DNA of 64,000 bases from Clostridiales bacterium (GTDB lineage: Bacteria > Bacillota > Dehalobacteriia > UBA7702): NCBI GenBank assembly GCA_040776805.1, contig JAXGZS010000001.1, positions 413,016 to 477,015 of the forward strand. Reading direction: 5' to 3'. The position numbers and the translations under genes are program-made. The notes under the pieces were generated by a model. The model was given only the letters and a program-made list of their open reading frames with translations. It was not told the origin of the DNA and did not search any database. Positions 1-64,000 of this stretch are shown here, in pieces. Within the stretch, counting starts at the first letter, position 1, and every line of letters begins with the position of its first letter.

Positions 1-1
1 T

Positions 2-571
2 TATATCATCAACGACAACGCCTATCCCGATATCATCTTTACGGAGGATCCGGGATACTCCTTTCTTTCCCTGCCCGGCGCCAAGGAAGTGGGGGCGGAG
101 TTCTTCTCCTTGAGTAAGACCTTTGATCTTTGTGGCGCCCGCATCTCCTTTTTTATTGGCAACAGGGAATTGGTGGAGGCTCTCTCCCTGCTCCGCAGTC
201 AACTGGATTTCGGCGTTTTCTACCCGTTGCAAAGAGCCGCTGTGGCGGCCCTCAGTGGTCCCCTGGACTTTGTGGAAACCCAGCGTATGGCCTATAAAAA
301 GCGACGGGATGCATTATGCGGCGGCTTGCGTCAAATCGGTTGGCCCGTCGAAAATAATATGGGTACCATGTTCGTCTTTGCCAAAATCCCGCCGCAATAC
401 GATTCTTCCGAAGTGTTTGCCGATTTGCTTTTGGAAAAAACCGGCGTGGTCTGCACGCCGGGGATCGCCTTCGGCGCGTGCGGCGAAGGTTACGTCCGCT
501 TCGCTCTGACCCAGCCTGCGGAGATCCTTGAAGAAGTGGCTGCCCTGATCGGTAAAAGCGGTCTGATTTGA
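2..571 (+). CDS. PLP-dependent class I/II aminotransferase, C-terminal portion; 5' end lies outside the window
   Basis: The reading frame is open from position 2. It translates to YIINDNAYPD...SLSKTFDLCGARISFFIG, with the SxSK PLP-lysine motif and a G.R motif typical of aspartate/LL-DAP aminotransferases. The stop is at 569-571. Confidence 0.7.
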   Translation, partial: YIINDNAYPDIIFTEDPGYSFLSLPGAKEVGAEFFSLSKTFDLCGARISFFIGNRELVEALSLLRSQLDFGVFYPLQRAAVAALSGPLDFVETQRMAYKKRRDALCGGLRQIGWPVENNMGTMFVFAKIPPQYDSSEVFADLLLEKTGVVCTPGIAFGACGEGYVRFALTQPAEILEEVAALIGKSGLI

Positions 572-602
572 AGATTTCCGAAAAACCCTTGATTCTGACG
601 TT

Positions 603-842
603 ATGTTATGCCTTCGTAAAACGGCAAATCTCTTCGGCATCAGCGTGCACACGCTCCGTTATGATGACAACATCGGGATTTTGAAAGACGCAAAGGTCAG
701 CGAAGTCAGCGCCGTTTATTGCGCGTCGAGTGAACGCCGCGTTGGAAAAAAGAGGAGGGAAGCGGCTCTCCTTTCCATCGGTGATAGGAAAAAGGGTTGG
801 CGTCTTAAAAACGCCGCTTTTTTTCCTCCGCAAAGGAAATAA
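603..842 (+). pseudogene. Possible remnant of a MerR-family HTH regulator (about 35 N-terminal residues are recognisable, then the frame degenerates)
   Basis: The ORF encodes ...TANLFGISVHTLRYDDNIGILKDAKVSEVSAVY, which resembles the MerR helix-turn-helix consensus (FGISVRTLRYYDeiGLLkP..sGYRlY). Nothing MerR-like follows. There is no good RBS, and the frame runs into the radical SAM leader. Confidence 0.3.
799..825 (+). terminator. Intrinsic-terminator-like hairpin (GGCGT-cttaaaa-ACGCC followed by T7), 37 nt upstream of the radical SAM start codon
   Basis: A 5-bp GC stem and a 7-nt loop are followed by a run of seven T, read directly from the sequence. Confidence 0.5.
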
Positions 843-861
843 GCATGGACGAGGTATGGAA

Positions 862-1950
862 ATGAAGAAAACATTTTCTTTGGCACAATATTTGGCCCAA
901 GGGGTGGAGGGCGTTGTGAAAGAAGTGGTCAAGACCGCTTTGGGCAATCCCAAAGCCGGTCTTTTTATGGCGCGATTCGCCGGGGCCAGCCATAAAGCGG
1001 AGAAGCGCCGGCAGGAGGCGGAAGCCCGGGGGGAACACATTCCGCCGTTTCTCATCGCCTCGATCACAAGCAGCTGCAATCTGCGCTGTGCCGGCTGTTA
1101 CGCCAGGGAAAAACAGGGCTGCGGCGAGAAAGAGCACGACGATGTTTTGACGGCCGCGCAGTGGCGGAAAATTTTTCGCGAGGCGGAAACCTTGGGTATC
1201 AGCTTTGTTTTGCTTGCCGGCGGCGAACCGTTGCTGCGCAAAGATGTACTGATCGCGGCAGGAGAGATGCCGTCGATCCTGTTCCCTGTTTTTACCAACG
1301 GCCTCCTCTTTGACGACGACCTTTTTACGCTCTTTGACCGTCGCAGAAACCTGATTCCCATGGTAAGCCTGGAAGGCCAGGAGTACTTTACCGACAGGCG
1401 GCGGGGCAGCGGCGTTTATGAAAAACTGCTTTGCGTCATGGACCGTTTGACCAAGGAGGGTATCCTGTTTGGCGTTTCGGTTACCGTTACCACGGAGAAT
1501 GCCGAGGAAGTGACTTCCGCTGCATTTCTTCACCAACTAAAAGCCAAAGGCTGTAAAGCCGTGATTTATGTGGAATACGTACCCTTTGGCGGGGAACAGG
1601 GGCATCTCGCCTTTGCGGAGGAGGATCGGGCACGCTTTGGCGACCGCCTCCTGATTTTACGCAGTTCCTATAAAGACATGGTTCTGATCGCTTTCCCCGG
1701 CGACGAGGAGGAAAGCGGCGGTTGCCTGGCGGCGGGCCGTGGGTTTTTCCATATCAATGCCAAGGGAGGCGCGGAACCGTGTCCCTTTTCCCCTTATTCC
1801 GATTATAATGTCAAGGACGGTACTCTTTTAGAGGCCTTGAATTCTGATTTGTTCACGCATCTGCAAGACAGCGGTATGCTCTTGGCGGAGCATACCGGCG
1901 GCTGCACCCTCTTCACCCGCAAGGATGAAGTGGAGGCCTTCCTGAAGTAA
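862..1950 (+). CDS. Radical SAM protein (CxxxCxxC cluster motif; a few extra C-terminal Cys, not a full SPASM domain)
   Basis: The protein contains ...ITSSCNLRCAGCYAREK, the canonical radical SAM Cx3Cx2C. The start was chosen at ATG 862 (MKKTF...), 6 nt after GAGGT; the in-frame ATG at 856 sits too close to the RBS. The ORF track extends the frame back to 730 without an RBS. Confidence 0.7.
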   Translation: MKKTFSLAQYLAQGVEGVVKEVVKTALGNPKAGLFMARFAGASHKAEKRRQEAEARGEHIPPFLIASITSSCNLRCAGCYAREKQGCGEKEHDDVLTAAQWRKIFREAETLGISFVLLAGGEPLLRKDVLIAAGEMPSILFPVFTNGLLFDDDLFTLFDRRRNLIPMVSLEGQEYFTDRRRGSGVYEKLLCVMDRLTKEGILFGVSVTVTTENAEEVTSAAFLHQLKAKGCKAVIYVEYVPFGGEQGHLAFAEEDRARFGDRLLILRSSYKDMVLIAFPGDEEESGGCLAAGRGFFHINAKGGAEPCPFSPYSDYNVKDGTLLEALNSDLFTHLQDSGMLLAEHTGGCTLFTRKDEVEAFLK

Positions 1951-2151
1951 ATAAATCGAATCCATTGGCAGGTATTCTTGCCCTATCCGGAGGATATCAT
2001 GTTGCCGTAAACCCAGTGTTTCACAGCACGGAGCGTTTGCCTTGCCACGGAGACCCTTGCATTCTCTTCGGTTGACGGTTTCCGCGAAGTATGTTACGGT
2101 ATTGATATCAAAGCGGACGCGCTGAAATTTTCGGAGTGTGGAGGTGAAAAG

Positions 2152-2394
2152 ATGAGTACGGTCATTGTCGCCATCGTTTTTCTTGCTCTGATCACTGTTG
2201 TGACGGTGTATTCCATGAAGAGGCGGAGTAGCTGCGGCAGCTGCCGTCGTTGTTCCTTAGAGGACAAAACAGCTTGTGAGACCACGCCGCCGGGCAAAGA
2301 TAACGATAGAAAATCAAATGAACCAAATGAATCAGATCAATCAGAGGAACCAGAGGAATCCGAGGAATCCGAGGAATCGGAACAATCCGAATAA
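2152..2394 (+). CDS. Small single-pass membrane protein with a juxtamembrane CGSCRRCS motif and an acidic SEEPEESEESEESEQSE tail; resembles the FeoB-associated Cys-rich membrane protein class
   Basis: There is a strong RBS (GGAGGTGaaaag-ATG). The N-terminal hydrophobic helix is MSTVIVAIVFLALITVVTVY, followed by KRR and then CGSCRRCS. The C-terminal third is low-complexity and acidic. Confidence 0.55.
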   Translation: MSTVIVAIVFLALITVVTVYSMKRRSSCGSCRRCSLEDKTACETTPPGKDNDRKSNEPNESDQSEEPEESEESEESEQSE

Positions 2395-2428
2395 TCAGAT
2401 CAACCAGATCCATAATTCAGCAAAAGCA

Positions 2429-2462
2429 TAACCACCCGTCAAACGGGTGGTTATGCTTTTAT
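2429..2462 (+). terminator. Rho-independent terminator (ACCACCCGTcaaACGGGTGGT followed by a T-rich tail)
   Basis: A perfect 9-bp stem directly after the stop of the small protein is followed by TATGCTTTT. Confidence 0.6.
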
Positions 2463-3175
2463 GGGGTTCTTTATGGGACAACTTTTTTTGATAAATTTGG
2501 AAAGGATTTGCTAAGATGTGACGACGCCTTTGTGCAAAATTTTAAATTATTTTAAAAAAATTTTATCATAATAAATAATTGAATAAAAAATACGGATATA
2601 TAATACAAGAGTATAATATCAAGATAAAGTTGGTTCATGGAAAAAGCTATTTTAGAAGTGAATGCCAACTAAAATGTAGTGAAAATAAGAAACTGACGAA
2701 CAAATGTTGATCAAAACAATGGCCGCCCTGTTTTTTGTCGTGTTGATTGTGATTGCCGCTCTACGCGTGCCACTGCAAGCTGCCTTTAAGCAAGGCAGGA
2801 CCATCGGATCGAAAAGTTTGCAGTGTATCACAGTAAAATATTCATAAGTTATTTGGGAAAGGCAGATAACTTTTTCGGATTATTCGCAAAAAATGTGGTA
2901 AAGGGCAGAGGTTTTCAGCGTGATAGGGCACGTGATTCGTCGGACAATGTTTTGGTCGCTAAAATAGCTTCTCGTCATCTCAGGTAATGCAGCGCCAGGT
3001 TTCTCGTTTATGTCTTAGATATTTTCTTAAACTGTTCATGGCAAGCGTATGAGTTGAGATGGAACGTCATCAATTCATGTGCTTTTCTTTTTTGGCTTCG
3101 CTATCATTTTTTCTGTATGAAAACAAATTTAAGGATGGTGTTTATTTCATGCTATAGCGAATGGGGGTGGCATTT

Positions 3176-4006
3176 ATGAAATGGAAATGGCTTCGCCTTG
3201 TTTTTACAATTCTCTTAACCGGCGCTTTTTTAATCGCTTTTGCCGATATGGCCACAGGGATGATCGCCTCGAAGCAGCTCACCGCCGCGGTGCGGGGAAA
3301 TCAAGCTGTGACGGTGGCGCAAAAAGACGCTGTTACAACGAAGGTCAAAGATAGTACCGCCGAGACGACGGAAGCGGTGAACGCGGCGGTTCAAACAACA
3401 GCATTCGAAGCCGATTCTGAGGCGCCAGAGTTGGCGGCCCAAGAAACGGAACCGGAACCGGATTCGGCGCAAACTTGTGTCAATCATACTTTTGGCCCCT
3501 GGGAAACGGTCACCGCGCCCACGGTCAACGATTGCGGTTCGCAAGAAAGAACCTGCGCAACTTGCGGTCATGAGGAAACGGAAGCGCTTCCCAAACTGAC
3601 TGCGGAAAACAATTCCGTATGCATTCCCAGCGCCAATATCGTCATTCCTTTTACTTTGACAGAACTGAATCAGACGAACGTCGACGCTTGCGGCGCTGTT
3701 TGTGATTTGGGCTTTTTTAAAACGTATTTTGGCACTGACGATATTATGGTCTCGGGACATCGTACCAATGTCATCGGCAAGTTGTATCGCACTGCGGTTG
3801 GCGATGAAATCACTTTGAATTTGAACGGAAATCTAACCACCTATACGGTGATCGTCAGCGAAGAAGCGACGATCTCGGCGGACGGTAAAGACTATATCGG
3901 CGTAAATACGGGTACGCGGTTTGTTACCGCCTCCTATGACCAGCAGGCATTGCGGATATATACCTGCTATGGTGAGGGCAGATGGGTCGTCACCGCGCTG
4001 AAATAG
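3176..4006 (+). CDS. Sortase-family transpeptidase-like protein with an N-terminal membrane anchor and an unusual Cys-rich insert
   Basis: The C-terminal region VSGHRTNV...GDEITLN...YTVIV...ALRIYTCYGEGRWVVTA lines up with the sortase His / TLxTC-Cys / Arg signature. An N-terminal TM helix (LRLVFTILLTGAFLIAF) is present. The central segment CVNHTFGPWETVTAPTVNDCGSQERTCATCGHEE is atypical for sortases. The start was placed at ATG 3176, after GGGGGTGG; an in-frame ATG at 3161 is also possible. Confidence 0.5.
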   Translation: MKWKWLRLVFTILLTGAFLIAFADMATGMIASKQLTAAVRGNQAVTVAQKDAVTTKVKDSTAETTEAVNAAVQTTAFEADSEAPELAAQETEPEPDSAQTCVNHTFGPWETVTAPTVNDCGSQERTCATCGHEETEALPKLTAENNSVCIPSANIVIPFTLTELNQTNVDACGAVCDLGFFKTYFGTDDIMVSGHRTNVIGKLYRTAVGDEITLNLNGNLTTYTVIVSEEATISADGKDYIGVNTGTRFVTASYDQQALRIYTCYGEGRWVVTALK

Positions 4007-4156
4007 CGATGATGATATTTTTAGCATTACCCTGAACCAAGTATTTTTAGCAGCCTGTTATGATGCAGCTAAAAACCTTATGTGTATTTTAAGAGCCGTT
4101 CAGTTTTTCTGAACGGCTCTTCTGCATTTTTTGTTGCTCTCTGTTTGATTTTGCGG

Positions 4157-6280
4157 TTAGTTGTTGCCTGGCTCTGTTGCTCCGGCAGTGGTTTCAAATT
4201 CTCTGTAGGTGAAAGTCAGTTCATTGGTGGAACTCAAGGGTTTTTTGTTTTTGCCGGACTGCTTTACGCAGACCACATCGCCGTCTTTGATTTCTGCGTC
4301 GCGAACCACAATCATATTTGAATTGTAGTAAGAGGTCTTTTTCATTTCGTTGTTGATGTAAACGTCGCCGGCTTCCGTGAGGTTGCTGCCAAAAACGTAA
4401 AGGTCCTCGCCGACGAGGATCGCGTCGGAAATGGTGATTGCATCGACGCCCATCTGTAACGTTTTCAGTTCATAAGGATTGATGCCGTTGTGGGAGTAAT
4501 TCTCTCCGTAAAGCATATCGTATTCCAGCATTTCCATACCGCTGCCGTAGTCAGCCCTGTCCAGGCAGGCCTGTTGATATCTGGTCATGGTGCCCTCGTG
4601 GATGCCCAGGAGATTTAAGACATAGCTGCTCAGTTCATAGGAAGTGAGATCCCGATCTTCCCCGTTGAGGCCGAAGTTGCTCCATATAACGTATGGGGTC
4701 TGGAAAATACTGTGATTGGCCAGCTCGTCGGCGCTGAAATCAAGGCCCGGCAGATGGTCGCCGTAGAGCACAAGGACGGTGTCTTCATCGTAATCCGCCA
4801 AGGCGGCGGTGAGGTCGCCGATGAACTGATCCATTTCATAAAATTGGTTGACGAGGTAGGATACGCCGGCGATTTTGGCTTCGTCAGCATCACCGTAGAC
4901 GTAGACATCATAATCTTCGTTGCCCGTAAATTCCGTGGGATATTTGCCGTGGCCCTGGACGGAAACGGTGAAAACAAAATCCTTGCTTTCCGTGGCTTCA
5001 AGGGATTTGAGAATCTCTTTGGTCAGGACTTTATCCTTGACCCAGTTGGTGGGTGTATATTCCAAATCGGTCATGTATTCTTTGGAAATGAACCTGGTGA
5101 AACCGAGGGCGGGGTAGACTTCGTCTCTGCCGTAGAAGGTCGCCCGGTTGTTGTGGATTGCCGTGGCGGCGTAGCCTAGTTGTTCCAAATTATAGGCAAT
5201 GCTTTCGCAGGTTTCGTCCAGGAGTACGGTTTTATAAGGATACTCTCCGGCGCCGAAGTATTTCAAACTCATGCCGCTTAACACTTCAAATTCAGTATTG
5301 GCGGTACCGGCGCTGACCGTGGGTACGGTAAGATAGCCGGAAATGCATTCTTCTTTGAGGCGATCGAAATGAGGCACGGGGTTCCTGGAATAATAGAGTC
5401 CCAGAAGTTCGTTGGGGTCAAAAAACGATTCCAGTTGAACGAAGATGATATTGGGCGTCTGTTGTTCCGTGGTATCCGCGGCAATGGCCGCGTCGGCTGT
5501 TTTATTGATGGTGTAGACGGTTTCCGCACTGTAATCCGCCGGCTTATCAATGCCGCTGTCGATGAAACTATTGGAGAGGCAGTAGGCGAAACCGTAGTTT
5601 TTGTAGGCGTCGGCCAAATTGCCAAAGCGGGAAGTTAAAAGCTGTGTCTGGATGGCGGTACCCGTCGCCACGGCGACGATGACCACCATGGCGATGACCA
5701 CGGCGATGGCCTTGATATAGCGCACCTCCCGGTTGATTTTCGGGGCTTTCACGCCGATGAAGATGATCAGCGCCAAAATCAGCAAGGCCATGACGGTAAT
5801 CAGGATGATCTGCGTCTTGGAAAGGTAGATATTGATGATGCTCAGGGCATAAGTAACCATGGTCAAGTCGATGGCGGAGAAGGGTGTGGTGCGGAAGCCC
5901 AGGAGCACACAGTTGGCCACGGCGCTTAAAAACCAAATCAGCGAAACCAGGGAACTGACAAAGATCCGCCGTTTGAACAGGAGCGATATGGATAGCGTCA
6001 TCAGAATGATCAATACATTATAGAGAAACAAAATAGGGCTTTGCAGCAAATAAGCGGCGCTGTCGAGGAAACTGCGCCGGCCGAGGCACTCCATGATAAA
6101 ATTGAGTATGAAGGCCCAAATTACGTAAAAGATCAGCGGGTGCGCCATGTAAAAATCAAATAGTTTCCGGTTAAAGTTGGCGATTTTTACGAAACGCACT
6201 TTTTTTTCTTTTTTGTCTGATTTTTCGTTTTTTCGTCTGTTAAATATGCGTAAATTTTGCAGCTTTTCTTTCATGATCAT
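4157..6280 (-). CDS. LTA synthase family protein (LtaS-like polyglycerolphosphate transferase; sulfatase-fold extracellular domain with about 5 N-terminal TM helices)
   Basis: The N-terminal polytopic membrane domain is followed by NIIFVQLESFFDP...TVPTVSAGTANTEFEVLSGMS, matching the LtaS/sulfatase metal-site motifs. The RBS GAAGGT lies 8 nt upstream of ATG 6280. Confidence 0.8.
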   Translation of the reverse strand: MIMKEKLQNLRIFNRRKNEKSDKKEKKVRFVKIANFNRKLFDFYMAHPLIFYVIWAFILNFIMECLGRRSFLDSAAYLLQSPILFLYNVLIILMTLSISLLFKRRIFVSSLVSLIWFLSAVANCVLLGFRTTPFSAIDLTMVTYALSIINIYLSKTQIILITVMALLILALIIFIGVKAPKINREVRYIKAIAVVIAMVVIVAVATGTAIQTQLLTSRFGNLADAYKNYGFAYCLSNSFIDSGIDKPADYSAETVYTINKTADAAIAADTTEQQTPNIIFVQLESFFDPNELLGLYYSRNPVPHFDRLKEECISGYLTVPTVSAGTANTEFEVLSGMSLKYFGAGEYPYKTVLLDETCESIAYNLEQLGYAATAIHNNRATFYGRDEVYPALGFTRFISKEYMTDLEYTPTNWVKDKVLTKEILKSLEATESKDFVFTVSVQGHGKYPTEFTGNEDYDVYVYGDADEAKIAGVSYLVNQFYEMDQFIGDLTAALADYDEDTVLVLYGDHLPGLDFSADELANHSIFQTPYVIWSNFGLNGEDRDLTSYELSSYVLNLLGIHEGTMTRYQQACLDRADYGSGMEMLEYDMLYGENYSHNGINPYELKTLQMGVDAITISDAILVGEDLYVFGSNLTEAGDVYINNEMKKTSYYNSNMIVVRDAEIKDGDVVCVKQSGKNKKPLSSTNELTFTYREFETTAGATEPGNN

Positions 6281-6462
6281 TCACTTTACCTTCTAAAGGG
6301 AACCCCCCAAAAATCTTAGGCTAAACCACCGTTAATATAGCATAAAGTAATGTGTTTTACAAGGAATTTTGTGTATCTTTTCTTTGAAATCAGGTTTTTT
6401 TTACATACAAAATATGTTAAACTAAAAGAAAATGCAGAGAAAGGCGAAAGGATTAAGATACG

Positions 6463-7095
6463 ATGGATCAGGAAAAAGAACAAGTCATTGCGTGGCTTAA
6501 GGTATTTGCGAATTTCAGAGACGGCGTCGTCCTGACGGAGATCATTAAAATGGAGGAATCCTTCATCAAAGATCCCCACTGGCTCTCCCCCCTCCATGGC
6601 GAGGAGTACCGTCTTTATCATAGCTTTGAACGAAAGGAGATCTCTCGGGCGGAAGATTTTCCATTCACCGATGAGGGGCCTTTGTGGGACGGTATCTGCA
6701 AAGACGACGCTTCCCGAAAGATTCTCTTCGTGCTGGCCCAGGACACCCCGGAAGCCTTAAAAGGGGATGGCGGCGATATCCCGGAGCAGGAAAAAGCAGC
6801 CATGGCTAAGATATACAAGATGTTCCAATTAGATGGCGATCTTGACGCCTGGTACCATGAATACTATCCCGCCGCCCGGGCTTTGGCCTTTGTCACCATG
6901 CTCAGCAGCCCCTTTGGCCACTGCATGGAAAGGGGCTTTCGCGGGGAACTGATCTTTATGAATATTGTCGATAATTATTTGGGTGTCAAAACAAGCAAAG
7001 CGCAATGGGAGACTTTTTACAAAGAGATGATCGCCAAGATGTTTGGTGAAAGAGGCTTGCCCTATGGTGTTTTTACCGTTGATTTTAAGGTCTGA
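6463..7095 (+). CDS. Hypothetical cytoplasmic protein (210 aa) with no recognisable domain
   Basis: A clean ORF with an AAAGGA-type RBS. Codon usage and composition match the neighbouring genes. Confidence 0.5.
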   Translation: MDQEKEQVIAWLKVFANFRDGVVLTEIIKMEESFIKDPHWLSPLHGEEYRLYHSFERKEISRAEDFPFTDEGPLWDGICKDDASRKILFVLAQDTPEALKGDGGDIPEQEKAAMAKIYKMFQLDGDLDAWYHEYYPAARALAFVTMLSSPFGHCMERGFRGELIFMNIVDNYLGVKTSKAQWETFYKEMIAKMFGERGLPYGVFTVDFKV

Positions 7096-7141
7096 CCATT
7101 CTTTTGCCGCCGTCCGAGTTATAAAAATATAGAAAATAATA

Positions 7142-7177
7142 AATCCCCGTTTTCCGCCGCGGCAGAAATCGGGGATT
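7142..7177. terminator. Bidirectional terminator hairpin between the convergent hypothetical gene and upp
   Basis: The structure is AATCCCCG...(loop containing the CCGCCGCGG palindrome)...CGGGGATT, with T-rich flanks on both strands. Confidence 0.5.
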
Positions 7178-7213
7178 CTTTATGACTTTTATAATCTTTT
7201 GCTTAAAGCGAGC

Positions 7214-7843
7214 TTAAAGCGTACCGAAAATGCGGTCACCGGCGTCGCCGAGACCCGGCAGAATGTAGCCTTTTTCGTCGAGGCTCTCATCGAGGGCGCC
7301 GCAATAGATTTCGACGTCGGGGTGGGCTTCCCGCATCTTTTTGATCCCTTCGGGGGCGGCGATGATACACATCAATTTGATGTTTTTTGCGCCCCTTTGT
7401 TTAATGAAGCCCAGGGCTGCCGCACTGCTGCCACCGGTGGCCAACATCGGATCAACGACAATGACCTCCCTGCTTGCGATATCTGACGGTAATTTAGAGT
7501 AATACTCTACCGGCTGAAGGGTTTCATGGTCGCGGTAAAGGCCGATGTGACCGACTTTAGCAGAAGGGATCAGGCTTAAAACGCCGTCGACCATGCCGAG
7601 GCCGGCTCTTAAAATCGGTATGATGGCGACTTTTTGGCAGAGTACCTTTTGGGTGGTGGCCGTCAAAGGGGTGGTGATTTTTGTGTCTGTGAGAGAGAGG
7701 CCTTTTGTCGCTTCATAGCCCATGAGCAAAGAGATTTCATAAACCAGTTGGCGAAAATCTTTGGTATTGGTGTTTTTATCCCGGAGCATGGTGATTTTAT
7801 GGGTGATCAGAGGGTGATCCATGATATGTACGCCGGTCTGCAT
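7214..7843 (-). CDS. upp: Uracil phosphoribosyltransferase
   Basis: The protein ([18 protein letters not shown]...[11 protein letters not shown]...[12 protein letters not shown]) has the full-length classical UPRTase signature. GGAGG lies 9 nt upstream of the start. The gene is 4 nt downstream of uraA. Confidence 0.9.
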
Positions 7844-7846
7844 TGT

Positions 7847-9145
7847 TTAGGCCTCCGTTTCTTCCGCGATTTTGGGGTTATCGTCAATCTCTTCCAGCTG
7901 TTGCGGCAAAATCAGGTTGAGCAGAATGCCGATGATCACAGCGAGGAAAAGTCCGGAAATGGTCAGACTCACATCACCGATGTTGACGGCGAGACCGCCG
8001 GTAACACTGAAGCCGGTACCGATGCTTAGTATTAAGGCGACAATGATCAGATTTCTGGAATGAGTGAAGTCAAGCTTGGCTTCGGCCAGGGTGCGAATGC
8101 CGATGGCGGAGATCATCCCGAAGAGAATGAATTCTACGCCTCCTCGAACCGGGGTGGGAATGGTCTGCAAAACGGCGCCGAATTTACCGAAGATCCCGAG
8201 GATCACGGCGCAGACGGCGGCAATGCGCAGAAGTTTGGGATTGTAGTTTTTGGTGGTGGCGAGGACGCCGGTATTTTCCGAATAGGTGGTATTGGCGGGA
8301 CCGCCGATAAAGCCCGCGAACATGGTGGCGAGGCCGTCCCCTAAGAGGGTGCGGTGGAGTCCCGGTTCTTTAAAGAAGTCTTTCCCTACCACCGCGCCGT
8401 TGGTGGTGATATCGCCGATATGTTCCATGCAGGTGACCAAGGCGATGGGCGCGATGGCCAAGATGGCGACGAGATCAAATTTTGGCAGCGTAAAGAAACC
8501 TTCCGTGTAATAAGGGATGTTGATCCAATGGGCCGCGCCGATGGCGGAATAATCCATGGTGATGACGTTGGCCAAGTCTAAAACGATGCAGAAAAGGTAG
8601 CCGATGCCGAGACCGATCAGGATCGGTACGAGTTTAAAGAAACCTTTCGCAAAGATCGTGCAGGCGACGACGATGATCATCGTAAACAGCGCGATGCCCA
8701 AACTTAAAAGAGAGCTGCCGGTGAGGGCGGTATTGGTGGCGTCGCTGACGCCGACGCTGACCAGGGATAAACCGATGACCACGATGACGGGCCCGGTGAC
8801 CACCGGAGGGAAGATTCTTTTTATGCGATCAGCGCCGGCGAGGTAGGCGGCGAGGGCGATGATCAAATAAAGGAGACCGGCGAATATAATACCGCCTTGG
8901 GCGTATTCGATGCCGTAAGCCCCGACAATGGCCGCGATTGCCCCCAAATAGGCAAAAGAAGAGCCTTGGAACACCGGAACCTTAAACTTTGTACACAGAT
9001 GAAAAATCAATGTACCGATACCGGCGGAAACCAAGGCTGTCGAGGGATTTAATCCGGTGAGCAAGGGCACCAGGATTGTGGCTCCGAACATCGCGAATAG
9101 GTGTTGGACGCCCAGGGCCATATCTTTGCCCGTGAGTTTTTCCAT
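7847..9145 (-). CDS. uraA: Uracil permease (NCS2 nucleobase:cation symporter family)
   Basis: The sequence MEKLTGKDMALGVQHLFAMFGATILVPLLTG... and about 12 TM helices are typical of UraA/PyrP. The start was set at ATG 9145, with GGAGG 9 nt upstream. The ORF track's 15-codon N-terminal extension has no RBS. Confidence 0.85.
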   Translation of the reverse strand: MEKLTGKDMALGVQHLFAMFGATILVPLLTGLNPSTALVSAGIGTLIFHLCTKFKVPVFQGSSFAYLGAIAAIVGAYGIEYAQGGIIFAGLLYLIIALAAYLAGADRIKRIFPPVVTGPVIVVIGLSLVSVGVSDATNTALTGSSLLSLGIALFTMIIVVACTIFAKGFFKLVPILIGLGIGYLFCIVLDLANVITMDYSAIGAAHWINIPYYTEGFFTLPKFDLVAILAIAPIALVTCMEHIGDITTNGAVVGKDFFKEPGLHRTLLGDGLATMFAGFIGGPANTTYSENTGVLATTKNYNPKLLRIAAVCAVILGIFGKFGAVLQTIPTPVRGGVEFILFGMISAIGIRTLAEAKLDFTHSRNLIIVALILSIGTGFSVTGGLAVNIGDVSLTISGLFLAVIIGILLNLILPQQLEEIDDNPKIAEETEA

Positions 9146-9626
9146 GACTGTTTTCCTCCAAAAATACTCTATTTTTACGTGAATCATCAAGATCCTTAAA
9201 AAGTCTACTACATCTCTTATTTTTTGTCAATCAACGAAACGGGCGGCAAGAGGATCATCCATTTCTTCCTTTTATATATAACTTTTAAAATGAGCACGTT
9301 TGTTTTTTCATATGACGTGAACCAGGAGGAATTATAAAAAAGAAAGTCTCAACCAGATTTTTCTATTTCTCTGCAGTACGTTGACTTATGTTTATAAAAA
9401 TGGAAACTAAAAAATTGTGTTTCGTTTATTATTTTGCCCGAAAAAGGTATTCTTTGTGTGAAAGAATTGAAAATTCTTGCTTTTTAATTTTTTCGGGACT
9501 ATACTTAGAGCGTATTAAATGAATCTCCTTGCTTTTAGGGAAAAGGGATTGTTTTTATTTATATATGTTTTATATTTTCCTGAAAAATAGGCAGATTCAA
9601 AAAAACCAAAAGAAGAGGGGATTGAA

Positions 9627-11633
9627 TTGGATACCATGTTTTTCGGCACATTAGCATTTCTGATTTTATTTCCGACCGTGATTGCGCTGATTCTTTTGGC
9701 TGTTAAAAATGATGCCGCAAGAGGCGGAATTGTCAAAGTAGCGTCTATTCTGATCGCTTTGGGTTCCGTCGCTCTTGCCGTGGTGTATTTTATGAACGGG
9801 GGAGGCACGACCATTGCGTTCGACAGCGAAGTGGTTTCCTACGCCATGATGATCATCGAGATTCTTTTGGGTCTCGTCATCATCGTCCTCGGGATCAAGT
9901 ACAGACATTATTGGGCATCGGTTTTAGCGGCGATTCAGACGCCTTTGATGATTTGGTTTGAATTAACCAAAGGTCATAGCGTTGAAGTCAGCTACAATCT
10001 CTATGTCGACGGTCTTTCGGTAATCATGGCATTGATTATCGGAGTCATTGGTAGTCTTATCATTGTTTACGCTTTGGGCTACATGAAGGATTACCAACAT
10101 CACAACGCGGACAAACCGGATAGAAGACCATTCTTCTTTTTCATCATGTTTGTCTTCCTTGCCGCGATGTTCGGCATTGTCACCGCGAACAATTTGGTTT
10201 GGATGTATTTCTTCTGGGAAATTACGAGTTTGACCTCGTTCTTCCTGATCGGCTATTCCAAAACAGAAGAAGCGATCAAAAACTCCTTCCGCGCTCTGAT
10301 CATGAATCTCGGCGGCGGTCTCGGTTTTGTCCTCGCCATCCTTTTCTTGGGCAATTTCTGCGAAACCGTTGAATTGTCCGGCTTGCTCAGCGGCGGCGCC
10401 GCAGGAACTTGGGGTTACTATTTGACCATCCCCGTTGCCCTGCTGGCTTTTGCCGGGATCACCAAAGCCGCGCAAATGCCTTTCTCCAGTTGGCTCTTGG
10501 GCGCAATGGTGGCGCCGACTCCCGTTTCCGCGTTGCTCCATTCCTCCACCATGGTGAAAGCCGGTGTTTTCCTCATCATCAAGCTGGCTCCCGTGATGGG
10601 CGTATGGGTTCCCGGTTACGAACAGTCCTATAGCGCGCTCTATTATAATTACGCCGGCATTATGGTCATGATGGTCGGGGGTATTACCTTCCTCATCGCT
10701 TCCTTCATTGCCATTTCCCAGTCCAATGCCAAACGCGTTTTGGCTTATTCCACCGTGGCGAACCTCGGCTTGATCGTTTGCTGCGGCGGCATCGGTACCG
10801 CTGCTGCGGTTTGGGCCGGGATTATGCTGATTATCTTCCATGCCATCGCTAAATCTTTGCTGTTCCTCGGCGTCGGTACCACCGAACACCGCATCGGTAG
10901 CAGAGACATCGAGGATATGGACGGTCTCTTTGTGAGATTGCCCAATGTGGCGAAATTTATGATCGTTGGCATCTGCGGTATGTTTATCGCACCCTTCGGG
11001 ATGTTGATTTCCAAATGGGCGGCGATGGTTTCGTTTATCGATTCCGGTAATCCGTTCCTTATTTTACTGCTGGTCTTCGGTTCCGCGGCAACGCTGTTCT
11101 TCTGGGCCAAATGGCTCGGCAAGCTCACCGCCGTGGTCGCCGGCAAAGACAATCACGAAGCTCTGGGGATTTCCGGCGAAGAAAAAATGGTGCTTGGCAC
11201 CTTGACCGGCCTGACCGTGGCTGCTTGCTTGTTCTTCCCGATCCTTTCCTCCGGCGCGGTGGTTCCCTATCTCAGCGGATTCTTCTCCGATATTGAGACA
11301 GGCATGTTAAGCAGCGGTAACCTCGCGATTATGGTCTTTATGGTGGCCGCGCTCATTTTGTTGGTCGCCTTCTTCTACGGCAAAACCAATAAGAAGATCG
11401 TACCGATCTATCTTTCCGGTGAAAATGTAGGCGATGATATCTCTTTCCGCAACTCCTTTAAAAAGAATCAGGCTTCCCAGTTGAAAAACTGGTACATGGA
11501 AGCCTATTTCGGTGAAAAGAAAATGAATCGGATCGGTATCATCAGCACAGTTCTGATCATTACCCTTGTCGCTCTTTGGATCGGTGTGATGGCCGGTATT
11601 TTGCTCCACTATTTCCAGGGAGGTGCGTTCTGA
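9627..11633 (+). CDS. echA: Energy-converting hydrogenase subunit A (complex-I NuoL/antiporter-like proton-pumping membrane subunit)
   Basis: A 668-aa polytopic protein with the NuoL/MrpA-like core (...SWLLGAMVAPTPVSALLHSSTMVKAGVFL...). It is the first gene of a six-gene ech-type cluster. The start appears to be TTG 9627, after GAGGGG. Confidence 0.8.
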   Translation: MDTMFFGTLAFLILFPTVIALILLAVKNDAARGGIVKVASILIALGSVALAVVYFMNGGGTTIAFDSEVVSYAMMIIEILLGLVIIVLGIKYRHYWASVLAAIQTPLMIWFELTKGHSVEVSYNLYVDGLSVIMALIIGVIGSLIIVYALGYMKDYQHHNADKPDRRPFFFFIMFVFLAAMFGIVTANNLVWMYFFWEITSLTSFFLIGYSKTEEAIKNSFRALIMNLGGGLGFVLAILFLGNFCETVELSGLLSGGAAGTWGYYLTIPVALLAFAGITKAAQMPFSSWLLGAMVAPTPVSALLHSSTMVKAGVFLIIKLAPVMGVWVPGYEQSYSALYYNYAGIMVMMVGGITFLIASFIAISQSNAKRVLAYSTVANLGLIVCCGGIGTAAAVWAGIMLIIFHAIAKSLLFLGVGTTEHRIGSRDIEDMDGLFVRLPNVAKFMIVGICGMFIAPFGMLISKWAAMVSFIDSGNPFLILLLVFGSAATLFFWAKWLGKLTAVVAGKDNHEALGISGEEKMVLGTLTGLTVAACLFFPILSSGAVVPYLSGFFSDIETGMLSSGNLAIMVFMVAALILLVAFFYGKTNKKIVPIYLSGENVGDDISFRNSFKKNQASQLKNWYMEAYFGEKKMNRIGIISTVLIITLVALWIGVMAGILLHYFQGGAF

Positions 11634-12556
11634 TGACAATTGGATTTCTTTCCGACGCCTTCGGTTTTAACTTTGGTATATGGAACATCGTTTCCATGCT
11701 TGCCTTTGTTGTTTTGGCGCCTTTCGTCGGCGGTTTACTGGCCGGGATCGACCGTAAAATTACCGCGAGAATGCAGGGACGTTTTGGCCCCCCCATCCTT
11801 CAGCCTTTTTACGATGTGCTAAAGCTGACGGAAAAAGAACCGATTACCGTCAATAACTACCAGGACTTCTATATTGGGAGTTTCCTATTCTTCATTATCT
11901 TGACCGGCGTGTTTTTCTTTGCCGGTGGCGATCTCTTACTGGTGATCTTCGCCCTGACCTTGGCCAGTGTATTCATGATTGTGGCGGCGTTTTCCTCCAA
12001 CTCTCCTTACGCCCAGGTCGGCGCGGAACGTGAATTGCTCCAGATGATGGCTTACGAACCCATGGTCCTTTTGACCGCCGTTGGTTTTTACATGGTCATC
12101 GGCACCTTTGATGTGATCGACGTGCTCTCTGCCAATCTCCCCGCCATCGTTTATTTGCCCGGCGTTTTCATTGGTTTTGTCTACATTCTGACCTTGAAAT
12201 TCAGAAAATCGCCTTTCGATTTGAGTATGTCCCACCACGCGCATCAGGAATTGGTCAAAGGACTTTCCACGGAGTTATCCGGTAAAACCTTGGCTTTGCT
12301 GGAAATTGCCCACTGGTATGAAAACGTATTCCTGCTGGGTTTCGTTTTCCTTTTCGTTGCGTACACCAATTGGATCAGCGTCATCGTCGCCGTCGTTGTC
12401 TGTCTGCTGATTTACTTCTTTGAAGTATTCATCGACAACAACTTCGCCAGAATGAAATGGCAGGTCGCCATGAATTCTTCCTGGGTCATTGCGCTGACCG
12501 TTGGCTTTGTTAATATTTTCGTGCTGTATTTCCTGAAACTGTTCGGGGTATTATAA
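11633..12556 (+). CDS. echB: Energy-converting hydrogenase subunit B (NuoH-like membrane subunit)
   Basis: A TGATG overlap with the echA stop and GGAGGTG 7 nt upstream. The protein is an 8-TM NuoH/HyfC-like membrane subunit. The ORF-track N-terminal extension overlaps echA and was discarded. Confidence 0.8.
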   Translation: MTIGFLSDAFGFNFGIWNIVSMLAFVVLAPFVGGLLAGIDRKITARMQGRFGPPILQPFYDVLKLTEKEPITVNNYQDFYIGSFLFFIILTGVFFFAGGDLLLVIFALTLASVFMIVAAFSSNSPYAQVGAERELLQMMAYEPMVLLTAVGFYMVIGTFDVIDVLSANLPAIVYLPGVFIGFVYILTLKFRKSPFDLSMSHHAHQELVKGLSTELSGKTLALLEIAHWYENVFLLGFVFLFVAYTNWISVIVAVVVCLLIYFFEVFIDNNFARMKWQVAMNSSWVIALTVGFVNIFVLYFLKLFGVL

Positions 12557-12570
12557 GAGGAGGTGTCAAT

Positions 12571-13086
12571 ATGTCATATGTAACCAAATCACCCTGGTTG
12601 ATTCATTATGATGGTTCAAGCTGTAACGGCTGTGATATTGAAGTGTTGGCGTGCCTTACCCCGATGTATGACGCCGAACGGTTTGGTATCATCAATACCG
12701 GGAATCCAAAACATGCCGATATTTTCCTCGTCACCGGCGGCGTGAACGAGCAGAATAAAAATGTAGTCAAACAGATCTACGATCAGATGCCCGAACCGAA
12801 AGTCGTTGTGGCGGTAGGGATCTGCGCCTGTTCCGGCGGAATTTTTGCGGAATGCTATAATATCCTCGGCGGCGCCGACAAGGTGATCCCTGTGGATGTC
12901 TACGTTCCCGGCTGCGCGGCCAGACCGGAACAGATCATTGACGGTATTGTCCAGGGCCTCGGCGTGCTTGCCGAGAAAAGAGCCGCGATGGGCAAAGCCC
13001 CGGCGGCCACGGCTGCAGCGGCGGCAAAACCCCAGGACAAACCGGAAGAAAAGCCCGCTGCGGAACCGGAAGCTAAACCGGAGTAA
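12571..13086 (+). CDS. echC: Energy-converting hydrogenase small subunit (NuoB-like, [4Fe-4S]) with an Ala/Pro/Glu/Lys-rich C-terminal tail
   Basis: The NuoB-type cysteines (CNGCD...ICACSGG...VPGCAARP) are present. The RBS is AAGAGGAGGTG. Confidence 0.8.
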   Translation: MSYVTKSPWLIHYDGSSCNGCDIEVLACLTPMYDAERFGIINTGNPKHADIFLVTGGVNEQNKNVVKQIYDQMPEPKVVVAVGICACSGGIFAECYNILGGADKVIPVDVYVPGCAARPEQIIDGIVQGLGVLAEKRAAMGKAPAATAAAAAKPQDKPEEKPAAEPEAKPE

Positions 13087-13101
13087 AGTAGGAGGTATTT
13101 A

Positions 13102-13449
13102 ATGTTTACGGATTTTAATCTAAAAGTCATTGAACCTACCGAATTGGTCGATACTGCCCGTACTTTAAAAGCAGAAGGTTATCGGATGGTGCAGATCTGC
13201 GCGACGAAAATCCCCGATGCTTATGAATTAACCTATAGCTTCGATAAGGATCTCGAGTTATACCATTATCGCGTGATTCTTCCTGAAGGCCAGGATATTC
13301 AAAGCATCACCGATTCCTACTTCGCGGCTTTTGTTTACGAAAACGAAATAAAAGACCTTTTCGGTATCAACATTACACACATTGCTCTCGATTTCCAAGG
13401 CGGTTTCTTCGTGACCAACGAACCCACGCCGTGGAAAGACAGCAAGTAA
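13102..13449 (+). CDS. echD: Energy-converting hydrogenase subunit D (small NuoC-like subunit)
   Basis: A 115-aa ORF between the small and large subunit genes, in the position expected for EchD. The RBS is AGGAGG. Confidence 0.65.
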   Translation: MFTDFNLKVIEPTELVDTARTLKAEGYRMVQICATKIPDAYELTYSFDKDLELYHYRVILPEGQDIQSITDSYFAAFVYENEIKDLFGINITHIALDFQGGFFVTNEPTPWKDSK

Positions 13450-13465
13450 GAAAGGAAGGTAGAAC

Positions 13466-14545
13466 ATGGCAAAACAAACTATTATTCCTTTCGGACCGCA
13501 ACATCCGGTTTTGCCGGAGCCGGTTCATCTCGACCTTGTGCTGGAAGATGAAAAAGTCGTTCAGGCGATTCCCTCCATCGGCTTTATCCACAGAGGTCTT
13601 GAAAAACTGGTGGAAAAGAAGGAATATACCGAACTGATGTATGTCACCGAAAGAATTTGCGGTATTTGCGCTTTCGGTCATAACTGGGGCTATTGCCACG
13701 CCATTGAGATTTTGCTCAACGTCGAAGTCCCTGAAAGAGCGGAATACCTCAGAATCATGTGGCATGAAATGTCCAGAGTTCACAGCCATCTGCTTTGGCT
13801 CGGTCTCCTTGCCGACGCTTTTGGTTTTGAAAGCTTATTCATGCATTGCTGGCGCTTAAGAGAAGGGGTTCTTGATCTCTTCGAAAAAACCACCGGCGGC
13901 CGCGTGATTTTCTCCGTGAATAAAATCGGCGGCGTTCACCGTGACGTCAGTCCTGAAATGCTCAAGGAGATCTCCACAGTGATTGCGGGGATGAAAAAAG
14001 AATACGACGAGCTGGCCACAGTTTTTATGGAGGACATCTCCGTGAAGAACCGTACCGTCGGCGTGGGCAAGGTGTCCAAAGAAGACGCCGCGGCCCTCTG
14101 CGCCGTTGGCCCCACCGCCCGTGGTTCCGGGATTTCTACGGATATCCGCAGCACCGGCCATAGTATTTACGGGAAGCTTGGTTTTGAACCCATCGTGGAA
14201 GAAGGCGGCGACTGCTATGCCCGCGCCCTGGTCCGCGTGAAAGAAGTATACCAATCCATGGAAATGATTCAGAAGATCATTGCCGAAATGCCCGAAGGTG
14301 AAATCGCCGTGGCCGTCAAAGGGAAACCGGAAGGCGAATTCATGGCCCGGGTAGAACAGCCCCGGGGGGAATCCTGCTACTATGTAAAAGGTAACGGTAC
14401 CAAAAACCTGGACCGTATGAGAATCAGAACGCCTACAAATATCAACGTTCCTTTCCTCGTCAGCGCATTGGCCGGTTGTGAATTGGCCGACGTGCCCGTC
14501 ATCGTTCTAAGTATCGACCCCTGCATCAGCTGCACAGAAAGATAA
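13466..14545 (+). CDS. echE: [NiFe] hydrogenase large subunit of the energy-converting hydrogenase (NuoD-like)
   Basis: The N-terminal RICGICAFGH and C-terminal DPCISCTER motifs are the two CxxC pairs that ligate the Ni-Fe site. Confidence 0.85.
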   Translation: MAKQTIIPFGPQHPVLPEPVHLDLVLEDEKVVQAIPSIGFIHRGLEKLVEKKEYTELMYVTERICGICAFGHNWGYCHAIEILLNVEVPERAEYLRIMWHEMSRVHSHLLWLGLLADAFGFESLFMHCWRLREGVLDLFEKTTGGRVIFSVNKIGGVHRDVSPEMLKEISTVIAGMKKEYDELATVFMEDISVKNRTVGVGKVSKEDAAALCAVGPTARGSGISTDIRSTGHSIYGKLGFEPIVEEGGDCYARALVRVKEVYQSMEMIQKIIAEMPEGEIAVAVKGKPEGEFMARVEQPRGESCYYVKGNGTKNLDRMRIRTPTNINVPFLVSALAGCELADVPVIVLSIDPCISCTER

Positions 14546-14556
14546 GGAGGATAGAT

Positions 14557-14937
14557 ATGGCATCATTTAAAATGGGTAAGATGGTAATGAGAAGCCTGTT
14601 TGGTAAGCCGGCTACCCTCATGTATCCCGTGAAACCCGCAAAAATCACGGAAGCCACCCGTGGTCATATAACCATTGATGTGGATACCTGCATCTTCTGT
14701 GGCATCTGTCAGAAAAAATGCCCCACCAACGCCATCGTCGTTGACCGCAAAGACCGGGTTTGGAGCATTGAACGCATGAGATGCATCCAGTGCAACGCCT
14801 GCGCGGTAAACTGCCCCAAAGACTCGTTGCTGATGGAAACGACGTATACCGCTCCCAGCGCGGTAAAAATTACCGATACCTTCCAGGGGCCGCCCAAAGA
14901 GGAAAAGGCTCCGAAAGAAGCTGCGGCGGAAGCATAA
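14557..14937 (+). CDS. echF: Energy-converting hydrogenase subunit F (2x[4Fe-4S] ferredoxin, NuoI-like)
   Basis: Two CxxCxxCxxxCP motifs are present (CIFCGICQKKCP and CIQCNACAVNCP). Confidence 0.8.
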   Translation: MASFKMGKMVMRSLFGKPATLMYPVKPAKITEATRGHITIDVDTCIFCGICQKKCPTNAIVVDRKDRVWSIERMRCIQCNACAVNCPKDSLLMETTYTAPSAVKITDTFQGPPKEEKAPKEAAAEA

Positions 14938-14960
14938 AGCCACGGAAAACGGTGTAATCT

Positions 14961-15305
14961 ATGCATGAATATCCGATCACCCAGCAGATCATCAAAATCG
15001 CCGAAAATCACGCCAAAAAGGCCGGTTCAGCCAAAGTGACCGCCATCCATTTAGTGGTTGGCGAGTACTCCGGCTTCATCGGCGAGAGTATTCAGATGTA
15101 CTTTGACGTCATCTCTAAAAACACCCTCTGCGATGGCGCGAAAATCAACATTCAAAGAGTAAAGCCAAAACTGCAATGCAATCAGTGCGGCGCCTATTTT
15201 GAAAGGAGAGCGTTTTCCTTTCAATGCCCTGAATGCGGCGGTGAAGGCGGTCCAACGGAGATCGGCAAAGAATTCTATATAGATTCCATTGAAGTTGAAA
15301 CGTGA
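14961..15305 (+). CDS. hypA: Hydrogenase nickel-insertion / maturation factor HypA
   Basis: The N-terminus MHEYPITQQIIKIAE and the zinc ribbon CNQCGAYF...CPECG are typical of HypA (114 aa). Confidence 0.8.
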   Translation: MHEYPITQQIIKIAENHAKKAGSAKVTAIHLVVGEYSGFIGESIQMYFDVISKNTLCDGAKINIQRVKPKLQCNQCGAYFERRAFSFQCPECGGEGGPTEIGKEFYIDSIEVET

Positions 15306-15326
15306 TGAAGTTGAGACTTGCGATGA

Positions 15327-15351
15327 GGGGCAGGCACAACGTGCCTGCCCC
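15327..15351 (+). terminator. Strong GC hairpin (GGGGCAGGCAC-aac-GTGCCTGCCCC) 22 nt after the hypA stop; a terminator or REP-like element, without a U-tail
   Basis: An 11-bp perfect stem, read directly from the sequence. Confidence 0.45.
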
Positions 15352-15358
15352 TTACGGC

Positions 15359-15384
15359 TTCCCAGAGCGGCTAATACACGGCAA
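15359..15384 (+). repeat. 26-nt direct repeat, copy 1 (TTCCCAGAGCGGCTAATACACGGCAA)
   Basis: This matches copy 2 at 15486-15511 with 2 mismatches. Confidence 0.5.
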
Positions 15385-15485
15385 CCCCCCTGCCTCGCGA
15401 CAGCTTGTGTACTTTGGTGTACACGGCGCGGCCGCAAGCCAGTGCGTTCACCGCGTCTAAGCCGTTCTGAAAAGCCTTGAACTTC

Positions 15486-15511
15486 TTCCCAGAGTGGCTG
15501 ATACACGGCAA
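15486..15511 (+). repeat. 26-nt direct repeat, copy 2 (TTCCCAGAGTGGCTGATACACGGCAA)
   Basis: It lies 127 bp downstream of copy 1. A 10/11 inverted-repeat pair (15445-15455 CGTTCACCGCG and 15576-15585 CGCGGTGAAC) surrounds it. Confidence 0.5.
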
Positions 15512-15611
15512 AATGCGTCGAAGCCGCCCCAAGCCTTGCTCGGATTACCAAGATTGACGATAACATCGACTGATCCGCGGTGAACCCGCGTTTTCATATT
15601 GACCCGGTCTT

Positions 15612-15636
15612 CTTGTCGAAACAAGGAGTTTTTTTG
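15612..15636 (+). terminator. Terminator-like hairpin (CTTGTcgaaACAAG followed by T8) in the hypB leader; a second one follows at 15666-15686 (TCCGCaagGGCGGA followed by T6)
   Basis: Two short stem-loops with U-runs lie within 100 nt upstream of the hypB RBS. A third (CCGCGG-tgaac-CCGCGG followed by TTTT) is at 15576-15594. Confidence 0.4.
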
Positions 15637-15712
15637 AAAACGGAGAACATATAAGTAGTGAATCTTCCGCAAGGGCGGATTTTTTAAAAACCGGTTTTCT
15701 AAAGGAGAACAG

Positions 15713-16372
15713 ATGATGCACGACGTGATGAGAATTGATATCAAAGAAAATATCCATGATGAAAACGATCATATCGCAGAACATGTAAAGGAACACTTTT
15801 CCGCCCACGGTATCCTGGTGGTCAACGTGATGGGCGCACCCGGCGTCGGCAAAACAACGACGCTGAAGAATATATTCCAACACCTGCAAACAGCGAAGCC
15901 TTACGTGATTGAGGGCGATATCGAAAGCGATATCGATACCCAGGATCTGCAAAACAGGGGCATCGACACCTTTCAAATCAACACCTTCGGCGCCTGTCAT
16001 CTTGACGCGCCCTTAATCCATGAAGCCATCCATAAGATGGACTTCAACGAGGAGGGGATTCTCTTCATTGAGAACATCGGCAATCTCGTCTGCCCCGCGG
16101 AGTTTTCCATCGGGGAACATGTGAAAATGCTCATCAGCACGGTCACCGAAGGCAGTGATAAACCGTATAAATATCCTTTGGCCTTTGAAAAAGCCGACAT
16201 CATCCTGATCAATAAATGCGATTTGTTGCCTTATGTTGATTTTGATGAGGAGTTCTTTATGAAAGGCGTACGGGCCCAAAACAAAGACGTACCCGTTTTT
16301 AAAGTTTCGGGGAAAACCGGCGAGGGCTACGCGGAAGTCGCCGCCTGGCTGGAAAAACATGATCTCGACTAA
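15713..16372 (+). CDS. hypB: Hydrogenase maturation nickel metallochaperone / GTPase HypB
   Basis: The P-loop GAPGVGKTT, the ENIGNLVCPAEF motif (CPA...) and the NKCDL GTPase motif are all present. The RBS AAAGGAG lies 5 nt upstream. Confidence 0.85.
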   Translation: MMHDVMRIDIKENIHDENDHIAEHVKEHFSAHGILVVNVMGAPGVGKTTTLKNIFQHLQTAKPYVIEGDIESDIDTQDLQNRGIDTFQINTFGACHLDAPLIHEAIHKMDFNEEGILFIENIGNLVCPAEFSIGEHVKMLISTVTEGSDKPYKYPLAFEKADIILINKCDLLPYVDFDEEFFMKGVRAQNKDVPVFKVSGKTGEGYAEVAAWLEKHDLD

Positions 16373-16385
16373 CCGGAGTGAACGG

Positions 16386-18721
16386 ATGCAAACGGAAAAA
16401 ATAACGATCTGGGGCATCGTCCAGGGAGTCGGCTTTCGGCCCTTTATCGCGAAGCTCGGCGACGAAATGGCTATGGCAGGCGTGGTGCGCAATAACGGCG
16501 GTCTCGTGGAGATCACCGTCACCGATACGCAAGCGCGCATCGACGCTTTTGTCGCCGCCATCAAGGCGCGAAAGCCTTTGCCCGCGGAAATCGTCCATCT
16601 ACGCAGAGAACGAAAACCGTTTCAGGAATTTGAGGGCTTCTCCATTGCCGCCAGCGGCGAAATCGACGACGAAGCGCCGATGATCCCGGCGGATCTTGCC
16701 CTTTGCCCCGCTTGTTTCAATGACTTGAACGACAAAGCAAATCCCCGCTACCGCCATCCTTTTATCAGCTGTATGGCCTGTGGCCCCCGGTATACGATCA
16801 TTGACAAAATCCCTTATGACCGGGCGCATACGGCCATGGCCGATTTCCCCATGTGCAGCTTTTGTGAAAAAGAGTACACCGATAGAAATGACCGCCGCTA
16901 TCACGCCCAGACCATCTCCTGTCATGATTGCGGCCCCCAGCTGAAAAAATATCAAAGTGATCTTGAAAAGGAGGACGCCGTCAAAGAAGCTGTCTCCCTC
17001 CTCTCAAAAGGTGAGATCATTGCCGTAAAAGGCGTCGGCGGCTACAATTTTATCGCGTCTCCCTTTTGCCATGAGGCCGTGGTGCGGCTGCGACAACTCA
17101 AGGGCCGGGAGGAAAAGCCTTTTGCCGTGATGTTCTACGATGAAACCCAGGTCAGAGCGTATTGCGATCTGACGGAGGAGGAAAGCGCCCTTTTAAACAG
17201 CGCCGCCCGCCCCATCGTGCTCCTGGAAACGAAGAAAACGGCTTTTTCCCCGGAAGTCAATAAGACGAGCCGCTACACCGGCTGTTTTTGCCGAGCATGG
17301 GTTTGCAGTATCTCCTCATCGAAGCTTGCGGCCCCCTCATCGTCACCAGCGGCAATCTCTCCGATATGCCGATGATCCGTGAGGATGAAAAGATGTTTCG
17401 TCTCTATGAAGAGAAAAAGTAGCTCCTTGCCGCCGTTTTTTATCACGACCGCGGCATTCGTATGACCGTTGACGATTCCGTGGTGCGGGTTATTGATCAT
17501 CAGCCCCAAATGATCCGCCGGGCCAAGGGCTACGCCCCGGTACCGCTTTTTATCGCCGGTGACGCGCCCCTTAAAAAAGAGGATCAGATCTTGGCCCTTG
17601 GCGGTCAGCTCAAAGCGGCGTTTACCTTGAGCAAAGGCCATTTTGCCTATGTCAGCCAATTTTTCGGCGATCTCGACGCCGAAGAGATCCGCAGGAATTA
17701 TGTGGAAACCATCGAGGATTTAAAGGCGCTTTTTCATATCACGCCGCAACTTCTCGTTACCGATATGCATCCCCTCTACTTCACTTACAATTTTGCCAAG
17801 GAATACGGGGAAAAACACCAAATCCCGATTTTGCGGGTGCAGCATCACCACGCCCACGTGGCTTCGGTCATGGCCGAGCACGGCCTTGGCGGCGACGTCA
17901 TCGGCGTCAGCTTTGACGGCACCGGCTACGGTGCTGACGGGACCATCTGGGGCGGTGAATTTCTCGTCTGCAACGGCGCAAAATATCTAAGAGCCGCCCA
18001 TTTACAGACGATTCCCATGATCGGCGGCGATCATTCCATGAAGGAAGCCTGGAAAACGGCGATGTGTTACATGGCCTCGGTGGGAGGTGCGGCGGAAAAA
18101 TCCCCCCTTTCTACCGATAACCGTTACGCGGTGGTCAAAGCCGGCTTGTATCATGGGATCAACGGCATCGGCAGTTCCAGTATGGGACGGCTTTTCGACG
18201 CTGTGGCGGCGCTCCTCGGCATTGCTATGGAAAACCGTTACGAGGGAGAATGCGCCATTATGCTGGAGAACGCCGCGGCCCGCGCCGAAAAGCTGGGCCT
18301 CTCTCCCCATAAGATGGTCTTTATGTATTGGAACGACGGCGGTGTTTGGCAGATTTCCGCGGCTCCGATCCTCCAGGCCATTGCCCGCGGTCTCGACCAG
18401 GGCGTCGCCATCGACTGCATGGCCCTGGGCTTTCACCAAGCGGTGGGGGACATGGTCGCCGCCTTGGCGGAAAAGATCAGGGAAGAGGTTCCTACGAACC
18501 AAGTGGCATTGACAGGCGGTGTTTTTCAGAATAAAATCTTAATGGAATATACCTTGTCCCTTTTGCGGACAAAGGGTTTTGATGTATATTACAATATATC
18601 TGTCGGTCCCAATGACGGTGGCGTCTCTCTGGGACAAACATATATTGCGATGGAATATCTGAAGGAGGATCAACATGTGCATTGCGATTCCGGGCAAACT
18701 CATGACCATGGAAGGCAGTAA
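16386..18721 (+). pseudogene. hypF: hypF (carbamoyltransferase HypF), disrupted by a -1 frameshift in a T5 run near 17285-17289 and an in-frame TAG at 17420-17422
   Basis: The acylphosphatase domain (WGIVQGVGFRPF), two Cx2C-x18-Cx2C zinc fingers and a YrdC-like segment (GEIIAVKGVGGYNF) are read in frame 0 up to about 17283. The continuation LPSMGLQYLLIEACGPLIVTSGNLSDMPM...EEKK is in frame 2 and stops at TAG. LLAAVFYHDRGIRMTVDDSVVR...RRAKGYAP and the Kae1-like C-terminal domain (HHHAH...) then continue in the same frame to 18721. Confidence 0.7.
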
Positions 18722-18899
18722 AGGAACGGTCAGTTTCGGCGGTACGGAAATGAAAGTCCATCTCGGCCTGGTGGAAGCCAACATTGGCGATTATGTGCTG
18801 GTACACGCCGGCTGCGCCATTGAGGTGCTGCCGGAAGACCGGGCCCAGGAAATGATCGAGCTCTTTAAAGAATTAGATGACGAAGTGGAAAAAATCTGA
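18675..18899 (+). CDS. hypC: Hydrogenase assembly chaperone HypC
   Basis: The N-terminal MCIAIPGKL (essential Cys2) and 74-aa length fit HypC. The RBS is AAGGAGG. Confidence 0.85.
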   Translation: MCIAIPGKLMTMEGSKGTVSFGGTEMKVHLGLVEANIGDYVLVHAGCAIEVLPEDRAQEMIELFKELDDEVEKI

Positions 18900-19942
18900 T
18901 GGAAGCGGCAAAAATCATTCACGAACTGAAACATTATAACGGCCCGGAGGTCAAGTTGATGGAGGTTTGCGGCACCCATACGGCGGCCATCTTCAAAAGC
19001 GGCATCCGCTCCCTGCTTTCTCCCAAAATCAAGCTGATTTCCGGCCCCGGCTGCCCTGTCTGCGTCACCCCCACGGCCTATATCGACCGGTGCGTCGCCT
19101 ATGCCCAAAAGGACCGCCACGTCCTTTATACTTTCGGTGATATGATGAAGGTACCGGGGACGAACAACAGCCTCAGCACCGCCAAAGGGGATGGCGCCAA
19201 AGTGGAGCTGATGTTTTCTCCCTTAGACGCCGTGGAAGCGGCGGCCAAGGATCCCGATACGACTTACGTCATCGCCGCCGTGGGGTTTGAAACGACGATC
19301 CCCGCCTATGCTTTGGCTTTGGCGGAGGCCCAATTAAAAGGCGTTGAGAACTTGCTGTTATTGACTGCCCTGAAAACCACATTGCCGGCCATAGAATGGA
19401 TTTGTGAGAACGAGAAGGGGATCGACGCTTTTATCTGTCCCGGTCACGTCAGTGTGATCACCGGCAGCGACGCCTATACCGCCTTTGCGAAGAAGTATCA
19501 TAAACCTTTCGTGGTTACCGGCTTTGAAGGCGAGCATATTTTGGCGGCGATTTATGAAATGGTGGAGCAACTGAAAAAAGGCGAAGGCAAGGCGAAGAAC
19601 CTCTACCGCAACGCTGTGCGGGATCGGGGCAACGCCAAAGCCCGGGCCTTGATCGAAGAATATTTTATCTCCGGTTACGCCATGTGGCGGGGACTGGGGG
19701 AAATTCCCGGTTCCGGGATGTATCTGAAAGAAGCGTATCAAAGGTACGACGGCGGCAGTTACGGCCTGGATAAAGACGCGGTTTTGGCCAAATCTTGCCG
19801 TTGCGGAGAGGTCATCGTCGGCCGCGTCAACCCTTGCGACTGCCCCATGTTCGGGAAGGGCTGCACGCCCACGAAGCCTTATGGGCCCTGTATGGTCTCG
19901 GCGGAGGGCGCTTGCGGTATTTGGTATCGCAATACGATTTGA
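18899..19942 (+). CDS. hypD: Hydrogenase maturation factor HypD
   Basis: The MEVCGTHT (CGxH) and GPGCPVC motifs are present. TGATG overlap with hypC. Confidence 0.85.
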   Translation: MEAAKIIHELKHYNGPEVKLMEVCGTHTAAIFKSGIRSLLSPKIKLISGPGCPVCVTPTAYIDRCVAYAQKDRHVLYTFGDMMKVPGTNNSLSTAKGDGAKVELMFSPLDAVEAAAKDPDTTYVIAAVGFETTIPAYALALAEAQLKGVENLLLLTALKTTLPAIEWICENEKGIDAFICPGHVSVITGSDAYTAFAKKYHKPFVVTGFEGEHILAAIYEMVEQLKKGEGKAKNLYRNAVRDRGNAKARALIEEYFISGYAMWRGLGEIPGSGMYLKEAYQRYDGGSYGLDKDAVLAKSCRCGEVIVGRVNPCDCPMFGKGCTPTKPYGPCMVSAEGACGIWYRNTI

Positions 19943-19950
19943 GGTGCAAT

Positions 19951-20931
19951 ATGAAAATAACCATGGCCCATGGCAGCGGCGGAAAGTCCTCCGCCGAATT
20001 GATGCAGGCTGTTTTTGGCAAATATTTTAAAAACGACGTCCTGGATAAGATGGAAGACGCCGCAGTCTTGGAGATCAGCGGCAAAATTGCCTTTTCCACC
20101 GATTCCTTTGTGGTCACGCCCACGGTTTTCAAAGGCGGCGACATCGGCAAATTAGCGGTTTGCGGTACCGTCAACGACCTTTTGATGATGGGCGCGAAAC
20201 CCCTTTACCTGACCAGCGCCTATATTCTAGAAGAAGGTCTTAGTGGGGAGCATTTGGAAACCTGCGTGGCCTCGATGGCCAAAACCGCGGCGGAGGCCGG
20301 CGTGAAAATCGTCGCCGGTGATACGAAAGTGGTGGAAGGCAACGGCGGCCTGATCATCAATACCACGGGAATCGGCCTGATCCCGCCGGAGCGGGAAGTC
20401 AGCGCCGGGAACCTGCGGGAAGGCGATAACATCATTGTTTCCGGTTATCTCGGTGATCATCACGCCTGTATTTTAAGCCACCGAATGAAACTCGCCAACG
20501 ACATTGTCAGCGACTGCGCGCCTTTAAACGATGTGGTCGACGCCCTCTTTGCCAGCGGCGCCGCGGTCAGAGCCATGCGGGATATCACCAGGGGCGGCCT
20601 CGGCACCATGCTCAATGAATTCGCCGCCGCCTCTCGCTGCGGCATCGAGCTGGAGGAAGCGAAAATCCCTGTTCGCGACGAAGTGCAGGGTTTCTGCGGC
20701 ATCCTGGGTCTCGATCCCCTTTACATGGGAAATGAGGGGAAAATGCTGGCAGTGGTCGCCGCCGCCGACGCCGAAAAGGCCTTGGCCGCCATGAGGAGGA
20801 CAGAACACGGCAAAGACGCCGTGCTTCTCGGTACGGTCACCGGGGGCAAAGGCGTTGTGATGAAAACGCGCCTAGGGGGGAAGCGTGTTGTGGATATGCT
20901 TTACGGCGAGGGTTTGCCTCGGATCTGTTAG
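19951..20931 (+). CDS. hypE: Hydrogenase maturation factor HypE (carbamoyl dehydratase)
   Basis: The N-terminus MKITMAHGSGGK and the C-terminal ...GEGLPRIC, ending in the conserved terminal Cys, fit HypE. The start is ATG 19951 after GAGGTG. The ORF-track 5' extension overlaps hypD and was rejected. Confidence 0.85.
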   Translation: MKITMAHGSGGKSSAELMQAVFGKYFKNDVLDKMEDAAVLEISGKIAFSTDSFVVTPTVFKGGDIGKLAVCGTVNDLLMMGAKPLYLTSAYILEEGLSGEHLETCVASMAKTAAEAGVKIVAGDTKVVEGNGGLIINTTGIGLIPPEREVSAGNLREGDNIIVSGYLGDHHACILSHRMKLANDIVSDCAPLNDVVDALFASGAAVRAMRDITRGGLGTMLNEFAAASRCGIELEEAKIPVRDEVQGFCGILGLDPLYMGNEGKMLAVVAAADAEKALAAMRRTEHGKDAVLLGTVTGGKGVVMKTRLGGKRVVDMLYGEGLPRIC

Positions 20932-20945
20932 GAGGTGTCAATGAT

Positions 20946-21863
20946 ATGCGGCAAAAAATGCTTTTTCTCTTTAATATCAAAGCCGGTACTTCCGCCATTC
21001 GGCCCAAGCTCTGCGATATCATCAATATCTTCACCAAAGGCGGTTACGATGTCCTGGCTCATGCCAGTCAAGATCCCGATGATATCGAGACCTTTATCAA
21101 AGCGCGCGGTTGCGAATTCGACATTGTCGTGATCTGCGGCGGCGACGGCAGTCTCAACGACACCGTCAACGGCTTGATGGCCCTTGATAACCCGCCGCCC
21201 TTGGGTTACATCCCCACAGGAACGATGAACGACTTTGCCGCCAGCCACCGTCTCAACAACAATATGCTGGTGGCCGCCAACGATATTGTCACCGGCGAGC
21301 TGACTTATACCGACATCGGTTGTTTTAATGACCGCTATTTTTCCTATGTGGCGGCATTTGGCGCCTTTACCGACGTGGCCTACGATACGCCCCAGGCCAG
21401 TAAAAATCTTTTCGGCAAGAGCGCTTATATCTTTGAGGGCATCAAACGGCTGCCGATGCTCAGCTCTTACCACGTTAAAATCGAATGCGCCCAATTGGCC
21501 ACGGAGGGCGATTATATCTTCGGCATGGCCAGCAACGCCATGACCATCGGCGGTTTTAAAATCAATAAAAAACCGGCGATCTCCATGGACGACGGCTATT
21601 TTGAAGTGGTGCTGGTAAAAAAAGGTATCAGCGATTTCTTCAATGCCCAGATGATGCTTCACGCCCTTGTCCAGGGCGTGGAAAACAATAAATTCATTAC
21701 CTACGCCCGGACAAAAAAAGTCAAACTGAGCTTTGACGAACCTGTCAGCTGGACTTTAGATGGAGAATTCGGCGGCGATGTGCGGGAAGCCGAAATCTCG
21801 TGTATTAAAAGGAAATTGAAAATCTACGTGCCCGCCCGTCCCATTGTTCCGGTGGAAGCCTAA
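20946..21863 (+). CDS. Diacylglycerol kinase-family lipid kinase (YegS/BmrU-like)
   Basis: The VVICGGDGSLNDTVNGL (GGDGS/T) motif is present. The RBS is AGGAGGTG. Confidence 0.75.
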   Translation: MRQKMLFLFNIKAGTSAIRPKLCDIINIFTKGGYDVLAHASQDPDDIETFIKARGCEFDIVVICGGDGSLNDTVNGLMALDNPPPLGYIPTGTMNDFAASHRLNNNMLVAANDIVTGELTYTDIGCFNDRYFSYVAAFGAFTDVAYDTPQASKNLFGKSAYIFEGIKRLPMLSSYHVKIECAQLATEGDYIFGMASNAMTIGGFKINKKPAISMDDGYFEVVLVKKGISDFFNAQMMLHALVQGVENNKFITYARTKKVKLSFDEPVSWTLDGEFGGDVREAEISCIKRKLKIYVPARPIVPVEA

Positions 21864-21879
21864 AAAACCCTAAAAAACA

Positions 21880-21934
21880 GGTGTCCCTTGCCGACCAGTT
21901 CCAAAACTGTGACCAGCAAGGGACACCTTTTTTT
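21880..21934. terminator. Bidirectional terminator between the lipid kinase gene (+) and bioA (-)
   Basis: GGTGTCCCTTG...CAAGGGACACC followed by T7 on the plus strand; the reverse complement is preceded by A6. Confidence 0.6.
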
Positions 21935-23270
21935 ACAGTACTTCCTCTATGGCTGTGGCGCAGCGGTAAACGGCCTTATCCATCTCTGTTTCCGTGATGG
22001 TCAGAGGCGGATTGAAATAGAGTACGTTGCCCAAAGGGCGCAAAATCAGCCCGTGGGCCAAAGCCCTTTGGTAGATTTCGTAACCGATGCGTTTATTTTC
22101 GTCAAATCCCGCTTTCGTTTTTTTATCCGTTACCAGTTCCATGGCGTTGATCAGGCCGAGATGACGGATCTCGCCGATGTTGGGATGATCTGAGAGCCGT
22201 GTTAAAAGTTTTTTATGGAGATATTGGGCGCGGAGGGCGGCATTTTCTAAAATATGCTGCTCCCGCAAGATTTTCTGTACGGCCAGGGCCGCGGCGCAAC
22301 CCAGGGGATTGCCGCTATAGGTGTGACTGTGCATAAAAGCTTTGCCCTCTTTATAATCGGCGTAAAAGGCCTCATAAACCTTGTCCGTGGTGGCGGCGAT
22401 GGCCATGGGCAGATAGCCCCCGGTCAACCCTTTGGAAAGGCACATGATGTCCGGGGTTATGGCGGCGTGATCGCAGGCGAACATTTTGCCGGTACGGCCA
22501 AAGCCGGTGGCAATCTCGTCGGCAATCAACAACACGCCGGTCTGATCACAGAGAGCCCGTAGCTTTTTCAGGTAAAGGGGCGGGTAGATGCGCATGCCGG
22601 CGCTGCCTTGGAGGAGCGGCTCCACAATCACGGCGCAGGTGGTATCGGCGTAGCGGTCAAAGCATTTTTCAGCCTCTTCAAAGCAGTTTGCTTGGCAATT
22701 TTCGCGGTTTTGGCGGTAGGGGCAGCGGTAGCAGTCCGGGGCGGGAATCCGTACGGTATCCATGAGCAGCGGTTGGTAAATCTTTGCGTACATATCCAGG
22801 GAGCCTACGGCCAGGGCGCCGATGGTTTCACCGTGGTAGCCTTCACTTAAGCACATAAACCGGGTTCTTTTCATCTGACCCGTTTGGTATTGATATTGAA
22901 ACGCCATCTTTAAGGCGCATTCCACAGCGCTGGAGCCGCAATCGGAAAAATGAAATTTCGTCAGACCTCGGGGCACGCTTTTGCTAAGCTCTTGGCAGAG
23001 TTCAATGACGGGTTTGTGGGAAAAGTTGGCGAGAATCACGTGTTCCAATGTATCGAGCTGTTTTTTGACGGCTTCGTTGATTTCGGGATTGCAGTGCCCC
23101 AGCAGATTACACCACCAGGAACTGATGATATCGATGTACTCCTTGCCCTCCATATCGTAAAGATACACACCTTTGCCGCGGTCAATGACGATGGGGGGAA
23201 ATGATTCATAGTCTTTCATTTGGGAGCAGGGATGCCAAATATATTTTAAGTCTTTTTGGGCTAAATTCAT
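21933..23270 (-). CDS. bioA: Adenosylmethionine-8-amino-7-oxononanoate aminotransferase
   Basis: The N-terminus MNLAQKDLKYIWHPCSQMKDY... is characteristic of BioA. The 445-aa class-III aminotransferase is the last gene of the bio operon. Confidence 0.9.
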   Translation of the reverse strand: MNLAQKDLKYIWHPCSQMKDYESFPPIVIDRGKGVYLYDMEGKEYIDIISSWWCNLLGHCNPEINEAVKKQLDTLEHVILANFSHKPVIELCQELSKSVPRGLTKFHFSDCGSSAVECALKMAFQYQYQTGQMKRTRFMCLSEGYHGETIGALAVGSLDMYAKIYQPLLMDTVRIPAPDCYRCPYRQNRENCQANCFEEAEKCFDRYADTTCAVIVEPLLQGSAGMRIYPPLYLKKLRALCDQTGVLLIADEIATGFGRTGKMFACDHAAITPDIMCLSKGLTGGYLPMAIAATTDKVYEAFYADYKEGKAFMHSHTYSGNPLGCAAALAVQKILREQHILENAALRAQYLHKKLLTRLSDHPNIGEIRHLGLINAMELVTDKKTKAGFDENKRIGYEIYQRALAHGLILRPLGNVLYFNPPLTITETEMDKAVYRCATAIEEVL

Positions 23271-23947
23271 GGTCGTCTCTCCTCAAAAAGGGATCGTAGC
23301 GTGTCTTTGTCAATGGCGAGGTCGCCTGCGTCGGGAGGGATCAGGGCGAGGATAGGCAGTCCGGTGATGGCGTTAATCATCGCGGCGTTGTCTTTTTCCA
23401 TCGCCGTTTTCGTAAAGCGGTTCAGGATGACGCCGCGACAGCCGAGGTCCCTGCTCTTTAGGTATTCCGCCGTAAGCGTCACGGCGTTGATGGCGCCGAG
23501 ACCGGCGTCGGCGACGATGAGCGTATCAAGATTCAGGGCGACGATGATGTCTTCTAAAAAGATATGAGTTTTGTCGTCGTAACGAAGGGGACAGACGATA
23601 CCGCCGCTGCCCTCCACGAGAACGTATTCGTGCTTTTTCTTCACGTCCTCATAATCATGGCGAACCTTTGCCAGCTCCACGGGGTTTCCTTCCCATTTGG
23701 CGGCGAGGTGAGGGGAAACCGCATGCCGATAGAGGTAGGAAAGCAAGCTGTTTTCTTCCTGATCAAGGCTGGCGACAGCCTTGACGTAGCCCGCATCGCT
23801 TTCTTTGGTGCTGTCGGCGCCGGAGAGGGCCGCTTTGTAGTAGCCGACGTGAAAGCCGTATGCTTTCATGGCTTTGGCCAGGAGGGCGGTGACGTAGGTT
23901 TTCCCCACGTCCGTACCGGTGCCGGTGATGAAGAGTCCGTATCCCAT
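23267..23947 (-). CDS. bioD: Dethiobiotin synthetase
   Basis: The P-loop-like ITGTGTDVGKTYVT is present. 4-nt overlap with bioA. Confidence 0.85.
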   Translation of the reverse strand: MGYGLFITGTGTDVGKTYVTALLAKAMKAYGFHVGYYKAALSGADSTKESDAGYVKAVASLDQEENSLLSYLYRHAVSPHLAAKWEGNPVELAKVRHDYEDVKKKHEYVLVEGSGGIVCPLRYDDKTHIFLEDIIVALNLDTLIVADAGLGAINAVTLTAEYLKSRDLGCRGVILNRFTKTAMEKDNAAMINAITGLPILALIPPDAGDLAIDKDTLRSLFEERRP

Positions 23948-23948
23948 T

Positions 23949-24908
23949 TCATGATACCTCGTAACCCAGTTCTTTTAAGATCTCCAAATCCGCGGCGGCG
24001 GAAATGCCCTTTGTCGTCAGCATGTCCCCGGTGATGGCGGCGTTGGCGCCTCCGGAGAAACAGGCGCGGCCTTTGTCCTTTAAATTGCCGCGGCCTCCCG
24101 CCAGGCGTAAAAAAGCGTTGGGCAGCAGAAAACGGAACACGGTGACCATGCGCCGAACCTCCTCTTCGGATAGGGGCGTTACCTTTTCCAGGGGCGTTCC
24201 CGGAATGGGTTCCAATATATTGAGGGGGACGCTTTTGATTTCTAGCTCCCTTAGGGTAAGAGCCAGTTCGATGCGGTCTTCCACCGTTTCGCCCAGGCCG
24301 AAAATACCGCCGCTGCACACTTCAAGGCCATTCCTGCGCGCGGCGGAAATCGTTTTGATTTTATCGTCGTAACTGTGGCTGGTACAGATTTGGGGAAAGA
24401 AGCGGCGGGAGGTTTCCAGATTATTGTGAATTCTGGTTATCCCTGCCGCTTTTAATTGTTTCAATTGGCTTTCACTGAGGAGTCCCAAGGAAGCGCAGAG
24501 AACGAGAGACGTTTCTCTTTTGAGTGTTTCGATGCTGCGGCAGACTTTTTCCATTTCCCGCGCCGAAAGCGATTTGCCGGAGGTGACGATACCGAAATGC
24601 TTCACTCCCCCTTGCTCCTCGGCATTGGCGGCGCGGAGGAGTTCCCTTTGGCTCAAGAGGGGGTAAGCGGTGATTTCCGCGGGATAGCGGCTGGACTGGG
24701 CGCAGAACTTGCAGTCCTCACCGCAGCGGCCGCTTTTGGCATTGACAATGGCGCAGAGGTCGAAGCGGTTGCCGCAGAAACGGCGGCGAATCTCGTCGGC
24801 GGCGGCGTTTAGGGGGACAAGGGGCGCTTCATAAAGGGCAAGCGCCTCCTCTTTTGTTACGGTTTGTTCGTGGAATATTTTTTCTTTGAGTCGGGCAATC
24901 TGCTGCAT
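23949..24908 (-). CDS. bioB: Biotin synthase (radical SAM)
   Basis: The radical SAM cluster motif SGRCGEDCKFCAQS and the conserved Y..I...R residues are present. Confidence 0.9.
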   Translation of the reverse strand: MQQIARLKEKIFHEQTVTKEEALALYEAPLVPLNAAADEIRRRFCGNRFDLCAIVNAKSGRCGEDCKFCAQSSRYPAEITAYPLLSQRELLRAANAEEQGGVKHFGIVTSGKSLSAREMEKVCRSIETLKRETSLVLCASLGLLSESQLKQLKAAGITRIHNNLETSRRFFPQICTSHSYDDKIKTISAARRNGLEVCSGGIFGLGETVEDRIELALTLRELEIKSVPLNILEPIPGTPLEKVTPLSEEEVRRMVTVFRFLLPNAFLRLAGGRGNLKDKGRACFSGGANAAITGDMLTTKGISAAADLEILKELGYEVS

Positions 24909-24909
24909 G

Positions 24910-25473
24910 TCATTTCCTTTGCATTTGCTGTACGATGGGGAGCAGGCGTTTGCCGAGGCCGGCGGCGACGGCGCAGAGCAGAAGATCCCCCGGTATCGGC
25001 AGCAGAAAACAGTATAAAAGAAGCGTGCGCACGGTCATGGCGTCTCCCAAATAAAAGCGGCTGATGACCCAACAGTAAGCCATGCCCAGGGCATAAACCA
25101 CAAGTAAGCCGGCGAAACTCGCCGCAAAGAGTCTTTTCACGGAAGGGTGGGGCGACTGTTCGGTGATTCTGCCGGTAACGAAAGCGCCGAGGCAAAAACC
25201 GAGCAGGTAACCGAAGCTGGGCTGAAAAACGTAGGCGAGGCCGCCGCCGGCGGCAAAGACGGGGAATCCCGCAAGACCCAGCAAGATATAGCAGGCGACG
25301 CTAAGGGCGCCGAGTCTGGAACCGAGGAGCATCCCGGCCAGGGTTGTAAAGAGAAATTGCAGGGTGAAGGGAACCACCGGAACGGGAATGCGGAGGAACG
25401 CGCCAAGAACGATCAATGCCGTGAATAAGGCGCAGAGTATTTGATTTTTGACGGTGATGGGATGTTGATTCAT
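24910..25473 (-). CDS. bioY: Biotin transporter BioY (ECF S-component)
   Basis: The N-terminus MNQHPITVKNQILCALFTALIVLGAFLRIPVPVVPFTLQ is typical of BioY. The start is probably ATG 25473; the ORF-track 24-codon extension lacks an RBS, so the start is uncertain. Confidence 0.75.
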   Translation of the reverse strand: MNQHPITVKNQILCALFTALIVLGAFLRIPVPVVPFTLQFLFTTLAGMLLGSRLGALSVACYILLGLAGFPVFAAGGGLAYVFQPSFGYLLGFCLGAFVTGRITEQSPHPSVKRLFAASFAGLLVVYALGMAYCWVISRFYLGDAMTVRTLLLYCFLLPIPGDLLLCAVAAGLGKRLLPIVQQMQRK

Positions 25474-25486
25474 CGGCGTGCGCCCA

Positions 25487-26467
25487 TCATTTCCAGCGAA
25501 CGCTGACTTCACCACTGTCCAAGGCATTTTCATTGCCATTCTCATCGCGGACGATCAGCCGAAAGTGATCGTCGATGGCGACGGCAGTGGCGGTATGCTC
25601 TTGGTTATGGCGCGATACGGTGATTTTTTGCCCCAGGAGAAAAGAGCGTTTTCGATATTCGGACAAGAAGGCCTTCTCCGTCAGCTTCTCATAATAGGGT
25701 ATAAAATGATTGAGAATTTCCGCTGCAAGCCGGCTTTTTATGCTGTTTTTGGTTTTTGCGTCGGTAAAAAGAGAGGTGGCGACCGTTTCCAGTTCCGGGG
25801 GAAAGTTCTCTTTCGGAGGGAAAACATTGACGCCGATGCCGACGACGGCGTAATCAAGACCGCCGTTTTCCATGGCGAGCGCGGCTTCAGTGAGAATGCC
25901 GCAAACCTTTTTACCGTCGAGATAAACATCGTTGACCCATTTGATTTGGGCGTTTTTGCCGGTGACGGCCTCAATGGCGAGGGCCGCCGCCGTCGCCGCC
26001 GCTGTGGTCAGTAAAAGGGAATCGGTAACGGAATACTTTGGCCGCAACAGGATGCTCATATAGAGACCCGTGTTGGCCGGGGAAAAGAAGCCTCTGTTTC
26101 TTCTTCCTCTGCCGGCACTCTGCTCCTCCGCAATGACCACGACGCCTTCGGTTTCGCCCTGATCGGCGAGTTCTCTTACGATCGCATTGGTTGAGGTGAC
26201 CAACGGATGCTTGATGAAACGTAATTCTTTTGCCGCGCCGGTCAGCTTTTCCGCAACGGTCGCCGCGGTGAAAAGATCGGTGTCCGCGGCGAGGGCGTAA
26301 CCCTTATTGGTGACGGCGGTAATGTCATAGCCTTCGGCTTGCAGCGATTTGATGCTTTTCCATACGGCGGCTCTGGTCACATAGAGGCGGGCGGCCAGCT
26401 CTTCGCCGGAAACGAAAGAGCCTTTCTCCGCAGCCAATAACGATAAAATTTGATCCTTGAGATTCAT
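25487..26467 (-). CDS. birA: Bifunctional biotin-protein ligase / bio operon repressor BirA
   Basis: An N-terminal wHTH (ELAARLYVTRAAVWKSIKSLQAEGYDI) is joined to a BPL catalytic domain. It is the first gene of birA-bioYBDA. Confidence 0.85.
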   Translation of the reverse strand: MNLKDQILSLLAAEKGSFVSGEELAARLYVTRAAVWKSIKSLQAEGYDITAVTNKGYALAADTDLFTAATVAEKLTGAAKELRFIKHPLVTSTNAIVRELADQGETEGVVVIAEEQSAGRGRRNRGFFSPANTGLYMSILLRPKYSVTDSLLLTTAAATAAALAIEAVTGKNAQIKWVNDVYLDGKKVCGILTEAALAMENGGLDYAVVGIGVNVFPPKENFPPELETVATSLFTDAKTKNSIKSRLAAEILNHFIPYYEKLTEKAFLSEYRKRSFLLGQKITVSRHNQEHTATAVAIDDHFRLIVRDENGNENALDSGEVSVRWK

Positions 26468-26491
26468 TTTGCTTACCTCACATTGCCGCTT

Positions 26492-26546
26492 ATTATACTC
26501 TTTGCCCGGGAGATTGTCAACCGCATAACAACAAAGAGTTTACAAT
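26492..26546 (-). promoter_or_regulatory. bio operon promoter (TTGACA-17-TATAAT on the minus strand) overlapped by an imperfect palindrome ATTGTCAAC-N16-GTTTACAAT that is a likely BirA operator
   Basis: The -10 box is at 26492-26497 and the -35 at 26515-26520 (reverse complement). The half-sites are at 26513-26521 and 26538-26546 and match 8 of 9 positions as inverted repeats. The RBS GAGGT lies upstream of the birA ATG. Confidence 0.5.
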
Positions 26547-26557
26547 TCAAGTAAATA

Positions 26558-26587
26558 GCGGAGCGGGCAGTAAAATGCCCGCTCCGC
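26558..26587 (-). terminator. Terminator hairpin for the upstream minus-strand operon (GCGGAGCGGGC...GCCCGCTCCGC)
   Basis: An 11-bp stem directly after the stop at 26598, followed on the minus strand by UAUUUACUU. Confidence 0.6.
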
Positions 26588-26597
26588 GCAATAAGAT

Positions 26598-29500
26598 TTA
26601 TTTCAGCAGATCCAGGATTTCCAAATTGCTCTTGCCTCCCGGGGGACAAAGGGTCTGCTCTCTCCTGAATTCGGTGCCGCAGTTGCAGGCCACGGTACCG
26701 CTGGTTTCAAAGCTGGTGGCGAAGGGCAGGACGATCTCGGCGTTGTTTGTTTCAGCGGTATGGCGCGGCGCGATCATCAGCAGGCGTTGGCTTTTGCCGG
26801 GAATCCCCGTTTCATCACCGATTATGACGAGCGCCTTTAAATGGTCGTTTAAGAGATCGGGAGTTTTGACCCCCGCGCCCCGGTAAATTTCGGTGTTGGC
26901 CGCGCTGTGTAGCACCAAGAGCTTGGCGCCGACGGCTTTGGCCAATGCCGCCCCCTTGGCGCAAGTTTTGGCATCGGCGCTCGTTTCGGCGATGATCACC
27001 AGATCGGTCTCTTTCGAGACTTCAATTTTATCGTCCTTTGTAAAGCAGCGTACCTCTGCTTTTGCTTTTGCCATGCGGATTCCGGCTACGGGATTATCGG
27101 TATAAGGGTCTTCCCCAACGTATACGATATGTTTGGCGTGATCGATATCCGTCACCTTGGCGTCGCCCTTGACGTCGTAAGTCAGGGCGGCGGGAGAGGC
27201 GATGATCTCGGTACCCAGGGTATTTTTGGCGAAATCGACGTAAGCGGCGACTTCTTCTTTGGTGAGATTGGCGGCGAGGAAAACGCCGATTTCATTTTTA
27301 CCGTATTTCTTGACCCTTGCTTTGAGGGTCGCGGCGGCTTTCTCGTAAGTGGTTTCTTTGCCGTCCACCGTAGGTGTTTTTACCCGTTCGCCGCCGAGGA
27401 CCGTTTCATAGCCGAATTTTCCCTTTTTGCAGAGAAGGCCCGTTTCTTCCCGGGGGATCACCCGGCAGAGCTGATTGCCGAAGGTCAGCACCGTGGTTTT
27501 GCAGTTGATGGCGCATTGACCGCAGCTGCCGGCGGTGGGCTGTTCCGCCAAGGGAACGCGTTTGCCCAGAAGCTGTTTTTCTGTGAGAGCGCCGGTGGGA
27601 CAGACGTTGATGCATTGGCCGCAGGTGATGCACGTTGAATCCGCCAGGGAAATATTGAATTCCGGTTGGATGATGGTTTCAAAGCCGCGGTGAACCAGGC
27701 CCCAAACGCCTTTGCCCACCACTTCGTCGCAGACTCTGACACAGAGACCGCAGAGGATGCATTTGTCGCTGTCCCTGTCGATATAGGGGTTATGGTCGGC
27801 CATATTCCGTTTGCGCACCGTATCGCCGAAGCTGTTTTCCGCCAGTTGATATGTTTGGCCGTAGCGAATCAGTTTACATTCGTAGTAGTCGGCGCAGCCG
27901 CATTCAAGACAGCGGGAACCTTCGGCGACGGCATCTGCTTCGCTGAGACCGAGGAAGACTTCGTCAAAGGTCCGTTTTCTGCTTTCCCCGGGGAGACGCG
28001 GTCCGTTGCGGCGGGGCATTTTTTCCCGGTCGGCGAGGTCTTCGGCGGTGACGTTTTTGATTTTGGAAAGGAACGGTTCCGTATAGGGAATGATATCGCC
28101 TTTCAGGTAGCTGTCAATGATATCGGCGGCGCGGTGGGCGTCGGCAATGGCTTCTATGGCGATGCCGGGGCCGTTGTTGATGCCGTCGCCGCCGGCGAAT
28201 ACGCCCTTTTGATCCGTGAGGAAGGTGTGTTCATCGGCCTTGATCGTATGCCAGTCGGTTAAACCCACGGGGATACCGTCGGCTACGACCTGCTGGCCGA
28301 TGGCGGCGATGACCGTATCCAGCGCCAAATCTTCGAAGGCGCCCTCGATGGCCACGGGACGGCGTCTGCCGGAGGAATCCGCCTCTCCCAGTTCCATCTT
28401 TTGCAGGCGAATCCCGCTGACTCTGTCGTTTTCCGTCAGCACTTCCGTGGGGGCCACGAGGAAACGGAATTCCACGCCTTCTTCTCGGGCTTCTTTGATT
28501 TCCAGGGCTTCCGCCGGCATTTCCTTTTCCGTGCGGCGGTAGAGGACGTAGACCTTTTCCGCGCCGAGGCGGAGGGCGGTGCGGCAGGCGTCCATGGCGG
28601 TGTTGCCGCCGCCGACCACGGCGACGTTTTTGCCGAGGTACGGTTTTTCACCCCGGGCCACGGCGATCAAAAAGTCGATGCCGCCTAAGACCCCTTGGGC
28701 CTCTTCGCCTTTGCAGCGCAGCGCCGCGCTTTTCCAGGCGCCGATGGCCACATAAACGGCGTCGCTGCGATCTTTCAATTCCGCGAAGTCGATGTCTTTG
28801 CCGACTTTCGTGTTGTAGCGAAAGGTCACGCCGAGACGGGCGATATTTTCGATTTCCAAATCCAGGATTTCTTTGGGTAGTCTATATTGAGGGATGCCGT
28901 AGCGGAGCATACCGCCGCCTTTGGGCATGGCTTCGATGATTTCCACACGGTGGCCTTTTAAAGCCAAAAAGTAGGCGGCGGTGAGCCCGGCGGGACCGGC
29001 GCCGACGACGGTGATCTGCTTCCCGCTGGGGGCGGGTATTTCCTCGATAAAGCGGTCGTCACCAAAAAGATCCATATCCGCGGCGAAGGCCTTTAATTCC
29101 GCGATGGCAATGGGCTCCTCCACCAACCGGCGGCGGCAAGCCTCCTCGCAGGGATGGGGACAGATCCGTCCGATGCAGGCCGGCAAGGGGATCACTCGCT
29201 TGATGACGCGGAGCGCTTCCTTATATTTGCCGTTGGCGATGAGTCCCGTATAGGCCTGACAGTTGGTATGGCCGGGACACGCCAAGGTGCAAGGAGGGCG
29301 GCAGTCGCCTCGATGATCGGAGAAAAGCAATTCCAAGGCGACCTTGCGGGCTGTAGCGGCCCGTTTGCCCTGGGTATGGAGGACCATCTTTTCGTTGGCT
29401 GCCGTGGCGCAGGCTCGGTACAGTTTGGGGCTATTTTCGTCTTCCACCAGACAGACGCCGCAGGCGCCGTAGGTTTCTACCAGGGGATGATGACACAAAG

Positions 29501-29600
29501 TGGGGATCTCAAGGTTGTTGGCGCGGGCCACGTCGAGGATGGTTTGTCCCTTTTCAAAGGTGCATTTTTTATGATCAATGGTCATTTGCAAGGTACTCAT
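26598..29600 (-). CDS. 1000-aa iron-sulfur flavoprotein: an N-terminal [2Fe-2S] domain, a GltD-like NAD(P)H/FAD domain, 2x[4Fe-4S], and a C-terminal HydA/NuoG-like domain that lacks H-cluster motifs. This is a candidate StnC-like subunit of a Sporomusa-type Nfn transhydrogenase
   Basis: It contains GltD-type cysteines (CRPPCTLACP, CIGRICPHPCEEAC), the dinucleotide fold VVGAGPAGLTAAYFLALKG and a second fold VVGGGNTAMD. Ferredoxin motifs are CILCGLCVRVC and CITCGQCINVCP. No TSCCP/MPCxxK H-cluster signatures are seen. Confidence 0.6.
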   Translation of the reverse strand: MSTLQMTIDHKKCTFEKGQTILDVARANNLEIPTLCHHPLVETYGACGVCLVEDENSPKLYRACATAANEKMVLHTQGKRAATARKVALELLFSDHRGDCRPPCTLACPGHTNCQAYTGLIANGKYKEALRVIKRVIPLPACIGRICPHPCEEACRRRLVEEPIAIAELKAFAADMDLFGDDRFIEEIPAPSGKQITVVGAGPAGLTAAYFLALKGHRVEIIEAMPKGGGMLRYGIPQYRLPKEILDLEIENIARLGVTFRYNTKVGKDIDFAELKDRSDAVYVAIGAWKSAALRCKGEEAQGVLGGIDFLIAVARGEKPYLGKNVAVVGGGNTAMDACRTALRLGAEKVYVLYRRTEKEMPAEALEIKEAREEGVEFRFLVAPTEVLTENDRVSGIRLQKMELGEADSSGRRRPVAIEGAFEDLALDTVIAAIGQQVVADGIPVGLTDWHTIKADEHTFLTDQKGVFAGGDGINNGPGIAIEAIADAHRAADIIDSYLKGDIIPYTEPFLSKIKNVTAEDLADREKMPRRNGPRLPGESRKRTFDEVFLGLSEADAVAEGSRCLECGCADYYECKLIRYGQTYQLAENSFGDTVRKRNMADHNPYIDRDSDKCILCGLCVRVCDEVVGKGVWGLVHRGFETIIQPEFNISLADSTCITCGQCINVCPTGALTEKQLLGKRVPLAEQPTAGSCGQCAINCKTTVLTFGNQLCRVIPREETGLLCKKGKFGYETVLGGERVKTPTVDGKETTYEKAAATLKARVKKYGKNEIGVFLAANLTKEEVAAYVDFAKNTLGTEIIASPAALTYDVKGDAKVTDIDHAKHIVYVGEDPYTDNPVAGIRMAKAKAEVRCFTKDDKIEVSKETDLVIIAETSADAKTCAKGAALAKAVGAKLLVLHSAANTEIYRGAGVKTPDLLNDHLKALVIIGDETGIPGKSQRLLMIAPRHTAETNNAEIVLPFATSFETSGTVACNCGTEFRREQTLCPPGGKSNLEILDLLK

Positions 29601-29612
29601 GTGCTGCCTCCT

Positions 29613-31367
29613 TTACTCTACGATCACGGCGCCGAATTTACAAACGGCTTCGCAATTCCCGCAGTGGATACAGGTATTGGCGTCGATTACCTGAGGCTTT
29701 TTCTTTTCGCCGCTGATGGCCTCAACGGGACACTTCTTTTTACAGGCCATACAAGCCGTGCATTTTTCCGGGTCAATGCGAAAGGTTAAAAGGGGCTTGC
29801 ACTTTTTGGCGGGGCACCGATGATCTTCGATATGGGCGCGGTATTCGTCTTCAAAATGGCGAATGGTGCTCAATACGGGATTGGGGGCGCTCTGACCGAG
29901 GCCGCAGAGGGAACCGGCGATGATGTTTTCACCTAAGGTTTTCAGCGTTTCGATGTCGCCGTTTTTGCCTTCGCCGTTGACGATGCGTTCTAAAATCTCC
30001 AGCATCCGCTTGGTACCGATGCGGCAATGAACGCATTTGCCGCAGCTTTCCTCTTTGGTGAATTGGAGGAAAAACCGAGCCATATCCACCATACAGGTGG
30101 TTTCATCCATGACGATCATACCGCCGGAACCCATGATGGCGCCGACTTTGGTAATGCTCTCATAGTCTACTGCCGTATTGAGCAGGCTCTTAGGAATGCA
30201 GCCGCCGGAGGGGCCGCCCATCTGGACGCCTTTGATTTCCCGGTCGTCTTTGATGCCGCCGCCGATGCCGAAGATGATCTCGTGGATGGTCATACCCATG
30301 GGCACTTCCACCAGGCCGCCTTTTTTGACTTTGCCGGCCAGGGCGAAGACTTTGGTGCCCTTACTCTTTTCCGTGCCCAGGGCGGCGAAGGCGTCGCCTC
30401 CCTGGCGGAGAATCCAGGGTACGTTGGCATAGGTTTCCACGTTATTGATATTACTGGGTTTCTGGCGGTAGCCGCGTTGGGCGGGGAAAGGCGGTTTCAG
30501 CCGGGGCATACCTCGCTCCCCTTCCAGGGAGGCGATGAGGGCCGTTTCCTCACCGCAGACGAACGCGCCGGCGCCGGCTTTGATTTCCAGGCGGAAAGAG
30601 AAGTCGGTGCCTAAAATATGGTCGCCCAAATAGCCTTTTTCCTCTTCTTCCTGAATGGCTTTTTCCAGGCGCTTGATGGCCAGGGGATATTCGGCGCGGA
30701 CGTAAATTTTGCCCTCGGCGGCGCCGATGGCGTAAGCGCCGATCATCATGCCTTCGAGCACGCTGTGGGGATTGCTTTCCAATAAACTCCTGTCCATGAA
30801 GGCGCCGGGGTCGCCTTCGTCGGCATTGCAGATCATGTATTTGATATCGCTTTGGTTTTGCCGGGCCACGTTCCACTTAAACCAGGTGGGAAAACCGGCG
30901 CCGCCCCGGCCCCGGAGACCGGAAATTTTGATTTCTTCGATGACTTCTTCCGGTGTCAGCTCAAGGAGACAGTGCTTTAAGGCTTGAAAGCCGTCGTGTT
31001 CGATGTATTCCGCGATGTCTTCGGGGTTGATTACGCCGCAATCGCGCAAGGCGATGCGGGTCTGTTTTCCCAAAAAGGCCATATCGTCTTGGGGAACGAG
31101 GTATTCCTCAAAGGGAACTCCCTGATCCAGGTGGCTCTTTAAGAGCGCAACCGCTTTTTCCCCATCAATTTTCGCGTAAAGATAGTGCTTTTTCTTGTCG
31201 TTATCAATGACTTCGACCACGGGTTCATTGAAACAGGCGCCGATGCAGCCCACGGGTTTCAGTGTAACGTCGAGGTTTTCCTTTTCAATCAGCGCGGCGA
31301 TGGCGTCAAAGGTTTTTTGAGCGCCGGCGGCAATACCGCAGCTGCCCATACCCACTGTAATGATCAT
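29613..31367 (-). CDS. NuoF/HydB-like NADH-binding FMN flavoprotein subunit with an N-terminal thioredoxin-like domain and C-terminal 2x[4Fe-4S] (candidate StnB)
   Basis: The true start is ATG 31367, with GGAGG 9 nt upstream and an ATGA overlap with the upstream gene. The NuoF core is present. C-terminal ferredoxin motifs are CTACMACKKKCP and CIHCGNCEAVC. Confidence 0.7.
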   Translation of the reverse strand: MIITVGMGSCGIAAGAQKTFDAIAALIEKENLDVTLKPVGCIGACFNEPVVEVIDNDKKKHYLYAKIDGEKAVALLKSHLDQGVPFEEYLVPQDDMAFLGKQTRIALRDCGVINPEDIAEYIEHDGFQALKHCLLELTPEEVIEEIKISGLRGRGGAGFPTWFKWNVARQNQSDIKYMICNADEGDPGAFMDRSLLESNPHSVLEGMMIGAYAIGAAEGKIYVRAEYPLAIKRLEKAIQEEEEKGYLGDHILGTDFSFRLEIKAGAGAFVCGEETALIASLEGERGMPRLKPPFPAQRGYRQKPSNINNVETYANVPWILRQGGDAFAALGTEKSKGTKVFALAGKVKKGGLVEVPMGMTIHEIIFGIGGGIKDDREIKGVQMGGPSGGCIPKSLLNTAVDYESITKVGAIMGSGGMIVMDETTCMVDMARFFLQFTKEESCGKCVHCRIGTKRMLEILERIVNGEGKNGDIETLKTLGENIIAGSLCGLGQSAPNPVLSTIRHFEDEYRAHIEDHRCPAKKCKPLLTFRIDPEKCTACMACKKKCPVEAISGEKKKPQVIDANTCIHCGNCEAVCKFGAVIVE

Positions 31368-31894
31368 GACTGAGCGCCTCCTTCCGCTTGATAAATACCT
31401 TTGATGATCCGCCGTGCGGATTTCGCTGTCAGCGGGCCGAAAACTTCGCTGTTTTGACCCGTGCGGACCATCATCACCGGCGCCATGGAACAGCAGCCCA
31501 AACAGGCGACGCTTTCCATGGTGAAGAGGTTGTCGGCGGTGGTTTCGCCGTCTTTGATTTTGAGTTCGTCTTCCAGGGCCGCGGCGATATTTTCGCTGCC
31601 GTTCACGTGGCAGGCAGTGCCTTGGCAAAGCATGATGAGATGCTTGCCCACAGGATGCAAGCGAAACTGCGCGTAGAAGGTGACGACACCCATGATTTTG
31701 GTGACCTTAAGGCAGAGGGCGTCGCCGATGGCGTAGATGGCGTCTTTGGGCAAATAGCCGTAGATATCTTGGGTTTTCTGCAGCACGGTGATCAAGCTGC
31801 CGGGGAGGTTTTTGTATTCCGCGAGCAGCGGCTGTAATTTTGTCAGGTCGGTTTTGGGTTTTTCAGGCTTTGAACCGCAGGAACATTTGGTCAT
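31364..31894 (-). CDS. NuoE/HydC-like thioredoxin-fold [2Fe-2S] subunit (candidate StnA)
   Basis: The four NuoE-type cluster cysteines (CQGTAC and CLGCC) are present. The RBS is GGAGG. Confidence 0.7.
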   Translation of the reverse strand: MTKCSCGSKPEKPKTDLTKLQPLLAEYKNLPGSLITVLQKTQDIYGYLPKDAIYAIGDALCLKVTKIMGVVTFYAQFRLHPVGKHLIMLCQGTACHVNGSENIAAALEDELKIKDGETTADNLFTMESVACLGCCSMAPVMMVRTGQNSEVFGPLTAKSARRIIKGIYQAEGGAQS

Positions 31895-32699
31895 TCTTCT
31901 TTTCCTCCTGTATCCCCTTTTCTTCCAGTTCTAAGAGGCGCGTAACGCGTTGCCGGGCTGTCTTTAGAAAAGTTCTTTCATCGGGATAGCGCCTTTGATC
32001 CGCTATCAGTTCCATGGTATACGGTAGGTTGCTGTCGATCAAGTATGGCGTGACTTTTTGAGCAAAGTTTATGGTGCCGTCAAAGGGTAAGCGGTGCTGA
32101 TCCGCTGTGCCGTCGTTATCGGAAAGGTGCAGCGCCGTTAAAAGATGCCGGTATTTTTGCAGCAAATAAAATTGATCTTTGAGATTGGCATGGGAGGTAT
32201 CGAAACAAAAACCCAGTTCTTTCACGCCGGGAAAGGCGTGATAGACGTATTCCAGATAATCTGCCCGCCAGGTGTTTTCCAAAGAAAGGGTCATGCGGTT
32301 GTCCTCGGCGTAGGGCAGCAGATATTCGATGCTGCGGAGCAGGTCAACGTTGGGATCGGGAACGTCGCCTCTTTCGCACAGGTGCATTACGAGGTTGGCG
32401 TAACCGAGATCGGCCATTTCCTCCATGGTCTTGCAAATGGGTTTCAAGTAGCCTTCCCGCACAGAAATACTGGGATTCCAAATATCGTTGTCGTTCATTG
32501 CCGCCATATGAAAATTAAAAACGGTCAGTTCGCAATCGAGGGCAAAGCGCAGCATCTCCCGGCGGGGGATGGGCCAATCGCCCTCTTCGTCTTCCCACCA
32601 GAGCATGATGCCGTCAAAACCGGCGTCTTTGATCAGCTCAAGGCGTTTGCGATAATCGGTGAAATATCCGTACCAGGCGAAGATTCCTGTCTTTTTCAT
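31863..32699 (-). CDS. Sugar phosphate isomerase/epimerase (xylose-isomerase-like TIM barrel)
   Basis: AP-endonuclease-2 / TIM-barrel family features are present. The start is ATG 32699, overlapping the EamA stop in an ATGA. The 3' end overlaps the following gene by 32 nt. Confidence 0.65.
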   Translation of the reverse strand: MKKTGIFAWYGYFTDYRKRLELIKDAGFDGIMLWWEDEEGDWPIPRREMLRFALDCELTVFNFHMAAMNDNDIWNPSISVREGYLKPICKTMEEMADLGYANLVMHLCERGDVPDPNVDLLRSIEYLLPYAEDNRMTLSLENTWRADYLEYVYHAFPGVKELGFCFDTSHANLKDQFYLLQKYRHLLTALHLSDNDGTADQHRLPFDGTINFAQKVTPYLIDSNLPYTMELIADQRRYPDERTFLKTARQRVTRLLELEEKGIQEEKKNDQMFLRFKA

Positions 32700-33598
32700 G
32701 GTGTCAAGACCCCGTTTTTCTGTTTTTTGCTGTTGCTCCATTCAAGCCAAAGAACGGATAAGAAGATGACGCTGCCACCAAGGAAAAGCCGGGTGGTAAA
32801 GGGTTCCAAGCCGAGGAACACGGAGAAGGCGGCGCCGAAGAGGGACTCGAAAGAGAGCAGAATGGCGCTTTTTGCCGTCGGTGTGCGCCGCTGTCCGTAG
32901 GTTTGCAGAAAAAGACAGAGGGCCGAGGGGAACAGCGCCAAATAGACCAGAGCAAGCATCCCGTTGCTCCATTGGATCTGGTGGGTTTGACCCGTTTCAA
33001 AAAGAAAGAAATAAACGCTGGAAAGTACGCCTACGGTGAGCAATTGTAAAAAAGTCAGGTGAAAGGTGTTTTTGCCGTCGGTGGTATTACCCAGGTAAGC
33101 GATATGACAGGCGAAAGCGAAGGCGCAGATCAAAGTCAGCAGATCCCCGATGCGGAAGTGGATGCCGCCGTTGGACCAGTTGAGTACCGTGATCCCCAAA
33201 AAGCAGGCGAAGACGGCGATATAGACGCGCCCGGAAATTTTCTCTTTGAAAAAAAGCCGGGCGATGAAAGGAACCATCAATAAATTGGTGGCTGTTAGCA
33301 ACGCGTTGCTGGAAACTTCAATGGTCTGCAGACCCAAGGTCTGAAAGAGGAAGCCGAAAAAGTAGAAACTGCCGGCAATGAAACCGGTTTTGATTTCCGC
33401 TAAGCTGATGTGTTTCATTTTCCTGTTGATGATCAGCAGGAGGGCGGCGGCGCCCAGAAGAAAGCGGATCACGTTGAGGAGACCCGGGGGAAACCCGCAT
33501 TGGAGGGCATAGTCGACGCCGATGAAACCGCTGCCCCAGATCAGGGCGGTGAGGAGAAGGGCGGCTTCTCCTTTGTAAGAGTGTTTTGGCATGATCAA
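32696..33598 (-). CDS. EamA/DMT-superfamily transporter (10 TM helices)
   Basis: Two EamA repeats are present (...LIWGSGFIGV..., ...LFGAAFSVFLGLEPF...). Confidence 0.8.
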   Translation of the reverse strand: MIMPKHSYKGEAALLLTALIWGSGFIGVDYALQCGFPPGLLNVIRFLLGAAALLLIINRKMKHISLAEIKTGFIAGSFYFFGFLFQTLGLQTIEVSSNALLTATNLLMVPFIARLFFKEKISGRVYIAVFACFLGITVLNWSNGGIHFRIGDLLTLICAFAFACHIAYLGNTTDGKNTFHLTFLQLLTVGVLSSVYFFLFETGQTHQIQWSNGMLALVYLALFPSALCLFLQTYGQRRTPTAKSAILLSFESLFGAAFSVFLGLEPFTTRLFLGGSVIFLSVLWLEWSNSKKQKNGVLTP

Positions 33599-33721
33599 TT
33601 CCTTTAAGTAGGTACTTATTGTTAAATTTCATCATAACACAATTTTTTCTGAATCGCAACGCGTGAATCTTTACAAACAAAGAAGGATGGGGTATGATGA
33701 AAACCTAAGAAAGGTATGATC

Positions 33722-35176
33722 ATGATGAAGCAAGAATTGAATTATACATTACTTTGCGATTACTACGAATTGACCATGGCCAACGGCTATTTCGAAAACG
33801 GCTGGAAAGACAAGATCACCTATTTTGACGTATTCTTCCGGAAGATTCCCGACCGCGGCGGTTTCGCCATCGCCGCCGGGCTGGAACAGATCGTCGACTA
33901 TATCGAAAACCTTGCTTTCGATGAGGAGGACATCGCCTTTTTGCGCAAAAAAGGCGTATTTGACGAGGCGTTTCTCAGCTATTTGCGGGATTTTTCCTTC
34001 CACGGTGATCTCTACGCCGTTCCGGAAGGAACGCCGATTTTTCCCAATGAGCCGATCCTGACGGTGCGGGCGCCGGCGCCGGAGGCGCAATTCATCGAAA
34101 CCTTTATCCTTTTGACCCTGAACCATCAAAGCCTGATCGCCACCAAGGCCAACCGTATCTGTAGGGCGGCGGCGGGCCGGGCGGTGACGGAATTCGGTTC
34201 CCGCCGCGCCCACGGGGCCAGCGGCGCGATTTTAGGGGCTCGGGCCGCCTGCATCGGCGGTTGCGTGGGTACGGCCTGCACCATTTCGGAATTGCTCTAC
34301 GGCACCCCCGCCGGCGGCACCATGGCCCATTCCTGGGTGCAGATGTTCGATTCTGAAATAGAAGCCTTTCGCTCCTATTGCAGCATTTACCCGAAAAACC
34401 CCTGTCTTTTGGTGGATACCTATAATGTCTTAAAGAGCGGCATTCCCAACGCCCTGAAGGTCTTCAAGGAATTAGGCATCAAAGAATGCGCGGTTCGTAT
34501 TGATTCCGGCGACATTACCTATTTGACGAAACACGCCCGGAAAATGCTGGATGACGCGGGCTATCCCCACTGTAAGATCGTGATTTCCAATGCTTTGGAC
34601 GAATATATCATCCGCGATCTGTTGTTACAAGGCGCCCAAGTCGACGCTTTCGGCGTCGGCGAACGGCTGATTACCGCCCGCAGCGAGCCGGTTTTCGGCT
34701 GTGTGTACAAACTCTCCGCCATTGAGGACGCCGCCGGTCAGGTGATCCCTAAAATCAAAGTCAGCGAAAACGCCGGTAAGATCACGAATCCCCACTTTAA
34801 AAAGGTTTGGCGCATTTTTGACAACGCCACCGGCAAAGCCCAGGCGGATCTGGTCACCGTTTACGATGAAACCATCGACGTGGATCAGCCTTTGACGATC
34901 TTTGACCCCGAACATCCCTGGAAAAAGAAGACTTTCACTAATTTTTCCGTCAAAGAGCTGCTGATTCCCATCTTTAAGGACGGCGTCTGCGTGATGGAGC
35001 GGAAACCAACGGTGCAGGAGATCCGATCCTATAGCGCCGGACAAATCCACTGCTTATGGGATGAAATGAAGCGTTTTGAACATCCTCATCTTTACTATGT
35101 GGATCTTTCCGCAAAACTTTGGCAGATCAAAAACGAGCTCATCAAAGAGAACTTCGGTTCTTTTCAACAATTCTGA
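33722..35176 (+). CDS. pncB: Nicotinate phosphoribosyltransferase
   Basis: The NAPRTase N-terminus MKQELNYTLLCDYYELTMANGYF is present in a 480-aa protein. The start was taken at ATG 33722, 7 nt after AAAGG; in-frame ATGs also occur at 33716 and 33725. Confidence 0.85.
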   Translation: MMKQELNYTLLCDYYELTMANGYFENGWKDKITYFDVFFRKIPDRGGFAIAAGLEQIVDYIENLAFDEEDIAFLRKKGVFDEAFLSYLRDFSFHGDLYAVPEGTPIFPNEPILTVRAPAPEAQFIETFILLTLNHQSLIATKANRICRAAAGRAVTEFGSRRAHGASGAILGARAACIGGCVGTACTISELLYGTPAGGTMAHSWVQMFDSEIEAFRSYCSIYPKNPCLLVDTYNVLKSGIPNALKVFKELGIKECAVRIDSGDITYLTKHARKMLDDAGYPHCKIVISNALDEYIIRDLLLQGAQVDAFGVGERLITARSEPVFGCVYKLSAIEDAAGQVIPKIKVSENAGKITNPHFKKVWRIFDNATGKAQADLVTVYDETIDVDQPLTIFDPEHPWKKKTFTNFSVKELLIPIFKDGVCVMERKPTVQEIRSYSAGQIHCLWDEMKRFEHPHLYYVDLSAKLWQIKNELIKENFGSFQQF

Positions 35177-35212
35177 TCACTGTTTGAATTCTTAGACTTT
35201 CTTCTTGAATGG

Positions 35213-35269
35213 AGAGGGCGTCCCTTTGCGATAAGTTTTCCGTTTATCGTTTTGGGACGCCCTCTTTTG
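35213..35269 (+). terminator. pncB terminator (AGAGGGCGTCCC...GGGACGCCCTCT followed by TTTT)
   Basis: A 12-bp stem with a U-tail. Confidence 0.6.
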
Positions 35270-35313
35270 CATAGTTTTTTTTGATTCGGAAAAACTATGC
35301 CCGGAGGAAGACG

Positions 35314-35811
35314 ATGTCTGAAGATCTTGAAAAATCAATGAATGAATCATTGAGACAGGCCAAACAAAAAGAATACGCGGAACTCGTGGCGGAAACAAAA
35401 CCAAAAACGCCGGTGCTGAAAAACCTCTGCCGCGCTTTTCTGGTCGGCGGTTTGATCTCCGTGATCGGCCAGATCATCTATGAACTGCTCAAGCTAACGT
35501 CCATAACGGACAAACATTGCGTTACCGTGACGCTGATGATCCTAATCGCCGCCGGGGCGGTCTTGACGGGGCTGGGCCTTTACGATAAGATCGGCAAATT
35601 CGCCGGCGCCGGCTCCATTGTGCCCATCAGCGGTTTTTCCAATTCTATGGTGGCTCCGGCTCTGGAATGGAAAACCGAAGGCTTAATCGCCGGTTTGGCC
35701 GCGAAACTGTTTACCCTGGCCGGCCCTGTGATCGTCTATGGCGTCTGTGTTTCCGTGGCTTTGGGGTTGCTGAAATATTTGTGGTTGTTGTTCACGGGAG
35801 GTTTGCCATGA
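35314..35811 (+). CDS. spoVAC: Stage V sporulation protein AC
   Basis: A SpoVAC/SpoVAEB-family 4-TM protein. The RBS is GGAGGAAG. A GCATA element about 40 nt upstream may be the -35 of a forespore sigma promoter. Confidence 0.85.
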   Translation: MSEDLEKSMNESLRQAKQKEYAELVAETKPKTPVLKNLCRAFLVGGLISVIGQIIYELLKLTSITDKHCVTVTLMILIAAGAVLTGLGLYDKIGKFAGAGSIVPISGFSNSMVAPALEWKTEGLIAGLAAKLFTLAGPVIVYGVCVSVALGLLKYLWLLFTGGLP

Positions 35812-36830
35812 GCTGTCTCGGAAGAAATACGTATCTCTTCGATCAAGGAGTACACATTTTAAGCGGCGCCGCTGTGGTGGGGCCCAAGGAAGGCGAGGGG
35901 CCTTTGGGCCCGTGTTTCGATAAAGTTTGGCCCAAAATTCAGACCGCGGAAAAGTCCTGGGAGGATACGGAAGTCAAAATGCAGAAAGAAGCCGTCGATC
36001 TTGCCCTGGCAAAAGCGGCTTTGGGCGATCATATGATCGACGTTCTGCTGGGCGGTGATCTGATCAACCAGCTCACCATCACCAATTTCGCTGCCAAGGA
36101 GAGGGAAATTCCCTTTCTTGGTTTATATAACGCTTGTGCCACCATGGCGGAGGGCCTTCTTTTGGGAGCATCCCTCATCGGCGGCGGCTTTGCCGCTGAT
36201 GCCGCCGTGGTGGCGTCAAGTCATAACGCTACCAGCGAACGGCAGTACCGTTTTCCTACGGAGCTGGGCACCCAGCGTCCCCAGACCAGTCAATGGACGG
36301 TGACCGGGGCCGGCGCCATGGTCTTATCAAAGCAGCCGTCGCCGCTGCGGATCATCAGCGGCACAGTGGGGAAGATTGTCGATTACGGTGTCAAAGACCC
36401 CAATGAAATGGGGGCCGCCATGGCCCCGGCGGCGGCGGATACGATTTTACAGCATCTGCGAAACAACGATAGAAAAGCCGCGGATTATGATCTGATCTGT
36501 ACCGGCGATCTCGGTTCCCACGGTCACTGTCTCTTGGCAGAACTGCTGAAAAAGGAGCATGTTGTCGTTGAGGAACAGCTCCAGGACAGCGGCATGTGGA
36601 TCTATCAAAAAAAACAGGATAGCCACGCCGGCGGCTCCGGCTGCGGCTGTTCCGCCACGGTTTGGAGCTCCTACCTTCTTGACGCCCTGCACCGCGGCAA
36701 ATACCGGCGTGTTTTATTGGTGGGTACCGGCGCGCTGCTGAGTCCTGTCAGCATCGGTCAGGGCCATGCCATTCCCGCCATTGCCCACGCTGTGGAGATC
36801 GTAAAGGAGGGAAAGACGGTATGTGGATGA
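35808..36830 (+). CDS. spoVAD: Stage V sporulation protein AD
   Basis: ATGA overlap with spoVAC. A thiolase-like fold with the SpoVAD N-terminus MSCLGRNTYLFDQGVHILSGAAVVGPKEGEGPL. Confidence 0.85.
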   Translation: MSCLGRNTYLFDQGVHILSGAAVVGPKEGEGPLGPCFDKVWPKIQTAEKSWEDTEVKMQKEAVDLALAKAALGDHMIDVLLGGDLINQLTITNFAAKEREIPFLGLYNACATMAEGLLLGASLIGGGFAADAAVVASSHNATSERQYRFPTELGTQRPQTSQWTVTGAGAMVLSKQPSPLRIISGTVGKIVDYGVKDPNEMGAAMAPAAADTILQHLRNNDRKAADYDLICTGDLGSHGHCLLAELLKKEHVVVEEQLQDSGMWIYQKKQDSHAGGSGCGCSATVWSSYLLDALHRGKYRRVLLVGTGALLSPVSIGQGHAIPAIAHAVEIVKEGKTVCG

Positions 36831-37183
36831 ACTTATTATGGGCCTTTCTGATCGGCGGCGTCATCTGCGCCATCGCCCAGATCGCCATGGATCTGACACC
36901 CTTTTCCATCAGCAACGCCCACGTTTTGGTGACGGTGGTCATTGCCGGGGAAATCATCGGCTTTTTCGGCCTTTATCAGCCTCTGGTGGATTTTGCCGGG
37001 ATGGGCGCGTCCGTGCCCCTTTGCGGCTTCGGCAACACGATGATGCAGGGAGTCGTGACCGCCATGGAAAAAGACGGCTTTATAGGTATTTGGACGGGAG
37101 CCTTTACCGCCGGAGCCGCGGGGCTTTGCGCCGCCATCGTCTCAGGTTTTTTGATCGCAATATTTTTGAAGCCAAAAGGATAA
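36821..37183 (+). CDS. spoVAEB: Stage V sporulation protein AE (SpoVAEB)
   Basis: A 120-aa membrane protein that is a paralogue of SpoVAC. The RBS is AAGGAGGG. Confidence 0.85.
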   Translation: MWMNLLWAFLIGGVICAIAQIAMDLTPFSISNAHVLVTVVIAGEIIGFFGLYQPLVDFAGMGASVPLCGFGNTMMQGVVTAMEKDGFIGIWTGAFTAGAAGLCAAIVSGFLIAIFLKPKG

Positions 37184-37257
37184 TAATTAAACATCAAGAT
37201 GATTCGTTACCCTTTGCTTTGCCGCGGTCTTTGTGTTTTAATAGAATCAGTAAATGA

Positions 37258-37440
37258 ATAAAGTTAAGTGCGGAGAAATCGGGTTTGAATCCCGAACGGT
37301 CGCGCCACTGTGAAACGGAGCTTACTTTAGACGCCAGTCAGCCACTGCCATAAGCGGGAAGGCAAAGTATAGCGATGATGTGAAGTCAGGATATTCCGAA
37401 CTTAATGCTGTACTCGCAGCTTCCGCGTAAGGAGTGATGC
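37258..37440 (+). promoter_or_regulatory. Cobalamin (B12) riboswitch aptamer
   Basis: Conserved blocks appear in the canonical order: GGGTTTGAATCCC, CGCGCCACTGTGAAACGGAGC, CAGCCACTGCC, GCGGGAAGGC, and GATGATGTGAAGTCAGGATATTCCGAAC (a B12-box variant). A sigma70-like promoter (TTGCCG-17-TAGAAT) lies at about 37214-37245. Confidence 0.6.
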
Positions 37441-37457
37441 ATTTTTTCGATGTAAAT

Positions 37458-37493
37458 GCCCCGTTTCTTTTCGGAAGCGGGGCAGTTTTGTTT
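37458..37493 (+). terminator. Riboswitch expression-platform terminator (GCCCCG...CGGGGC followed by a T-run); an alternative pairing CTTCCGC / GCGGAAG is possible
   Basis: The stem-loop plus U-tail follows the aptamer directly. The CUUCCGC segment upstream could form an anti-terminator with GCGGAAG. Confidence 0.5.
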
Positions 37494-37792
37494 GCTGATG
37501 TTGCCAAACCTTCTTTTATTCTATTCCGTATCTCATGGGGGCTTGCCCCCCCGTATCTCTCATCTCTTTTGCTTTCAGCCAATGCTGAACTCACCTCTTC
37601 ATAAATTTTATACGGAAATCTCTTTTTTTTCCTTGCGGTGAACAACCGCAATTTTTTTTGCCCGTGTTCTTTGCTGTTTGGCCGTTTCTTCTAATATTTC
37701 CAGATTCCCTGATTCCCTCATAAAATGCCCTTAGACCGACATGACGCGAGGCTGAGATAAGGCGTTAAAGGCTTGGCGTGCCGCGCTAAAAA

Positions 37793-37822
37793 GCCGGGAC
37801 TGATTTGCAATCAGTCTCCGGC
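37793..37822 (-). terminator. Terminator for the convergent minus-strand transcript (hairpin followed by TTTTT on the minus strand)
   Basis: GCCGGGACTGA...TCAGTCTCCGGC; the reverse complement is followed by CTTTTTAGCG. Confidence 0.5.
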
Positions 37823-37855
37823 TTGTTTCCTTGGCGTCCTTTTAAGGAGGGCTTT

Positions 37856-38059
37856 TCAGTGTAAGACATTCATTTTGTTTTTGGGCAGATCAATTTCAAG
37901 AACCCAGAAGAGGATTTCCAGTTTATGGATGAGGGAAAGAATCCTTAAATCCAGCTCTCCGCCGCAATGGCGGCCCAAGCGTTCCTTTTCGTTGACTGCG
38001 TCCAAAAGCTCTTTGCGATACCGCTCCATACGCTTGGCGACGTCTTCTTCTTCTCTCAT
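37856..38059 (-). CDS. Possible small helical protein (66 aa from ATG; the ORF track starts it at an upstream TTG)
   Basis: The sequence MREEEDVAKRMERYRKELLDAVNEKERLGRHCGGELDLRILSL... is coherent and charged. The RBS is weak or distant. It is co-oriented with, and 15 nt downstream of, the nitroreductase gene. Confidence 0.3.
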   Translation of the reverse strand: MREEEDVAKRMERYRKELLDAVNEKERLGRHCGGELDLRILSLIHKLEILFWVLEIDLPKNKMNVLH

Positions 38060-38122
38060 AAGCGTCTCCGCGAAATAGCCTTCTCCTTTTATGTTATACG
38101 GGGCCAACTTATTTTGTGCTTA

Positions 38123-38680
38123 TCAACCGATGAAAAACACGTTGCCTTCTTTGCGCTCCGGCGCTTCCTGGGCAGCTCCTTCCGGGTACCCCAAAGCAAC
38201 GGCAAAGCGGGGAATCTTGTCGGCGGGCAGTTGCAGCAGTGATCGTAAACGGGGCCCTTCTTCACTGTCAAAGGCCGGCAGGAAGGAGGCGATATAGCAG
38301 GAACCGAGGTTCAGACTGTGGGCGGCCAAACAGATGTTTTCCGCGGCGTTGGCGGCGTCGGCAATGCCGAAGGGCACGTCTTCACTGCTGATAAAGATCA
38401 CGGTCGGGGCATGATAGAAATTACAGAAGGGTTTGCCGCCCATCCGCGTTTCCACTCGTTTGATGTAGTCTGTTGGCAGCAATTTGTGGTTGACCGCGGA
38501 AATTTCGGCGATGACACCGCTCTCCCGTACCACGGTAAAATAACAAGACTGGATGTTCATGGCAGTGGGCGCGAATTTCGCCGCGGCGATGATTTGAGCC
38601 AGTTCTTTTTCGTCAATGGGCCGCGGGGAAAAATTGCGGCAGCTTCTTCTCGTAAGCATATTCAAAATAATTTCATTCAT
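38123..38680 (-). CDS. Nitroreductase-family flavoprotein
   Basis: The N-terminus MNEIILNMLTRRSCRNFSPRPI carries the nitroreductase RRSxR motif. The start is ATG 38680 after AGGAAGAGGA. The ORF-track N-terminal extension was rejected. Confidence 0.8.
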   Translation of the reverse strand: MNEIILNMLTRRSCRNFSPRPIDEKELAQIIAAAKFAPTAMNIQSCYFTVVRESGVIAEISAVNHKLLPTDYIKRVETRMGGKPFCNFYHAPTVIFISSEDVPFGIADAANAAENICLAAHSLNLGSCYIASFLPAFDSEEGPRLRSLLQLPADKIPRFAVALGYPEGAAQEAPERKEGNVFFIG

Positions 38681-38846
38681 CTGTCCTCTTCCTTTCCGTA
38701 AAATCATAAATATTATTCTAATGATAACATAAAAAAAGCAAATTGCCAAAGGACTATCGCTATCGCCACCGCAAAGAAGGTTGAAAAATGGCATTACTTG
38801 AGATATAATATTTCATAGGAAGGTGTAAATTAAAAGAGGAGCAGTG

Positions 38847-39497
38847 ATGGATACATTTCAGAAAGAAGTCTATGTGAAATTGATCAACCGCGCGATTGGG
38901 GAAAAAGGCGTCACGCATTTTGCGAAAAAAGCGTCGTTGAGCGCAGGCAATCTTTCCCGGATCAGAAAAGGGCAGCTGGCCACCGTGGAAACGTTGAAAA
39001 AAATCGCCGCCGCCGCCGAAGGCGTGTCTTTTGCGGAATTGATGGATGCCGCGGGCTACACGGAGTCGGTGTTTTTAAAAGCCGCCGATCCCATGGCTGT
39101 GCCCACCACCAGCAAGGTGATCAGTATTCCCGTGGTGGAAGCGCTTCATGGCACGAAGAAAGAAATCAAGCAGGATGATTCATTGAAAAAGGAATATTAT
39201 TATGCCGACGCTTTCGGCAGCGGCGAGTTTATCTTTTTTGTCGTTAACGACGATGCCTTTGCGCCCAAAGTCAACCGCGGTGATAAGGTTTTGATCGATA
39301 TGGCGAAAAAACCGAGGGAAGGGGAGATCGCCCTGTTTTTGCTGAACGGGGAAGAAACCATGCTCCGCCATTTGACCCGACAAGGCAAAAAATACTACTA
39401 TTATGGGAACGACCTCGGTAAATATCCCATGACGGAAGCGAATAGCGCGGATATTAAAATATTCGGCACCGCGGTTCGCGCTTTTGTCACCATGTAA
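38847..39497 (+). CDS. XRE-family HTH regulator with a C-terminal LexA/S24 peptidase-like domain in which both catalytic-dyad residues appear substituted
   Basis: An N-terminal HTH is followed by a segment that aligns to the LexA C-domain (GDKVLID, EGEIALF). At the Ser/Lys dyad positions this protein reads NDDAF and TMLRHL instead of GDSM and TVKRL. Confidence 0.7.
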   Translation: MDTFQKEVYVKLINRAIGEKGVTHFAKKASLSAGNLSRIRKGQLATVETLKKIAAAAEGVSFAELMDAAGYTESVFLKAADPMAVPTTSKVISIPVVEALHGTKKEIKQDDSLKKEYYYADAFGSGEFIFFVVNDDAFAPKVNRGDKVLIDMAKKPREGEIALFLLNGEETMLRHLTRQGKKYYYYGNDLGKYPMTEANSADIKIFGTAVRAFVTM

Positions 39498-39545
39498 GCT
39501 TAGGGGCGGATCTGCGCCGCGGCGGGGAACAAGCAAATAAAAACC

Positions 39546-39578
39546 GGGGCATCCCCATGGGGACGCCCCGTATTTTTT
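39546..39578 (+). terminator. Rho-independent terminator (GGGGCATCCCCA/TGGGGACGCCCC followed by T6)
   Basis: Read directly from the sequence. Confidence 0.6.
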
Positions 39579-39668
39579 CGCGCAAGAGCAAGGAACGCCC
39601 CATTGCGGAAAGATTGATCCTCGCCGGCTTTTGCCGGTACTTTATTTTATGCGCCGATCTCTTTTTTG

Positions 39669-39800
39669 TTAACAACATCCGCATCTTCCGCAACCACAGC
39701 CGCCGCCGCAGCAACAGACGCTGCGGCAACCGCAACCGCAGCCGCAGCCGCATCTGCAAAAACACGGTCCCCAGAAGGGCCAGAAAAAGAAAGGAAACAT
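39669..39800 (-). CDS. Candidate 43-aa micro-protein MFPFFFWPFWGPCFCRCGCGCGCGCRSVCCCGGGCGCGRCGCC (20 Cys)
   Basis: ATG at 39800 is preceded by GAGGTG with a 5-nt spacer. The frame is open to TAA at 39669-39671. It has an aromatic hydrophobic N-terminus and a Cys/Gly-rich body encoded by a (GCN)n repeat. It is below the ORF-track length cutoff. The codon-by-codon translation is given in findings. Confidence 0.4.
   Translation of the reverse strand: MFPFFFWPFWGPCFCRCGCGCGCGCRSVCCCGGGCGCGRCGCC
39682..39752. repeat. GC-rich trinucleotide (GCN)n simple-sequence tract
   Basis: GCCGCCGCCGCAGCAACAGACGCTGCGGCAACCGCAACCGCAGCCGCAGCCGCATCTGC. Confidence 0.6.
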
Positions 39801-39909
39801 GGTTTCACCTCATTTCAATCTCGTCTTTCTTTATTTTATGAGGGCCTTTCCCCATTGGTGCGGACATATTTGAAAAGAGCGCCCCGTACAATGAAGCGAG
39901 GTGTTTTTT

Positions 39910-40494
39910 ATGATCAATCCGATCTGGTTGTTCCTGCTTTGCGGCGGGATCTTAGCGGCGGTGGTGACCGGCGATACCGCTGTCGTTTTTCCTTCGGTTG
40001 TGGAAGGCGCAACCTCTGCCATAGAAGTCATCATCGGTTTGGCGGCGTTCCTTTCGATTTGGTGCGGCATCATGCGCTTGGCGGAAAAATCGGGGCTTCT
40101 TGACCGCGTTTCCCGTATGGTTTATCCTGTGATCCGGCCGCTTTTTCCCTCTTTGGGAAAAGGGCATAAAGCCTGGGCGCCGATGGTCATGAATATTTCC
40201 GCCAATTTGCTGGGCCTCGGCAACGCGGCGACGCCCTTCGGCATTCAGGCCATGAAAGAACTGGCCGCTACCAGCGAGGAAAAGGGTGCGGCCTCCAAGG
40301 AGATGATCGTCTTTTTGGCCTTAAATACGTCCGCCGTCAGTTTTGTTCCAGGCATGGTTTTGGGCTTTCGTTCCGAAGCGGGGTCGCTGAATCCCGCGGA
40401 AATCATTGTGCCGTCGTTTCTTGCCTCTCTCGCCGGTCTCTGCGCGGCTTTGATCGCCGCGTCTCTTTTTGCGCGGACGAGGAAAAAACAGTGA
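39910..40494 (+). CDS. spmA: Spore maturation protein A (nucleoside-recognition-domain membrane protein)
   Basis: MINPIWLFLLCGGILAAVVTGD... matches SpmA. ATG 39910 follows GAGGTG by 7 nt; the ORF track starts at an upstream GTG. Confidence 0.8.
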   Translation: MINPIWLFLLCGGILAAVVTGDTAVVFPSVVEGATSAIEVIIGLAAFLSIWCGIMRLAEKSGLLDRVSRMVYPVIRPLFPSLGKGHKAWAPMVMNISANLLGLGNAATPFGIQAMKELAATSEEKGAASKEMIVFLALNTSAVSFVPGMVLGFRSEAGSLNPAEIIVPSFLASLAGLCAALIAASLFARTRKKQ

Positions 40495-41021
40495 TTGCTC
40501 ACCTCGTGTCCTTTTCGGATTGGATCATTCCCTGTATCCTCCTGTTTGTTCCGCTTTTCGCGTATTATAAAGGCATTTCCGTTTACGATGAATTCATCGA
40601 AGGGTCCAGAGAAGGGTTGCTGCTCACCTGGAATCTGCTGCCTTTTCTCATCGCTATGCTCTCGGCCATCGCCATCTTCACCAATGGCGGCGGTATGGAC
40701 TTGCTGCAAAAGCTACTGTCGCCCTTCTGTGTCAGGCTGGGGATTCCTGGCGATGTGGTGCCTTTGGCTTTGATGCGGCCCCTTTCCGGCAGCGGTTCCC
40801 TGGGTCTCACCGCCAGCATCATCAGTGAACACGGCCCCGATTCTTTTGTGGGCCGTCTCGCTTCCATCATGCAGGGCAGCACGGAAACGACATTTTACGT
40901 CCTGACCGTCTATTTTGGCGCTGTGGGCGTCAAAAAATTCCGCTACGCCCTCTGGGTAGGCTTAATCGGCGACGCCGTGGCGTTTTTAACGGCTTTTTAC
41001 CTCACAAAAGCGTTTTTTTAG
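40491..41021 (+). CDS. spmB: Spore maturation protein B
   Basis: A GTG start overlaps the spmA stop (GTGA). A 176-aa SpmB-like membrane protein. The RBS is GAGGAAAAAACA. Confidence 0.75.
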   Translation: MIAHLVSFSDWIIPCILLFVPLFAYYKGISVYDEFIEGSREGLLLTWNLLPFLIAMLSAIAIFTNGGGMDLLQKLLSPFCVRLGIPGDVVPLALMRPLSGSGSLGLTASIISEHGPDSFVGRLASIMQGSTETTFYVLTVYFGAVGVKKFRYALWVGLIGDAVAFLTAFYLTKAFF

Positions 41022-41080
41022 TGGTAAAATAGACTTGTATATTTTATCCATTCCCCCTATAATAATAGATGGAGGAGATT

Positions 41081-41890
41081 ATGGAAGAACGATTGCAAAA
41101 ATTATTGGCGGCGGCGGGGATTGCTTCCCGACGCAAAGCGGAAGAAATGATTGCCGCGGGCCGCGTCAGCCTCAACGGTAAAGTCGTGAGGGAACCCGGC
41201 ATCAAAGCGGATTTCGGCAAAGATAAAATTGCCGTGGACGGTAAATTAGTGGAGCGGAAAGAACGCAAAATATACGTACTGCTCAACAAACCCAAGGGCT
41301 ACGTCTGCACCGTCAGGGATACCCATGGCAGGCCGACGGTATTGGACTTGCTCCCCGATTGGCATGTGCGCATGTATCCTGTGGGCAGGCTCGACCTGGA
41401 TACCTCCGGCCTTTTGCTGCTGACCAACGACGGCAGTTTTACCAACAAGATCATGCATCCCGCCAAAGAAATCAATAAAATATACCGCGCCGAAGTACAA
41501 GGCGCTCCCAGCGAAGAGCAACTGAATTTGCTCAGAAAAGGTCTTGTTTTGGAAGAGGAAACCTTTGCCCCGGCCAAGATTCGTCTGTTGGCGAAAAAAG
41601 GCCGTGATACGGTTTGGGAAGTGATCATCCACGAGGGGAAAAAACGGCAGATTCGCCGTATGTTCAAAGAGATCAAACATCCGATCCTGTCGTTGACCAG
41701 GACAAACATTGATTTTTTGAGCTGTAAGGGCTTGAAAGAGGGAGAATGGCGTTTTTTGAAAAAAGAGGAAATTCGCCGTTTGCTCGGTGACGTCAGGGAA
41801 GCGCCCCCAAAAGAGAAAGTCATCGTTGTCCCTAAAACACGGCCCCGGGGAAATAAATATCCGTTTTACGGAAAGAAGGTGTCACGATGA
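41081..41890 (+). CDS. rluB: 23S rRNA pseudouridine synthase, RluB/RsuA family
   Basis: The S4 domain (RLQKLLAAAGIASRRKAEEMIAAGRVSLNG) and the catalytic RLDLDTSGLLLLTNDG motif are present, with a basic C-terminal tail. ATG 41081 is 5 nt after GGAGG; an in-frame ATG at 41069 is an alternative. Confidence 0.8.
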   Translation: MEERLQKLLAAAGIASRRKAEEMIAAGRVSLNGKVVREPGIKADFGKDKIAVDGKLVERKERKIYVLLNKPKGYVCTVRDTHGRPTVLDLLPDWHVRMYPVGRLDLDTSGLLLLTNDGSFTNKIMHPAKEINKIYRAEVQGAPSEEQLNLLRKGLVLEEETFAPAKIRLLAKKGRDTVWEVIIHEGKKRQIRRMFKEIKHPILSLTRTNIDFLSCKGLKEGEWRFLKKEEIRRLLGDVREAPPKEKVIVVPKTRPRGNKYPFYGKKVSR

Positions 41891-42627
41891 AATTGACGCG
41901 TTTCATTCATAACACAGAGCCTCGCTACGGCATGGTAGATCACGGCAGGGTTTATCCTCTGGCGGGTACCATTTTCGATAAGCCGATTCGGGAAGGGATC
42001 GGCTATCCCTTGGAGGAAGTGACACTGCTTTGTCCGGTGCTGCCCTCGAAAGCGATTTGCCTCGGCCTCAACTATAGAGATCACGCCGAGGAACTGCATA
42101 TTCCCGTGCCGGAAACCCCGGTTTTTTTTATGAAACCTTCTTCGGCGGTGACCGGTACCAAAACACACATCGTCTATCCCAAAGAGCTGGTGACCCAGAT
42201 GGATTATGAAGGGGAGCTGGCGGTGGTGATCGGCAAAACAGCCCGCTATATCACAGAAAAGGAAGCGCCAAAGTATATCTTAGGCTATACCATCGCCAAT
42301 GACGTAACCGCCCGCAACCTGCAACCGAAACACGGCCAATGGACGATTTCCAAATCTTTTGATACGTTTTTGCCCGTAGGCCCCTGGGTGCAGACGAACC
42401 TCGATCCTTCCCGACTGTCCATTACCTTGACGGTGAACGGCAAGGTCAAACAACAGTCCAATACGGCGGAAATGATCTTTTCCATTCCTGCCGTTGTCAG
42501 CTACCTCAGTAAGGTGATGACCCTCTACCCCGGTGATCTGATCCTGACGGGGACGCCCAGCGGCGTCGGCCCGCTTTTCCCCGGGGATACGGTTCGTGTT
42601 ACCGTGGAAGGTATCGGCGATTTGTAA
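41887..42627 (+). CDS. Fumarylacetoacetate hydrolase (FAH) family protein
   Basis: The FAH fold motifs (...GLNYRDHAEE..., ...DYEGELAVVIGK...) are present. ATGA overlap with rluB. Confidence 0.8.
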   Translation: MKLTRFIHNTEPRYGMVDHGRVYPLAGTIFDKPIREGIGYPLEEVTLLCPVLPSKAICLGLNYRDHAEELHIPVPETPVFFMKPSSAVTGTKTHIVYPKELVTQMDYEGELAVVIGKTARYITEKEAPKYILGYTIANDVTARNLQPKHGQWTISKSFDTFLPVGPWVQTNLDPSRLSITLTVNGKVKQQSNTAEMIFSIPAVVSYLSKVMTLYPGDLILTGTPSGVGPLFPGDTVRVTVEGIGDL

Positions 42628-42651
42628 AACGATGTGATCAGAGAGGAATAA

Positions 42652-43929
42652 ATGTTGCAAATGCTGCAGAAGAAAAAAAACGCCATCGTCATCGGCGGGG
42701 GCCCCGCCGGGATGATGGCGGCTTATATGATTGCCAAAAACGGCGTTCCCGTCGTTTTATTGGAAAAAAACGCCAAGCTCGGCAAGAAAATGCTGATTGC
42801 GGGAAAAGGCCGCTGTAACGTGACGAACGATTCGGACATGGCCGCCTTTTTGGCCAATATGCCCGGTAACGGTAAATTCTTATACAGTGCCTATCGTAAT
42901 TTTCCCGCTTCCGCGGTGATCCGCTGGTTTCAAGATTGCGGCGTACCCCTTAAAACTGAACGGGGAGACCGGGTTTTCCCGGTATCGGACTGTTCCGCCG
43001 ATATTGTTTCCTGCCTTGAGCGCCAGCTCAGAAAAGCCGGCGCCAAAGTGGATTTCTTGAGCGAAGTCGAGGAAATCGTCATGGGGGAAACCTCGGTCAA
43101 AGGCGTAAAAGTGAAGGGTGTTTTGAGACCCGCTGCCGCTGTTCTCGTGGCCACCGGCGGTCGCTCTTACCCGTTGACGGGCTCCACCGGCGATGGTTAC
43201 CATTTCGCCGCCGCCGCCGGTCATAGCGTAACGCCGCTGTTTCCTTCTCTGGTGCCCCTGACCGTGGCGGAAGCTGATGTAAAACAGCTGGAAGGCCTGA
43301 GTTTGCGAAATGTCGCCGTCACCTTGAAAGATGGCGCCGGTGTTCTCGATCACCGTTTCGGTGAGCTTGTTTTTACCGGAGACGGTCTTTCCGGCCCGGT
43401 GATTTTATCGGCGAGCAGAGCCGCCTCGTTGCATTTTACGAAAAATCCGGCGGCGCCGCTAACACTCCTCCTCGATCTAAAACCGGCCCTTGATGAAAAA
43501 CAACTGAACGATCGGCTTTTGAGGGATTTTGAAAGCTTTTCGAAGCGTTCCTATATCCACATTTTAGAAGAGCTGCTGCCGCGGAAAATGATTCCCGTTT
43601 TCGCCCGGCGCAGCGGCATTGAGCCGCTAAAAGCGGGGCATCAGTTGACGAAGGAGGACCGCAATGCGATCCTGCGCCTGTTGAAAGCGTTCCCCTTTAC
43701 GGTGACCCGTTGTCATCGGCTTTCCGAGGCCATTGTCACCGGCGGTGGTGTCAGCGTCAAAGAAATCGATCCCAAGACCATGATGTCCAAAAAAAAGGAA
43801 GGGCTTTTTTTCGCCGGAGAAGTCCTTGATATTGACGGCTATACCGGCGGCTTTCACATACAGGCCGCTCTGTCTTGCGGTTATCAGGCCGGAATGGCGA
43901 TGTCGTCCTATTGTTTGAAAGGAAACTAA
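42652..43929 (+). CDS. HI0933/BaiN-like FAD-dependent flavoprotein
   Basis: An N-terminal Rossmann fold (IVIGGGPAGMMAA) and HI0933-family organisation. Confidence 0.75.
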   Translation: MLQMLQKKKNAIVIGGGPAGMMAAYMIAKNGVPVVLLEKNAKLGKKMLIAGKGRCNVTNDSDMAAFLANMPGNGKFLYSAYRNFPASAVIRWFQDCGVPLKTERGDRVFPVSDCSADIVSCLERQLRKAGAKVDFLSEVEEIVMGETSVKGVKVKGVLRPAAAVLVATGGRSYPLTGSTGDGYHFAAAAGHSVTPLFPSLVPLTVAEADVKQLEGLSLRNVAVTLKDGAGVLDHRFGELVFTGDGLSGPVILSASRAASLHFTKNPAAPLTLLLDLKPALDEKQLNDRLLRDFESFSKRSYIHILEELLPRKMIPVFARRSGIEPLKAGHQLTKEDRNAILRLLKAFPFTVTRCHRLSEAIVTGGGVSVKEIDPKTMMSKKKEGLFFAGEVLDIDGYTGGFHIQAALSCGYQAGMAMSSYCLKGN

Positions 43930-43932
43930 AAA

Positions 43933-45099
43933 ATGCAACTTATGGAAGCAAGAACCCAAGTGATCGAAATGGGCAAGCGTCTGCTCCAAACAGGGCTTGT
44001 GGCCCGTACATGGGGGAATGTCAGCTGCCGTCTCAACGACAGCCATTTTGTGATCACCCCCAGCGGCAGAGCCTATGAAAATTTAAAACCCGAGGAGATT
44101 GTGATCATCAATATCAACGACGGGAAAGCCTGGGGTGACGTGCGCCCTTCCACGGAAAAAGGCGTGCATTTAAGAGGTTACCGTCTGCGGCAGGACGTAA
44201 ATTTTATCATCCATACCCATCAGCCGGAAGCATCGGTGATGAGCGCTTTGGCGGCGGATATCGACGTTGACGGCAACAACGTCTTCGGCGATACGGTATA
44301 CTGCGCCGCCTATGGCTTTCCCGGCAGTGAGGCCCTGGAAAAAAATATTGCCGAGATTATCGCCAAGGGTCAAAGCCGCGCTCTGCTCATGGCTCACCAC
44401 GGCGCGCTTTGTCTGGCGCCCTCGGCGGAGGACGCTCTGCGGGTTGCCGTCAGTCTGGAAATGTTCTCCACTTACCGGGTGCGCAAGGCCTTTGAGCGTT
44501 ACCTTGGACGACCCATTGCCACGGAGGATTCCATCTATCAGGTACTGCTAAAGGATCTTGGTACTGGCCTGCCCCAGCTGGTGCCGCCGCTTTTTCGCAG
44601 TGAGCGGCAGGGGGATTCGATGATTTTTCATCAGGCGGACCGGGGGGAGCGCCTCACCTTAAATATGGCGGACAGCTCTTTGACCGCGGAGCAACAGATT
44701 CACCAGGGGATTTACCAGGCCCGGCCGGACATCGGCGCCATTCATCACAGCTTTACGCCGTCGTTACTGGCTTATTCGGCGCTGAACCGTTCCTTGGCCA
44801 CGTATCTTGACGATTTTGCCCAGATCAACGGCGCGACCATGGCATGTGCTCCTCTCCAACAGGACGGCATTGTCCAGGGACTCGGTTCCCATCACGGCGT
44901 CCTTTTGCTGAGAAGCGGTGCTCTTTGCTGCGGCAACAATCTTTACGACGCCGAGGCCTTGGCCATGGTGGCGGAAAAGAACGCCCGCGCTTGGCTGATC
45001 GGTCAGCTCTTCCCTGAAAATCCCATACAGGCGATTCCCTTAGAGGAATGCCAAAAGATGCGGCGCTTTTATTTGGAGAGCTATGCCAAACGCTTTTAG
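43933..45099 (+). CDS. Tandem class II aldolase/adducin-domain protein (two AraD/FucA-like domains fused)
   Basis: The first half contains TWGNVSCR...ITPSG...IIHTHQPEASVMSAL. The second half repeats the pattern (IHQGIYQARPDIGAIHHSFTPSLLAYSAL). Confidence 0.7.
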   Translation: MQLMEARTQVIEMGKRLLQTGLVARTWGNVSCRLNDSHFVITPSGRAYENLKPEEIVIININDGKAWGDVRPSTEKGVHLRGYRLRQDVNFIIHTHQPEASVMSALAADIDVDGNNVFGDTVYCAAYGFPGSEALEKNIAEIIAKGQSRALLMAHHGALCLAPSAEDALRVAVSLEMFSTYRVRKAFERYLGRPIATEDSIYQVLLKDLGTGLPQLVPPLFRSERQGDSMIFHQADRGERLTLNMADSSLTAEQQIHQGIYQARPDIGAIHHSFTPSLLAYSALNRSLATYLDDFAQINGATMACAPLQQDGIVQGLGSHHGVLLLRSGALCCGNNLYDAEALAMVAEKNARAWLIGQLFPENPIQAIPLEECQKMRRFYLESYAKRF

Positions 45100-45247
45100 A
45101 CTGGCATTTTCCTGTCCGGCAGGGGATTTTTTAAGATCCAAAGTATCAATATAATATGAAAATATTAGTTGCGTTTTGTATAAAATTGGATTATAATATA
45201 ATTTAACGTATCGAAAAATCGAATGCACTTGAATGGAGGTCCGATGT

Positions 45248-46846
45248 ATGGCAAAAGGAATGAAAGTATTGGTTGCGGAAAGAATTGCCGATGAGGGTAT
45301 TGCCGCCTTGGAGGAGGCAGGGCTTCAGGTAAATTTTAGTCCCAAAATATCCCGGGAAGAACTCCTCTCGATCATCGGCGAATATGACGCCCTGATCGTC
45401 CGCAGCGCAACCAAAGTGGACGAAGAATTATATGAACATGCTACCAACCTTAAAGTTGTCGGCCGTGCCGGTAACGGGGTGGATAATATAGATATGAACG
45501 GCGCCTCTAAAAGAGGGATCATCGTGGCGAATACTCCCGACGCCAATACCGTAACCACCGCGGAGCATACCATTGCTCTGATGCTCGCGTCCAACCGCAG
45601 AATTCCCCAGGCCGACGCGATGATTCACAGAAGAGAATGGGACCGGACAAAATTCAAAGGCGCCGAACTTTTCGGCAAGACTTTGGGTATCGTCGGTTTG
45701 GGGCGCATCGGTTCCAAGGTTTGCGTGCGCATGAAAGCCTTCGGTATGCGGGTCATCGCCTACGATCCTTATATTGCCGATGAACGCTTCGAACGTTTTG
45801 GCGCGGAAAAGAAGGATACCCTGATGGATCTTATGAAAGAGGTTGACTTCTTAACCATTCATACGCCGAAAACTTGGGAAACCATGGGTTTGGTGGGCAA
45901 AGAAGAATTTGCCGTGGCCAAAGACGGCCTGCGCATCGTTAACTGCGCCAGAGGCGGCCTCATCGATGAAGACGCCCTTTATGAAGCGCTGGAATCCGGT
46001 AAAGTCGCCGCCGCTGCCATCGACGTGTTAAAAGACGAACCCAATTTGACGTCGCCGCTTTTAAATAGCGATAAAGTGATCTTCACGCCCCATTTGGGCG
46101 CCGATACTTATGAAGCCCAACTGAACGTGGGCATCGCCGTGGCCCAGGAAGTCATTGACGTTTTAGACGGTAAAATGGTTCCCAACGCCGTGAATCTGCC
46201 GAGCTTGGGCGCCACCGAAATGGAAGGTCTTTTCGACTATCTGAAATTAGGGGAACGTTTGGGCAACCTTTATTACGGCATCTTCCAGGATCCCATCGAA
46301 TCCATGCAGATCACCTTCAGTGGCGAGGCCGCCAATTTTGATAAAAAGACCATCACCCTCGCGGTGTTGAAAGGCATTTTTGAGCCGGTCATGTCCGGCC
46401 GGGTGAACTACGTCAACGCCGGCGTCATTGCCGAAGAAGAGGGCATCGCCATCGCCACCGTGGAAAACGAAGGGGAAATCCGCTTCAATAATCTGCTCAA
46501 GGTCAAGATCAACGGCCACCAAGGTTCCCATACCTTTGCCGGTATGGTCACCGGTGAAAATGAGATCCGCATCAATCGCATCGACCATTATTTCTTCGAT
46601 ATCAAGCCCACCAAGAATATGATCTTCATTATCAATGAAGACAAGCCTGGCCGTATCGGTGAAGTCGGCGCCGTTGCCGGCAGCCTCGGTTTGAATATCG
46701 GTTCCATGCAGTGCGCTCCGGATAACAATGATACCGCCATGATCATTCTTTCCGTAGACAAAGAGCTCACCGAAGATGAAGTGAAGCAGTTTACCGATAT
46801 CGACGGCATCCTCTTGGCGAAATACGTGAAAATCTATAACGAATAA
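45248..46846 (+). CDS. serA: D-3-phosphoglycerate dehydrogenase with a C-terminal ACT domain
   Basis: The 2-hydroxyacid dehydrogenase fold (GIVGLGRIGSKV), catalytic residues and an ACT domain are present. GGAGG lies 9 nt upstream. A TTGCGT-17-TATAAT promoter is at about 45172-45200. Confidence 0.85.
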   Translation: MAKGMKVLVAERIADEGIAALEEAGLQVNFSPKISREELLSIIGEYDALIVRSATKVDEELYEHATNLKVVGRAGNGVDNIDMNGASKRGIIVANTPDANTVTTAEHTIALMLASNRRIPQADAMIHRREWDRTKFKGAELFGKTLGIVGLGRIGSKVCVRMKAFGMRVIAYDPYIADERFERFGAEKKDTLMDLMKEVDFLTIHTPKTWETMGLVGKEEFAVAKDGLRIVNCARGGLIDEDALYEALESGKVAAAAIDVLKDEPNLTSPLLNSDKVIFTPHLGADTYEAQLNVGIAVAQEVIDVLDGKMVPNAVNLPSLGATEMEGLFDYLKLGERLGNLYYGIFQDPIESMQITFSGEAANFDKKTITLAVLKGIFEPVMSGRVNYVNAGVIAEEEGIAIATVENEGEIRFNNLLKVKINGHQGSHTFAGMVTGENEIRINRIDHYFFDIKPTKNMIFIINEDKPGRIGEVGAVAGSLGLNIGSMQCAPDNNDTAMIILSVDKELTEDEVKQFTDIDGILLAKYVKIYNE

Positions 46847-46872
46847 GCTGCTGATTTGATTTTAATAAGGAA

Positions 46873-46903
46873 GAGAGCCGGGGCACATAGCGCCCCGGCT
46901 CTC
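46873..46903. terminator. Bidirectional terminator after serA (GAGAGCCGGGGC...GCCCCGGCTCTC)
   Basis: A 12-bp stem with T-rich tracts on both sides. Confidence 0.65.
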
Positions 46904-46930
46904 TTCTTGTTCTTCTTGTTCTTCTTGTTT
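46904..46930. repeat. 3 x 9-bp tandem repeat (TTCTTGTTC)
   Basis: Read directly after the terminator hairpin. Confidence 0.4.
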
Positions 46931-46940
46931 TCCGGCTGGT

Positions 46941-47450
46941 TTATTTTACCTTGATGTTGATCTTTTCTTCTTTTATGAGGTCGCCGTTGGTCTTTTCAAT
47001 GTAAATGCGCAACTGAGCGTCTACGGTGCCGTCGCTATTCTTTTTGATATCGTCGGGCAGATCATAGCTGACATCAGCGCTGTACTGATGATCGAGGTCG
47101 GCGATGAGGGAAGTATCTTCACCCAAAACCTTGTTGTCGTCTTTGGAAAGTACCTGAAGCTTGACCTTGTCGATTCCGGTGAGATCATCGGCGTCGACGG
47201 TACCGACAACTGCGATGGTGCCGCCTTCCACGGTATTACCTTCCGTGGGAGAGGTAACGGTGATTTTGATGTTTTCACCGTTTGTGGTTGTGGTATCCTC
47301 TTTCGTTGTGTTGTTGTCGGTGGTATCGGTGATTTCATCATTGGTGTCGTTTTTGGTGTTATTGTCCGTATTACCGCAGCCGACAAGAGCGAAAGCGCAA
47401 AAGACAACGACCAGCATCAACATGGTAATCTTTGAGCCGCGTTTAAACAT
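46941..47450 (-). CDS. Putative lipoprotein (signal peptide with an LVGC lipobox; Asn/Thr/Asp-rich low-complexity region followed by a beta-rich domain)
   Basis: The N-terminus MFKRGSKITMLMLVVVFCAFALVGCGN is a lipoprotein signal. AGGAGG lies 10 nt upstream. The gene is AT-richer than its surroundings. Confidence 0.65.
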   Translation of the reverse strand: MFKRGSKITMLMLVVVFCAFALVGCGNTDNNTKNDTNDEITDTTDNNTTKEDTTTTNGENIKITVTSPTEGNTVEGGTIAVVGTVDADDLTGIDKVKLQVLSKDDNKVLGEDTSLIADLDHQYSADVSYDLPDDIKKNSDGTVDAQLRIYIEKTNGDLIKEEKINIKVK

Positions 47451-47559
47451 AGTGGTAAACCTCCTAAATTTTTGTCTTTAGTAGTATTACCTGATTTCCC
47501 AAATATATACAATCTTCTTTTGCGGCAAAAAGGCAGTGTTAACGCAGTATTAACAAAAG

Positions 47560-47586
47560 AAATCCCGCCGAAAACCGGCGGGATTT
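47560..47586. terminator. Bidirectional terminator between sufB/D and the lipoprotein gene
   Basis: AAATCCCGCCGaaaaCCGGCGGGATTT. Confidence 0.6.
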
Positions 47587-47605
47587 ACGATGCAGATGGA
47601 GCTTT

Positions 47606-48529
47606 TTATTTCAGGAAACCTTTTAAGATGGTATCTTCGGCAGCTTCTTCGCTTAATCCTAAGGACATCAGTTTTAAGAGCTGATCCCCAGCGATTTTGC
47701 CGATGGCGGCTTCGTGGATCAGTTGGGCGTCGCTGTGTTCCGCCGTGACCATCGGCGCGGAGCTGACCTGGGCCTGATCCATGATGATGGAGTCGCATTG
47801 AATATGGCCGCGGCATTCGTTTTTGCCGATGAGGTTCATATGAAAATGCTGTTTGGAATTGTCTTTGGCCACAGAACGGGACATAATCCGGGCGGAAGAG
47901 TCCTTTCCGTTCAGGTTTACCTTGATGATGGATTCGGCATTCTGCACACCTTCGGTCATCAATCGTTCCGTGACGATCAGTCTGGCGCCGCCGGCTAAAT
48001 CCACATCGGTATCGCGGATGGTATCGTCAACTCCGGCAATCTGTACCATTTCCATTTCAACCTGGCTGTTTTCCGCCATATGGACTTTGGTGGTGGGGTT
48101 CAAGATCCGCTTGCCGCGGCCGCTGCCTTCGCCGAAATGCTTTTCCATGTATTTGACCCGGGCGTTTTTACCGATGAAAAATTCATGGATGCCGTTGTGA
48201 CCGGCATCGGCGTCACAGGCGTTATGGATACCACAGCCGGCAATGATGACCACGTCGGCGTCGTCGCCGATGTGAAAGGTATTGTAAACAAGATCTTTCA
48301 TTCCTTCGGCGCTTAAAATCACGGGGATATGCACTTGCTCTCCTTTGGTGCCGGGAGCAACGTTGATGTCAATGCCGGGCTGGTCTGTTTTAGGGATGAT
48401 CTGAATGTTTTTGGTGGATTGGCGGGAGATGCCTTTTCCGTTTCTTCTGATGTTGTAAGCGCCGAGTTTTGGAATATCGTCCATATCGGCGACGGCTTTC
48501 AGTAAAGCTTTATCGATGATATCAAGCAT
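47606..48529 (-). CDS. SufB/SufD-family Fe-S cluster assembly scaffold protein (short form)
   Basis: A 307-aa beta-helix SufBD-family protein. Its start is coupled to the sufC stop in a TAATG overlap. Confidence 0.75.
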   Translation of the reverse strand: MLDIIDKALLKAVADMDDIPKLGAYNIRRNGKGISRQSTKNIQIIPKTDQPGIDINVAPGTKGEQVHIPVILSAEGMKDLVYNTFHIGDDADVVIIAGCGIHNACDADAGHNGIHEFFIGKNARVKYMEKHFGEGSGRGKRILNPTTKVHMAENSQVEMEMVQIAGVDDTIRDTDVDLAGGARLIVTERLMTEGVQNAESIIKVNLNGKDSSARIMSRSVAKDNSKQHFHMNLIGKNECRGHIQCDSIIMDQAQVSSAPMVTAEHSDAQLIHEAAIGKIAGDQLLKLMSLGLSEEAAEDTILKGFLK

Positions 48530-49260
48530 TAGAAAGAAACCCCCCTTTCACATGTTTCACCGCAGCCGCAGCTTTCTTTCAAAGTGAGGCTGCCTAAAAA
48601 TGTATTTTTATCGGTAATTTCCCGCACTTCGCCGCCGTCGATGACGATGATTTCGTCGGCCAAATGCATGATCCGCTCCTGATGGGAGATGATCATCAAC
48701 GTCATATCGGATTGCCGATGCATTTTATCGAATGTTTCCGCCAGGCGCTGGAAGCTCCAAAGGTCAATACCGGCTTCCGGTTCGTCGAAGAGGGCCAACT
48801 TTAAATCGCGGGCCAAAATCGAAGCGATCTCAATGCGTTTGAGTTCGCCGCCGGATAGACCGGAATCCATTTCCCGGTTGATGTATTCCCCGGCGCAGAG
48901 GCCGACATCGAAAAGCAGCTGCATCGGGTTGATTTTATTCTCTCCCGCCGCCAAGGTCAGCAATTCACGAACGCTGATGCCTTTGAAAACAGGGGGCGCT
49001 TGAAACGCGTAACCGATTTGGAGTTTGGCCCGTTGGGTAATGGGCATATGGGTAATATCGACGCCGTCAAAGAGGATCTGGCCGGAGGAGGGGGCAATCA
49101 GTCCCATCACCAATTTGGCAAGGGTGCTTTTGCCGCCGCCATTGGGCCCTGTGACCACGTATAATTTATGATCATGCAATGTAAGGCTGACGTTTTTGAC
49201 GATATCGGTTTTTCCGTGGTTGTCTTCAACGGTCCAGCTCACATTTTTTAGTTCAAGCAT
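48529..49260 (-). CDS. sufC: Fe-S cluster assembly ATPase SufC with a short Cys-containing C-terminal tail
   Basis: MLELKNVSW...GPNGGGKST (Walker A) and the ABC signature are present. ATG 49260 follows AAGGAG by 8 nt. The tail reads ...KESCGCGETCERGVSF. Confidence 0.85.
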   Translation of the reverse strand: MLELKNVSWTVEDNHGKTDIVKNVSLTLHDHKLYVVTGPNGGGKSTLAKLVMGLIAPSSGQILFDGVDITHMPITQRAKLQIGYAFQAPPVFKGISVRELLTLAAGENKINPMQLLFDVGLCAGEYINREMDSGLSGGELKRIEIASILARDLKLALFDEPEAGIDLWSFQRLAETFDKMHRQSDMTLMIISHQERIMHLADEIIVIDGGEVREITDKNTFLGSLTLKESCGCGETCERGVSF

Positions 49261-49365
49261 GGAAAATGCTCCTTTCCCTAATCTATTTTTAAAGATAGCA
49301 TAATTCCTATTAAAATACAAGGTTTTGCATTTTTTTGGTTAAGAATTTGATATCTGTTGGAAAAT

Positions 49366-50604
49366 TTAGAAGTCCAGGGTGGCGAAGTAATCGTCGAGGG
49401 TTTCCGCGCGGCGGATCAGCTTGCTCTTTGTGCCTCCTTGCCAAAGTACTTCGGCGCTGCGCAGTTTTCCGTTGTAGTTGAAGCCCATGCAGTGGCCGTG
49501 GGCGCCGACGTCGTGAAAAACGAGGATATCACCGATTTCGAGCTTGGGCAGATAGCGGTCGATGGCGAATTTATCGTTGTTTTCGCAGAGGGAACCGACG
49601 ATATCGTATTTGTGATCGATATGCGCGTGTTCTTTGCCGATGACGGTGATATGATGATAGGCGTTATAAAGGGCGGGGCGCATCAAATTCGCCATGCTGG
49701 CGTCAACGCCGATATAGTCCTTGTAGGTTTCCTTTTTATGGAGCACTTTGGTTACCAGGTAGCCGTAGGGTCCTGTCATCAAACGGCCGCTTTCAAAGGC
49801 GATCTTGGCGGGGAAAAGGCCGCGGCCGACGATTTTTTCATCGTAGATTGCCTTGATTTCAGAAGCCAGCGCTTCATAGTTGATGGGCTTGTCCTCGGGA
49901 ATATAGGGGATGCCGAGACCGCCGCCTAAATTGATGATTTCGATATCGACGCCGACGATGACCTTGAGTTTGTAGACGAGGTCAAACATCATCCTGGCGG
50001 TTTCCAGGAAGTATTCGGGGTTCAGCTCATTGGATGCGACCATGGTATGAATGCCGAAGCGCTGAATCCCTTTTTCCTTCAAAATTTTATAGCCTTCGTA
50101 AATTTGATCTCTGGTGAAGCCGTACTTTGCTTCGATGGGATTACCGATGATGGCGTTTCCCGTACGCAAAGGACCGGGATTATAGCGGCAGGAAATCATC
50201 GCGGGGAGGCCGATATTTTCTTCGATGAAGGATATGTTGGTAATATCGTCAAGATTGATCACCGCTCCCAAAGCTTTTGCTTTGGCGAATTCTTCGATGG
50301 GCGCGTCGTTGGCGCTCATATAGATATTTTCCCCGGTGAAGCCGGTTCTCTCGGCAAGAACCAATTCCGCCATGGAGGAGCAGTCGACGCCGCAGCCCTC
50401 TTCTAAAAATATTTTCATCAGATGCGGATTCGGCGCCGCTTTCACGGCAAAATATTCCTGAAAGCCGGGAAAGATGGCAAAGGCCTGGTTGAAGCGACGA
50501 ATATTTTCGCGGATGCCCCTTTCGTCGTAGAGATAAAAAGGCGTGGGGTATTGCTCCATCAGTCTTTTTAAAACGTCGTTGTCAAAGGGTAATTTCTTTT
50601 TCAT
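49366..50604 (-). CDS. PLP-dependent fold-III decarboxylase, diaminopimelate decarboxylase-like
   Basis: The N-terminal YPTPFYLYDERGIRENIRRFNQAF and the FAVKA PLP-lysine motif fit the LysA family. It could alternatively be a carboxynorspermidine or ornithine decarboxylase family member. Confidence 0.6.
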   Translation of the reverse strand: MKKKLPFDNDVLKRLMEQYPTPFYLYDERGIRENIRRFNQAFAIFPGFQEYFAVKAAPNPHLMKIFLEEGCGVDCSSMAELVLAERTGFTGENIYMSANDAPIEEFAKAKALGAVINLDDITNISFIEENIGLPAMISCRYNPGPLRTGNAIIGNPIEAKYGFTRDQIYEGYKILKEKGIQRFGIHTMVASNELNPEYFLETARMMFDLVYKLKVIVGVDIEIINLGGGLGIPYIPEDKPINYEALASEIKAIYDEKIVGRGLFPAKIAFESGRLMTGPYGYLVTKVLHKKETYKDYIGVDASMANLMRPALYNAYHHITVIGKEHAHIDHKYDIVGSLCENNDKFAIDRYLPKLEIGDILVFHDVGAHGHCMGFNYNGKLRSAEVLWQGGTKSKLIRRAETLDDYFATLDF

Positions 50605-50744
50605 GAAAAATCTCCAAATTATTTTTAGTGAGTACCCTCATTTTATACGATGATATCCTAAAATGCAACATGAATTTTTCCGAAAAACCTGTATATCCCC
50701 TGTTTCGTCGGGAAACGCGGGGAAGCTTTGGTACAAAAAAAGTG

Positions 50745-50773
50745 TTGCGCGGGGTTTTTTGTTGTGCTATAAT
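50745..50773 (+). promoter_or_regulatory. sigma70-type promoter for tRNA-Leu (TTGCGC-17-TATAAT)
   Basis: The -10 box ends 10 nt before the tRNA 5' end. Confidence 0.5.
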
Positions 50774-50783
50774 AAGCAAAGTT

Positions 50784-50870
50784 GCCGAAGTGGTGGAATA
50801 GGCAGACACGCGGGACTTAAAATCCCGTGGTAGCGATACCGTACCGGTTCGACCCCGGTCTTCGGCACCA
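50784..50870 (+). tRNA. tRNA-Leu (anticodon UAA), class II with a long variable arm
   Basis: The acceptor stem is GCCGAAG/CTTCGGC, followed by ACCA. The anticodon stem CGGGA/UCCCG carries loop CUUAAAA, giving anticodon UAA. The length is 87 nt. Confidence 0.85.
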
Positions 50871-51009
50871 CAAACTTTGATACAATGAAAGTCACCTATC
50901 ATGGGTGGCTTTTATTGCGTCTATGAACCGAAAGACATTTAAATGTGAGGCTCTCCAAGCACGGGAGCCCCCATCCATCATCGCGTTTGCGGCGATCAAT
51001 ACAAAAAAA

Positions 51010-51048
51010 GGGCCGCAGGTTTCAGAATAGAACCTGCGGCCCTTTTTT
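51010..51048. terminator. Bidirectional terminator (GGGCCGCAGGTT...AACCTGCGGCCC followed by T6)
   Basis: Read directly from the sequence. Confidence 0.65.
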
Positions 51049-51062
51049 GTTCGTCTATTCAT

Positions 51063-51371
51063 TTATTCATTGAAATGCTTCATTGTTGCCAATACAATCC
51101 GGCGCTGCTCCTCTGTAAGCGTTCCCCATTGCAATAAGAGCTCCCGCTGGTCAGGGGCGAGAACCACGGGCTCGCCCTCATCGGCAAAAAACTGTGCCAT
51201 TGTCATACCAAATGCCCTACATATTGCATCTATAGTGGGAAATGTTGGGGCGTTATTTCTTTTGAATAGATGCGAAATTGTGGATTGCGGCAACTCTGCT
51301 TCTTTTGCGAGCTTGTATTCCGACCACCCACTTGCGTTCATCAATTGCTTGATGCGTTCTTGGATATCCAT
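51063..51371 (-). CDS. XRE-family helix-turn-helix transcriptional regulator (102 aa)
   Basis: MDIQERIKQLMNASGWSEYKLAKEAELPQSTISHLF contains a Cro/CI-type HTH. ATG 51371 follows AAGGGTGG. Confidence 0.7.
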   Translation of the reverse strand: MDIQERIKQLMNASGWSEYKLAKEAELPQSTISHLFKRNNAPTFPTIDAICRAFGMTMAQFFADEGEPVVLAPDQRELLLQWGTLTEEQRRIVLATMKHFNE

Positions 51372-51520
51372 TTCATTACCACCCTTCACGCTATTATTAT
51401 AATTGCAAGTGGGGCGATATGATTAGTTGCAATAGGTCTTTGTTATATGTCGATATAAGGCCATACTGAGTGAAGTGCGCAGGATGCGCGCAAATTCGAC
51501 AAAGAAAGAGGGAGTCATCA

Positions 51521-51781
51521 ATGAACGGGGAAAAAGGGTTTGAGCACATCTTCGAGGAGATTGTGGCACAGAACAATACCACGATGGAGGAAGTCCGCCG
51601 AGAAATGGAGGTTGCTATACGGATTGGATTCAATAATCCTGACCCAAAGATTCAGAAACAATGGGCCGAGATACCTCGTAAGGGTGACGTACCGACGCCT
51701 GACGAATTGATTACCTATGTTGTCCGTAGATCGAAGAAAGACGCCGCCGCTACGTTGCTTCGGCGTTATCTTTCATGGTGA
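51521..51781 (+). CDS. Stand-alone Spo0A-C-terminal-domain-like small protein (87 aa)
   Basis: ...VAQNNTTMEEVRREMEVAIRIGF...VPTPDELITYVVRRS resembles the B. subtilis Spo0A segment ...[22 protein letters not shown]...KPTNSEFIAMVADKL. The RBS is AGAGGGAG. The gene is divergent from the XRE gene. Confidence 0.5.
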   Translation: MNGEKGFEHIFEEIVAQNNTTMEEVRREMEVAIRIGFNNPDPKIQKQWAEIPRKGDVPTPDELITYVVRRSKKDAAATLLRRYLSW

Positions 51782-51919
51782 GAATATAGCCAAAAAGTAT
51801 TAAACTTTGTCACTTTAGAAAAACAAGAAATCAAAAAATCCGGCATTGCCGGATTTTTTGATTTCTGATTATGAAAAGCGCCAGCAATGCCGGCGCTTTT
51901 ACATGCAAAATAGTTTATT

Positions 51920-52384
51920 TCATTCAAAGGCGTTTTCTTCTATGGCGGGAGGCGTCGATAAACATTCTTTTTTCTGTGGCTTACCGTCTTTCACCCATGT
52001 CAGCGCCGTGGCTACGGTTTTTACCAGATAGGCGAAGAGCAGGAGGACCGGAACATTGACGCCGGAAAAGAACCGATGTGAGAATGTCATCACCGAAACG
52101 TTGCCTTCCAGTGCGCTTAGGGGCAGTGAGAAAAAGGCCAGATATAGCAGGGGAATCACCAATACCGCAAGTTCCTTTTTAGCATACCTGCTTTGATATA
52201 GGTAGAATAGATAAACGGCGATAGCACCGTATAGCAGGATTCTGACCCAATACTGCCAATCGGAAAAAGTAGGCAAATAATGATCGGTAAAACGATACGA
52301 AGCGTGGTATAAGACCCAGACCGCGCCTTTTATGAACAGCAATGGCATGATCAGCGTGATGACCCATTTCAGTATTTTTCTCAT
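51920..52384 (-). CDS. Hypothetical membrane protein (4 predicted TM helices)
   Basis: A hydrophobic 154-aa ORF. Confidence 0.5.
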   Translation of the reverse strand: MRKILKWVITLIMPLLFIKGAVWVLYHASYRFTDHYLPTFSDWQYWVRILLYGAIAVYLFYLYQSRYAKKELAVLVIPLLYLAFFSLPLSALEGNVSVMTFSHRFFSGVNVPVLLLFAYLVKTVATALTWVKDGKPQKKECLSTPPAIEENAFE

Positions 52385-52656
52385 AACAATTTTCCTTATA
52401 TCACTATATTATTACGGAGCGCCTTGTACTGCAATACGTGCTTGTAAATTCCACGCTCTGCTGCTCTTGTTATGATCTTTTTTGTTTTATTTTATAATAT
52501 ATCATGCGTAAACTGCCATGTCAAGCATGAATACGAATATTTGTGTAAAGGTTTCTTTTCCAGGTATGTTTTGACAATCTTCTTTTGGCCTGATCTTGGT
52601 TTTTGGCGCTAAAAAAGAGCGTTTCCAAAATGAAACTTTGGGAACGCTCTCTTTTT

Positions 52657-53421
52657 TTATTCGACATGATATTTTTGCTTTTGGTCGTTTACCATCGCGA
52701 GAATGGTTGGAATCTCATCTCGCATCAGTTGATCGTAAAATCCCGTGTAGCAGTAGGTAAGATCACCGATGTCTTTTTTCTCAATGACTTCGGCGTATCT
52801 TTTTAGCTTTTCGAAGCAGTTTTCATAAGCATGGAAAGAGTAGGCGATATGGGTATAGGAACCCACGGGAACGCCGAGTTCCGCGGCGACTTTTTTCAGC
52901 AGAAAAATGAAACCCACGGCGTTCATGTAAGTGGCCTGAACCGCGTCGTTGGAGCGCATCATCACCGTCATGTTTAATTTTTTGTCACGGATTGCAAAGT
53001 GGATGGATTGGAGGCAAGCCGGATGTTCGTTGCTGGTGTCCACAGAAAAATCGCGGATATTCATAATGGCCCGGCGGGAAAAGGGATTTCTTTTCAGCTC
53101 TTCGATCAGCCAGGGTAATTGATCGGCAAAGCGCTGGTGGTATGTGTATTCCCAAACGTTTTCCGCGGCGGAGACCATGAAGTCGAGAATACCGTCGCAG
53201 ATTTCCATGATATATTGCTGTAGTTCGTGGTGACCGCCGGGAAAAAGCCGGGAAATAAAAGGTTCTTTGTCCGCCTGTTCCACATAGAACGTCAGGGGGA
53301 GTTCTTTCATTGTGGTATTGTAGTCGGGGCAAGGATAAATTTGGCCATTTTTTTCCAAGGCGTACAGAGCCTTGTGATAGGCTTCGGGAAGGGTTTCTCC
53401 CTCAACATGGAACATCTTCAT
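52657..53421 (-). CDS. Divergent thymidylate-synthase-family (ThyA-fold) protein
   Basis: The C-terminal half aligns to ThyA: SRRAIM matches SRRIIV; HPACLQSIHF sits at the catalytic-Cys position; MMRSNDAVQ matches the LYQRSCDVF R-S-D triad; YMNAVGF retains the Asn; YTHIAY matches GDTHLY. The N-terminal half is strongly divergent. Its own promoter is TTGTAA-17-TAGAAT. Confidence 0.6.
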   Translation of the reverse strand: MKMFHVEGETLPEAYHKALYALEKNGQIYPCPDYNTTMKELPLTFYVEQADKEPFISRLFPGGHHELQQYIMEICDGILDFMVSAAENVWEYTYHQRFADQLPWLIEELKRNPFSRRAIMNIRDFSVDTSNEHPACLQSIHFAIRDKKLNMTVMMRSNDAVQATYMNAVGFIFLLKKVAAELGVPVGSYTHIAYSFHAYENCFEKLKRYAEVIEKKDIGDLTYCYTGFYDQLMRDEIPTILAMVNDQKQKYHVE

Positions 53422-54220
53422 ACCGCTTCTCCTTTGGCTTTAAATTACTAAAATTCTAACACAATTTGATGATTGTTACAAGGTTATGATTGTTTTTTTG
53501 CTCTGAATAGTGTATATTAAATTAGGTGGAAAATAAAAAGGATCTGTAAAAAATAGTAAACTGCCGGTCATAACTACGTGACGGCCTTGTCGACCCAGGT
53601 TTCGTCATGGCGGAGAGACGGCGTTTCCCCCATCCATGAAAGAAGTATCGTTCCTGATATTTAAAGGAACGGCGGCGATATTTGGCGTTTTCCCGCGAAG
53701 ATCAGCGCCGCGGCACGTTTGCCGCCGGTCTGAGTCTTTGATTTTCACAGCCATTTACGGGAAACCTGAGTTATGTTAAAATTGTTGAAAATGAGACAAA
53801 ATAAGTCGCGAAGAGTGTTTATGGCTGGAAACGATCGTATACGGAGTTTTATCGATGGGTTGTAACGAAATAAGCGGACGGATCCGATCCACTCCTATCG
53901 TCGTGATGATCCCTGCCGCCTGCCGTCGTCTTCGTCCAGAGAAACGGTTTCCCCGGACTATTTTTCAACGGGAACTTTGGGAACGTTGTTTCAGCGATGA
54001 GCGGTCAGCGCATGTTATTGCTTTGATGACAAGAAAAGGCTACCTTGAACCGGGGGAGGATGCAATGCTTCGCCGGGTGAAATGCTGTTGGGCCGATCTT
54101 GCGAAAGTATGGATAGAGAGTCGTCTATAGAGTGAGTATATCATAACGGGGGCGTCATCGTGAGAGGCTGCTTTTCCCCTGAAAAATAGGCTATGTATGT
54201 TGGAAAGAGGAGGATTGATT

Positions 54221-54847
54221 ATGAGGAGTATTAAAAAACGGGAAGACAAGTTCTTTGATCTATTAAAGGAGTACATGTTGATGATCGACAAATGTGTCGA
54301 TATCTATCACGGTTTGATCCATGATTTCAATGATGTGGAAGCCAAGGCCCAACGCCTCAGCGAGCTTGAAATGGAGTGTGACAGGGAAGCCCATAAGATT
54401 ATCGGCGAGCTGCATACGTCTTTTATCACACCCTTTGATCGGGAAGATATTTTCATCATCGTCAAAACCATGGACGATATTGTCGATAACATCGAGATGA
54501 CCGCCGCGTGGTTTGTGATTTTCGATACCCAGCGCTTGATTCCCGGCGCCGTTGAAATGACGGATCTACTGAAGGATACCGTTTCCGAGCTGTGCCGTCT
54601 CTTTGCCGCCTTGCCGGAATTCAAAAAGAACAGAAAAATACTTTACGAGAATATCATCGAAATCAATCGTTTGGAAAACGAAAGCGACGAGGTTTACCGC
54701 CACAGCTTATATAAACTTTTCCGTGATGAGCAATCGCCTGTTGAAATTGTCAAATGGAAGCAACTGTTTGCGCTAATGGAGGATTCCATTGACGTATGCG
54801 AGAGCATCGCTCATCTAACGGAAGGGGTCGTGATGAAGCATGTTTAG
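54221..54847 (+). CDS. DUF47 (PhoU-like) family protein paired with a PiT transporter
   Basis: A 209-aa helical protein immediately upstream of, and overlapping, the PiT gene. The RBS is AAGAGGAGG. Confidence 0.75.
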   Translation: MRSIKKREDKFFDLLKEYMLMIDKCVDIYHGLIHDFNDVEAKAQRLSELEMECDREAHKIIGELHTSFITPFDREDIFIIVKTMDDIVDNIEMTAAWFVIFDTQRLIPGAVEMTDLLKDTVSELCRLFAALPEFKKNRKILYENIIEINRLENESDEVYRHSLYKLFRDEQSPVEIVKWKQLFALMEDSIDVCESIAHLTEGVVMKHV

Positions 54848-55832
54848 TATCAGTCTCCTGATCGTTATTGTGACGGCCCTGGTCTTCGAATTCATCAACG
54901 GCTTTCACGATACGGCCAATGCCATTGCCACCTCTGTTTATACCCGGGCGATCACCCCGGGGAAGGCGATTATTCTGGCGTCGGTGATGAATTTTATCGG
55001 CGCACTGGCCAGCGAAAAGGTCGCCATGACGATTTCCAAAGGATTGATTTTGGAAGAACCGGCGCAATATGTGATTTTGGCCGCCCTCGTCGGCGCCATT
55101 GTCTGGAATTTAATCACCTGGTATATCGGGATGCCCAATAGCTCTTCCCATGCCCTGATCGGTTCTCTGGTCGGCGCCGTGATCATCGAAAACGGTGGTT
55201 TCGGCAATATCCTCTGGAGCGGTGTGCTCCAAAAAGTGGTCATTCCTCTGGTCACTTCACCCATCGTCGGCTTTTTCGTCGGTTTTTTTGTGATGAAATG
55301 GCTTTACATTCTGTTGCGCAATAAAACGCCCTTTTGGGTCAATCATACTTTTTCCAAGCTCCAAGTCTTATCAGCGGCTTTCGTGGCTTATTCTCACGGT
55401 AATAACGACGCCCAAAAGACCATGGGCATCATTACCCTGGCCCTGATCGGCGCGGGCCTCCAAGGAAGCGACGCCGGGGTGCCGTTGTGGGTGAAAATCG
55501 TTTGTGCCACGATGATCGCTTTGGGGACTTCCGTGGGGGGATGGCGTATCATGCGCACCATGGGCTCAAAAGTAACGCGCCTCGCTCCTTCCGGCGGCTT
55601 TGTGGCGCAGACCACGGCGGCGGCGGTCATCGAAAGTATGACGGCTCTCGGCGCGCCGGTCAGCACCACCCAGGTGATCACCTCCTCCATCATGGGGGTG
55701 GGTTCCTCGAAACGCCTCTCTTCGGTGAACTGGGGCGTGGCCCAAAGCATCGTCGCCGCCTGGTTCATTACGTTGCCAATTACGATGGTTTTGGGAGGAA
55801 CCGCCTGCTTTTTGCTGGCCTTCCTATTCTAA
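54840..55832 (+). CDS. Inorganic phosphate transporter, PiT family
   Basis: Two PHO4 repeats (NGFHDTANAIATSV and the later GNNDAQKTMGII) are present. Confidence 0.85.
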   Translation: MFSISLLIVIVTALVFEFINGFHDTANAIATSVYTRAITPGKAIILASVMNFIGALASEKVAMTISKGLILEEPAQYVILAALVGAIVWNLITWYIGMPNSSSHALIGSLVGAVIIENGGFGNILWSGVLQKVVIPLVTSPIVGFFVGFFVMKWLYILLRNKTPFWVNHTFSKLQVLSAAFVAYSHGNNDAQKTMGIITLALIGAGLQGSDAGVPLWVKIVCATMIALGTSVGGWRIMRTMGSKVTRLAPSGGFVAQTTAAAVIESMTALGAPVSTTQVITSSIMGVGSSKRLSSVNWGVAQSIVAAWFITLPITMVLGGTACFLLAFLF

Positions 55833-55883
55833 TACGAAAAAGAAACTTGCCGAGTCAAACGGGATAAGAAAGAAGGCGTTTTT

Positions 55884-56348
55884 TTGGCCATGATTTCCGG
55901 ACCCTTTACCGATGAGATCGTGAGAATGCTGCAAAATTCCTCGGGCATTGCTCCCGTTTACGGTGATGTGCTCCTCAATGCAAAAAAACAATACGGCGTC
56001 TTTGGCGACGGTGTCGTCTACGTCAGCGAGGAGACGGTTCGTGAAATACCCTTTGCCGACTTTGCGGCGGCAGGTTTGAGCGTTGTGCGCTTCCCGGAAC
56101 CCTGGGGCGACGGTTTTCGTTTGGCCCAAGCCCAAGATGCGATCTGGCTGCCGGCATGGAGCGCACAGGAGCGGTCCTTTTTAAGGGAAATCGGCTACCG
56201 GGTATTTGACGGTGAAGCCACGGCAGCGAAAATCAAGTCGGCTCTTGGCGAAAAACGTCATCCGCTTTATGCCATTTCCTGCAAAACCGGGGTCATGGCG
56301 GCGGAGGATGTGCGCAAAGTAGCCGCCTGCCTGGAAAAAATCAGGTAA
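55884..56348 (+). CDS. Hypothetical protein (about 154 aa)
   Basis: An ORF with an AGAAGG RBS. The start is TTG 55884 or ATG 55890. No recognisable domain. Confidence 0.45.
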   Translation: MAMISGPFTDEIVRMLQNSSGIAPVYGDVLLNAKKQYGVFGDGVVYVSEETVREIPFADFAAAGLSVVRFPEPWGDGFRLAQAQDAIWLPAWSAQERSFLREIGYRVFDGEATAAKIKSALGEKRHPLYAISCKTGVMAAEDVRKVAACLEKIR

Positions 56349-56462
56349 ACAGATTTGAAATATGGCGAAAAAAATGGTATAATAGAAGCGTTATGCGAAG
56401 AAGTTGCTTTGAAACCGTTGATGATCGTCGATTCTTGATAAAATGATTCAGGGAGGACCACT

Positions 56463-57398
56463 ATGGCAAAGGTTTTTTGTGAAATTTGCGGCGCCAGCCT
56501 CGTGTCTTCAAGATACAGCACGTTATATACATGTGAAAAATGCGGGATGAAGTATACCCGCACCAAGGTCAGGAAAATGCTGGCCCGGGGGCCTCGCTTT
56601 CGTACCGCTACCATCGGCGAGCCGGAAGAGCTGGAAAAATGGTATCAGGAAATGGATAGGCATATCGGCAACGAAAATCTGAAAGATGCCGAAGATGTGG
56701 CCCATCGTATTTTGGAAATCGACCCCGACGACGAAAAAGCCGACGCATTTTTGGATTCCCTCCTGAAATTGAAGAAGGAATTCCTGATCGAACGCGGTAT
56801 TCTGATCAAGTATTCCGGGGACGACGAGGAGCTGACCATTCCCGTGGGTGTGACTGAAATCGGGGAAAAAGCCTTTTCCAATCATGCGGAACTCAAAAAG
56901 ATCGTTGTCCACAACGGCGTGCGTTCCATCGGTGAAGAGGCTTTTAGCGGTTGTACCAACTTGAAACAGGCGGTGCTTCCCGATACGCTGCATTTCGTCG
57001 GCTACCGCGCCTTTGCCGACTGCGTGAAGTTAGAGCAAGTCAACTTAGAAGACAGTGTGAGATTCCTTGGCAATTATGCTTTTTATCATTGCGAAAAGCT
57101 GCAAGCCATCCATATTCCCAAAAATCTGCCCACCATCGGCAAGCGCACCTTTTGCGGGTGTCGCAGTTTGACGAAGGTGAAGCTCCCTCCCCGGGTCAAA
57201 GGCATTGGCAACAGCGCGTTTAAAGACTGCGTGAGTTTAAAGGAGATCGGCCCTTTGGACGAAGTGATGTTCCTTGGTGAAAACGCTTTTGCCGGTTGCG
57301 ACCAACTAAAAAACATAACGGTTCCCGCCCGTTTTATGAATAATGGCTGGGAAAAATATCAAAGCGGAAATACCGATCCCAAACAGCAAGATCGTTAA
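56463..57398 (+). CDS. Zinc-ribbon plus leucine-rich-repeat (BspA/LRR_5-type) protein
   Basis: An N-terminal CEICGA...CEKCG zinc ribbon is followed by repeats of the form ...IGEEAFSGCTNLKQAVLP..., typical of BspA-like LRRs. The promoter is TTGAAA-17-TATAAT with an extended -10 TG. Confidence 0.65.
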   Translation: MAKVFCEICGASLVSSRYSTLYTCEKCGMKYTRTKVRKMLARGPRFRTATIGEPEELEKWYQEMDRHIGNENLKDAEDVAHRILEIDPDDEKADAFLDSLLKLKKEFLIERGILIKYSGDDEELTIPVGVTEIGEKAFSNHAELKKIVVHNGVRSIGEEAFSGCTNLKQAVLPDTLHFVGYRAFADCVKLEQVNLEDSVRFLGNYAFYHCEKLQAIHIPKNLPTIGKRTFCGCRSLTKVKLPPRVKGIGNSAFKDCVSLKEIGPLDEVMFLGENAFAGCDQLKNITVPARFMNNGWEKYQSGNTDPKQQDR

Positions 57399-57422
57399 TA
57401 AGACAAATAAGCCAAATAAAAA

Positions 57423-57451
57423 AGAAGCACAGAGCGGTAAGCTCTGTGCTT
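57423..57451. repeat. Hairpin repeat copy A (GAAGCACAGAGC-ggtaa-GCTCTGTGCTTC)
   Basis: A perfect 12-bp stem. A near-identical copy lies at 57624-57653. Confidence 0.55.
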
Positions 57452-57623
57452 CAGACTGTAGACAAAATACGCGTCAGCGGATTTTGGGCTACAGGATGAT
57501 AGGCTGCCGAGAAAGGCTTAGACACGGTGAACACTTTGGCCTGCGGCTGCGCCGTGTACATAGAAGTACATAAGCTGTCGTAGGCCAAAGGGTTCGCCGC
57601 GTATCAGACTTTGTCGACGGCCT

Positions 57624-57653
57624 AAAGCACAGAGTGTTAAGCTCTGTGCTTTT
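57624..57653. repeat. Hairpin repeat copy B (AAGCACAGAG-tgttaa-GCTCTGTGCTT followed by TTT); it acts as a plus-strand terminator
   Basis: Same stem sequence as copy A, followed by TTTACTTTG. Confidence 0.55.
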
Positions 57654-57664
57654 ACTTTGCTTAT

Positions 57665-58249
57665 TTAACGGAGATAATCCGCGTAAATCTGGTTGAAGTC
57701 GGAAAATGTCACGGAGCCGACGATGGTTTCGGCAAGGAGGATTTCGTTTTCCGGCGTCCCTTCGGGATGGGTATAAACCGCGTAGAAGCGGATGCCTTCG
57801 TTGGGGTGGTAGATGAAGAATTCTTCCACATAAGTTTTGCCGTCCTCTGTGGCGGTACCGGCAAAACGGATGCCCTTTTCCTTGCCTTCGGTCACGGCGA
57901 TGCTGTCGGGGTCGAAGGTCATTTGCTGTTCCTTGGTTACAACGTCCATGGTTTTTTTGGCGCAGGCGGAGAGGGACAGATTATCGACACCCCCCACCTC
58001 CAAGGTGAAGCGCAGGGCAGTATCATTCTTGAGATCAATGAGGGTTAACGATTGTTTTTCTTCTCTATAAACCTGCCAGACGCCGTCGAGTACTAAGGTG
58101 TAATGGTCATAGGGATGGCTGTACTTTAGGGTGCGGGGTGTTTCCACCTCTGTCAGCAGGGGCAGTTTGTTGGCGGCGATCAGCAGGCCGACGAAGACGG
58201 CGAGCCAAAACAGGATCAGCCATTGTGGTTTCTTGAATTTTCGTTCCAT
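57665..58249 (-). CDS. Hypothetical membrane-anchored protein (N-terminal TM helix plus extracytoplasmic domain)
   Basis: Its start overlaps the upstream polyprenyl synthetase stop in a TGATG. Confidence 0.5.
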   Translation of the reverse strand: MERKFKKPQWLILFWLAVFVGLLIAANKLPLLTEVETPRTLKYSHPYDHYTLVLDGVWQVYREEKQSLTLIDLKNDTALRFTLEVGGVDNLSLSACAKKTMDVVTKEQQMTFDPDSIAVTEGKEKGIRFAGTATEDGKTYVEEFFIYHPNEGIRFYAVYTHPEGTPENEILLAETIVGSVTFSDFNQIYADYLR

Positions 58250-59229
58250 CAGATATTTCTTGCGACGATAAAGTCGGCGATTTCGTTAAAACACGCCTTT
58301 GTTTTGGGATCGGCAACGGGAGACAGGCTCTTTTTGGCTTTGGCAATATAACGTTTGGCGATTTTGGCCGCTTGTTTGTCGCCGCCGCTCACGATGACGG
58401 CGCGAATCACCGCGTCGATTTCCTTTTTTGTCTTTTTGTCCTTGGCAAAAACTTTTTCAATCAGCGCCCTGTTGCTTTTATCTTGCCAGGCGTAGATCAG
58501 TGGTAAAGTCGCCAGTCCTTCCGATATATCGTTGCCGACGGTTTTGCCGAACTTTTCGTTATCTGTGCGGTAATCAAGAATATCGTCGGTAATCTGAAAA
58601 GCCATGCCCAGGTATTCGCCGTACTGTTTCAGCGCGGTCATTGTTTTTGTCTCTGTTTTACAGAGATAAGCCCCCATTTCACAGGCGGCGGAGAGCAGAT
58701 AAGCCGTTTTTCGTTTGACCCGGATGAGATACGTATCGGTACGGAAATCCGGCGCGTTGATCGTTTTCATCTGGGCGAACTCGCCGCGGCACATGGCGGC
58801 GGCGGTAAAATAGGCGATATCAACGATGGTTTTATCTCCATAGGACGCAGCCAGCTCAATGGCTTTTGATAGCATAAAGTTGCCGGTATGAAGGGCGACA
58901 TCCAAATTCCATTTCGCGACGATGGTGGGCTTTCCCCGGCGCAAGGGCGCCTGGTCGACGATATCGTCGTGAACGAGGCTGGCCATATGAATGATTTCAA
59001 TGGCCGCGGCAAAGGGAATCAGCTTTTCTTCATCGTATTCACCGCAATGACCGGCCAGCAAAAGTAAGCCGGGCCGGATCCGTTTGCCGCCGCTTTTCAG
59101 CAGATAGAGGGCAGCTTCATTGATGGTGTCATGATCCGAAACAAGGGCCTTTTCTATATATGTTTCTGTGGCCTGTAAGGCTGTTTCCGTTTCTTTGTAA
59201 AATAATGGCAATTTGTCTTTTAGTTGCAT
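58249..59229 (-). CDS. Polyprenyl diphosphate synthase (HepT/IspA family; two DDxxD motifs)
   Basis: LVHDDIVD and FQITDDILD are present. The start was chosen at ATG 59229 (MQLKDKL..., about 326 aa). The ORF-track 109-codon extension overlaps the upstream gene. Confidence 0.75.
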   Translation of the reverse strand: MQLKDKLPLFYKETETALQATETYIEKALVSDHDTINEAALYLLKSGGKRIRPGLLLLAGHCGEYDEEKLIPFAAAIEIIHMASLVHDDIVDQAPLRRGKPTIVAKWNLDVALHTGNFMLSKAIELAASYGDKTIVDIAYFTAAAMCRGEFAQMKTINAPDFRTDTYLIRVKRKTAYLLSAACEMGAYLCKTETKTMTALKQYGEYLGMAFQITDDILDYRTDNEKFGKTVGNDISEGLATLPLIYAWQDKSNRALIEKVFAKDKKTKKEIDAVIRAVIVSGGDKQAAKIAKRYIAKAKKSLSPVADPKTKACFNEIADFIVARNI

Positions 59230-59267
59230 TTGCTCTTTTGACTTTCTTTTTATCGGTGAAATAAGGA

Positions 59268-59942
59268 TTATTTCATGGACTGCAACAGGGGTGTAAGACA
59301 TTGGCTCCAAGGGAGGCCCGCAATTTCTTTCTCTATTTTTGCGATCAGGCCGTCCACATCCATATCGTAGCCTTTTAGGCGTAATTCCCATAAAGTGCCG
59401 ATATCGCCGGCAAGTTCCGTATAGGCTGCTTGTTCCGTTTCCGCCTTCCCCGCGTCTTTCGCGGCCATACGGGCGATATCCCATAACAGCTGGCCGTAAT
59501 CGGTTTTTTCGAAAGAAAAACCTGCTGCGGCAGACGATTCCTTTGTTTCCCGGCATTTATGGTTTAAGCATCCTTCGTTAAAGCGACCATAAGCCTTAGC
59601 AAAATCGGCGGCGGTTTCTTTGATGGCTGTTGCCGGCAGTAAATTAAAGCTGAGCGCAAAAAGAAAATCGCCGTTTAGTACCGCTTCCTTTTCGGTAAAG
59701 GCACGGTTCTTACCCGTGTCTTCATGGATAAAAATGGAAATCGTCATGGAGGTCAAAGCCGCGGCGGTCATTTCCGTTTTTTCATTGATCTCGTTGCCCC
59801 AAGGCAGCAGATAAATTAAAGCAGGCAGGTTCATGCTGTGAGGCGGCAAGGCCTCAAACAGCAGCGCAACCTTTGCCTGGGGAAAATCCGGGGTTTCCGA
59901 AATTCTGTTGTATATCTTGTCGAAAATTGTCTGATACATCAT
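59268..59942 (-). CDS. Possible heptaprenyl diphosphate synthase component I-like protein
   Basis: A 224-aa ORF directly upstream of the polyprenyl synthetase, with weak family resemblance only. Confidence 0.35.
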   Translation of the reverse strand: MMYQTIFDKIYNRISETPDFPQAKVALLFEALPPHSMNLPALIYLLPWGNEINEKTEMTAAALTSMTISIFIHEDTGKNRAFTEKEAVLNGDFLFALSFNLLPATAIKETAADFAKAYGRFNEGCLNHKCRETKESSAAAGFSFEKTDYGQLLWDIARMAAKDAGKAETEQAAYTELAGDIGTLWELRLKGYDMDVDGLIAKIEKEIAGLPWSQCLTPLLQSMK

Positions 59943-60098
59943 TAGCTATAGTCTATCATATTCGGCGATAAAAATAAATAAGCTTTTTGATTTTCCCAAA
60001 AAGCTACAGCCGACCCTTCAATGCATTTTATGGTATTCTGGCAATGACCCAAATCCACGCTTCACTTTGGAAAAAGCTATAATGATGGGCAAATGCGT

Positions 60099-60122
60099 CT
60101 GCATTTGCCCGTGATAACCCAT
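60099..60122. other. Perfect palindrome GGGCAAATGC-gtct-GCATTTGCCC in the speH 3' region
   Basis: A 10-bp stem; on the minus strand it is followed by an A/T-rich tract. Confidence 0.4.
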
Positions 60123-60263
60123 TTGTATTTGATTTTGCGGCGCCTTACTTTTTTCAGCGTCTTGCTGATTGGTTTCCCGGTAATTCGCCTTATGGTGGAT
60201 TTAAGCTGTCATAAGCAGACTTTCTTTCACCTGATTCCATTTGTTTTTACGGGGCAAGCATAC

Positions 60264-60638
60264 CTAAACGGCGGTTTGCCTCTGTACGGGGATATCCGTT
60301 CCCCTGGTAATCTCCATACCCTTAATGCTTTCGGCGTTAAGGATTGCCTGCAAATACTTACAGGCGTCCCACGGATCTACCGTGGAACCGCAGGTGAAAA
60401 CGTCTACCGCAGCATAGCCCAGTTCCGGCCAGGTGTGAATGGAAAGGTGCGATTCGGAGATGATCACCACTCCGCTGACTCCCTGGGGACTGAATTTATG
60501 AAAAGCAACCTCACGCACTTCTGCGCCGGCTTCCAGCGCCGCTTTGCACATGCTTTGCTCTATAAATTTCAAATCATTTAACAGATGATAAGGGCATCTG
60601 TAAAATTCGGCCAATACATGGCGGCTGATTGCTTCCAA
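60264..60638 (-). CDS. speH: S-adenosylmethionine decarboxylase proenzyme (pyruvoyl-dependent, SpeH type)
   Basis: ESHLSIHTWPE contains the self-cleavage serine. The start is TTG 60638 with AAAGGAG 9 nt upstream. A TTGACA-16-TAGAAT promoter lies upstream. Confidence 0.85.
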   Translation of the reverse strand: MEAISRHVLAEFYRCPYHLLNDLKFIEQSMCKAALEAGAEVREVAFHKFSPQGVSGVVIISESHLSIHTWPELGYAAVDVFTCGSTVDPWDACKYLQAILNAESIKGMEITRGTDIPVQRQTAV

Positions 60639-60857
60639 CGGCGTGTTCTCCTTTTCCTGCAGAATGCAAGATATATTCTATCATAAAATGTAGAAATGTC
60701 AATATCGGAAGAGATCAGAAAACGGAATAATTTTTTAGGACAAAATTCCTGGATTGTACTATAGATGATGGCTAGATAAACGGTTTTGTTTGTTTTTCCC
60801 TCTCTGTTGCGGCGCTATAATAAACGTTACAGGAATTGAAAAAGGTTTGGTGAACAA

Positions 60858-62999
60858 ATGAAAGAAATGGTGCAACACTGCTTTAAAGTGGCGGCGAAAA
60901 ATAAGTTTCTCATCGTCGGTATCGTGGCGATCCCGCTGCTTTTTGCCGTACTTTATGTCGGTGCTTTTTGGAACCCCACGGATAAGTTAAAGGAGATGCC
61001 GGTGGCCGTGATCAATCTCGACAAGGGCGCCGCCGTTGACGGCGAAGAAGTCCATTACGGCGACACGATTGTGGAGAACATCATGGAGGACCACTCTGTG
61101 GCCTGGGAAGTGGTGGATCCCGACGTTTTTGCCGGAGGCATTGAAAACACCGATTATTATATGGCTTTCGTCATTGATCAGAATTTCTCTGCAGATATTA
61201 GCGCCGCCGCCGACGGCCACCCCGCCACGGGACAAATATCTTTCCTTGTGGATAAACGGAAGAGTTTCATCCTCGCCCAGTTTGGTAATTTCATCCGGGC
61301 GAATTTCAACGACCAAGTTTCCGCGGCGATTACGAAAGAATATACGGAAACCATCTATGGAGGTCTCAAGGATATGACGGAAAGCTTACAGGTCGCCGCC
61401 GACGGCAGTGGTGCGGTGAGCAACGGCGCCGAAAGCGCCAAAGAGGGGATGAACGCCCTTTCCGCCGGCGCTCAGGAAGTGGCTGACGGCGCGGAAACCC
61501 TGTCGGAAAATCTTTCCGCCGTCAGTCGTGAAATGCCTGCTTTGGCCCGGGGTACCGACACCCTGTACCGGGGAATTGCTTCTGTAAACGAGGGTTCCAC
61601 AGCCGTCAGCAGCGGCATGTCCGCCCTCAATGAGGCGATGCCGGTTTTGACCGAAGGGGCCGGCAGCCTCGCCGCCGGCTTGTCCGCGGCGGCAGACAGT
61701 TTGCCGGGTTTCGAAAGCGGTCTCGATCAAATAGAAAGCGGCGCCGATCAGTTGGCAACCGCCCTTTATGAGATTTCTTCCGGGACGGAGGCTTCGGCCT
61801 CCTCGGCCAATGGCGCCATCGACAACGCCATCGCTGCCATGGAAAACGGTGATACCGAAAGCGCCGTCGCCATTTTAGAACAGGTAAAAGCAGGGAATAG
61901 CAGCGGCGCGGCGAACATCAGCGCCAATCTTGACAATGCGGCGGGTCGTCTCACCACCATTGGCGATCATGCCGGTACGCTATCGGATACCGTCGCCGGT
62001 TTTACCGGTCAGGTGCAGACCATGGCCAAGGGCGCTTCCTCCCTGAACGCCGGACTGACGACTTTTGCCGATCATGTCTCTTTGCTGTCCGGCGCCTCCT
62101 TGACGCTGAGTAGTGGCACGGCTTCTATGTACAATGGCGCTTCGGATTTGGTGAGCGGCATTTCCGCTCTCTCCGCCGGCAGCAGCCAACTGGCGAAAGG
62201 GGCGGCGACCCTGAGCAGCGGTGCTTCCTCCCTGGCTGACGGCGCCTCCGCTCTCGACAACGGACTCTATCGGCTCAGTGAGGGAACGAAGGAATTGACG
62301 GCGTCCTTAGCCGACGGCGCCGACGAGCTTGCAAAACACACAAAATCTGATGCGGATGAGATGGCTGCTTTTGTCAGTAATCCGGTGGAAACCGGCGAAA
62401 AGATTTACGGCAACGTCGATACCTACGGCATGGGTTTCTCCCCCTTCTTTGTTTCCCTGGCTTGCTGGATCGGGACGGTTTTGCTCTTCTTTGTGGTTCC
62501 GCTGCGGCCGGAAAATCCGGCTACCGCCACCCGTTTTCAAACGGTGTTTGCGCCGATGCCTGCCTTTGTGCTGGTCGCTGTTTTGCAGGGCCTGGCCGTG
62601 GCCGTGGGTACGCTGCTGATCGGCGTGAACGTCAATCATATCCTGTTGCTTTGCGGCCTGATCGTCCTGATGTCGGTGTGCTTCGCCTTCATCAATCAGC
62701 TGTTCAATTTGATGTTCGGCATTTCCGGCCGAGGCGTCGCCATCATTTTTCTGATCCTGCAGCTTTGTGCCTGCGGCGGTACGTTCCCTGTGGAGCTGAT
62801 CTCCGATTTCTTTGAAACGATCAGCCCCTATATGCCTTTCACTTACAGCGTACAAGCGCTGAAAGAGATCATGTTCGGCCAGGATCTGTCTTTGATTTTG
62901 AAAAACGCCGCGGTCATCGCCGCTTTCGGCGGCGCTTCGGTGCTGCTTTCTTTGATCGTTTCCCGTCTGGGCTTGCGGCGGGATAAATTGCCCGCATAA
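60858..62999 (+). CDS. YhgE/Pip-domain membrane protein (phage-infection-protein-like, ABC-2-type permease fold)
   Basis: An N-terminal TM helix, a long Ala/Ser/Gly-rich coiled extracellular region, and a C-terminal 5-TM permease-like domain. Confidence 0.8.
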   Translation: MKEMVQHCFKVAAKNKFLIVGIVAIPLLFAVLYVGAFWNPTDKLKEMPVAVINLDKGAAVDGEEVHYGDTIVENIMEDHSVAWEVVDPDVFAGGIENTDYYMAFVIDQNFSADISAAADGHPATGQISFLVDKRKSFILAQFGNFIRANFNDQVSAAITKEYTETIYGGLKDMTESLQVAADGSGAVSNGAESAKEGMNALSAGAQEVADGAETLSENLSAVSREMPALARGTDTLYRGIASVNEGSTAVSSGMSALNEAMPVLTEGAGSLAAGLSAAADSLPGFESGLDQIESGADQLATALYEISSGTEASASSANGAIDNAIAAMENGDTESAVAILEQVKAGNSSGAANISANLDNAAGRLTTIGDHAGTLSDTVAGFTGQVQTMAKGASSLNAGLTTFADHVSLLSGASLTLSSGTASMYNGASDLVSGISALSAGSSQLAKGAATLSSGASSLADGASALDNGLYRLSEGTKELTASLADGADELAKHTKSDADEMAAFVSNPVETGEKIYGNVDTYGMGFSPFFVSLACWIGTVLLFFVVPLRPENPATATRFQTVFAPMPAFVLVAVLQGLAVAVGTLLIGVNVNHILLLCGLIVLMSVCFAFINQLFNLMFGISGRGVAIIFLILQLCACGGTFPVELISDFFETISPYMPFTYSVQALKEIMFGQDLSLILKNAAVIAAFGGASVLLSLIVSRLGLRRDKLPA

Positions 63000-63063
63000 A
63001 CCGGTTTTGGCAAAGGGCAACACTTTTTAACCGCTATTACCCCGAAATTTCTGGCAACAGCAT

Positions 63064-63116
63064 CACGAAAAAAGTCGGCTTCTGATTTTCCGTCAGAAAC
63101 CGACTCTCTTTTGTGG
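63064..63116. terminator. Bidirectional terminator between the YhgE/Pip gene and the TetR gene
   Basis: AGTCGGCTTCTGA...TCAGAAACCGACT followed by a T-run. Confidence 0.55.
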
Positions 63117-63149
63117 TTTTTTAAAGTGTAAACCCTTTGGTCCCTTGGT

Positions 63150-63734
63150 CTACTCCGGGATATATTTATTGTACTTATTGCGTTCAGCGCATTTTCCCAG
63201 GACGTGATGGATATTGTCGTCAAAAACCAGGGACAGCTTATCGATTTGGGTATCGGTATCCATCTCCATATTGCCCCAGAGAAAGCGCAGCAGAAAACCG
63301 ATGATTGCGTACTGGTAAAAATCAGCAATATTCCGAATATCCTCTTCGCTGACGTCCAAGCCCTTGGCGTCCAGGCGGACAATTTGATAGAGAACATCTT
63401 TGGTGGACGTAAAAATGTACTGTTCGATGCGCTCCCTGGGTAGGGCGTTAAAAATGTGGTAAATTTCTTTTTTATGGGTTCTGGAATAGTCGGTGAGGTA
63501 TCTTAAAACATCCTGCCAGGATTGGAGTTGATAGGAGTTTTCCGTTAGTCTTTGCTGCTCTCTGTTGATTACCAGGCGCAGCAGATCATAAATATCTTCG
63601 AAATGATAATAGAAGGTATTTCTGCTGACTCCCGATTTTTCAATGATCTCTGTAACGGTAATTTTATCCATTTGCGTGGTTTTCATTTCTTTGCAAAACA
63701 CCGCGACGATTTCCTCTTTGGCGCCGTGACTCAT
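63150..63734 (-). CDS. TetR/AcrR-family transcriptional regulator
   Basis: An N-terminal TetR HTH (ITVTEIIEKSGVSRNTFYYHF) in a 194-aa protein. Confidence 0.8.
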   Translation of the reverse strand: MSHGAKEEIVAVFCKEMKTTQMDKITVTEIIEKSGVSRNTFYYHFEDIYDLLRLVINREQQRLTENSYQLQSWQDVLRYLTDYSRTHKKEIYHIFNALPRERIEQYIFTSTKDVLYQIVRLDAKGLDVSEEDIRNIADFYQYAIIGFLLRFLWGNMEMDTDTQIDKLSLVFDDNIHHVLGKCAERNKYNKYIPE

Positions 63735-63840
63735 AAATTTGCTCCTTTATCCTGATCCCGATTTACGTTTCATTATACCCGATTTTTGAAGAAAATCAAT
63801 CAAATCCTCCCTGAAGAAGTTTGGAGAGCGCTTGCTCCCA

Positions 63841-64000
63841 TCAACTCTCCGGCGGCGTCAGCACGAAGGCTTCGTTGATGTCGTAAAAATGGATGAGGAC
63901 CTCTAAGCGGTTTTGCGCATCGGTGCGGGAGGCGGCATAGATCACGGCTTCCTCGATCTGTCCCGTTCTGCCGTTGACGCCGACTTTGTAGGTAAAGTCG
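63841..64000 (-). CDS. C-terminal end of an unidentified CDS that continues beyond the window edge
   Basis: The minus-strand frame reads ...DFTYKVGVNGRTGQIEEAVIYAASRTDAQNRLEVLIHFYDINEAFVLTPPES and ends in a TGA at 63841-63843. Confidence 0.45.
   Translation of the reverse strand, partial: DFTYKVGVNGRTGQIEEAVIYAASRTDAQNRLEVLIHFYDINEAFVLTPPES

Follow-up and report, generated by a model that had tools for sequence, protein, structure and literature searches.

A long hypA-hypB spacer that probably consists mostly of decayed insertions of a MITE-like, stem-loop-targeting element

In the window (the whole stretch of 64,000 nucleotides that was analysed) a group-4 [NiFe] hydrogenase cluster is followed by hypA and hypB, and then by hypF, hypC and hypD; hypF has an apparent frameshift near 17285. 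A first-pass annotation of this DNA noticed that hypA and hypB, which are usually adjacent, are 407 bp apart here. It offered three explanations for the gap: a cis-regulatory leader of hypB, perhaps a nickel-responsive riboswitch, binding sites for a regulator, or a miniature repeat element whose insertion had split the hyp operon. The question raised by the locus was therefore what fills this spacer. We concluded that it is probably made up, for the most part, of decayed insertions of a stem-loop-targeting, MITE-like non-coding element, for which IS1272/IS1182 provides the nearest known mechanism.

The hypA-hypB spacer and its counterparts in relatives

Both genes are open reading frames on the plus strand and were confirmed by Pfam: hypA at 14961-15305 (HypA, 3.8e-31) and hypB at 15713-16372 (cobW/HypB, 4.8e-16; 100% identical to protein P0001). 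The spacer between them thus measures 407 nt (15306-15712), as annotated. The structural features ascribed to it were also real. After hypA a terminator-type GC hairpin on the plus strand (15327-15351) has a perfect stem of 11 bp, or 12 bp with the flanking A-T pair, and in the window it lacks a U tract (CCCCTTACGG). The direct repeat, annotated with 26 nt, comprises 27 nt with two mismatches (15358-15384 and 15485-15511), and 100 shuffles of the window produced no match of this kind. The inverted 10-mer pair turned out to be the core of two 19-nt arms (15446-15464 and 15567-15585) with a complementarity of 79%.

Three hairpins followed by T runs precede hypB on the plus strand, and all three pass the consensus for intrinsic terminators (on the transcribed strand, a GC-rich stem and then a U tract), so that they are predicted terminators. 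T1 (15566-15590; consensus-scan match 15576-15590) pairs CGCGG with CCGCG before TTTT, T2 (15609-15636; scan match 15609-15628) has a U7 tail, and T3 (15666-15686; scan match 15666-15679) has a U6 tail and lies 21 nt before the ribosome-binding site of hypB. This site, read from the sequence as AAAGGAGAA, occupies 15701-15712 on the plus strand together with its spacing to the start codon and is conserved in all relatives. Over the surrounding 2-kb region the consensus scan detected 8 terminator-like sites, against 2.6 ± 2.0 in shuffles. The description of the spacer as highly structured was borne out as well, since it folded better than shuffles on both strands, with z = -4.9 on the plus strand and z = -6.5 on the minus strand.

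Orthologous loci were reached via HypB homologues; the closest named relative genome was that of Peptococcaceae bacterium UBA7702. The length of the spacer varied strongly among them. It measured 264 nt in L020 (HypB 96% identical to that of the window), 503 nt in L001 and L002 (95%), 220 nt in L004 (90%), 80 nt in L006 and L007 (89%), 80 nt in L016 and L017 (82%) and approx. 75 nt in L018 and L019 (81%). The expectation that the two genes should be adjacent thus agrees with the relatives whose HypB is 81-89% identical, in which the spacer is about 75-80 nt long. Such short spacers, found in the outgroups and in some relatives, contain the hypA stop codon, a covarying GC hairpin and the ribosome-binding site in front of hypB. 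Apart from the ribosome-binding site, the post-hypA hairpin was the sole part of the spacer conserved in all relatives; over nine loci, 7 of its 13 pairs showed compensatory changes. In L016 it was directly followed by a T-rich run and then by the ribosome-binding site. Because this hairpin alone is common to all relatives, the ancestral state would have been hypA, one terminator-type hairpin, the ribosome-binding site and hypB, with a spacer of about 80 nt. Judged by these orthologous spacers, the remainder of the window spacer is a lineage-specific addition.

The whole insert was absent from the hyp locus in L004, L006, L007, L016 and L018. Long spacers differed among themselves: the long hairpin described below was present in the window and in L001 and absent from L020 and L026. 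Several assemblies broke within the region, and every one of the short Logan contigs begins in the spacer. L003, L005 and seven of seven P0006 contigs start at most about 420 nt upstream of hypB, and of these contigs only L026 extends to the end of hypA; at least two of the contig starts adjoin sites that vary among contigs. A short spacer allele (L026) and a long one (L022) coexist, and as far as these contigs tell, the hyp spacer region is heterogeneous within populations.

A long-hairpin unit and its second copy in the window

Part of the spacer is occupied by an imperfect palindrome of about 123 nt (15356-15478), recognized by blastn, full-length alignment and nhmmer. Its sense strand is the minus strand, so that it lies antisense to the operon. 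It holds the first direct repeat and the left half of the inverted pair. By blastn within the window this unit matched 57510-57580 on the opposite strand (84.5% over 71 nt, E 4.7e-9), about 42 kb away at an unrelated locus. The three full units, two in the window and one in L001, could be aligned over their entire length. Between the two window copies 91 of 123 positions were identical (74%), and the alignment score of 53 lay approx. 13 standard deviations above that of shuffles (-14 ± 5). A profile search with nhmmer recovered both full window copies, a partial copy at 15485-15525 (E 1.7e-4) and an 83-nt partial copy in L001, and it detected no further copies in the 64 kb.

The partial copy represents what is left in the window of a second unit in tandem, namely about 45 nt of its right arm (15485-15529, minus strand); it holds the second direct repeat. 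L001 carries its 83-nt copy at the same place. There the direct repeat extends over 83 nt, and its first copy forms the left half of an inverted repeat with 45-nt arms. Since the first repeat of the window is an arm of the 123-nt palindrome, and the palindrome has a second copy elsewhere, we concluded that the direct repeats represent the right arms of two units in tandem, the second of which is nearly complete in L001 and cut down in the window. L020 and L026 keep one arm only, a pattern compatible with deletion between the repeats. The long-range inverted 10-mer joins the other arm of the first unit with T1. By eye, T1 (CTGATCCGCGGTGAAC) was identical to the right arm of the 57.5-kb copy at 17 of 20 positions, and the corresponding nhmmer match was not significant (E 1.3). 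By this resemblance T1 looks like a further element arm. The origin of 15530-15712 is explained only in part.

The hyp copy lies 4 nt from the conserved post-hypA hairpin, which it adjoins in the same way as the second copy adjoins its own hairpin (AGCC-GTA-hairpin and GGCC-TA-hairpin, respectively); the distance between unit and GC hairpin is 2-4 nt in the two window copies, at the same end of the unit in each. The hyp copy is without the left terminal module, and no target duplication is visible at this locus. An intact second post-hypA hairpin was looked for on the far side of the insert and not found. We infer insertion at the hyp locus by analogy and from the relatives.

The second copy provided the complete element. 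It spans 173 nt on the plus strand (57452-57624) and consists of a 48-nt 5' module followed by the long hairpin, with the termini CAGACTGTAGAC ... GTCGACGGCCTA. The terminal inverted repeats are about 12 nt long and imperfect (CAGACTGTAGAC against TAGGCCGTCGAC, 8 of 12 positions). A terminus pattern (left YAGNNYGTMGAC, right GTCKACGGYCTR) occurred four times in the window, against an expectation of 0.26; both ends of this insert are among the four. The copy is flanked by a 27-nt direct repeat (57425-57451 and 57625-57651), 93% identical with both differences in the loop. Each repeat forms a perfect hairpin, AAGCACAGAG(CGGT/TGTT)AAGCTCTGTGCTT. An A run lies before the first hairpin and a T-rich run after the second, and the whole is situated between convergent genes, one for a BspA-type LRR protein that ends at 57398 and one without known function that ends at 57665. 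Read from its sequence, this arrangement is what remains if a bidirectional terminator is duplicated around an insertion. No Rfam family covered the unit at this second locus.

The first-pass annotation had proposed a search for genome-wide copies of the repeat. An exact pattern of the left arm, scanned against genome contigs, was found at the hyp locus of UBA7702, with no second occurrence in that genome, and in seven scattered single matches. The arms differ between copies, so the exact scan is uninformative about variant copies and would miss those like the one at 57.5 kb.

Metagenome homologues and the conserved apex

The most conserved stretch of the unit is its apex; the arms differ between copies. 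In the hyp unit the apical motif CGCCGTGTACACCAAAGTACACAAG was located by pattern match at 15404-15428 (minus strand) and consists of an internal loop (5'-GCC / AA-3'), a 6-bp stem and a hexaloop. We scanned metagenome contigs with the apex pattern CGCCGYGTACANNNARGTACRYAAG and obtained 29 loci. Two sequence families among them (5 loci) evidently code for protein and appear to be chance matches. The other matches mostly lay at the tip of long hairpins, and the motif topped long hairpins in at least 20 metagenome loci. For all 21 distinct matches taken together, positions flanking the motif paired at 6.8 of 10, against 3.8 of 10 in offset controls. Five apex loci, belonging to three distinct sequence groups, were hairpins in the spacers of rRNA operons, and all five were in the sense orientation of the rRNA. 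For these hairpins and the others known by their apex, a 25-nt motif and a shared architecture are the sole basis of comparison, which makes their homology to the window element tentative. No Rfam family covered the unit in the at least 20 metagenome apex loci, even at E ≤ 1. Likenesses that we presumed to exist between the element and a PyrR site (CCAGAG.GGCU) or group II intron domain V were dropped, as neither gave an Rfam match.

Closer homologues were present in one metagenome, four contigs of which carry a 153-nt element, mutually 87-93% identical. These elements and the 173-nt insert of the window could be aligned end to end, and the termini YAGNNYGTMGAC and GTCKACGGYCTR were common to both. 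Each of the four copies was flanked by a different, locus-specific hairpin. The duplicated hairpin measured 31 nt in L042 and 28 nt in L051, 100% identical in both cases, and 15 nt in L030; in L043 the duplication extended over 55 nt and took in the first element module as well as the hairpin. Two of the four copies lay between convergent genes. Together with the 57.5-kb copy, all five intact insertions were thus flanked by target duplications, of 15-31 nt covering whole hairpins and of 55 nt in L043, and the five hairpins were all different. With these four copies added to the two full copies and the remnants in the 64 kb of the window, and with the presence or absence of the insert at orthologous hyp loci, the comparison of sequences shows the element to be a dispersed repeat that is variably present at the hyp locus among relatives. 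Searches for the element in plasmids (blastn) and in viral contigs (pattern) were empty.

The consensus of the long hairpin contains 32 pairs, 12 of them with compensatory changes. In seven of seven members the strand carrying the motif in sense folded better than its complement, by 12.6 kcal/mol on average. At the top of long covarying hairpins in many metagenome lineages the apex was invariant: its internal loop reads 5'-GCC / AA-3', its 6-bp stem GYGUAC/GUACRY and its hexaloop A-N-N-R-A-R. Variable arms with a conserved apex, in combination with strand-biased folding, hint at a function of single-stranded RNA or ssDNA, which a plain DDE-MITE would not explain. As a tentative extension, the unit might belong to an undescribed, widespread superfamily of mobile long hairpins, whose invariant apex would serve an RNA or ssDNA function, such as a recognition module for a dedicated protein, and whose insertion would duplicate whole terminator hairpins.

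Mechanism, known systems and alternative readings

The claim that the hyp operon was split by insertion of a miniature repeat element is the one that we retained, on account of the 123-nt palindrome, its second copy in the window, its presence or absence in relatives and its metagenome homologues. The element would consist of the long hairpin of about 123 nt with the conserved apex, the short 5' module and the imperfect terminal inverted repeats of about 12 nt. It would integrate at an extruded DNA stem-loop, where strands would be joined at both 5' feet, and repair would duplicate the whole stem-loop. Starting from the ancestral spacer of about 80 nt, insertion would have taken place at the foot of the post-hypA hairpin, at least twice in tandem, and would have parted this hairpin from whatever came after it. 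The copies would then have decayed via deletions between their own repeats, leaving in the window the full hairpin at 15356-15478, the first 45 nt or so of the second unit at 15485-15529 and the arm-like T1, so that the direct repeats and the long-range inverted repeat would be the arms of these decayed units. As the element is itself rich in hairpins, one would expect it to be inserted in tandem or nested, as at the hyp locus.

MITEs of the ERIC/Correia/RUP type can alter mRNA processing or termination. The hyp insert would be selfish DNA with side effects: it would place a very stable hairpin in the hypA-hypB transcript (approx. -57 kcal/mol for the long hairpin in mRNA orientation), and together with T1-T3 it would reduce or process read-through into hypBFCDE.

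Stem-loop targeting has been documented for IS1272, a member of the IS1182 family, which inserts into unrelated inverted-repeat or stem-loop targets, frequently located shortly after the 3' end of a gene (Wan et al. 2017, PMC5678879). The outcome observed for IS1272 was replacement of the target stem-loop, that is its deletion, with no duplication; the model of the same authors includes an alternative pathway in which strands are joined at the 5' feet of the extruded stem-loops and the entire stem-loop becomes duplicated (PMC5678879). The whole-hairpin duplications at the intact insertions are the outcome expected from this 5'-foot joining. Like IS1272, the element would target stem-loops of arbitrary sequence. 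Tandem duplication of a terminal segment of about 25 bp has also been reported for IS1272 (PMC5678879), and a terminal segment is duplicated in L043 and perhaps at the hyp locus. In contrast to IS1272, a 1.9-kb autonomous IS (PMC5678879), the element is non-coding and only 154-174 nt long, it duplicates the stem-loop, and no IS1182-like end sequence is linked to it. A transposase linked to the element was not found.

In its size and in being non-coding the element resembles bacterial MITEs. According to a review of prokaryotic MITEs (PMC10969869), ERIC/IRU, Correia/NEMIS of Neisseria and the pneumococcal RUP, BOX and SPRITE are similarly small, non-coding and intergenic, form long imperfect palindromes, are co-transcribed with their neighbours, occur clustered or nested, and vary in presence between strains. 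In these families the terminal repeats are conserved and the duplications short and of fixed length (TA, for example), whereas the present element is most conserved at its apex, has covarying arms and duplicates a complete hairpin, the length of which varies. A search of this review (PMC10969869) for terminators, palindromes and stem-loops gave no passage on a family of this kind. Literature searches for the sequence string of the element and for terminator duplication returned nothing relevant, and the family seems uncatalogued.

What makes the element family worth attention is its whole-hairpin target duplication, conserved apex, strand-biased folding and absence from Rfam; the hyp spacer itself is of modest interest. 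The duplications of variable length, each equal to the target terminator hairpin, would be a clean natural signature of stem-loop-directed integration. If confirmed genome-wide, they would document directly in genomes a transposition pathway that up to now exists only as a model for IS1182-type elements, and they would show how intrinsic terminators between genes can be multiplied or displaced. The apical RNA/DNA motif would then be a conserved one missing from Rfam, with a binding partner to be sought.

Among the other explanations, the one that survives best, though we regard it as unlikely, is a cis-regulatory leader or attenuator for hypB, possibly nickel-responsive, in which alternative pairings, for example of 15446-15464 with the 5' half of T1, decide about termination at T1-T3. 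Known intrinsic terminators and attenuators that separate the structural from the accessory genes in an operon have counterparts here in the post-hypA hairpin (with its U-rich run in L016) and in T1-T3, each a stem followed by a U tract, even though the ancestral hairpin of the window has lost its U tract. Three sites of hairpin plus T run on the plus strand within 140 nt of hypB stand out from the background of 2.6 per 2 kb, and the excess of structure over shuffles points in the same direction. T-run hairpins are conserved in the window, L001, L020 and L005, and T2 is conserved in L001, L003, L005 and L020. In the group with 93% identical HypB, T3 has a different sequence and is still a hairpin with a T run, with one compensatory pair seen by eye; some selection for structure upstream of the ribosome-binding site is therefore possible. 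A sigma-70-like promoter for hypB was found neither by scan nor by eye in the spacer, including the part between the hairpins and hypB, so that transcription of hypB presumably has to pass T1-T3 and attenuation is plausible.

Other results argued against such a leader. Over 14900-16100 Rfam returned matches at chance level only (E ≥ 0.9), with no family at E ≤ 10 for the spacer, and a known riboswitch such as NiCo was supported neither by a covariance-model match nor by conservation at the orthologous position. The whole module is absent from relatives with HypB of 81-90% identity in which the operon is the same. L020 and L026 lack the putative anti-terminator partner, which is part of the mobile unit, and the strand on which the unit preferably folds is antisense to the operon. 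A conserved leader is contradicted by the lack of this sequence in orthologous spacers and by its mobile core. The proposal of a nickel-responsive riboswitch is not supported, and regulator binding sites are superfluous as an explanation of the repeats. Being explained as insertion debris, the long spacer should not be pursued as a nickel riboswitch. The segment 15530-15712, which includes T1-T3, is common to relatives with at least 92% HypB identity and partly to L004, and a metagenome scan with the module from T2 to the ribosome-binding site gave 0 matches. T1-T3 are lineage-specific and may, as predicted terminators, attenuate read-through.

Less probable still is a REP/REPIN-type element of two inverted REPs moved as ssDNA by a RAYT (an IS200/IS605-like Y1 transposase), with the solo arms as decayed REPINs. 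IS608-type elements have tetranucleotide targets, which are resembled by the TTAC adjoining the hyp copy and the TTTA at the second copy. The strand-specific folding advantage would also suit a REPIN. REPIN/RAYT systems (PMC3337134) share with the element the long hairpin of two inverted arms, solo arms nearby as decay products and an extragenic position near terminators. Y1 transposition, however, gives no target duplication, whereas all five intact copies are flanked by duplications of 15-55 nt. In REPINs the conserved part is the REP arms, whereas in this element it is the apex, and its arms differ between copies. A RAYT gene was not seen.

The weakest candidate, which we consider very improbable, is the wreck of a lineage-specific small protein gene that is intact in relatives, with DNA repeats that reflect a peptide repeat, (F)PERLIHGK. 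A frame ending in KLIALLGKEFKFGDNIDWFAVKPRFHIDPIFLSKQGVFLKTENI and a stop codon was open in 6 of 7 contigs of the 93% group, all that cover it; partial genes were predicted there by the gene caller, open frames comprised 63 aa in L026 (beginning 4 nt after the hypA stop) and at least 94 codons in L005 and L022, and in the window the frame is broken by frameshifts and by a TGA (15570-15572) that is TGG in relatives. Against this, the 94-aa frame from L005 had no homologue among 5.8 billion proteins and no Pfam family, the frame is without a Shine-Dalgarno sequence, a parent gene was not found in the window, synonymous and non-synonymous variants among relatives stood at about 4:6 with a variant density equal to that of flanking non-coding DNA, L020 carries non-conservative changes between intact hairpins, and the repeated segments are arms of a non-coding element found elsewhere.

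Apical motif in rRNA operon spacers

Unrelated metagenome lineages were found to have, in the spacers of their rRNA operons, long hairpins with the apical motif, the conserved 25-nt apex of the MITE-like element's own hairpin. The motif was located at five loci, on contigs L038 (141-165), L044 (2324-2348), L046 (3948-3972), L050 (1603-1627) and L041 (1935-1959). The hairpins were placed between tRNA genes or approx. 55 nt upstream of the 23S gene, all of them in the rRNA sense, and many shared the internal loop 5'-GGCGCGA / GAGCAACG-3'. When compared with Rfam, no family covering these rRNA-spacer hairpins was detected.

Additionally, a tandem pair of units of approx. 107 nt each was observed on metagenome contig L035 (640-900). 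Each unit forms a hairpin with an apex as in the element (GGTCCAGATAC-CGCCGTGTACAATAAGGTACATAAG-GTATCGGGACC). Contig L043, which bears a related element, also contains a Moco (molybdenum/tungsten cofactor) riboswitch at 6372-6490; it has no connection with the element finding.

The hypA-hypB spacer in relatives and populations

In relatives with a HypB approx. 93% identical, the spacer was filled by an open frame. On the hypB-carrying Logan contig L026 (12-203) this frame encodes 63 aa (MRAGTTCLPS...KTENI*) and starts 4 nt past the hypA stop, while on L005 (7-291) and L022 (75-359) it comprises at least 94 codons. The window counterpart (15535-15654) is interrupted by a TGA at 15570-15572, where the relatives have TGG. 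The homologue search with the relatives' frame gave no match anywhere, and no Pfam family was found.

The Logan contigs, assembled from short reads, on which this lineage's hypB is found (L003, L005, L021-L027) start at hypB or up to approx. 420 nt upstream of it. Most of them begin within the spacer, and some begin beside variable sites; the contig starts indicate that spacer alleles co-exist in the sampled populations.

Short repeated segments at the spacer edges

The hypB RBS region AAAGGAGAACAGAT (15701-15714) has a diverged direct copy, AACGGAGAACATAT, 62 nt upstream (15639-15652), and the two bracket the segment with the terminator-like hairpin T3 (15666-15686, plus strand). The copy pair looks as if a small segment had been inserted or duplicated at the RBS in an additional event. 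The same arrangement was seen in the relative's locus L004, surrounding a different insert. Within 15290-15320, the final 15 nt of hypA, TGAAGTTGAAACGTG, are repeated directly past the stop codon as TGAAGTTGAGACTTG; the relatives' loci L001 and L020 have no such copy, L004 has a similar one.

The hypF reading frame

In the window hypF (16359-18721) is present as two ORFs, 16359-17375 and 17462-18721; in relatives it is a single gene of 775-778 aa. Comparison with the relatives over 17255-17315 revealed one base fewer in the window at approx. 17285, beside a T5/T6 run (GGCTG-TTTTTGCC versus GGTAGTTTTTTGCC or GGCTGCTTTTTGCC). The split is either a genuine frameshift or a homopolymer sequencing error; if real, it would cripple hydrogenase maturation.

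Follow-up and report, generated by a model that had tools for sequence, protein, structure and literature searches.

The hypF gene in this region is interrupted twice, by a frameshift and by a stop codon, in the middle of an otherwise intact hydrogenase cluster. The question raised by the locus is whether the gene has truly been lost, is broken only in the assembled sequence, or is still expressed in some unusual way. The whole stretch of DNA that was analysed, 64,000 nucleotides in length, is called here the window, and all positions refer to it.

The cluster has the gene order echABCDEF-hypA-hypB-hypF-hypC-hypD-hypE. Its first part, echABCDEF (9627-14937, plus strand), is a six-subunit group-4 [NiFe] hydrogenase operon in which all genes are intact. 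These were recognized through the Pfam families of their orthologues (PF00361, PF00146, PF01058, PF00329, PF00374/PF00346 and Fer4) in locus L001, the corresponding region of a related genome described below, to which they give full-length, gap-free matches at 95-98%. EchE contains the Ni-Fe ligand motifs RICGICAFGH and DPCISCTER, in agreement with the general pattern RxCGxC/DPCxxC, and is therefore a genuine [NiFe] large subunit needing the Fe(CN)2CO cofactor. The Ech hydrogenase is presumed to be the client of HypF. The accessory genes are all located on the plus strand and were identified by Pfam: hypA (14961-15305) and hypB (15716-16372), separated by a gap of about 400 nucleotides and both matched in L001, hypC (18675-18899), hypD (18899-19942) and hypE (19951-20931). 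The last three align with L001 without gaps at 94-96%, hypD and hypE over the full length and hypC over residues 1-69, with a C-terminus of different length. The initial annotation had described every other ech and hyp gene as intact, and the gap-free alignments to the L001 orthologues, in the same frame throughout, bear this out. Altogether, 20 other genes common to the window and the L001 locus are collinear, with no gaps or frame changes. Eighteen of these 20 align over the full length; the other two, hypC and bioA, show a slight difference at one end.

The hypF gene spans positions 16386-18721 of the plus strand and is divided into three segments. The first segment, in frame A, runs from the ATG at 16386 to position 17288, with a translation ending in NKTSRYTGCF. 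It contains the acylphosphatase domain (PF00708), the two HypF zinc fingers (PF07503) and the first 60% or so of the YrdC-like domain (PF01300), and it is 92% identical to residues 1-301 of the L001 HypF (tblastn). At its end is a run of five T (17285-17289) within the sequence GCTGTTTTTG (17281-17290), and the alignment of the DNA with L001 shows this run to be the site of a one-nucleotide deletion relative to intact relatives, which have T6 in L001 and L002. Homology to HypF resumes from 17288 in the -1 frame, frame B, as LPSMGLQYLLIEACGPLIVTSGNLSDMPMIREDEKMFRLYEEKK. This second segment (17288-17419) has 44 codons and carries the LIVTSGNLS motif of the YrdC-like domain, corresponding to PF01300 positions 103-141. 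Frame B is then stopped by a TAG at 17420-17422, 135 nucleotides beyond the frameshift. The third segment (17423-18721) continues in the same frame as LLAAVFYHDRGIRMTVDDSVVR up to the TAA at 18719-18721; in it the YrdC-like domain is completed and is followed by the Kae1-like carbamoyltransferase domain (PF17788, PF22521). Taken together, the second and third segments (window 17285-18718) are 97% identical to residues 301-778 of the L001 HypF. Insertion of one T gives a frame of 778 residues in which the TAG is the sole interruption.

These results reproduce the description in the initial annotation, which had placed a frameshift at the T run and a TAG 135 nucleotides after it, with the same coordinates and frames, and had proposed that one extra T would restore the reading frame, as it does. 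The distribution of the HypF domains over three segments is also as had been described, and the Pfam profile for YrdC is split exactly at the break. The mechanical list of open reading frames shows three over the gene, at 16359-17375, 17288-17422 and 17462-18721, the first and last of which are the two long ones given earlier.

The identity of the gene was assessed on a repaired HypF, in which one T was inserted and the TAG was read as a sense codon. This product of 778 amino acid residues matches positions 1-740 of the 741 in the family model TIGR00143 with 679 bits, the cut-off being 466, and it can be aligned from end to end with the HypF structure 3VTH (E 4e-162). The domain matches of the frame A product include an acylphosphatase-like domain in residues 5-87 (E 3.2e-15) and two zinc-finger stretches (E 4.5e-28); the Kae1-like domain is recognized by PF17788 (E 1.9e-32) and PF22521 (E 7.5e-72). 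Judging from these matches, the gene is orthologous to that of the carbamoyltransferase HypF and lies in an ech-hypABFCDE cluster. The repaired gene has the same four modules, namely acylphosphatase, two zinc fingers, YrdC-like domain and Kae1-like domain, as the HypF proteins represented by TIGR00143 and the structures 3VTH/3VTI, 4G9I and, from E. coli, 3TSP/3TTC. The setting beside hypA, hypB, hypC, hypD and hypE and a [NiFe] hydrogenase operon also corresponds to that known for HypF. The difference lies in the reading frame, which is broken twice here within the YrdC-like domain, leaving the written sequence below the family cut-off.

As the sequence is written, the two long reading frames score 325 and 302 bits against TIGR00143, each under the equivalog cut-off, and no single product exceeds it. 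Positions 284-354 of the model, which include the invariant TSGN segment, are covered by neither. The YrdC/Sua5 profile is matched at positions 2-103 in frame A and at 103-141 in the short frame B piece, which is absent from both long reading frames and aligns to the TSGN segment of 3VTH. A complete YrdC/Sua5-like domain with TSGN is thus obtained only once the gene is repaired, and the alignment to 3VTH likewise places the conserved TSGN stretch in the lost middle part. Because this segment is in neither of the two annotated reading frames and each fragment falls below the cut-off, hypF as written would be unable to yield a functional HypF. The same conclusion had been reached in the initial annotation, and it is well supported by the missing segment and the fragment scores.

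It is important to compare the two lesion sites with the same positions in related genomes. The best database match is an intact HypF of 778 residues with 95% amino acid identity from Peptococcaceae bacterium UBA7702 (DLGE01000001.1), which is the locus L001 used above. This organism belongs to the GTDB class Dehalobacteriia, order UBA7702 (PMC10327494). Its hypF is like that of the window in length, in gene order and in an unusual overlap of 47 nucleotides between hypF and hypC, but it is intact at the lesion sites: it reads AGT TTT TTG, with T6, and GAG, where the window reads TG- TTT TTG and TAG. Synteny between the window and UBA7702 extends over about 20 kb at about 89-93% DNA identity (about 90-93% in the ech-hyp region), while the stretch with the bio operon is more divergent, at about 81%. 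The identity of about 90-93% suggests that the two genomes represent different species. A scan of GTDB genomes gave six relatives of the same clade at 78-95% amino acid identity and two distant matches at 35-36%, and none of these genomes was of the same species.

The hypF gene is uninterrupted in all six of these related genomes, that is, in UBA7702 and in five others at 78-93% identity. At the first site the six have AGTTTTTTG, TGCTTTTTG, TCCTTCCTC, TCTTTTCTC, GCTTTTCTG and TGTTTCCTG, all in frame, the last five of these being from the relatives other than UBA7702. The T tract is not kept across L003-L007. At the second site the five further relatives have GAT, GAA, GAG or GAC, coding for Glu or Asp, and Pro is found in a single, more distant homologue. 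The varied codons at the first site, such as TTCCTC or TTTCTC, all of them in frame, argue that the T tract is a mere accident of synonymous codon choice. Both lesions are private to the window genome.

The age of the lesions can be estimated from the substitutions in the gene. Pairwise dN/dS for hypF is 0.093 against UBA7702 and 0.080 against L003, and the neighbouring genes have values of 0.04-0.26, most of them 0.06-0.13. Changes were also polarised with L003 as outgroup, which isolates the lineage of the window. On this lineage hypF has 37 synonymous and 7 non-synonymous substitutions, giving an omega of 0.054. The neighbours have 11 non-synonymous to 75 synonymous substitutions, and hypF is not different from them (Fisher p = 0.60). 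The part of the branch following inactivation amounts to at most about 3.5%, or about 6 neutral substitutions in hypF. The gene has been under strong purifying selection, with omega about 0.05, for essentially the whole lineage. It was fully constrained until very recently, or is still constrained, and the lesions are therefore either very recent or not real.

Expression of the gene in spite of the lesions would offer one explanation, although an improbable one. A phase switch at the T run, or a -1 slippage site combined with read-through of UAG, for example as pyrrolysine, could provide some full-length HypF. Slippage of tRNA-Phe from TTT at 17286-17288 to TTT at 17285-17287 would restore the ancestral peptide GCFLPS exactly, and the TAG occupies a variable position where Glu, Asp or Pro is found. 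In cultured members of its class, Dehalobacteriia, pylTSBCD are present and UAG in methyltransferase genes is translated as pyrrolysine (PMC6778437). However, both lesions are absent from the six relatives. The hypF gene of each of these is read plainly in one frame, so that no orthologue needs a frameshift, and the tract, a matter of synonymous codon choice in them, is neither conserved nor variable in length as that of a switch would be. Contingency tracts are usually homopolymers of at least 7-8 nucleotides, and a run of 5-6 T (here T5, ancestrally T6) is far below this; it is also unremarkable among the 447 runs of such length in the window, 341 of 5 nucleotides and 106 of 6. A likeness to phase-variable loci and programmed -1 sites is seen in the change of frame at a homopolymeric T tract, but the tract in hypF is short, unconserved, without a stimulatory structure and followed by an additional nonsense codon. 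A full X XXY YYZ heptamer is lacking, the slippage would involve a single tRNA on TTT only, and the 81 nucleotides downstream fold no better than shuffled sequences (z = 0.25). As for the stop codon, TAG serves as an ordinary terminator for about 8 of 65 other reading frames in the window, including hypE, and the orthologues have Glu or Asp, not a conserved UAG, at this position. HypF is not known as a pyrrolysine protein, nor is it a methylamine methyltransferase. None of the scanned reading frames in the window matched a pyl-family gene, and ARAGORN found no tRNA-Pyl in the window, only a tRNA-Leu. Even if the TAG were read as pyrrolysine, the frameshift would remain. Phase-variable control, which the initial annotation had suggested, thus finds no support in a tract of 5-6 nucleotides that is unconserved in six relatives and adjoins a second, non-reversible lesion; what stands of the earlier interpretation is the anatomy of the gene and its lack of function as written, and its two other proposals, sequencing error and recent pseudogenisation, are weighed below. 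It is more improbable still that the lesions are real and yet a little full-length HypF is made by -1 slippage of tRNA-Phe on T5 together with pyrrolysine or near-cognate read-through of UAG, in which case maturation would be throttled and not abolished. An equally slight chance is given to a functional split gene, in which the N-terminal product of 329 residues and the C-terminal product of 419 residues would cooperate, or the C-terminal part would work alone. Both long reading frames do retain good domain matches, and truncated HypF variants exist in some bacteria; for example, HypF1 of Cupriavidus necator is functional though it is without the acylphosphatase and zinc-finger parts. However, the known truncated forms keep the YrdC-like and Kae1-like modules whole, while the break in this gene falls within the YrdC-like domain and not at a domain boundary, and the model positions with the invariant TSGN are lost to both products. 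In addition, hypF is fused in all the close relatives.

We lean towards the reading that the lesions are real and very recent, and that hypF has only just become a pseudogene in the sequenced population. The ancestral T6 would have lost one T and GAG would have changed to TAG 135 nucleotides downstream, both in this lineage only; the first lesion would have inactivated the gene, leaving the second free to persist. Two hits in one gene with the neighbours untouched is the signature expected of relaxed constraint after a first hit. The less probable but quite possible alternative is an artefact of sequencing or assembly, in which the real hypF has T6 and GAG and is intact. Both lesions would then stem from a stretch where quality or coverage is locally low, for example through gap filling with long reads, failed polishing or a mixture of strains. 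The deletion in a homopolymer is a classic consensus error, the lesions are just 135 nucleotides apart, a spacing that has p = 0.11 inside hypF, and the selection signature of hypF and its pristine ech and hyp neighbours fit a functional gene equally well. Furthermore, the only two G>T changes on the window lineage are 19 nucleotides apart and could have come from one bad patch. The proteins of the window trace to one NCBI contig of 709,774 bp that has no protein accessions, as is typical of metagenome-assembled genomes. The source would thus appear to be such a genome, without annotation and perhaps built from long reads or hybrid data, and long-read and hybrid assemblies can retain homopolymer indels and poor patches. 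N-terminal HypF fragments are also frequent on long contigs in public assemblies.

An exact-protein look-up of HypC led to one Logan contig (L010, SRR27558879, 1,087 nucleotides), which is 100% identical to window positions 18069-19155. No other independent sequence of the strain was found, and this one ends 650 nucleotides downstream of the TAG. The Logan assembly of this run yields only a contig of 1 kb, and the long contig of the window may thus derive from other data, perhaps long reads, which again would suit an artefact. The same look-up with HypD, HypB and both HypF fragments gave no match, a protein search with 210 residues around the lesions gave as its only 100% match the N-terminal fragment of the window itself, and two window-specific patterns, tolerant of T5 or T6 and of the base at the TAG, had no matches among JGI metagenome contigs. 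Against an artefact stands the quality of the remaining sequence. The frame is undisturbed throughout about 52 kb of other supported coding sequence in the window, and 86 coding homopolymers of at least 6 nucleotides in supported reading frames, 19 of them of 7-8 nucleotides, are all in frame. Among the roughly 60 genes checked in the window, hypF is the only one visibly disrupted. For two independent errors placed uniformly over 52 kb of coding sequence, the probability of a spacing of at most 135 nucleotides is about 0.005. The second lesion is a substitution and counts against an artefact because few random substitutions create stop codons, about 1 in 20-25 by our rough estimate. The patch around the lesions is not enriched in other window-specific differences. 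Two other sources of error were considered and rejected: a repeat-mediated misassembly, since only short chance repeats occur there and none able to cause it, and a recombination or chimera breakpoint, since hypF diverges from L002 and L003 evenly over its length. Since the assembly is clean elsewhere, real inactivation is somewhat likelier than an artefact, and the balance is tipped modestly towards real mutations.

If the lesions are real, their consequence would follow from the established biochemistry of HypF. This protein converts carbamoyl phosphate into carbamoyl-adenylate and then into a thiocarbamate on HypE, from which the cyanide ligands of the [NiFe] centre are formed. The gene as written would give a product of 329 residues, made up of 301 HypF residues and an out-of-frame tail of 28 residues, with a truncated YrdC-like domain, and at best a separate Kae1-like fragment of 419 residues, with the TSGN segment in neither. 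Because the YrdC-like domain is not intact, the synthesis of the cyanide ligands would be blocked, and neither thiocarbamate nor cyanide would reach HypE and HypCD. Without them EchE, the large subunit, could not acquire the Fe(CN)2CO centre. Ech, although its genes are intact, would then be silent, as the initial annotation had also concluded, provided that the genome has no other copy of hypF. Such a loss would be tolerable where there are [FeFe] hydrogenases, which need no Hyp proteins. Enzymes of this type are reported in all analysed genomes of Dehalobacteriia (PMC10327494).

Real lesions would place this genome at the very first step in the loss of an Ech-type [NiFe] hydrogenase, with the maturation gene dead and the structural and accessory genes still pristine. 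The presence of the ech genes would then not be evidence of Ech activity in this strain of an uncultured lineage of Dehalobacteriia, order UBA7702. The two disabling hits, one by homopolymer slippage and one by a nonsense change, the intact neighbours and a dN/dS that is not yet raised are all features of young pseudogenes. Unlike the established examples, the lesions in hypF are known from the assembled sequence. If they are artefactual, they merely flag a locally poor stretch of the assembly. In either case the finding is of an ordinary kind in a known gene and implies no new biology or mechanism.

Several other places in the window at first resemble broken genes. Suspicious pairs of adjacent reading frames on the same strand proved to be separate full-length genes or artefacts of the start codon, and the apparent overlaps, including spoVAC/spoVAD and spmA/spmB, likewise come from the choice of start codons in the mechanical listing. 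The aminotransferase at 89-571 is truncated by the edge of the window. The large reading frames with Pfam matches span their profiles essentially from end to end, with the exception of one weak and partial thymidylate-synthase-like match.

The gene hypF carries 56 substitutions private to the lineage of the window, and only two of these are G to T changes, at window positions 17401 and 17420. They are separated by 19 nt; one is synonymous (CGG to CGT) and the other generates the TAG codon. The pair could have arisen in one event that altered several nucleotides, or it could mark a single stretch of poor sequence. A small hairpin, AGCCG-CTACAC-CGGCT, is located immediately 5' of the T5 run of hypF (window 17268-17283). 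Together with the T5 run it makes a weak terminator-like match, and its 3' arm is not conserved in the closest relative with an intact hypF, Peptococcaceae bacterium UBA7702. Slippage at the T5 tract might be favoured by this hairpin. Numerous N-terminal HypF fragments of approximately 300-360 aa, from long contigs of up to 1.5 Mb, in public assemblies, are present in the public protein collection; genomes derived from metagenomes therefore often have hypF called as split or frameshifted.

The gap between hypA and hypB (window 15306-15715) consists of about 400 nt of non-coding sequence and contains three terminator-like hairpins on the forward strand (15576-15590, 15609-15628 and 15666-15679), each followed by a T-run. 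The gap is present in the relative (positions 8828-9330 of its locus, L001) with lower conservation, the BLAST alignment being interrupted at 15480-15572, and it gave no matches to Rfam. It may act as a terminator or attenuator dividing ech-hypA from hypBFCDE. Further downstream, the 3' end of hypF and the start of hypC share 47 nt (window 18675-18721). This overlap is unusually long, and it is native to the clade because the overlapping tail, ...HVHCDSGQTHxH, is kept in the closest relatives (L001 12291-12337).

The ech-hyp cluster is found in the reference genome of order UBA7702 as well (window 9627-14937; L001 3149-8459). Searching the comparative Dehalobacteriia paper (PMC10327494) by term turned up neither Ech nor [NiFe]; that paper credits only the order Dehalobacteriales with conserving energy through complex I and ATP synthase. 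Between the window and the relative, identity is 94-98% for the ech and hyp genes, while for the adjoining bioA-, bioD-, bioB-, bioY- and birA-like genes (window 21933-26467; L001 15601-20157) the protein identity is just 65-82%. This abrupt shift in divergence suggests recombination or replacement.

Elsewhere in the window, a cobalamin riboswitch aptamer (37277-37393, forward strand), which matches positions 49-166 of the 189 in model RF00174 at 56 bits, lies just downstream of the spoVA genes, and the ORFs after it have no Pfam match. The tRNA-Leu(TAA) gene (50784-50870, forward strand) is followed by about 1.4 kb (51000-52400) containing nothing but ORFs of 100-150 aa, also with no Pfam matches. 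On the reverse strand, two large redox genes are adjacent at 26598-31628. One codes for 1000 aa with 2Fe-2S, Fer4_20, Pyr_redox_2, Nqo3-like ferredoxin and molybdopterin-like parts, and the other for a NuoF-like protein of 671 aa; the pair resembles the electron-bifurcating complexes described for Dehalobacteriia.

Follow-up and report, generated by a model that had tools for sequence, protein, structure and literature searches.

Gene content and transcription signals of the locus

The window analysed here is a 64,000-nucleotide stretch from a Clostridiales bacterium (GCA_040776805.1, JAXGZS010000001.1:413016-477015). Five closely packed genes lie on its minus strand, an eamA gene and a TIM-barrel gene followed by three genes that we call stnA, stnB and stnC (Table 1). 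For eamA, the ATG at 33592, preceded by AAAGGA, is a likelier start than the TTG at 33598 (which would give 300 aa; ORF 32696-33598). A longer ORF of the TIM-barrel gene reaches 32741, and the TTG at 31628 given by the ORF finder for stnB is an upstream extension. AGGAGG ribosome-binding sites precede stnA, stnB and stnC.

Table 1. Genes and transcription signals at the locus, in window coordinates
Feature	Coordinates	Strand	Product length	Support
Five closely packed genes	26598-33598	-		ORFs present at these coordinates
Promoter-like site TTGCGA-17-TG-TATGAT, upstream of eamA	33631..33659	-		Consensus scan (prediction)
eamA, EamA-family (DMT) membrane transporter	32696..33592	-	298 aa from ATG	Pfam EamA 3.7e-32, two repeats
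TIM-barrel gene, xylose-isomerase-like (AP_endonuc_2)	31863..32699	-	278 aa, MKK start	Pfam 7e-17
stnA (nfnC in Bfu nomenclature), NuoE-like	31364..31894	-	176 aa	Pfam 2Fe-2S_thioredx 1.4e-46
stnB (nfnB), NuoF-like FMN/NAD(H) subunit	29613..31367	-	584 aa	Pfam Complex1_51K 1.5e-48, NADH_4Fe-4S 9e-34, Fer4
stnC (nfnA), large subunit, GltD-NuoG fusion	26598..29600	-	1000 aa	Pfam, PDB matches, alignment, AlphaFold model
Intrinsic terminator hairpin, starting 11 nt past the stnC stop	26558..26587	-		12 bp stem, 10 G-C pairs, T-rich tail

The junctions are as tight as originally described and can be read straight off the sequence: ATGA overlaps at eamA/TIM-barrel and at stnA/stnB, a 32-nt overlap at TIM-barrel/stnA (31863-31894) and a 12-nt spacer between stnB and stnC. 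The final ~10 codons of the TIM-barrel gene overlap the 5' end of stnA in a different frame. The promoter-like site sits in a 123-nt divergent intergenic region common to eamA and a NAPRTase gene, and the consensus scan of the minus strand gave no further promoter-like site from there to stnA; between eamA and stnC we found neither a minus-strand terminator nor a predicted promoter. Beyond the terminator hairpin a perfect TTGACA-17-TATAAT promoter (26520-26492) serves birA; the birA operon is separate, because a terminator and then its own promoter follow stnC. Judging from these predicted signals, a single promoter and a single terminator probably serve all five genes. The genes are contiguous and the single transcript of the original prediction is likely, but the five are not a conserved functional unit, as the modules occur apart in relatives (see below). 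The same window also contains an Ech-type hydrogenase cluster, 12 kb away.

Neighbourhood of eamA, the TIM-barrel gene and stnABC

The TIM-barrel protein is modelled confidently (AlphaFold pLDDT 95), its best PDB matches reach only TM ~0.73, and its His/Glu/Asp metal-site columns are conserved in the alignment. If the five genes formed one pathway, this enzyme and the EamA transporter would make or export a metabolite whose synthesis hinges on how Stn balances NADPH (or ferredoxin), and the tight packing would have been selected because it keeps the genes co-expressed. The overlaps of 4 nt and 32 nt, the lack of internal signals noted above and the retention of the five-gene arrangement in three relatives (L001, L002 and L016; StnC 74-91% identity) speak for such a pathway, which is nevertheless quite unlikely. 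The three relatives share the entire neighbourhood, so that they count as one evolutionary event, and elsewhere the modules are found apart: NAPRTase and EamA-TIM are present and stn genes absent in L009-L015 (in no fewer than three related lineages EamA-TIM neighbours the NAPRTase gene and stnABC is lacking), and stnABC is present without EamA and TIM in L005-L008, L019 and L020 (all the more distant loci examined). A metagenome scan added 80 TIM-homologue loci (29-37% identity in every case except one), and in none of them does an stn gene lie within 10 kb. The 32-nt overlap itself looks like the TIM-barrel gene reading through into stnA, because the C-terminal tail of the protein differs from that of its stn-less relatives and is not conserved.

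Comparison by blastn identified a 10.1-kb block (21832-31977) that is present or absent between relatives; it consists of stnABC and birA-bioYBDA, and lies between the TIM-barrel gene and a diacylglycerol-kinase-family (Pfam DAGK_cat) gene. No boundary repeats were found at the block edges, and GC3 shows no difference between the stn genes and the genes around them. Because each module occurs without the other, the combination of EamA-TIM with stnABC is best explained, on gene neighbourhood, as a lineage-specific juxtaposition and not a pathway. The eamA and TIM-barrel genes would form a two-gene unit of their own, older than the juxtaposition and partnered with the NAPRTase gene that diverges from it; stnABC abuts this unit only in the present, narrow bacterial lineage and is probably transcribed from its promoter. 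The EamA transporter is not a component of the Stn enzyme. The "odd functional combination" remarked on at the outset is real as physical adjacency, but functional coupling finds no support.

Domains and motifs of the three subunits

In StnC, Pfam families occur in the order Fer2_4 (residues 3-77), Fer4_20 (100-176), Pyr_redox_2 (195-488) and Fer4_Nqo3/Fer4_7 (2x[4Fe-4S]; 605-673), followed by a weak Molybdopterin-oxidoreductase match (PF00384; 752-883), which agrees with the predicted order of [2Fe-2S] domain, GltD-like module, 2x[4Fe-4S] and C-terminal domain. The protein comprises a [2Fe-2S] N-domain, a GltD/NfnL-like FAD-NADPH module inserted in a NuoG-like scaffold, 2x[4Fe-4S] and a reduced FdhF/NuoG-like domain that bears one further [4Fe-4S]. 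The C-terminal domain had been called HydA/NuoG-like; only the second half of that name stands, the domain being NuoG/FdhF-like with a molybdopterin-oxidoreductase fold. The proposed absence of an H-cluster is borne out: StnC has no Fe_hyd_lg_C match (Pfam), and a motif search found no TSCCP, MPCxxK, CCP or ExMxCxxGCxxG.

Conservation was judged in an alignment of 58 StnC sequences, and every cofactor motif considered is invariant in it: the [2Fe-2S] ligands C36/47/50/64; HxxxCxxxCxxxCP (H96, C100, C104, C108, P109) with C147/151/155; CxxCxCx5C (C564/567/569/575); the two ferredoxin-type clusters (C614-624, C657-667); the FdhF-type cluster C693/696/700/724; the FAD motif GxGxxG (GAGPAG, 200-205) and the NADP(H)-type GxGxxA (GGGNTA, 330-335), defined as in PMC7483475; and K170 and R240 (R239 in Sporomusa ovata). 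StnC has binding motifs for one [2Fe-2S] and six [4Fe-4S], so all seven Fe-S sites are kept. HxxxCxxxCxxxCP and CxxCxCx5C arise where GltD is inserted into NuoG, a family feature that we used as a test. Lys170 coordinates the FAD-proximal cluster; StnC proteins conserve it strictly and NfnB has Glu instead, and Arg239 lies near FAD N5 (PMC10482914).

StnA has the cysteines of a thioredoxin-like [2Fe-2S] domain (C90, C95, C131, C135). StnB carries an N-terminal thioredoxin-like domain, an FMN/NADH site with the GRGGAG loop and an N3-type [4Fe-4S] cluster (C442/445/448/488). It also has a Zn-type site of His and Cys at residues ~511-523 and, at the C terminus, a 2x[4Fe-4S] ferredoxin domain (C536-546, C566-576). 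The bifurcating core is complete, with the FMN/NADH site, N3-type cluster and 2x[4Fe-4S] in StnB and the [2Fe-2S] in StnA.

Identity of the enzyme

The top PDB matches of all three subunits are 8oh5 and 9bov, far above HydABC, FDH and complex I: 9bov_A (1.9e-266) and 8oh5_C (4e-247) over residues 1-800 of StnC, 8oh5_B (2.6e-270, residues 2-584 of 584 aligned) and 9bov_B (8e-267) for StnB, and 9bov_C (6.7e-55) and 8oh5_A (6.5e-54) for StnA. The AlphaFold model of StnC (pLDDT 89, pTM 0.88) superposes on 9bov_A with a TM of 0.93, on 8oh5_C with 0.92 and on Thermococcus sibiricus NfnA (9n5u_A) with 0.86. The order A-B-C, with 176-aa and 582-584-aa partners, was seen in each homologous locus examined (L001-L008, L019). 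PDB matches, motifs, alignment and superposition thus agree on the Stn-type identity first proposed for the NuoE-like, NuoF-like and large subunits. The region 26598-31894 (minus strand) very probably encodes an electron-bifurcating transhydrogenase of the StnABC/NfnABC type (BfuABC family) with a short, dead C-terminal domain, eamA and the TIM-barrel gene being a separate unit.

A rival reading makes the enzyme an NADPH-dependent reductase of another acceptor, elemental sulfur or polysulfide (as for NsoABC) or Fe(III) (as for SfrAB), instead of a ferredoxin-coupled transhydrogenase; homologues bear such names (e.g. 'NADPH-Fe(3+) oxidoreductase subunit beta', besides NADPH:sulfur, Nso, and NADPH:Fe(III), Sfr), and NsoC is 40.6% identical to StnC (PMC7483475). 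Such an activity is very unlikely here: the closest characterised relatives are, by a wide margin, two bacterial transhydrogenases, the bifurcating elements of StnAB are all there, among them the [2Fe-2S] of StnA and the dicluster domain with which the C terminus of StnB reduces ferredoxin, and Nso itself was argued by the authors of PMC7483475 to be probably an Stn.

An electron-bifurcating [FeFe]-hydrogenase (HydABC) or NAD-linked formate dehydrogenase with a catalytic large subunit, which would use the same NuoE/NuoF-like module and whose names ('formate dehydrogenase major subunit', 'molybdopterin-dependent oxidoreductase') are attached to homologues in public annotation, is effectively refuted by domains, motifs and profile scores and retains next to no probability: besides the missing H-cluster motifs, StnC scores 175 bits against NCBIfam FeFe_hydrog_A6 (cutoff 765; only the ferredoxin-like part, 564-678) and 54 bits against the Fdh-alpha model TIGR01591 (cutoff 666), its molybdopterin-like domain is cut to about 310 residues with the C-terminal part gone and no Molydop_binding match (Pfam), and formate oxidation is absent from S. 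ovata Stn (PMC7483475). A Mo/W-bisPGD formate dehydrogenase (FdhF-type) was rejected on the truncation, the weak, partial PF00384 match and the same lack of Molydop_binding. A classical NfnAB/NfnSL was rejected too: the small FNR-like NfnA/NfnS subunit is not in the cluster, and only the NfnB/NfnL-like module occurs, as a StnC domain.

The activity, cofactor content and electron path of the solved homologues have been described (PMC7483475, PMC10482914, PMC11829005, PMC12018979), and we carry their mechanism over by analogy to infer the activity, direction and oligomeric state of the window enzyme. NADPH would dock on the GltD-like module of StnC and reduce its FAD; the Fe-S clusters of StnC would then conduct single electrons to the FMN/[4Fe-4S]/[2Fe-2S] site of StnB and StnA. 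Bifurcation there would send a hydride to NAD+ in one branch and, in the other, low-potential electrons to ferredoxin through the mobile [2Fe-2S] domain of StnA and the C-terminal 2x[4Fe-4S] of StnB. The reverse direction, in which NADH and reduced ferredoxin would yield 2 NADPH for biosynthesis, is most likely in an anaerobe with a ferredoxin-based fermentative metabolism. The FdhF/NuoG-like domain of StnC is predicted to have no catalytic role.

A shortened FdhF/NuoG-like domain

The FdhF/NuoG-like domain of StnC has ~310 aa (~490 aa in S. ovata) and StnC is ~170 residues shorter than the solved bacterial enzymes; what is missing is a helical stretch inside the domain (about residues 880-960 of S. 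ovata) together with ~110 residues at the C terminus, and a full-length domain with the tetramer interface is not found. A full-length Fdh-like domain is not family-defining, as partial domains occur in T. sibiricus NfnA and in NsoC, both of them active (PMC12018979); variation in domain size is already known and documented in the StnC family, with homologues of 894-1241 aa tabulated (Table 1 of PMC7483475). Deletion of the FdhF-like domain in S. ovata gave no active complex (PMC10482914), and the trimming could in principle impair assembly; the archaeal enzyme, whose Fdh-like domain is likewise short, works as a monomeric heterotrimer (PMC12018979). The short form is kept in two clades (74-85% and 52-54% identity), and the model is confident. 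The window complex may, like the archaeal one, exist as a free heterotrimer instead of a tetramer of trimers.

It is unlikely that the locus represents something further, a bacterial short-form Stn/NfnABC with seven large-subunit clusters and no tetramerisation elements that was captured transcriptionally by an unrelated EamA/TIM unit beside pncB, a gene of NAD salvage; if so, NADPH/ferredoxin balancing would be co-regulated with sugar-derivative export or salvage in a gut/anaerobe lineage.

Comparison with known systems

Classical Nfn (PDB 4ylf, 5jca) performs the same overall reaction, and its NfnB/NfnL subunit and the GltD-like module of StnC are homologues (E 2.4e-89, 1.7e-85). However, it has two subunits and no NuoE/NuoF module, the FAD of NfnL is itself the bifurcating flavin, and its proximal cluster has a Glu ligand in place of Lys170 of Stn.

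In T. sibiricus NfnABC (PDB 9n5u/9n5v; PMC12018979) and T. litoralis NsoABC, as in the window enzyme, the large subunit is short (963 aa) and its NuoG/Fdh-like domain is partial, with no long helix or helix bundle; the archaeal enzyme is active as a single heterotrimer. Superposition of T. sibiricus NfnA with StnC gives a TM of 0.86 (query-normalised) or 0.90 (target-normalised). The archaeal enzyme is less similar in sequence (E 7e-172), lacks cluster A4 of the large subunit and carries Zn where the B5 [2Fe-2S] would be, whereas the window protein keeps all seven cysteine motifs.

S. ovata StnABC (PDB 8oh5/8oh9; Kremp et al. 2020, PMC7483475; Kumar et al. 2023, PMC10482914) is built from the same three subunits, whose genes follow one another in the same order. 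Its StnB is as long as that of the window and aligns with it end to end, and the Fe-S ligand motifs, K170, C114, R239 and the FAD/NADPH/FMN motifs are conserved in the window enzyme. The differences lie in the large subunit (1000 aa versus 1172 aa), in which the FdhF-like domain of S. ovata forms the tetramer and the segments missing from the window StnC are located; in the host, an uncultured, Peptococcaceae-labelled Clostridia bacterium not known as an acetogen; and in the gene context, as no separate intergenic region lies upstream of the window stnABC, which adjoins an unrelated gene pair.

Caldicellulosiruptor saccharolyticus NfnABC (Bfu type 1; PDB 9bov/9bp5; PMC11829005) is the best match for the large and the small subunit, and has seven Fe-S sites in the large subunit, likewise found in the window. 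Its large subunit, unlike that of the window enzyme, has 1178 aa and a full Fdh-like domain, and the enzyme is tetrameric and thermophilic. C. saccharolyticus is a fermentative non-acetogen in which the enzyme is believed to produce NADPH from NADH and reduced ferredoxin, the role we propose here; the window StnABC/NfnABC is an ordinary member of a known family with which anaerobes keep NADH, NADPH and ferredoxin in balance.

Identity of the stnABC product

As far as sequence and predicted structure allow this to be established, the product of stnABC (nfnC, nfnB and nfnA in the Bfu naming) is a member of the Stn/Nfn-Bfu family, on the grounds of its closest solved relatives, its conserved family-defining features and the superposition of its model. 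When each subunit was searched by sequence against all solved structures, the closest relatives of all three were S. ovata StnABC (8oh5) and C. saccharolyticus NfnABC (9bov). The E-values against 9bov and 8oh5 are 1.9e-266 and 4.1e-247 for the large subunit, 8.2e-267 and 2.6e-270 (aligned 2-584 of 584) for the middle subunit, and 6.7e-55 and 6.5e-54 for the small subunit. T. sibiricus NfnABC ranks next, well ahead of HydABC, NAD-linked formate dehydrogenases and complex I. Pfam assigns the small subunit to 2Fe-2S_thioredx, the middle subunit to Complex1_51K and NADH_4Fe-4S with a C-terminal 2x[4Fe-4S] match, and the large subunit to Fer2_4, Fer4_20 with Pyr_redox_2 (GltD-like), Fer4_Nqo3 and a weak, partial Molybdopterin-oxidoreductase match.

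The family-defining features were taken from the literature (PMC7483475, PMC10482914) and then checked in the window proteins. StnC is a NuoG-like protein with an inserted GltD-like module; the motifs HxxxCxxxCxxxCP and CxxCxCx5C arise from the insertion. Its clusters are one [2Fe-2S] and six [4Fe-4S], and the FAD-proximal one is ligated by Lys170, which is strictly conserved; Arg239 lies at the FAD, and the dinucleotide motifs are GxGxxG (FAD) and GxGxxA (NADPH) (PMC7483475, PMC10482914). All the defining motifs are present in the window StnC: the first is H96, C100, C104, C108 and P109, the second is C564/567/569/575, K170 and R240 are in place, and GAGPAG and GGGNTA are found at 200 and 330. 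Further ligand sets are complete (C36/47/50/64, C147/151/155, C614-624, C657-667 and C693/696/700/724), and across 58 aligned homologues the columns of the defining features and Fe-S ligands do not vary. By its sequence motifs StnB carries an FMN loop, an N3-type cluster, a His/Cys Zn-type site and a C-terminal dicluster domain, the last being the probable place of ferredoxin reduction; the [2Fe-2S] site of StnA is C-x4-C-x35-C-x3-C. The AlphaFold model of StnC is confident (pLDDT 89, pTM 0.88) and superposes with query-normalised TM scores of 0.93 on 9bov_A, 0.92 on 8oh5_C and 0.86 on 9n5u_A (T. sibiricus NfnABC).

The original prediction had noted a resemblance to Stn-type enzymes; structure-database matches, motifs and fold now turn this into a tested, if computational, family membership. 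It had also reported the absence of H-cluster motifs, and we agree: Pfam found no [FeFe]-hydrogenase catalytic domain in the large subunit, and none of the three motifs TSCCP, MPCxxK and CCP occurs in it. Its description of the C-terminal domain as HydA-like is corrected to FdhF/NuoG-like. Public pipelines label the three genes as "FAD-dependent oxidoreductase", "formate dehydrogenase major subunit" or "NAD(P)-binding protein"; the function predicted here, ferredoxin-coupled NADH/NADPH transhydrogenation, is specific and has been characterised both biochemically and structurally.

The window also encodes a six-gene Ech-type hydrogenase with hyp genes (Table), which points to a ferredoxin-based energy metabolism in this organism. 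The hydrogenase genes (Proton_antipo_M, NADHdh, Oxidored_q6, Complex1_30kDa, Complex1_49kDa/NiFeSe and a 2x[4Fe-4S] protein) fit a ferredoxin-centred metabolism alongside Stn. C. saccharolyticus NfnABC supplies biosynthesis with NADPH by drawing on the pools of NADH and reduced ferredoxin (PMC11829005), and by analogy the likely in vivo direction here would be NADH + reduced ferredoxin + 2 NADP+ -> 2 NADPH. A Stn enzyme is thereby placed in an uncultured Clostridia lineage with an Ech-type hydrogenase, a useful point when its metabolism is reconstructed.

Features of the window discussed in the text (positions are window positions)
Feature	Position	Strand	Remarks
Ech-type (group 4, energy-converting) membrane [NiFe]-hydrogenase	9636-14937	+	six genes; hyp maturation genes next
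hypF, apparently disrupted	16359-18721	+	two ORFs, 338 aa and 419 aa
10.1-kb present/absent block	21832-31977		stnABC and birA-bioY-bioB-bioD-bioA; blastn against L009/L014
Inverted repeat	21873-21934		19 nt, 95% complementary; between convergent bioA and DAGK_cat genes
birA-bioY-bioB-bioD-bioA biotin operon	21933-26520	-	directly downstream of stnC terminator
Biotin operon promoter	26520-26492	-	perfect consensus sigma-70, TTGACA-17-TATAAT
Hairpin terminator	26587-26558	-	12 bp, 10 G-C pairs; directly 3' of stnC
Five-gene cluster	26598-33598	-	five consecutive ORFs
stnC (large subunit)	26598-29600	-	1000 aa
stnB (NuoF-like)	29613-31367	-	584 aa
stnA (NuoE-like)	31364-31894	-
TIM-barrel gene	31863-32699	-	start MKK
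EamA-TIM and NAPRTase region	31863-35176		pair translationally coupled (4-nt overlap), divergent from NAPRTase/pncB
Extended -10 promoter-like site (predicted)	33659-33631	-	5' of eamA
Cobalamin riboswitch aptamer	37277-37393	+	Rfam RF00174, 56 bits; model positions 49-166 of 189

Gene order and junctions

The five genes form one tightly packed physical unit with a clear end, as seen from their junctions and from the pattern of promoters and terminators. ORF calling and direct reading of the sequence bear out every junction detail of the original prediction: the eamA stop and TIM start share an ATGA overlap, the TIM gene ends 32 nt within stnA, another ATGA joins stnA and stnB, and 12 bases separate the stnB stop from the ATG of stnC. 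AGGAGG ribosome-binding sites precede each of the three stn genes. A consensus scan predicted the promoter-like site 5' of eamA and found no convincing minus-strand promoter or terminator within the cluster, including no stnA-specific promoter inside the TIM gene; the strong hairpin follows stnC, and the birA promoter comes after it. No riboswitch or other RNA element lies in the operon, all Rfam gathering matches in the window being elsewhere.

EamA-TIM and stnABC as independent modules

Physical packing had been read as a functional coupling of the five genes, a claim left unsupported by the comparison with related loci, in which both modules occur separately. The identical five-gene order is found in three relatives (L001, L002 and L016; large subunit 74-91% identical). 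Their surroundings match throughout as well (spoVA, NAPRTase, the five genes, birA-bioYBDA, a gene of the diacylglycerol-kinase family (DAGK, Pfam DAGK_cat) and hypEDCF), so that the three represent one evolutionary event. The nearest GTDB genome is 'Peptococcaceae bacterium UBA7702' (a MAG, Clostridia), whose StnC is 91% identical. More distant stnABC loci (L005-L008 and L019) have no EamA or TIM gene. In L005 and L006, from a more distant short-form clade, stnABC is directly 3' of 2-oxoacid:ferredoxin oxidoreductase genes (POR_N, TPP_enzyme_C, POR and a small ferredoxin), a functionally sensible neighbour because it supplies reduced ferredoxin; in L007, L008 and L019 stnABC stands alone.

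Conversely, the EamA-TIM pair is conserved in several related Clostridia lineages (L009-L015), where TIM homologues with 56-66% identity occupy the same syntenic position with no stn genes; they too share a 4-nt overlap with eamA and diverge from the NAPRTase gene. Downstream of TIM, convergent DAGK-hyp genes lie 41 nt away in L009-L011 and L014-L015, and a MarR gene comes next in L012 and L013. Metagenomes scanned with the TIM alignment yielded, with one exception, distant homologues of 29-37% identity, usable solely as a negative control for Stn linkage: in none of the 80 loci retrieved did stnA, stnB or stnC lie closer than 10 kb. In the lineage that carries stn, the TIM protein ends in ten residues (…NDQMFLRFKA) that bear no relation to its C-terminus in stn-less relatives (…FPFSF); the 5' end of stnA, read in a different frame, encodes them. 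This accounts for the 32-nt overlap: the TIM gene reads through into the module next to it. In the window lineage stnABC lacks its own upstream region, and the eamA promoter probably drives its transcription. We conclude that the two modules are independent and that the five-gene arrangement is an accident of genome arrangement, with no evidence of a pathway; the apparent novelty of the odd operon dissolves once related genomes are compared.

The block that distinguishes these loci is larger than stnABC. In blastn against L009 and L014, homology ends at ~31977 (TIM 3' end) and resumes at ~21832 (DAGK 3' end). The window, L001, L002 and L016 have the intervening segment; L009-L011 and L014-L015, syntenic in other respects, lack it. 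Between loss elsewhere and insertion in the window lineage, the outgroup favours insertion, but the stn block has no compositional signature of horizontal transfer (GC3 0.67-0.69 vs 0.59-0.69 in neighbouring genes), and no boundary repeats were accepted at the edges of the 10.1-kb block. The sole repeat candidate, two 24-nt stretches (at 22121 and 31994) with 88% identity, has its right copy inside bioA, ~290 nt off the homology boundary, does not match the stn-less junction and was set aside as uninformative.

The TIM protein and other neighbouring features

For the TIM protein, "sugar-phosphate isomerase" is a superfamily label and no function, since the best solved fold matches reach TM ~0.73 and the CbiR match is sub-threshold. 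The superfamily-level fold stands: the AlphaFold model is a confident (beta/alpha)8 barrel (pLDDT 95), and the alignment has conserved His/Glu/Asp columns typical of the xylose-isomerase-like metal site. Searches for a precise function assigned none: the fold matches are generic (UlaE, tagatose-3-epimerase-like/ketose-3-epimerase and xylose isomerases), PDB sequence matches are weak, and NCBIfam gives CbiR alone (30.8 bits vs a cutoff of 105). CbiR is a cobamide-remodelling phosphodiesterase. A 57%-identical paralogue (P0172) was noted for the EamA-TIM pair, probably in the same genome outside the window.

The inverted repeat between bioA and the DAGK_cat gene is likely a bidirectional terminator. 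hypF is a single gene of ~776 aa in relatives; here tblastn places a frame change near 17265-17290, an in-frame TAG lies at 17420-17422, and the split reflects either a pseudogene or a mistake in the assembly. The cobalamin aptamer lies just after the spoVA genes with no convincing plus-strand gene within ~1.4 kb downstream, and is apparently orphan or partial.

Size classes of StnC and comparison with known enzymes

In S. ovata the C-terminal domain (residues 683-1172) is a catalytically inactive FdhF-like molybdopterin fold that mediates tetramer formation (PMC10482914). The FdhF-like domain of the window StnC has ~310 residues. Aligned with long-form homologues, it lacks ~110 C-terminal residues and an internal segment of ~70-90 residues that forms helices in the long forms; the FdhF-type [4Fe-4S] motif is kept. 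Homologues of the large subunit fall into discrete sizes (~700, 927-967, 1000-1004, 1115-1150 and 1175-1210 aa), and the 1000-aa class occurs in two clades, one close (74-85% identity) and the other at 52-54% identity. Size variation is already in the literature, with StnC homologues of 894-1241 aa (Table 1 of PMC7483475). The 1000-aa bacterial class documented here could test whether the Fdh-like domain serves oligomerisation only.

Archaeal T. sibiricus NfnABC, whose Fdh-like domain has no long helix and no helix bundle, is active as a monomeric heterotrimer (PMC12018979). By analogy, we infer that the window enzyme would also not be a tetramer of trimers. It is new to a known family whose structure has been characterised, and within that family it belongs to a short size class.
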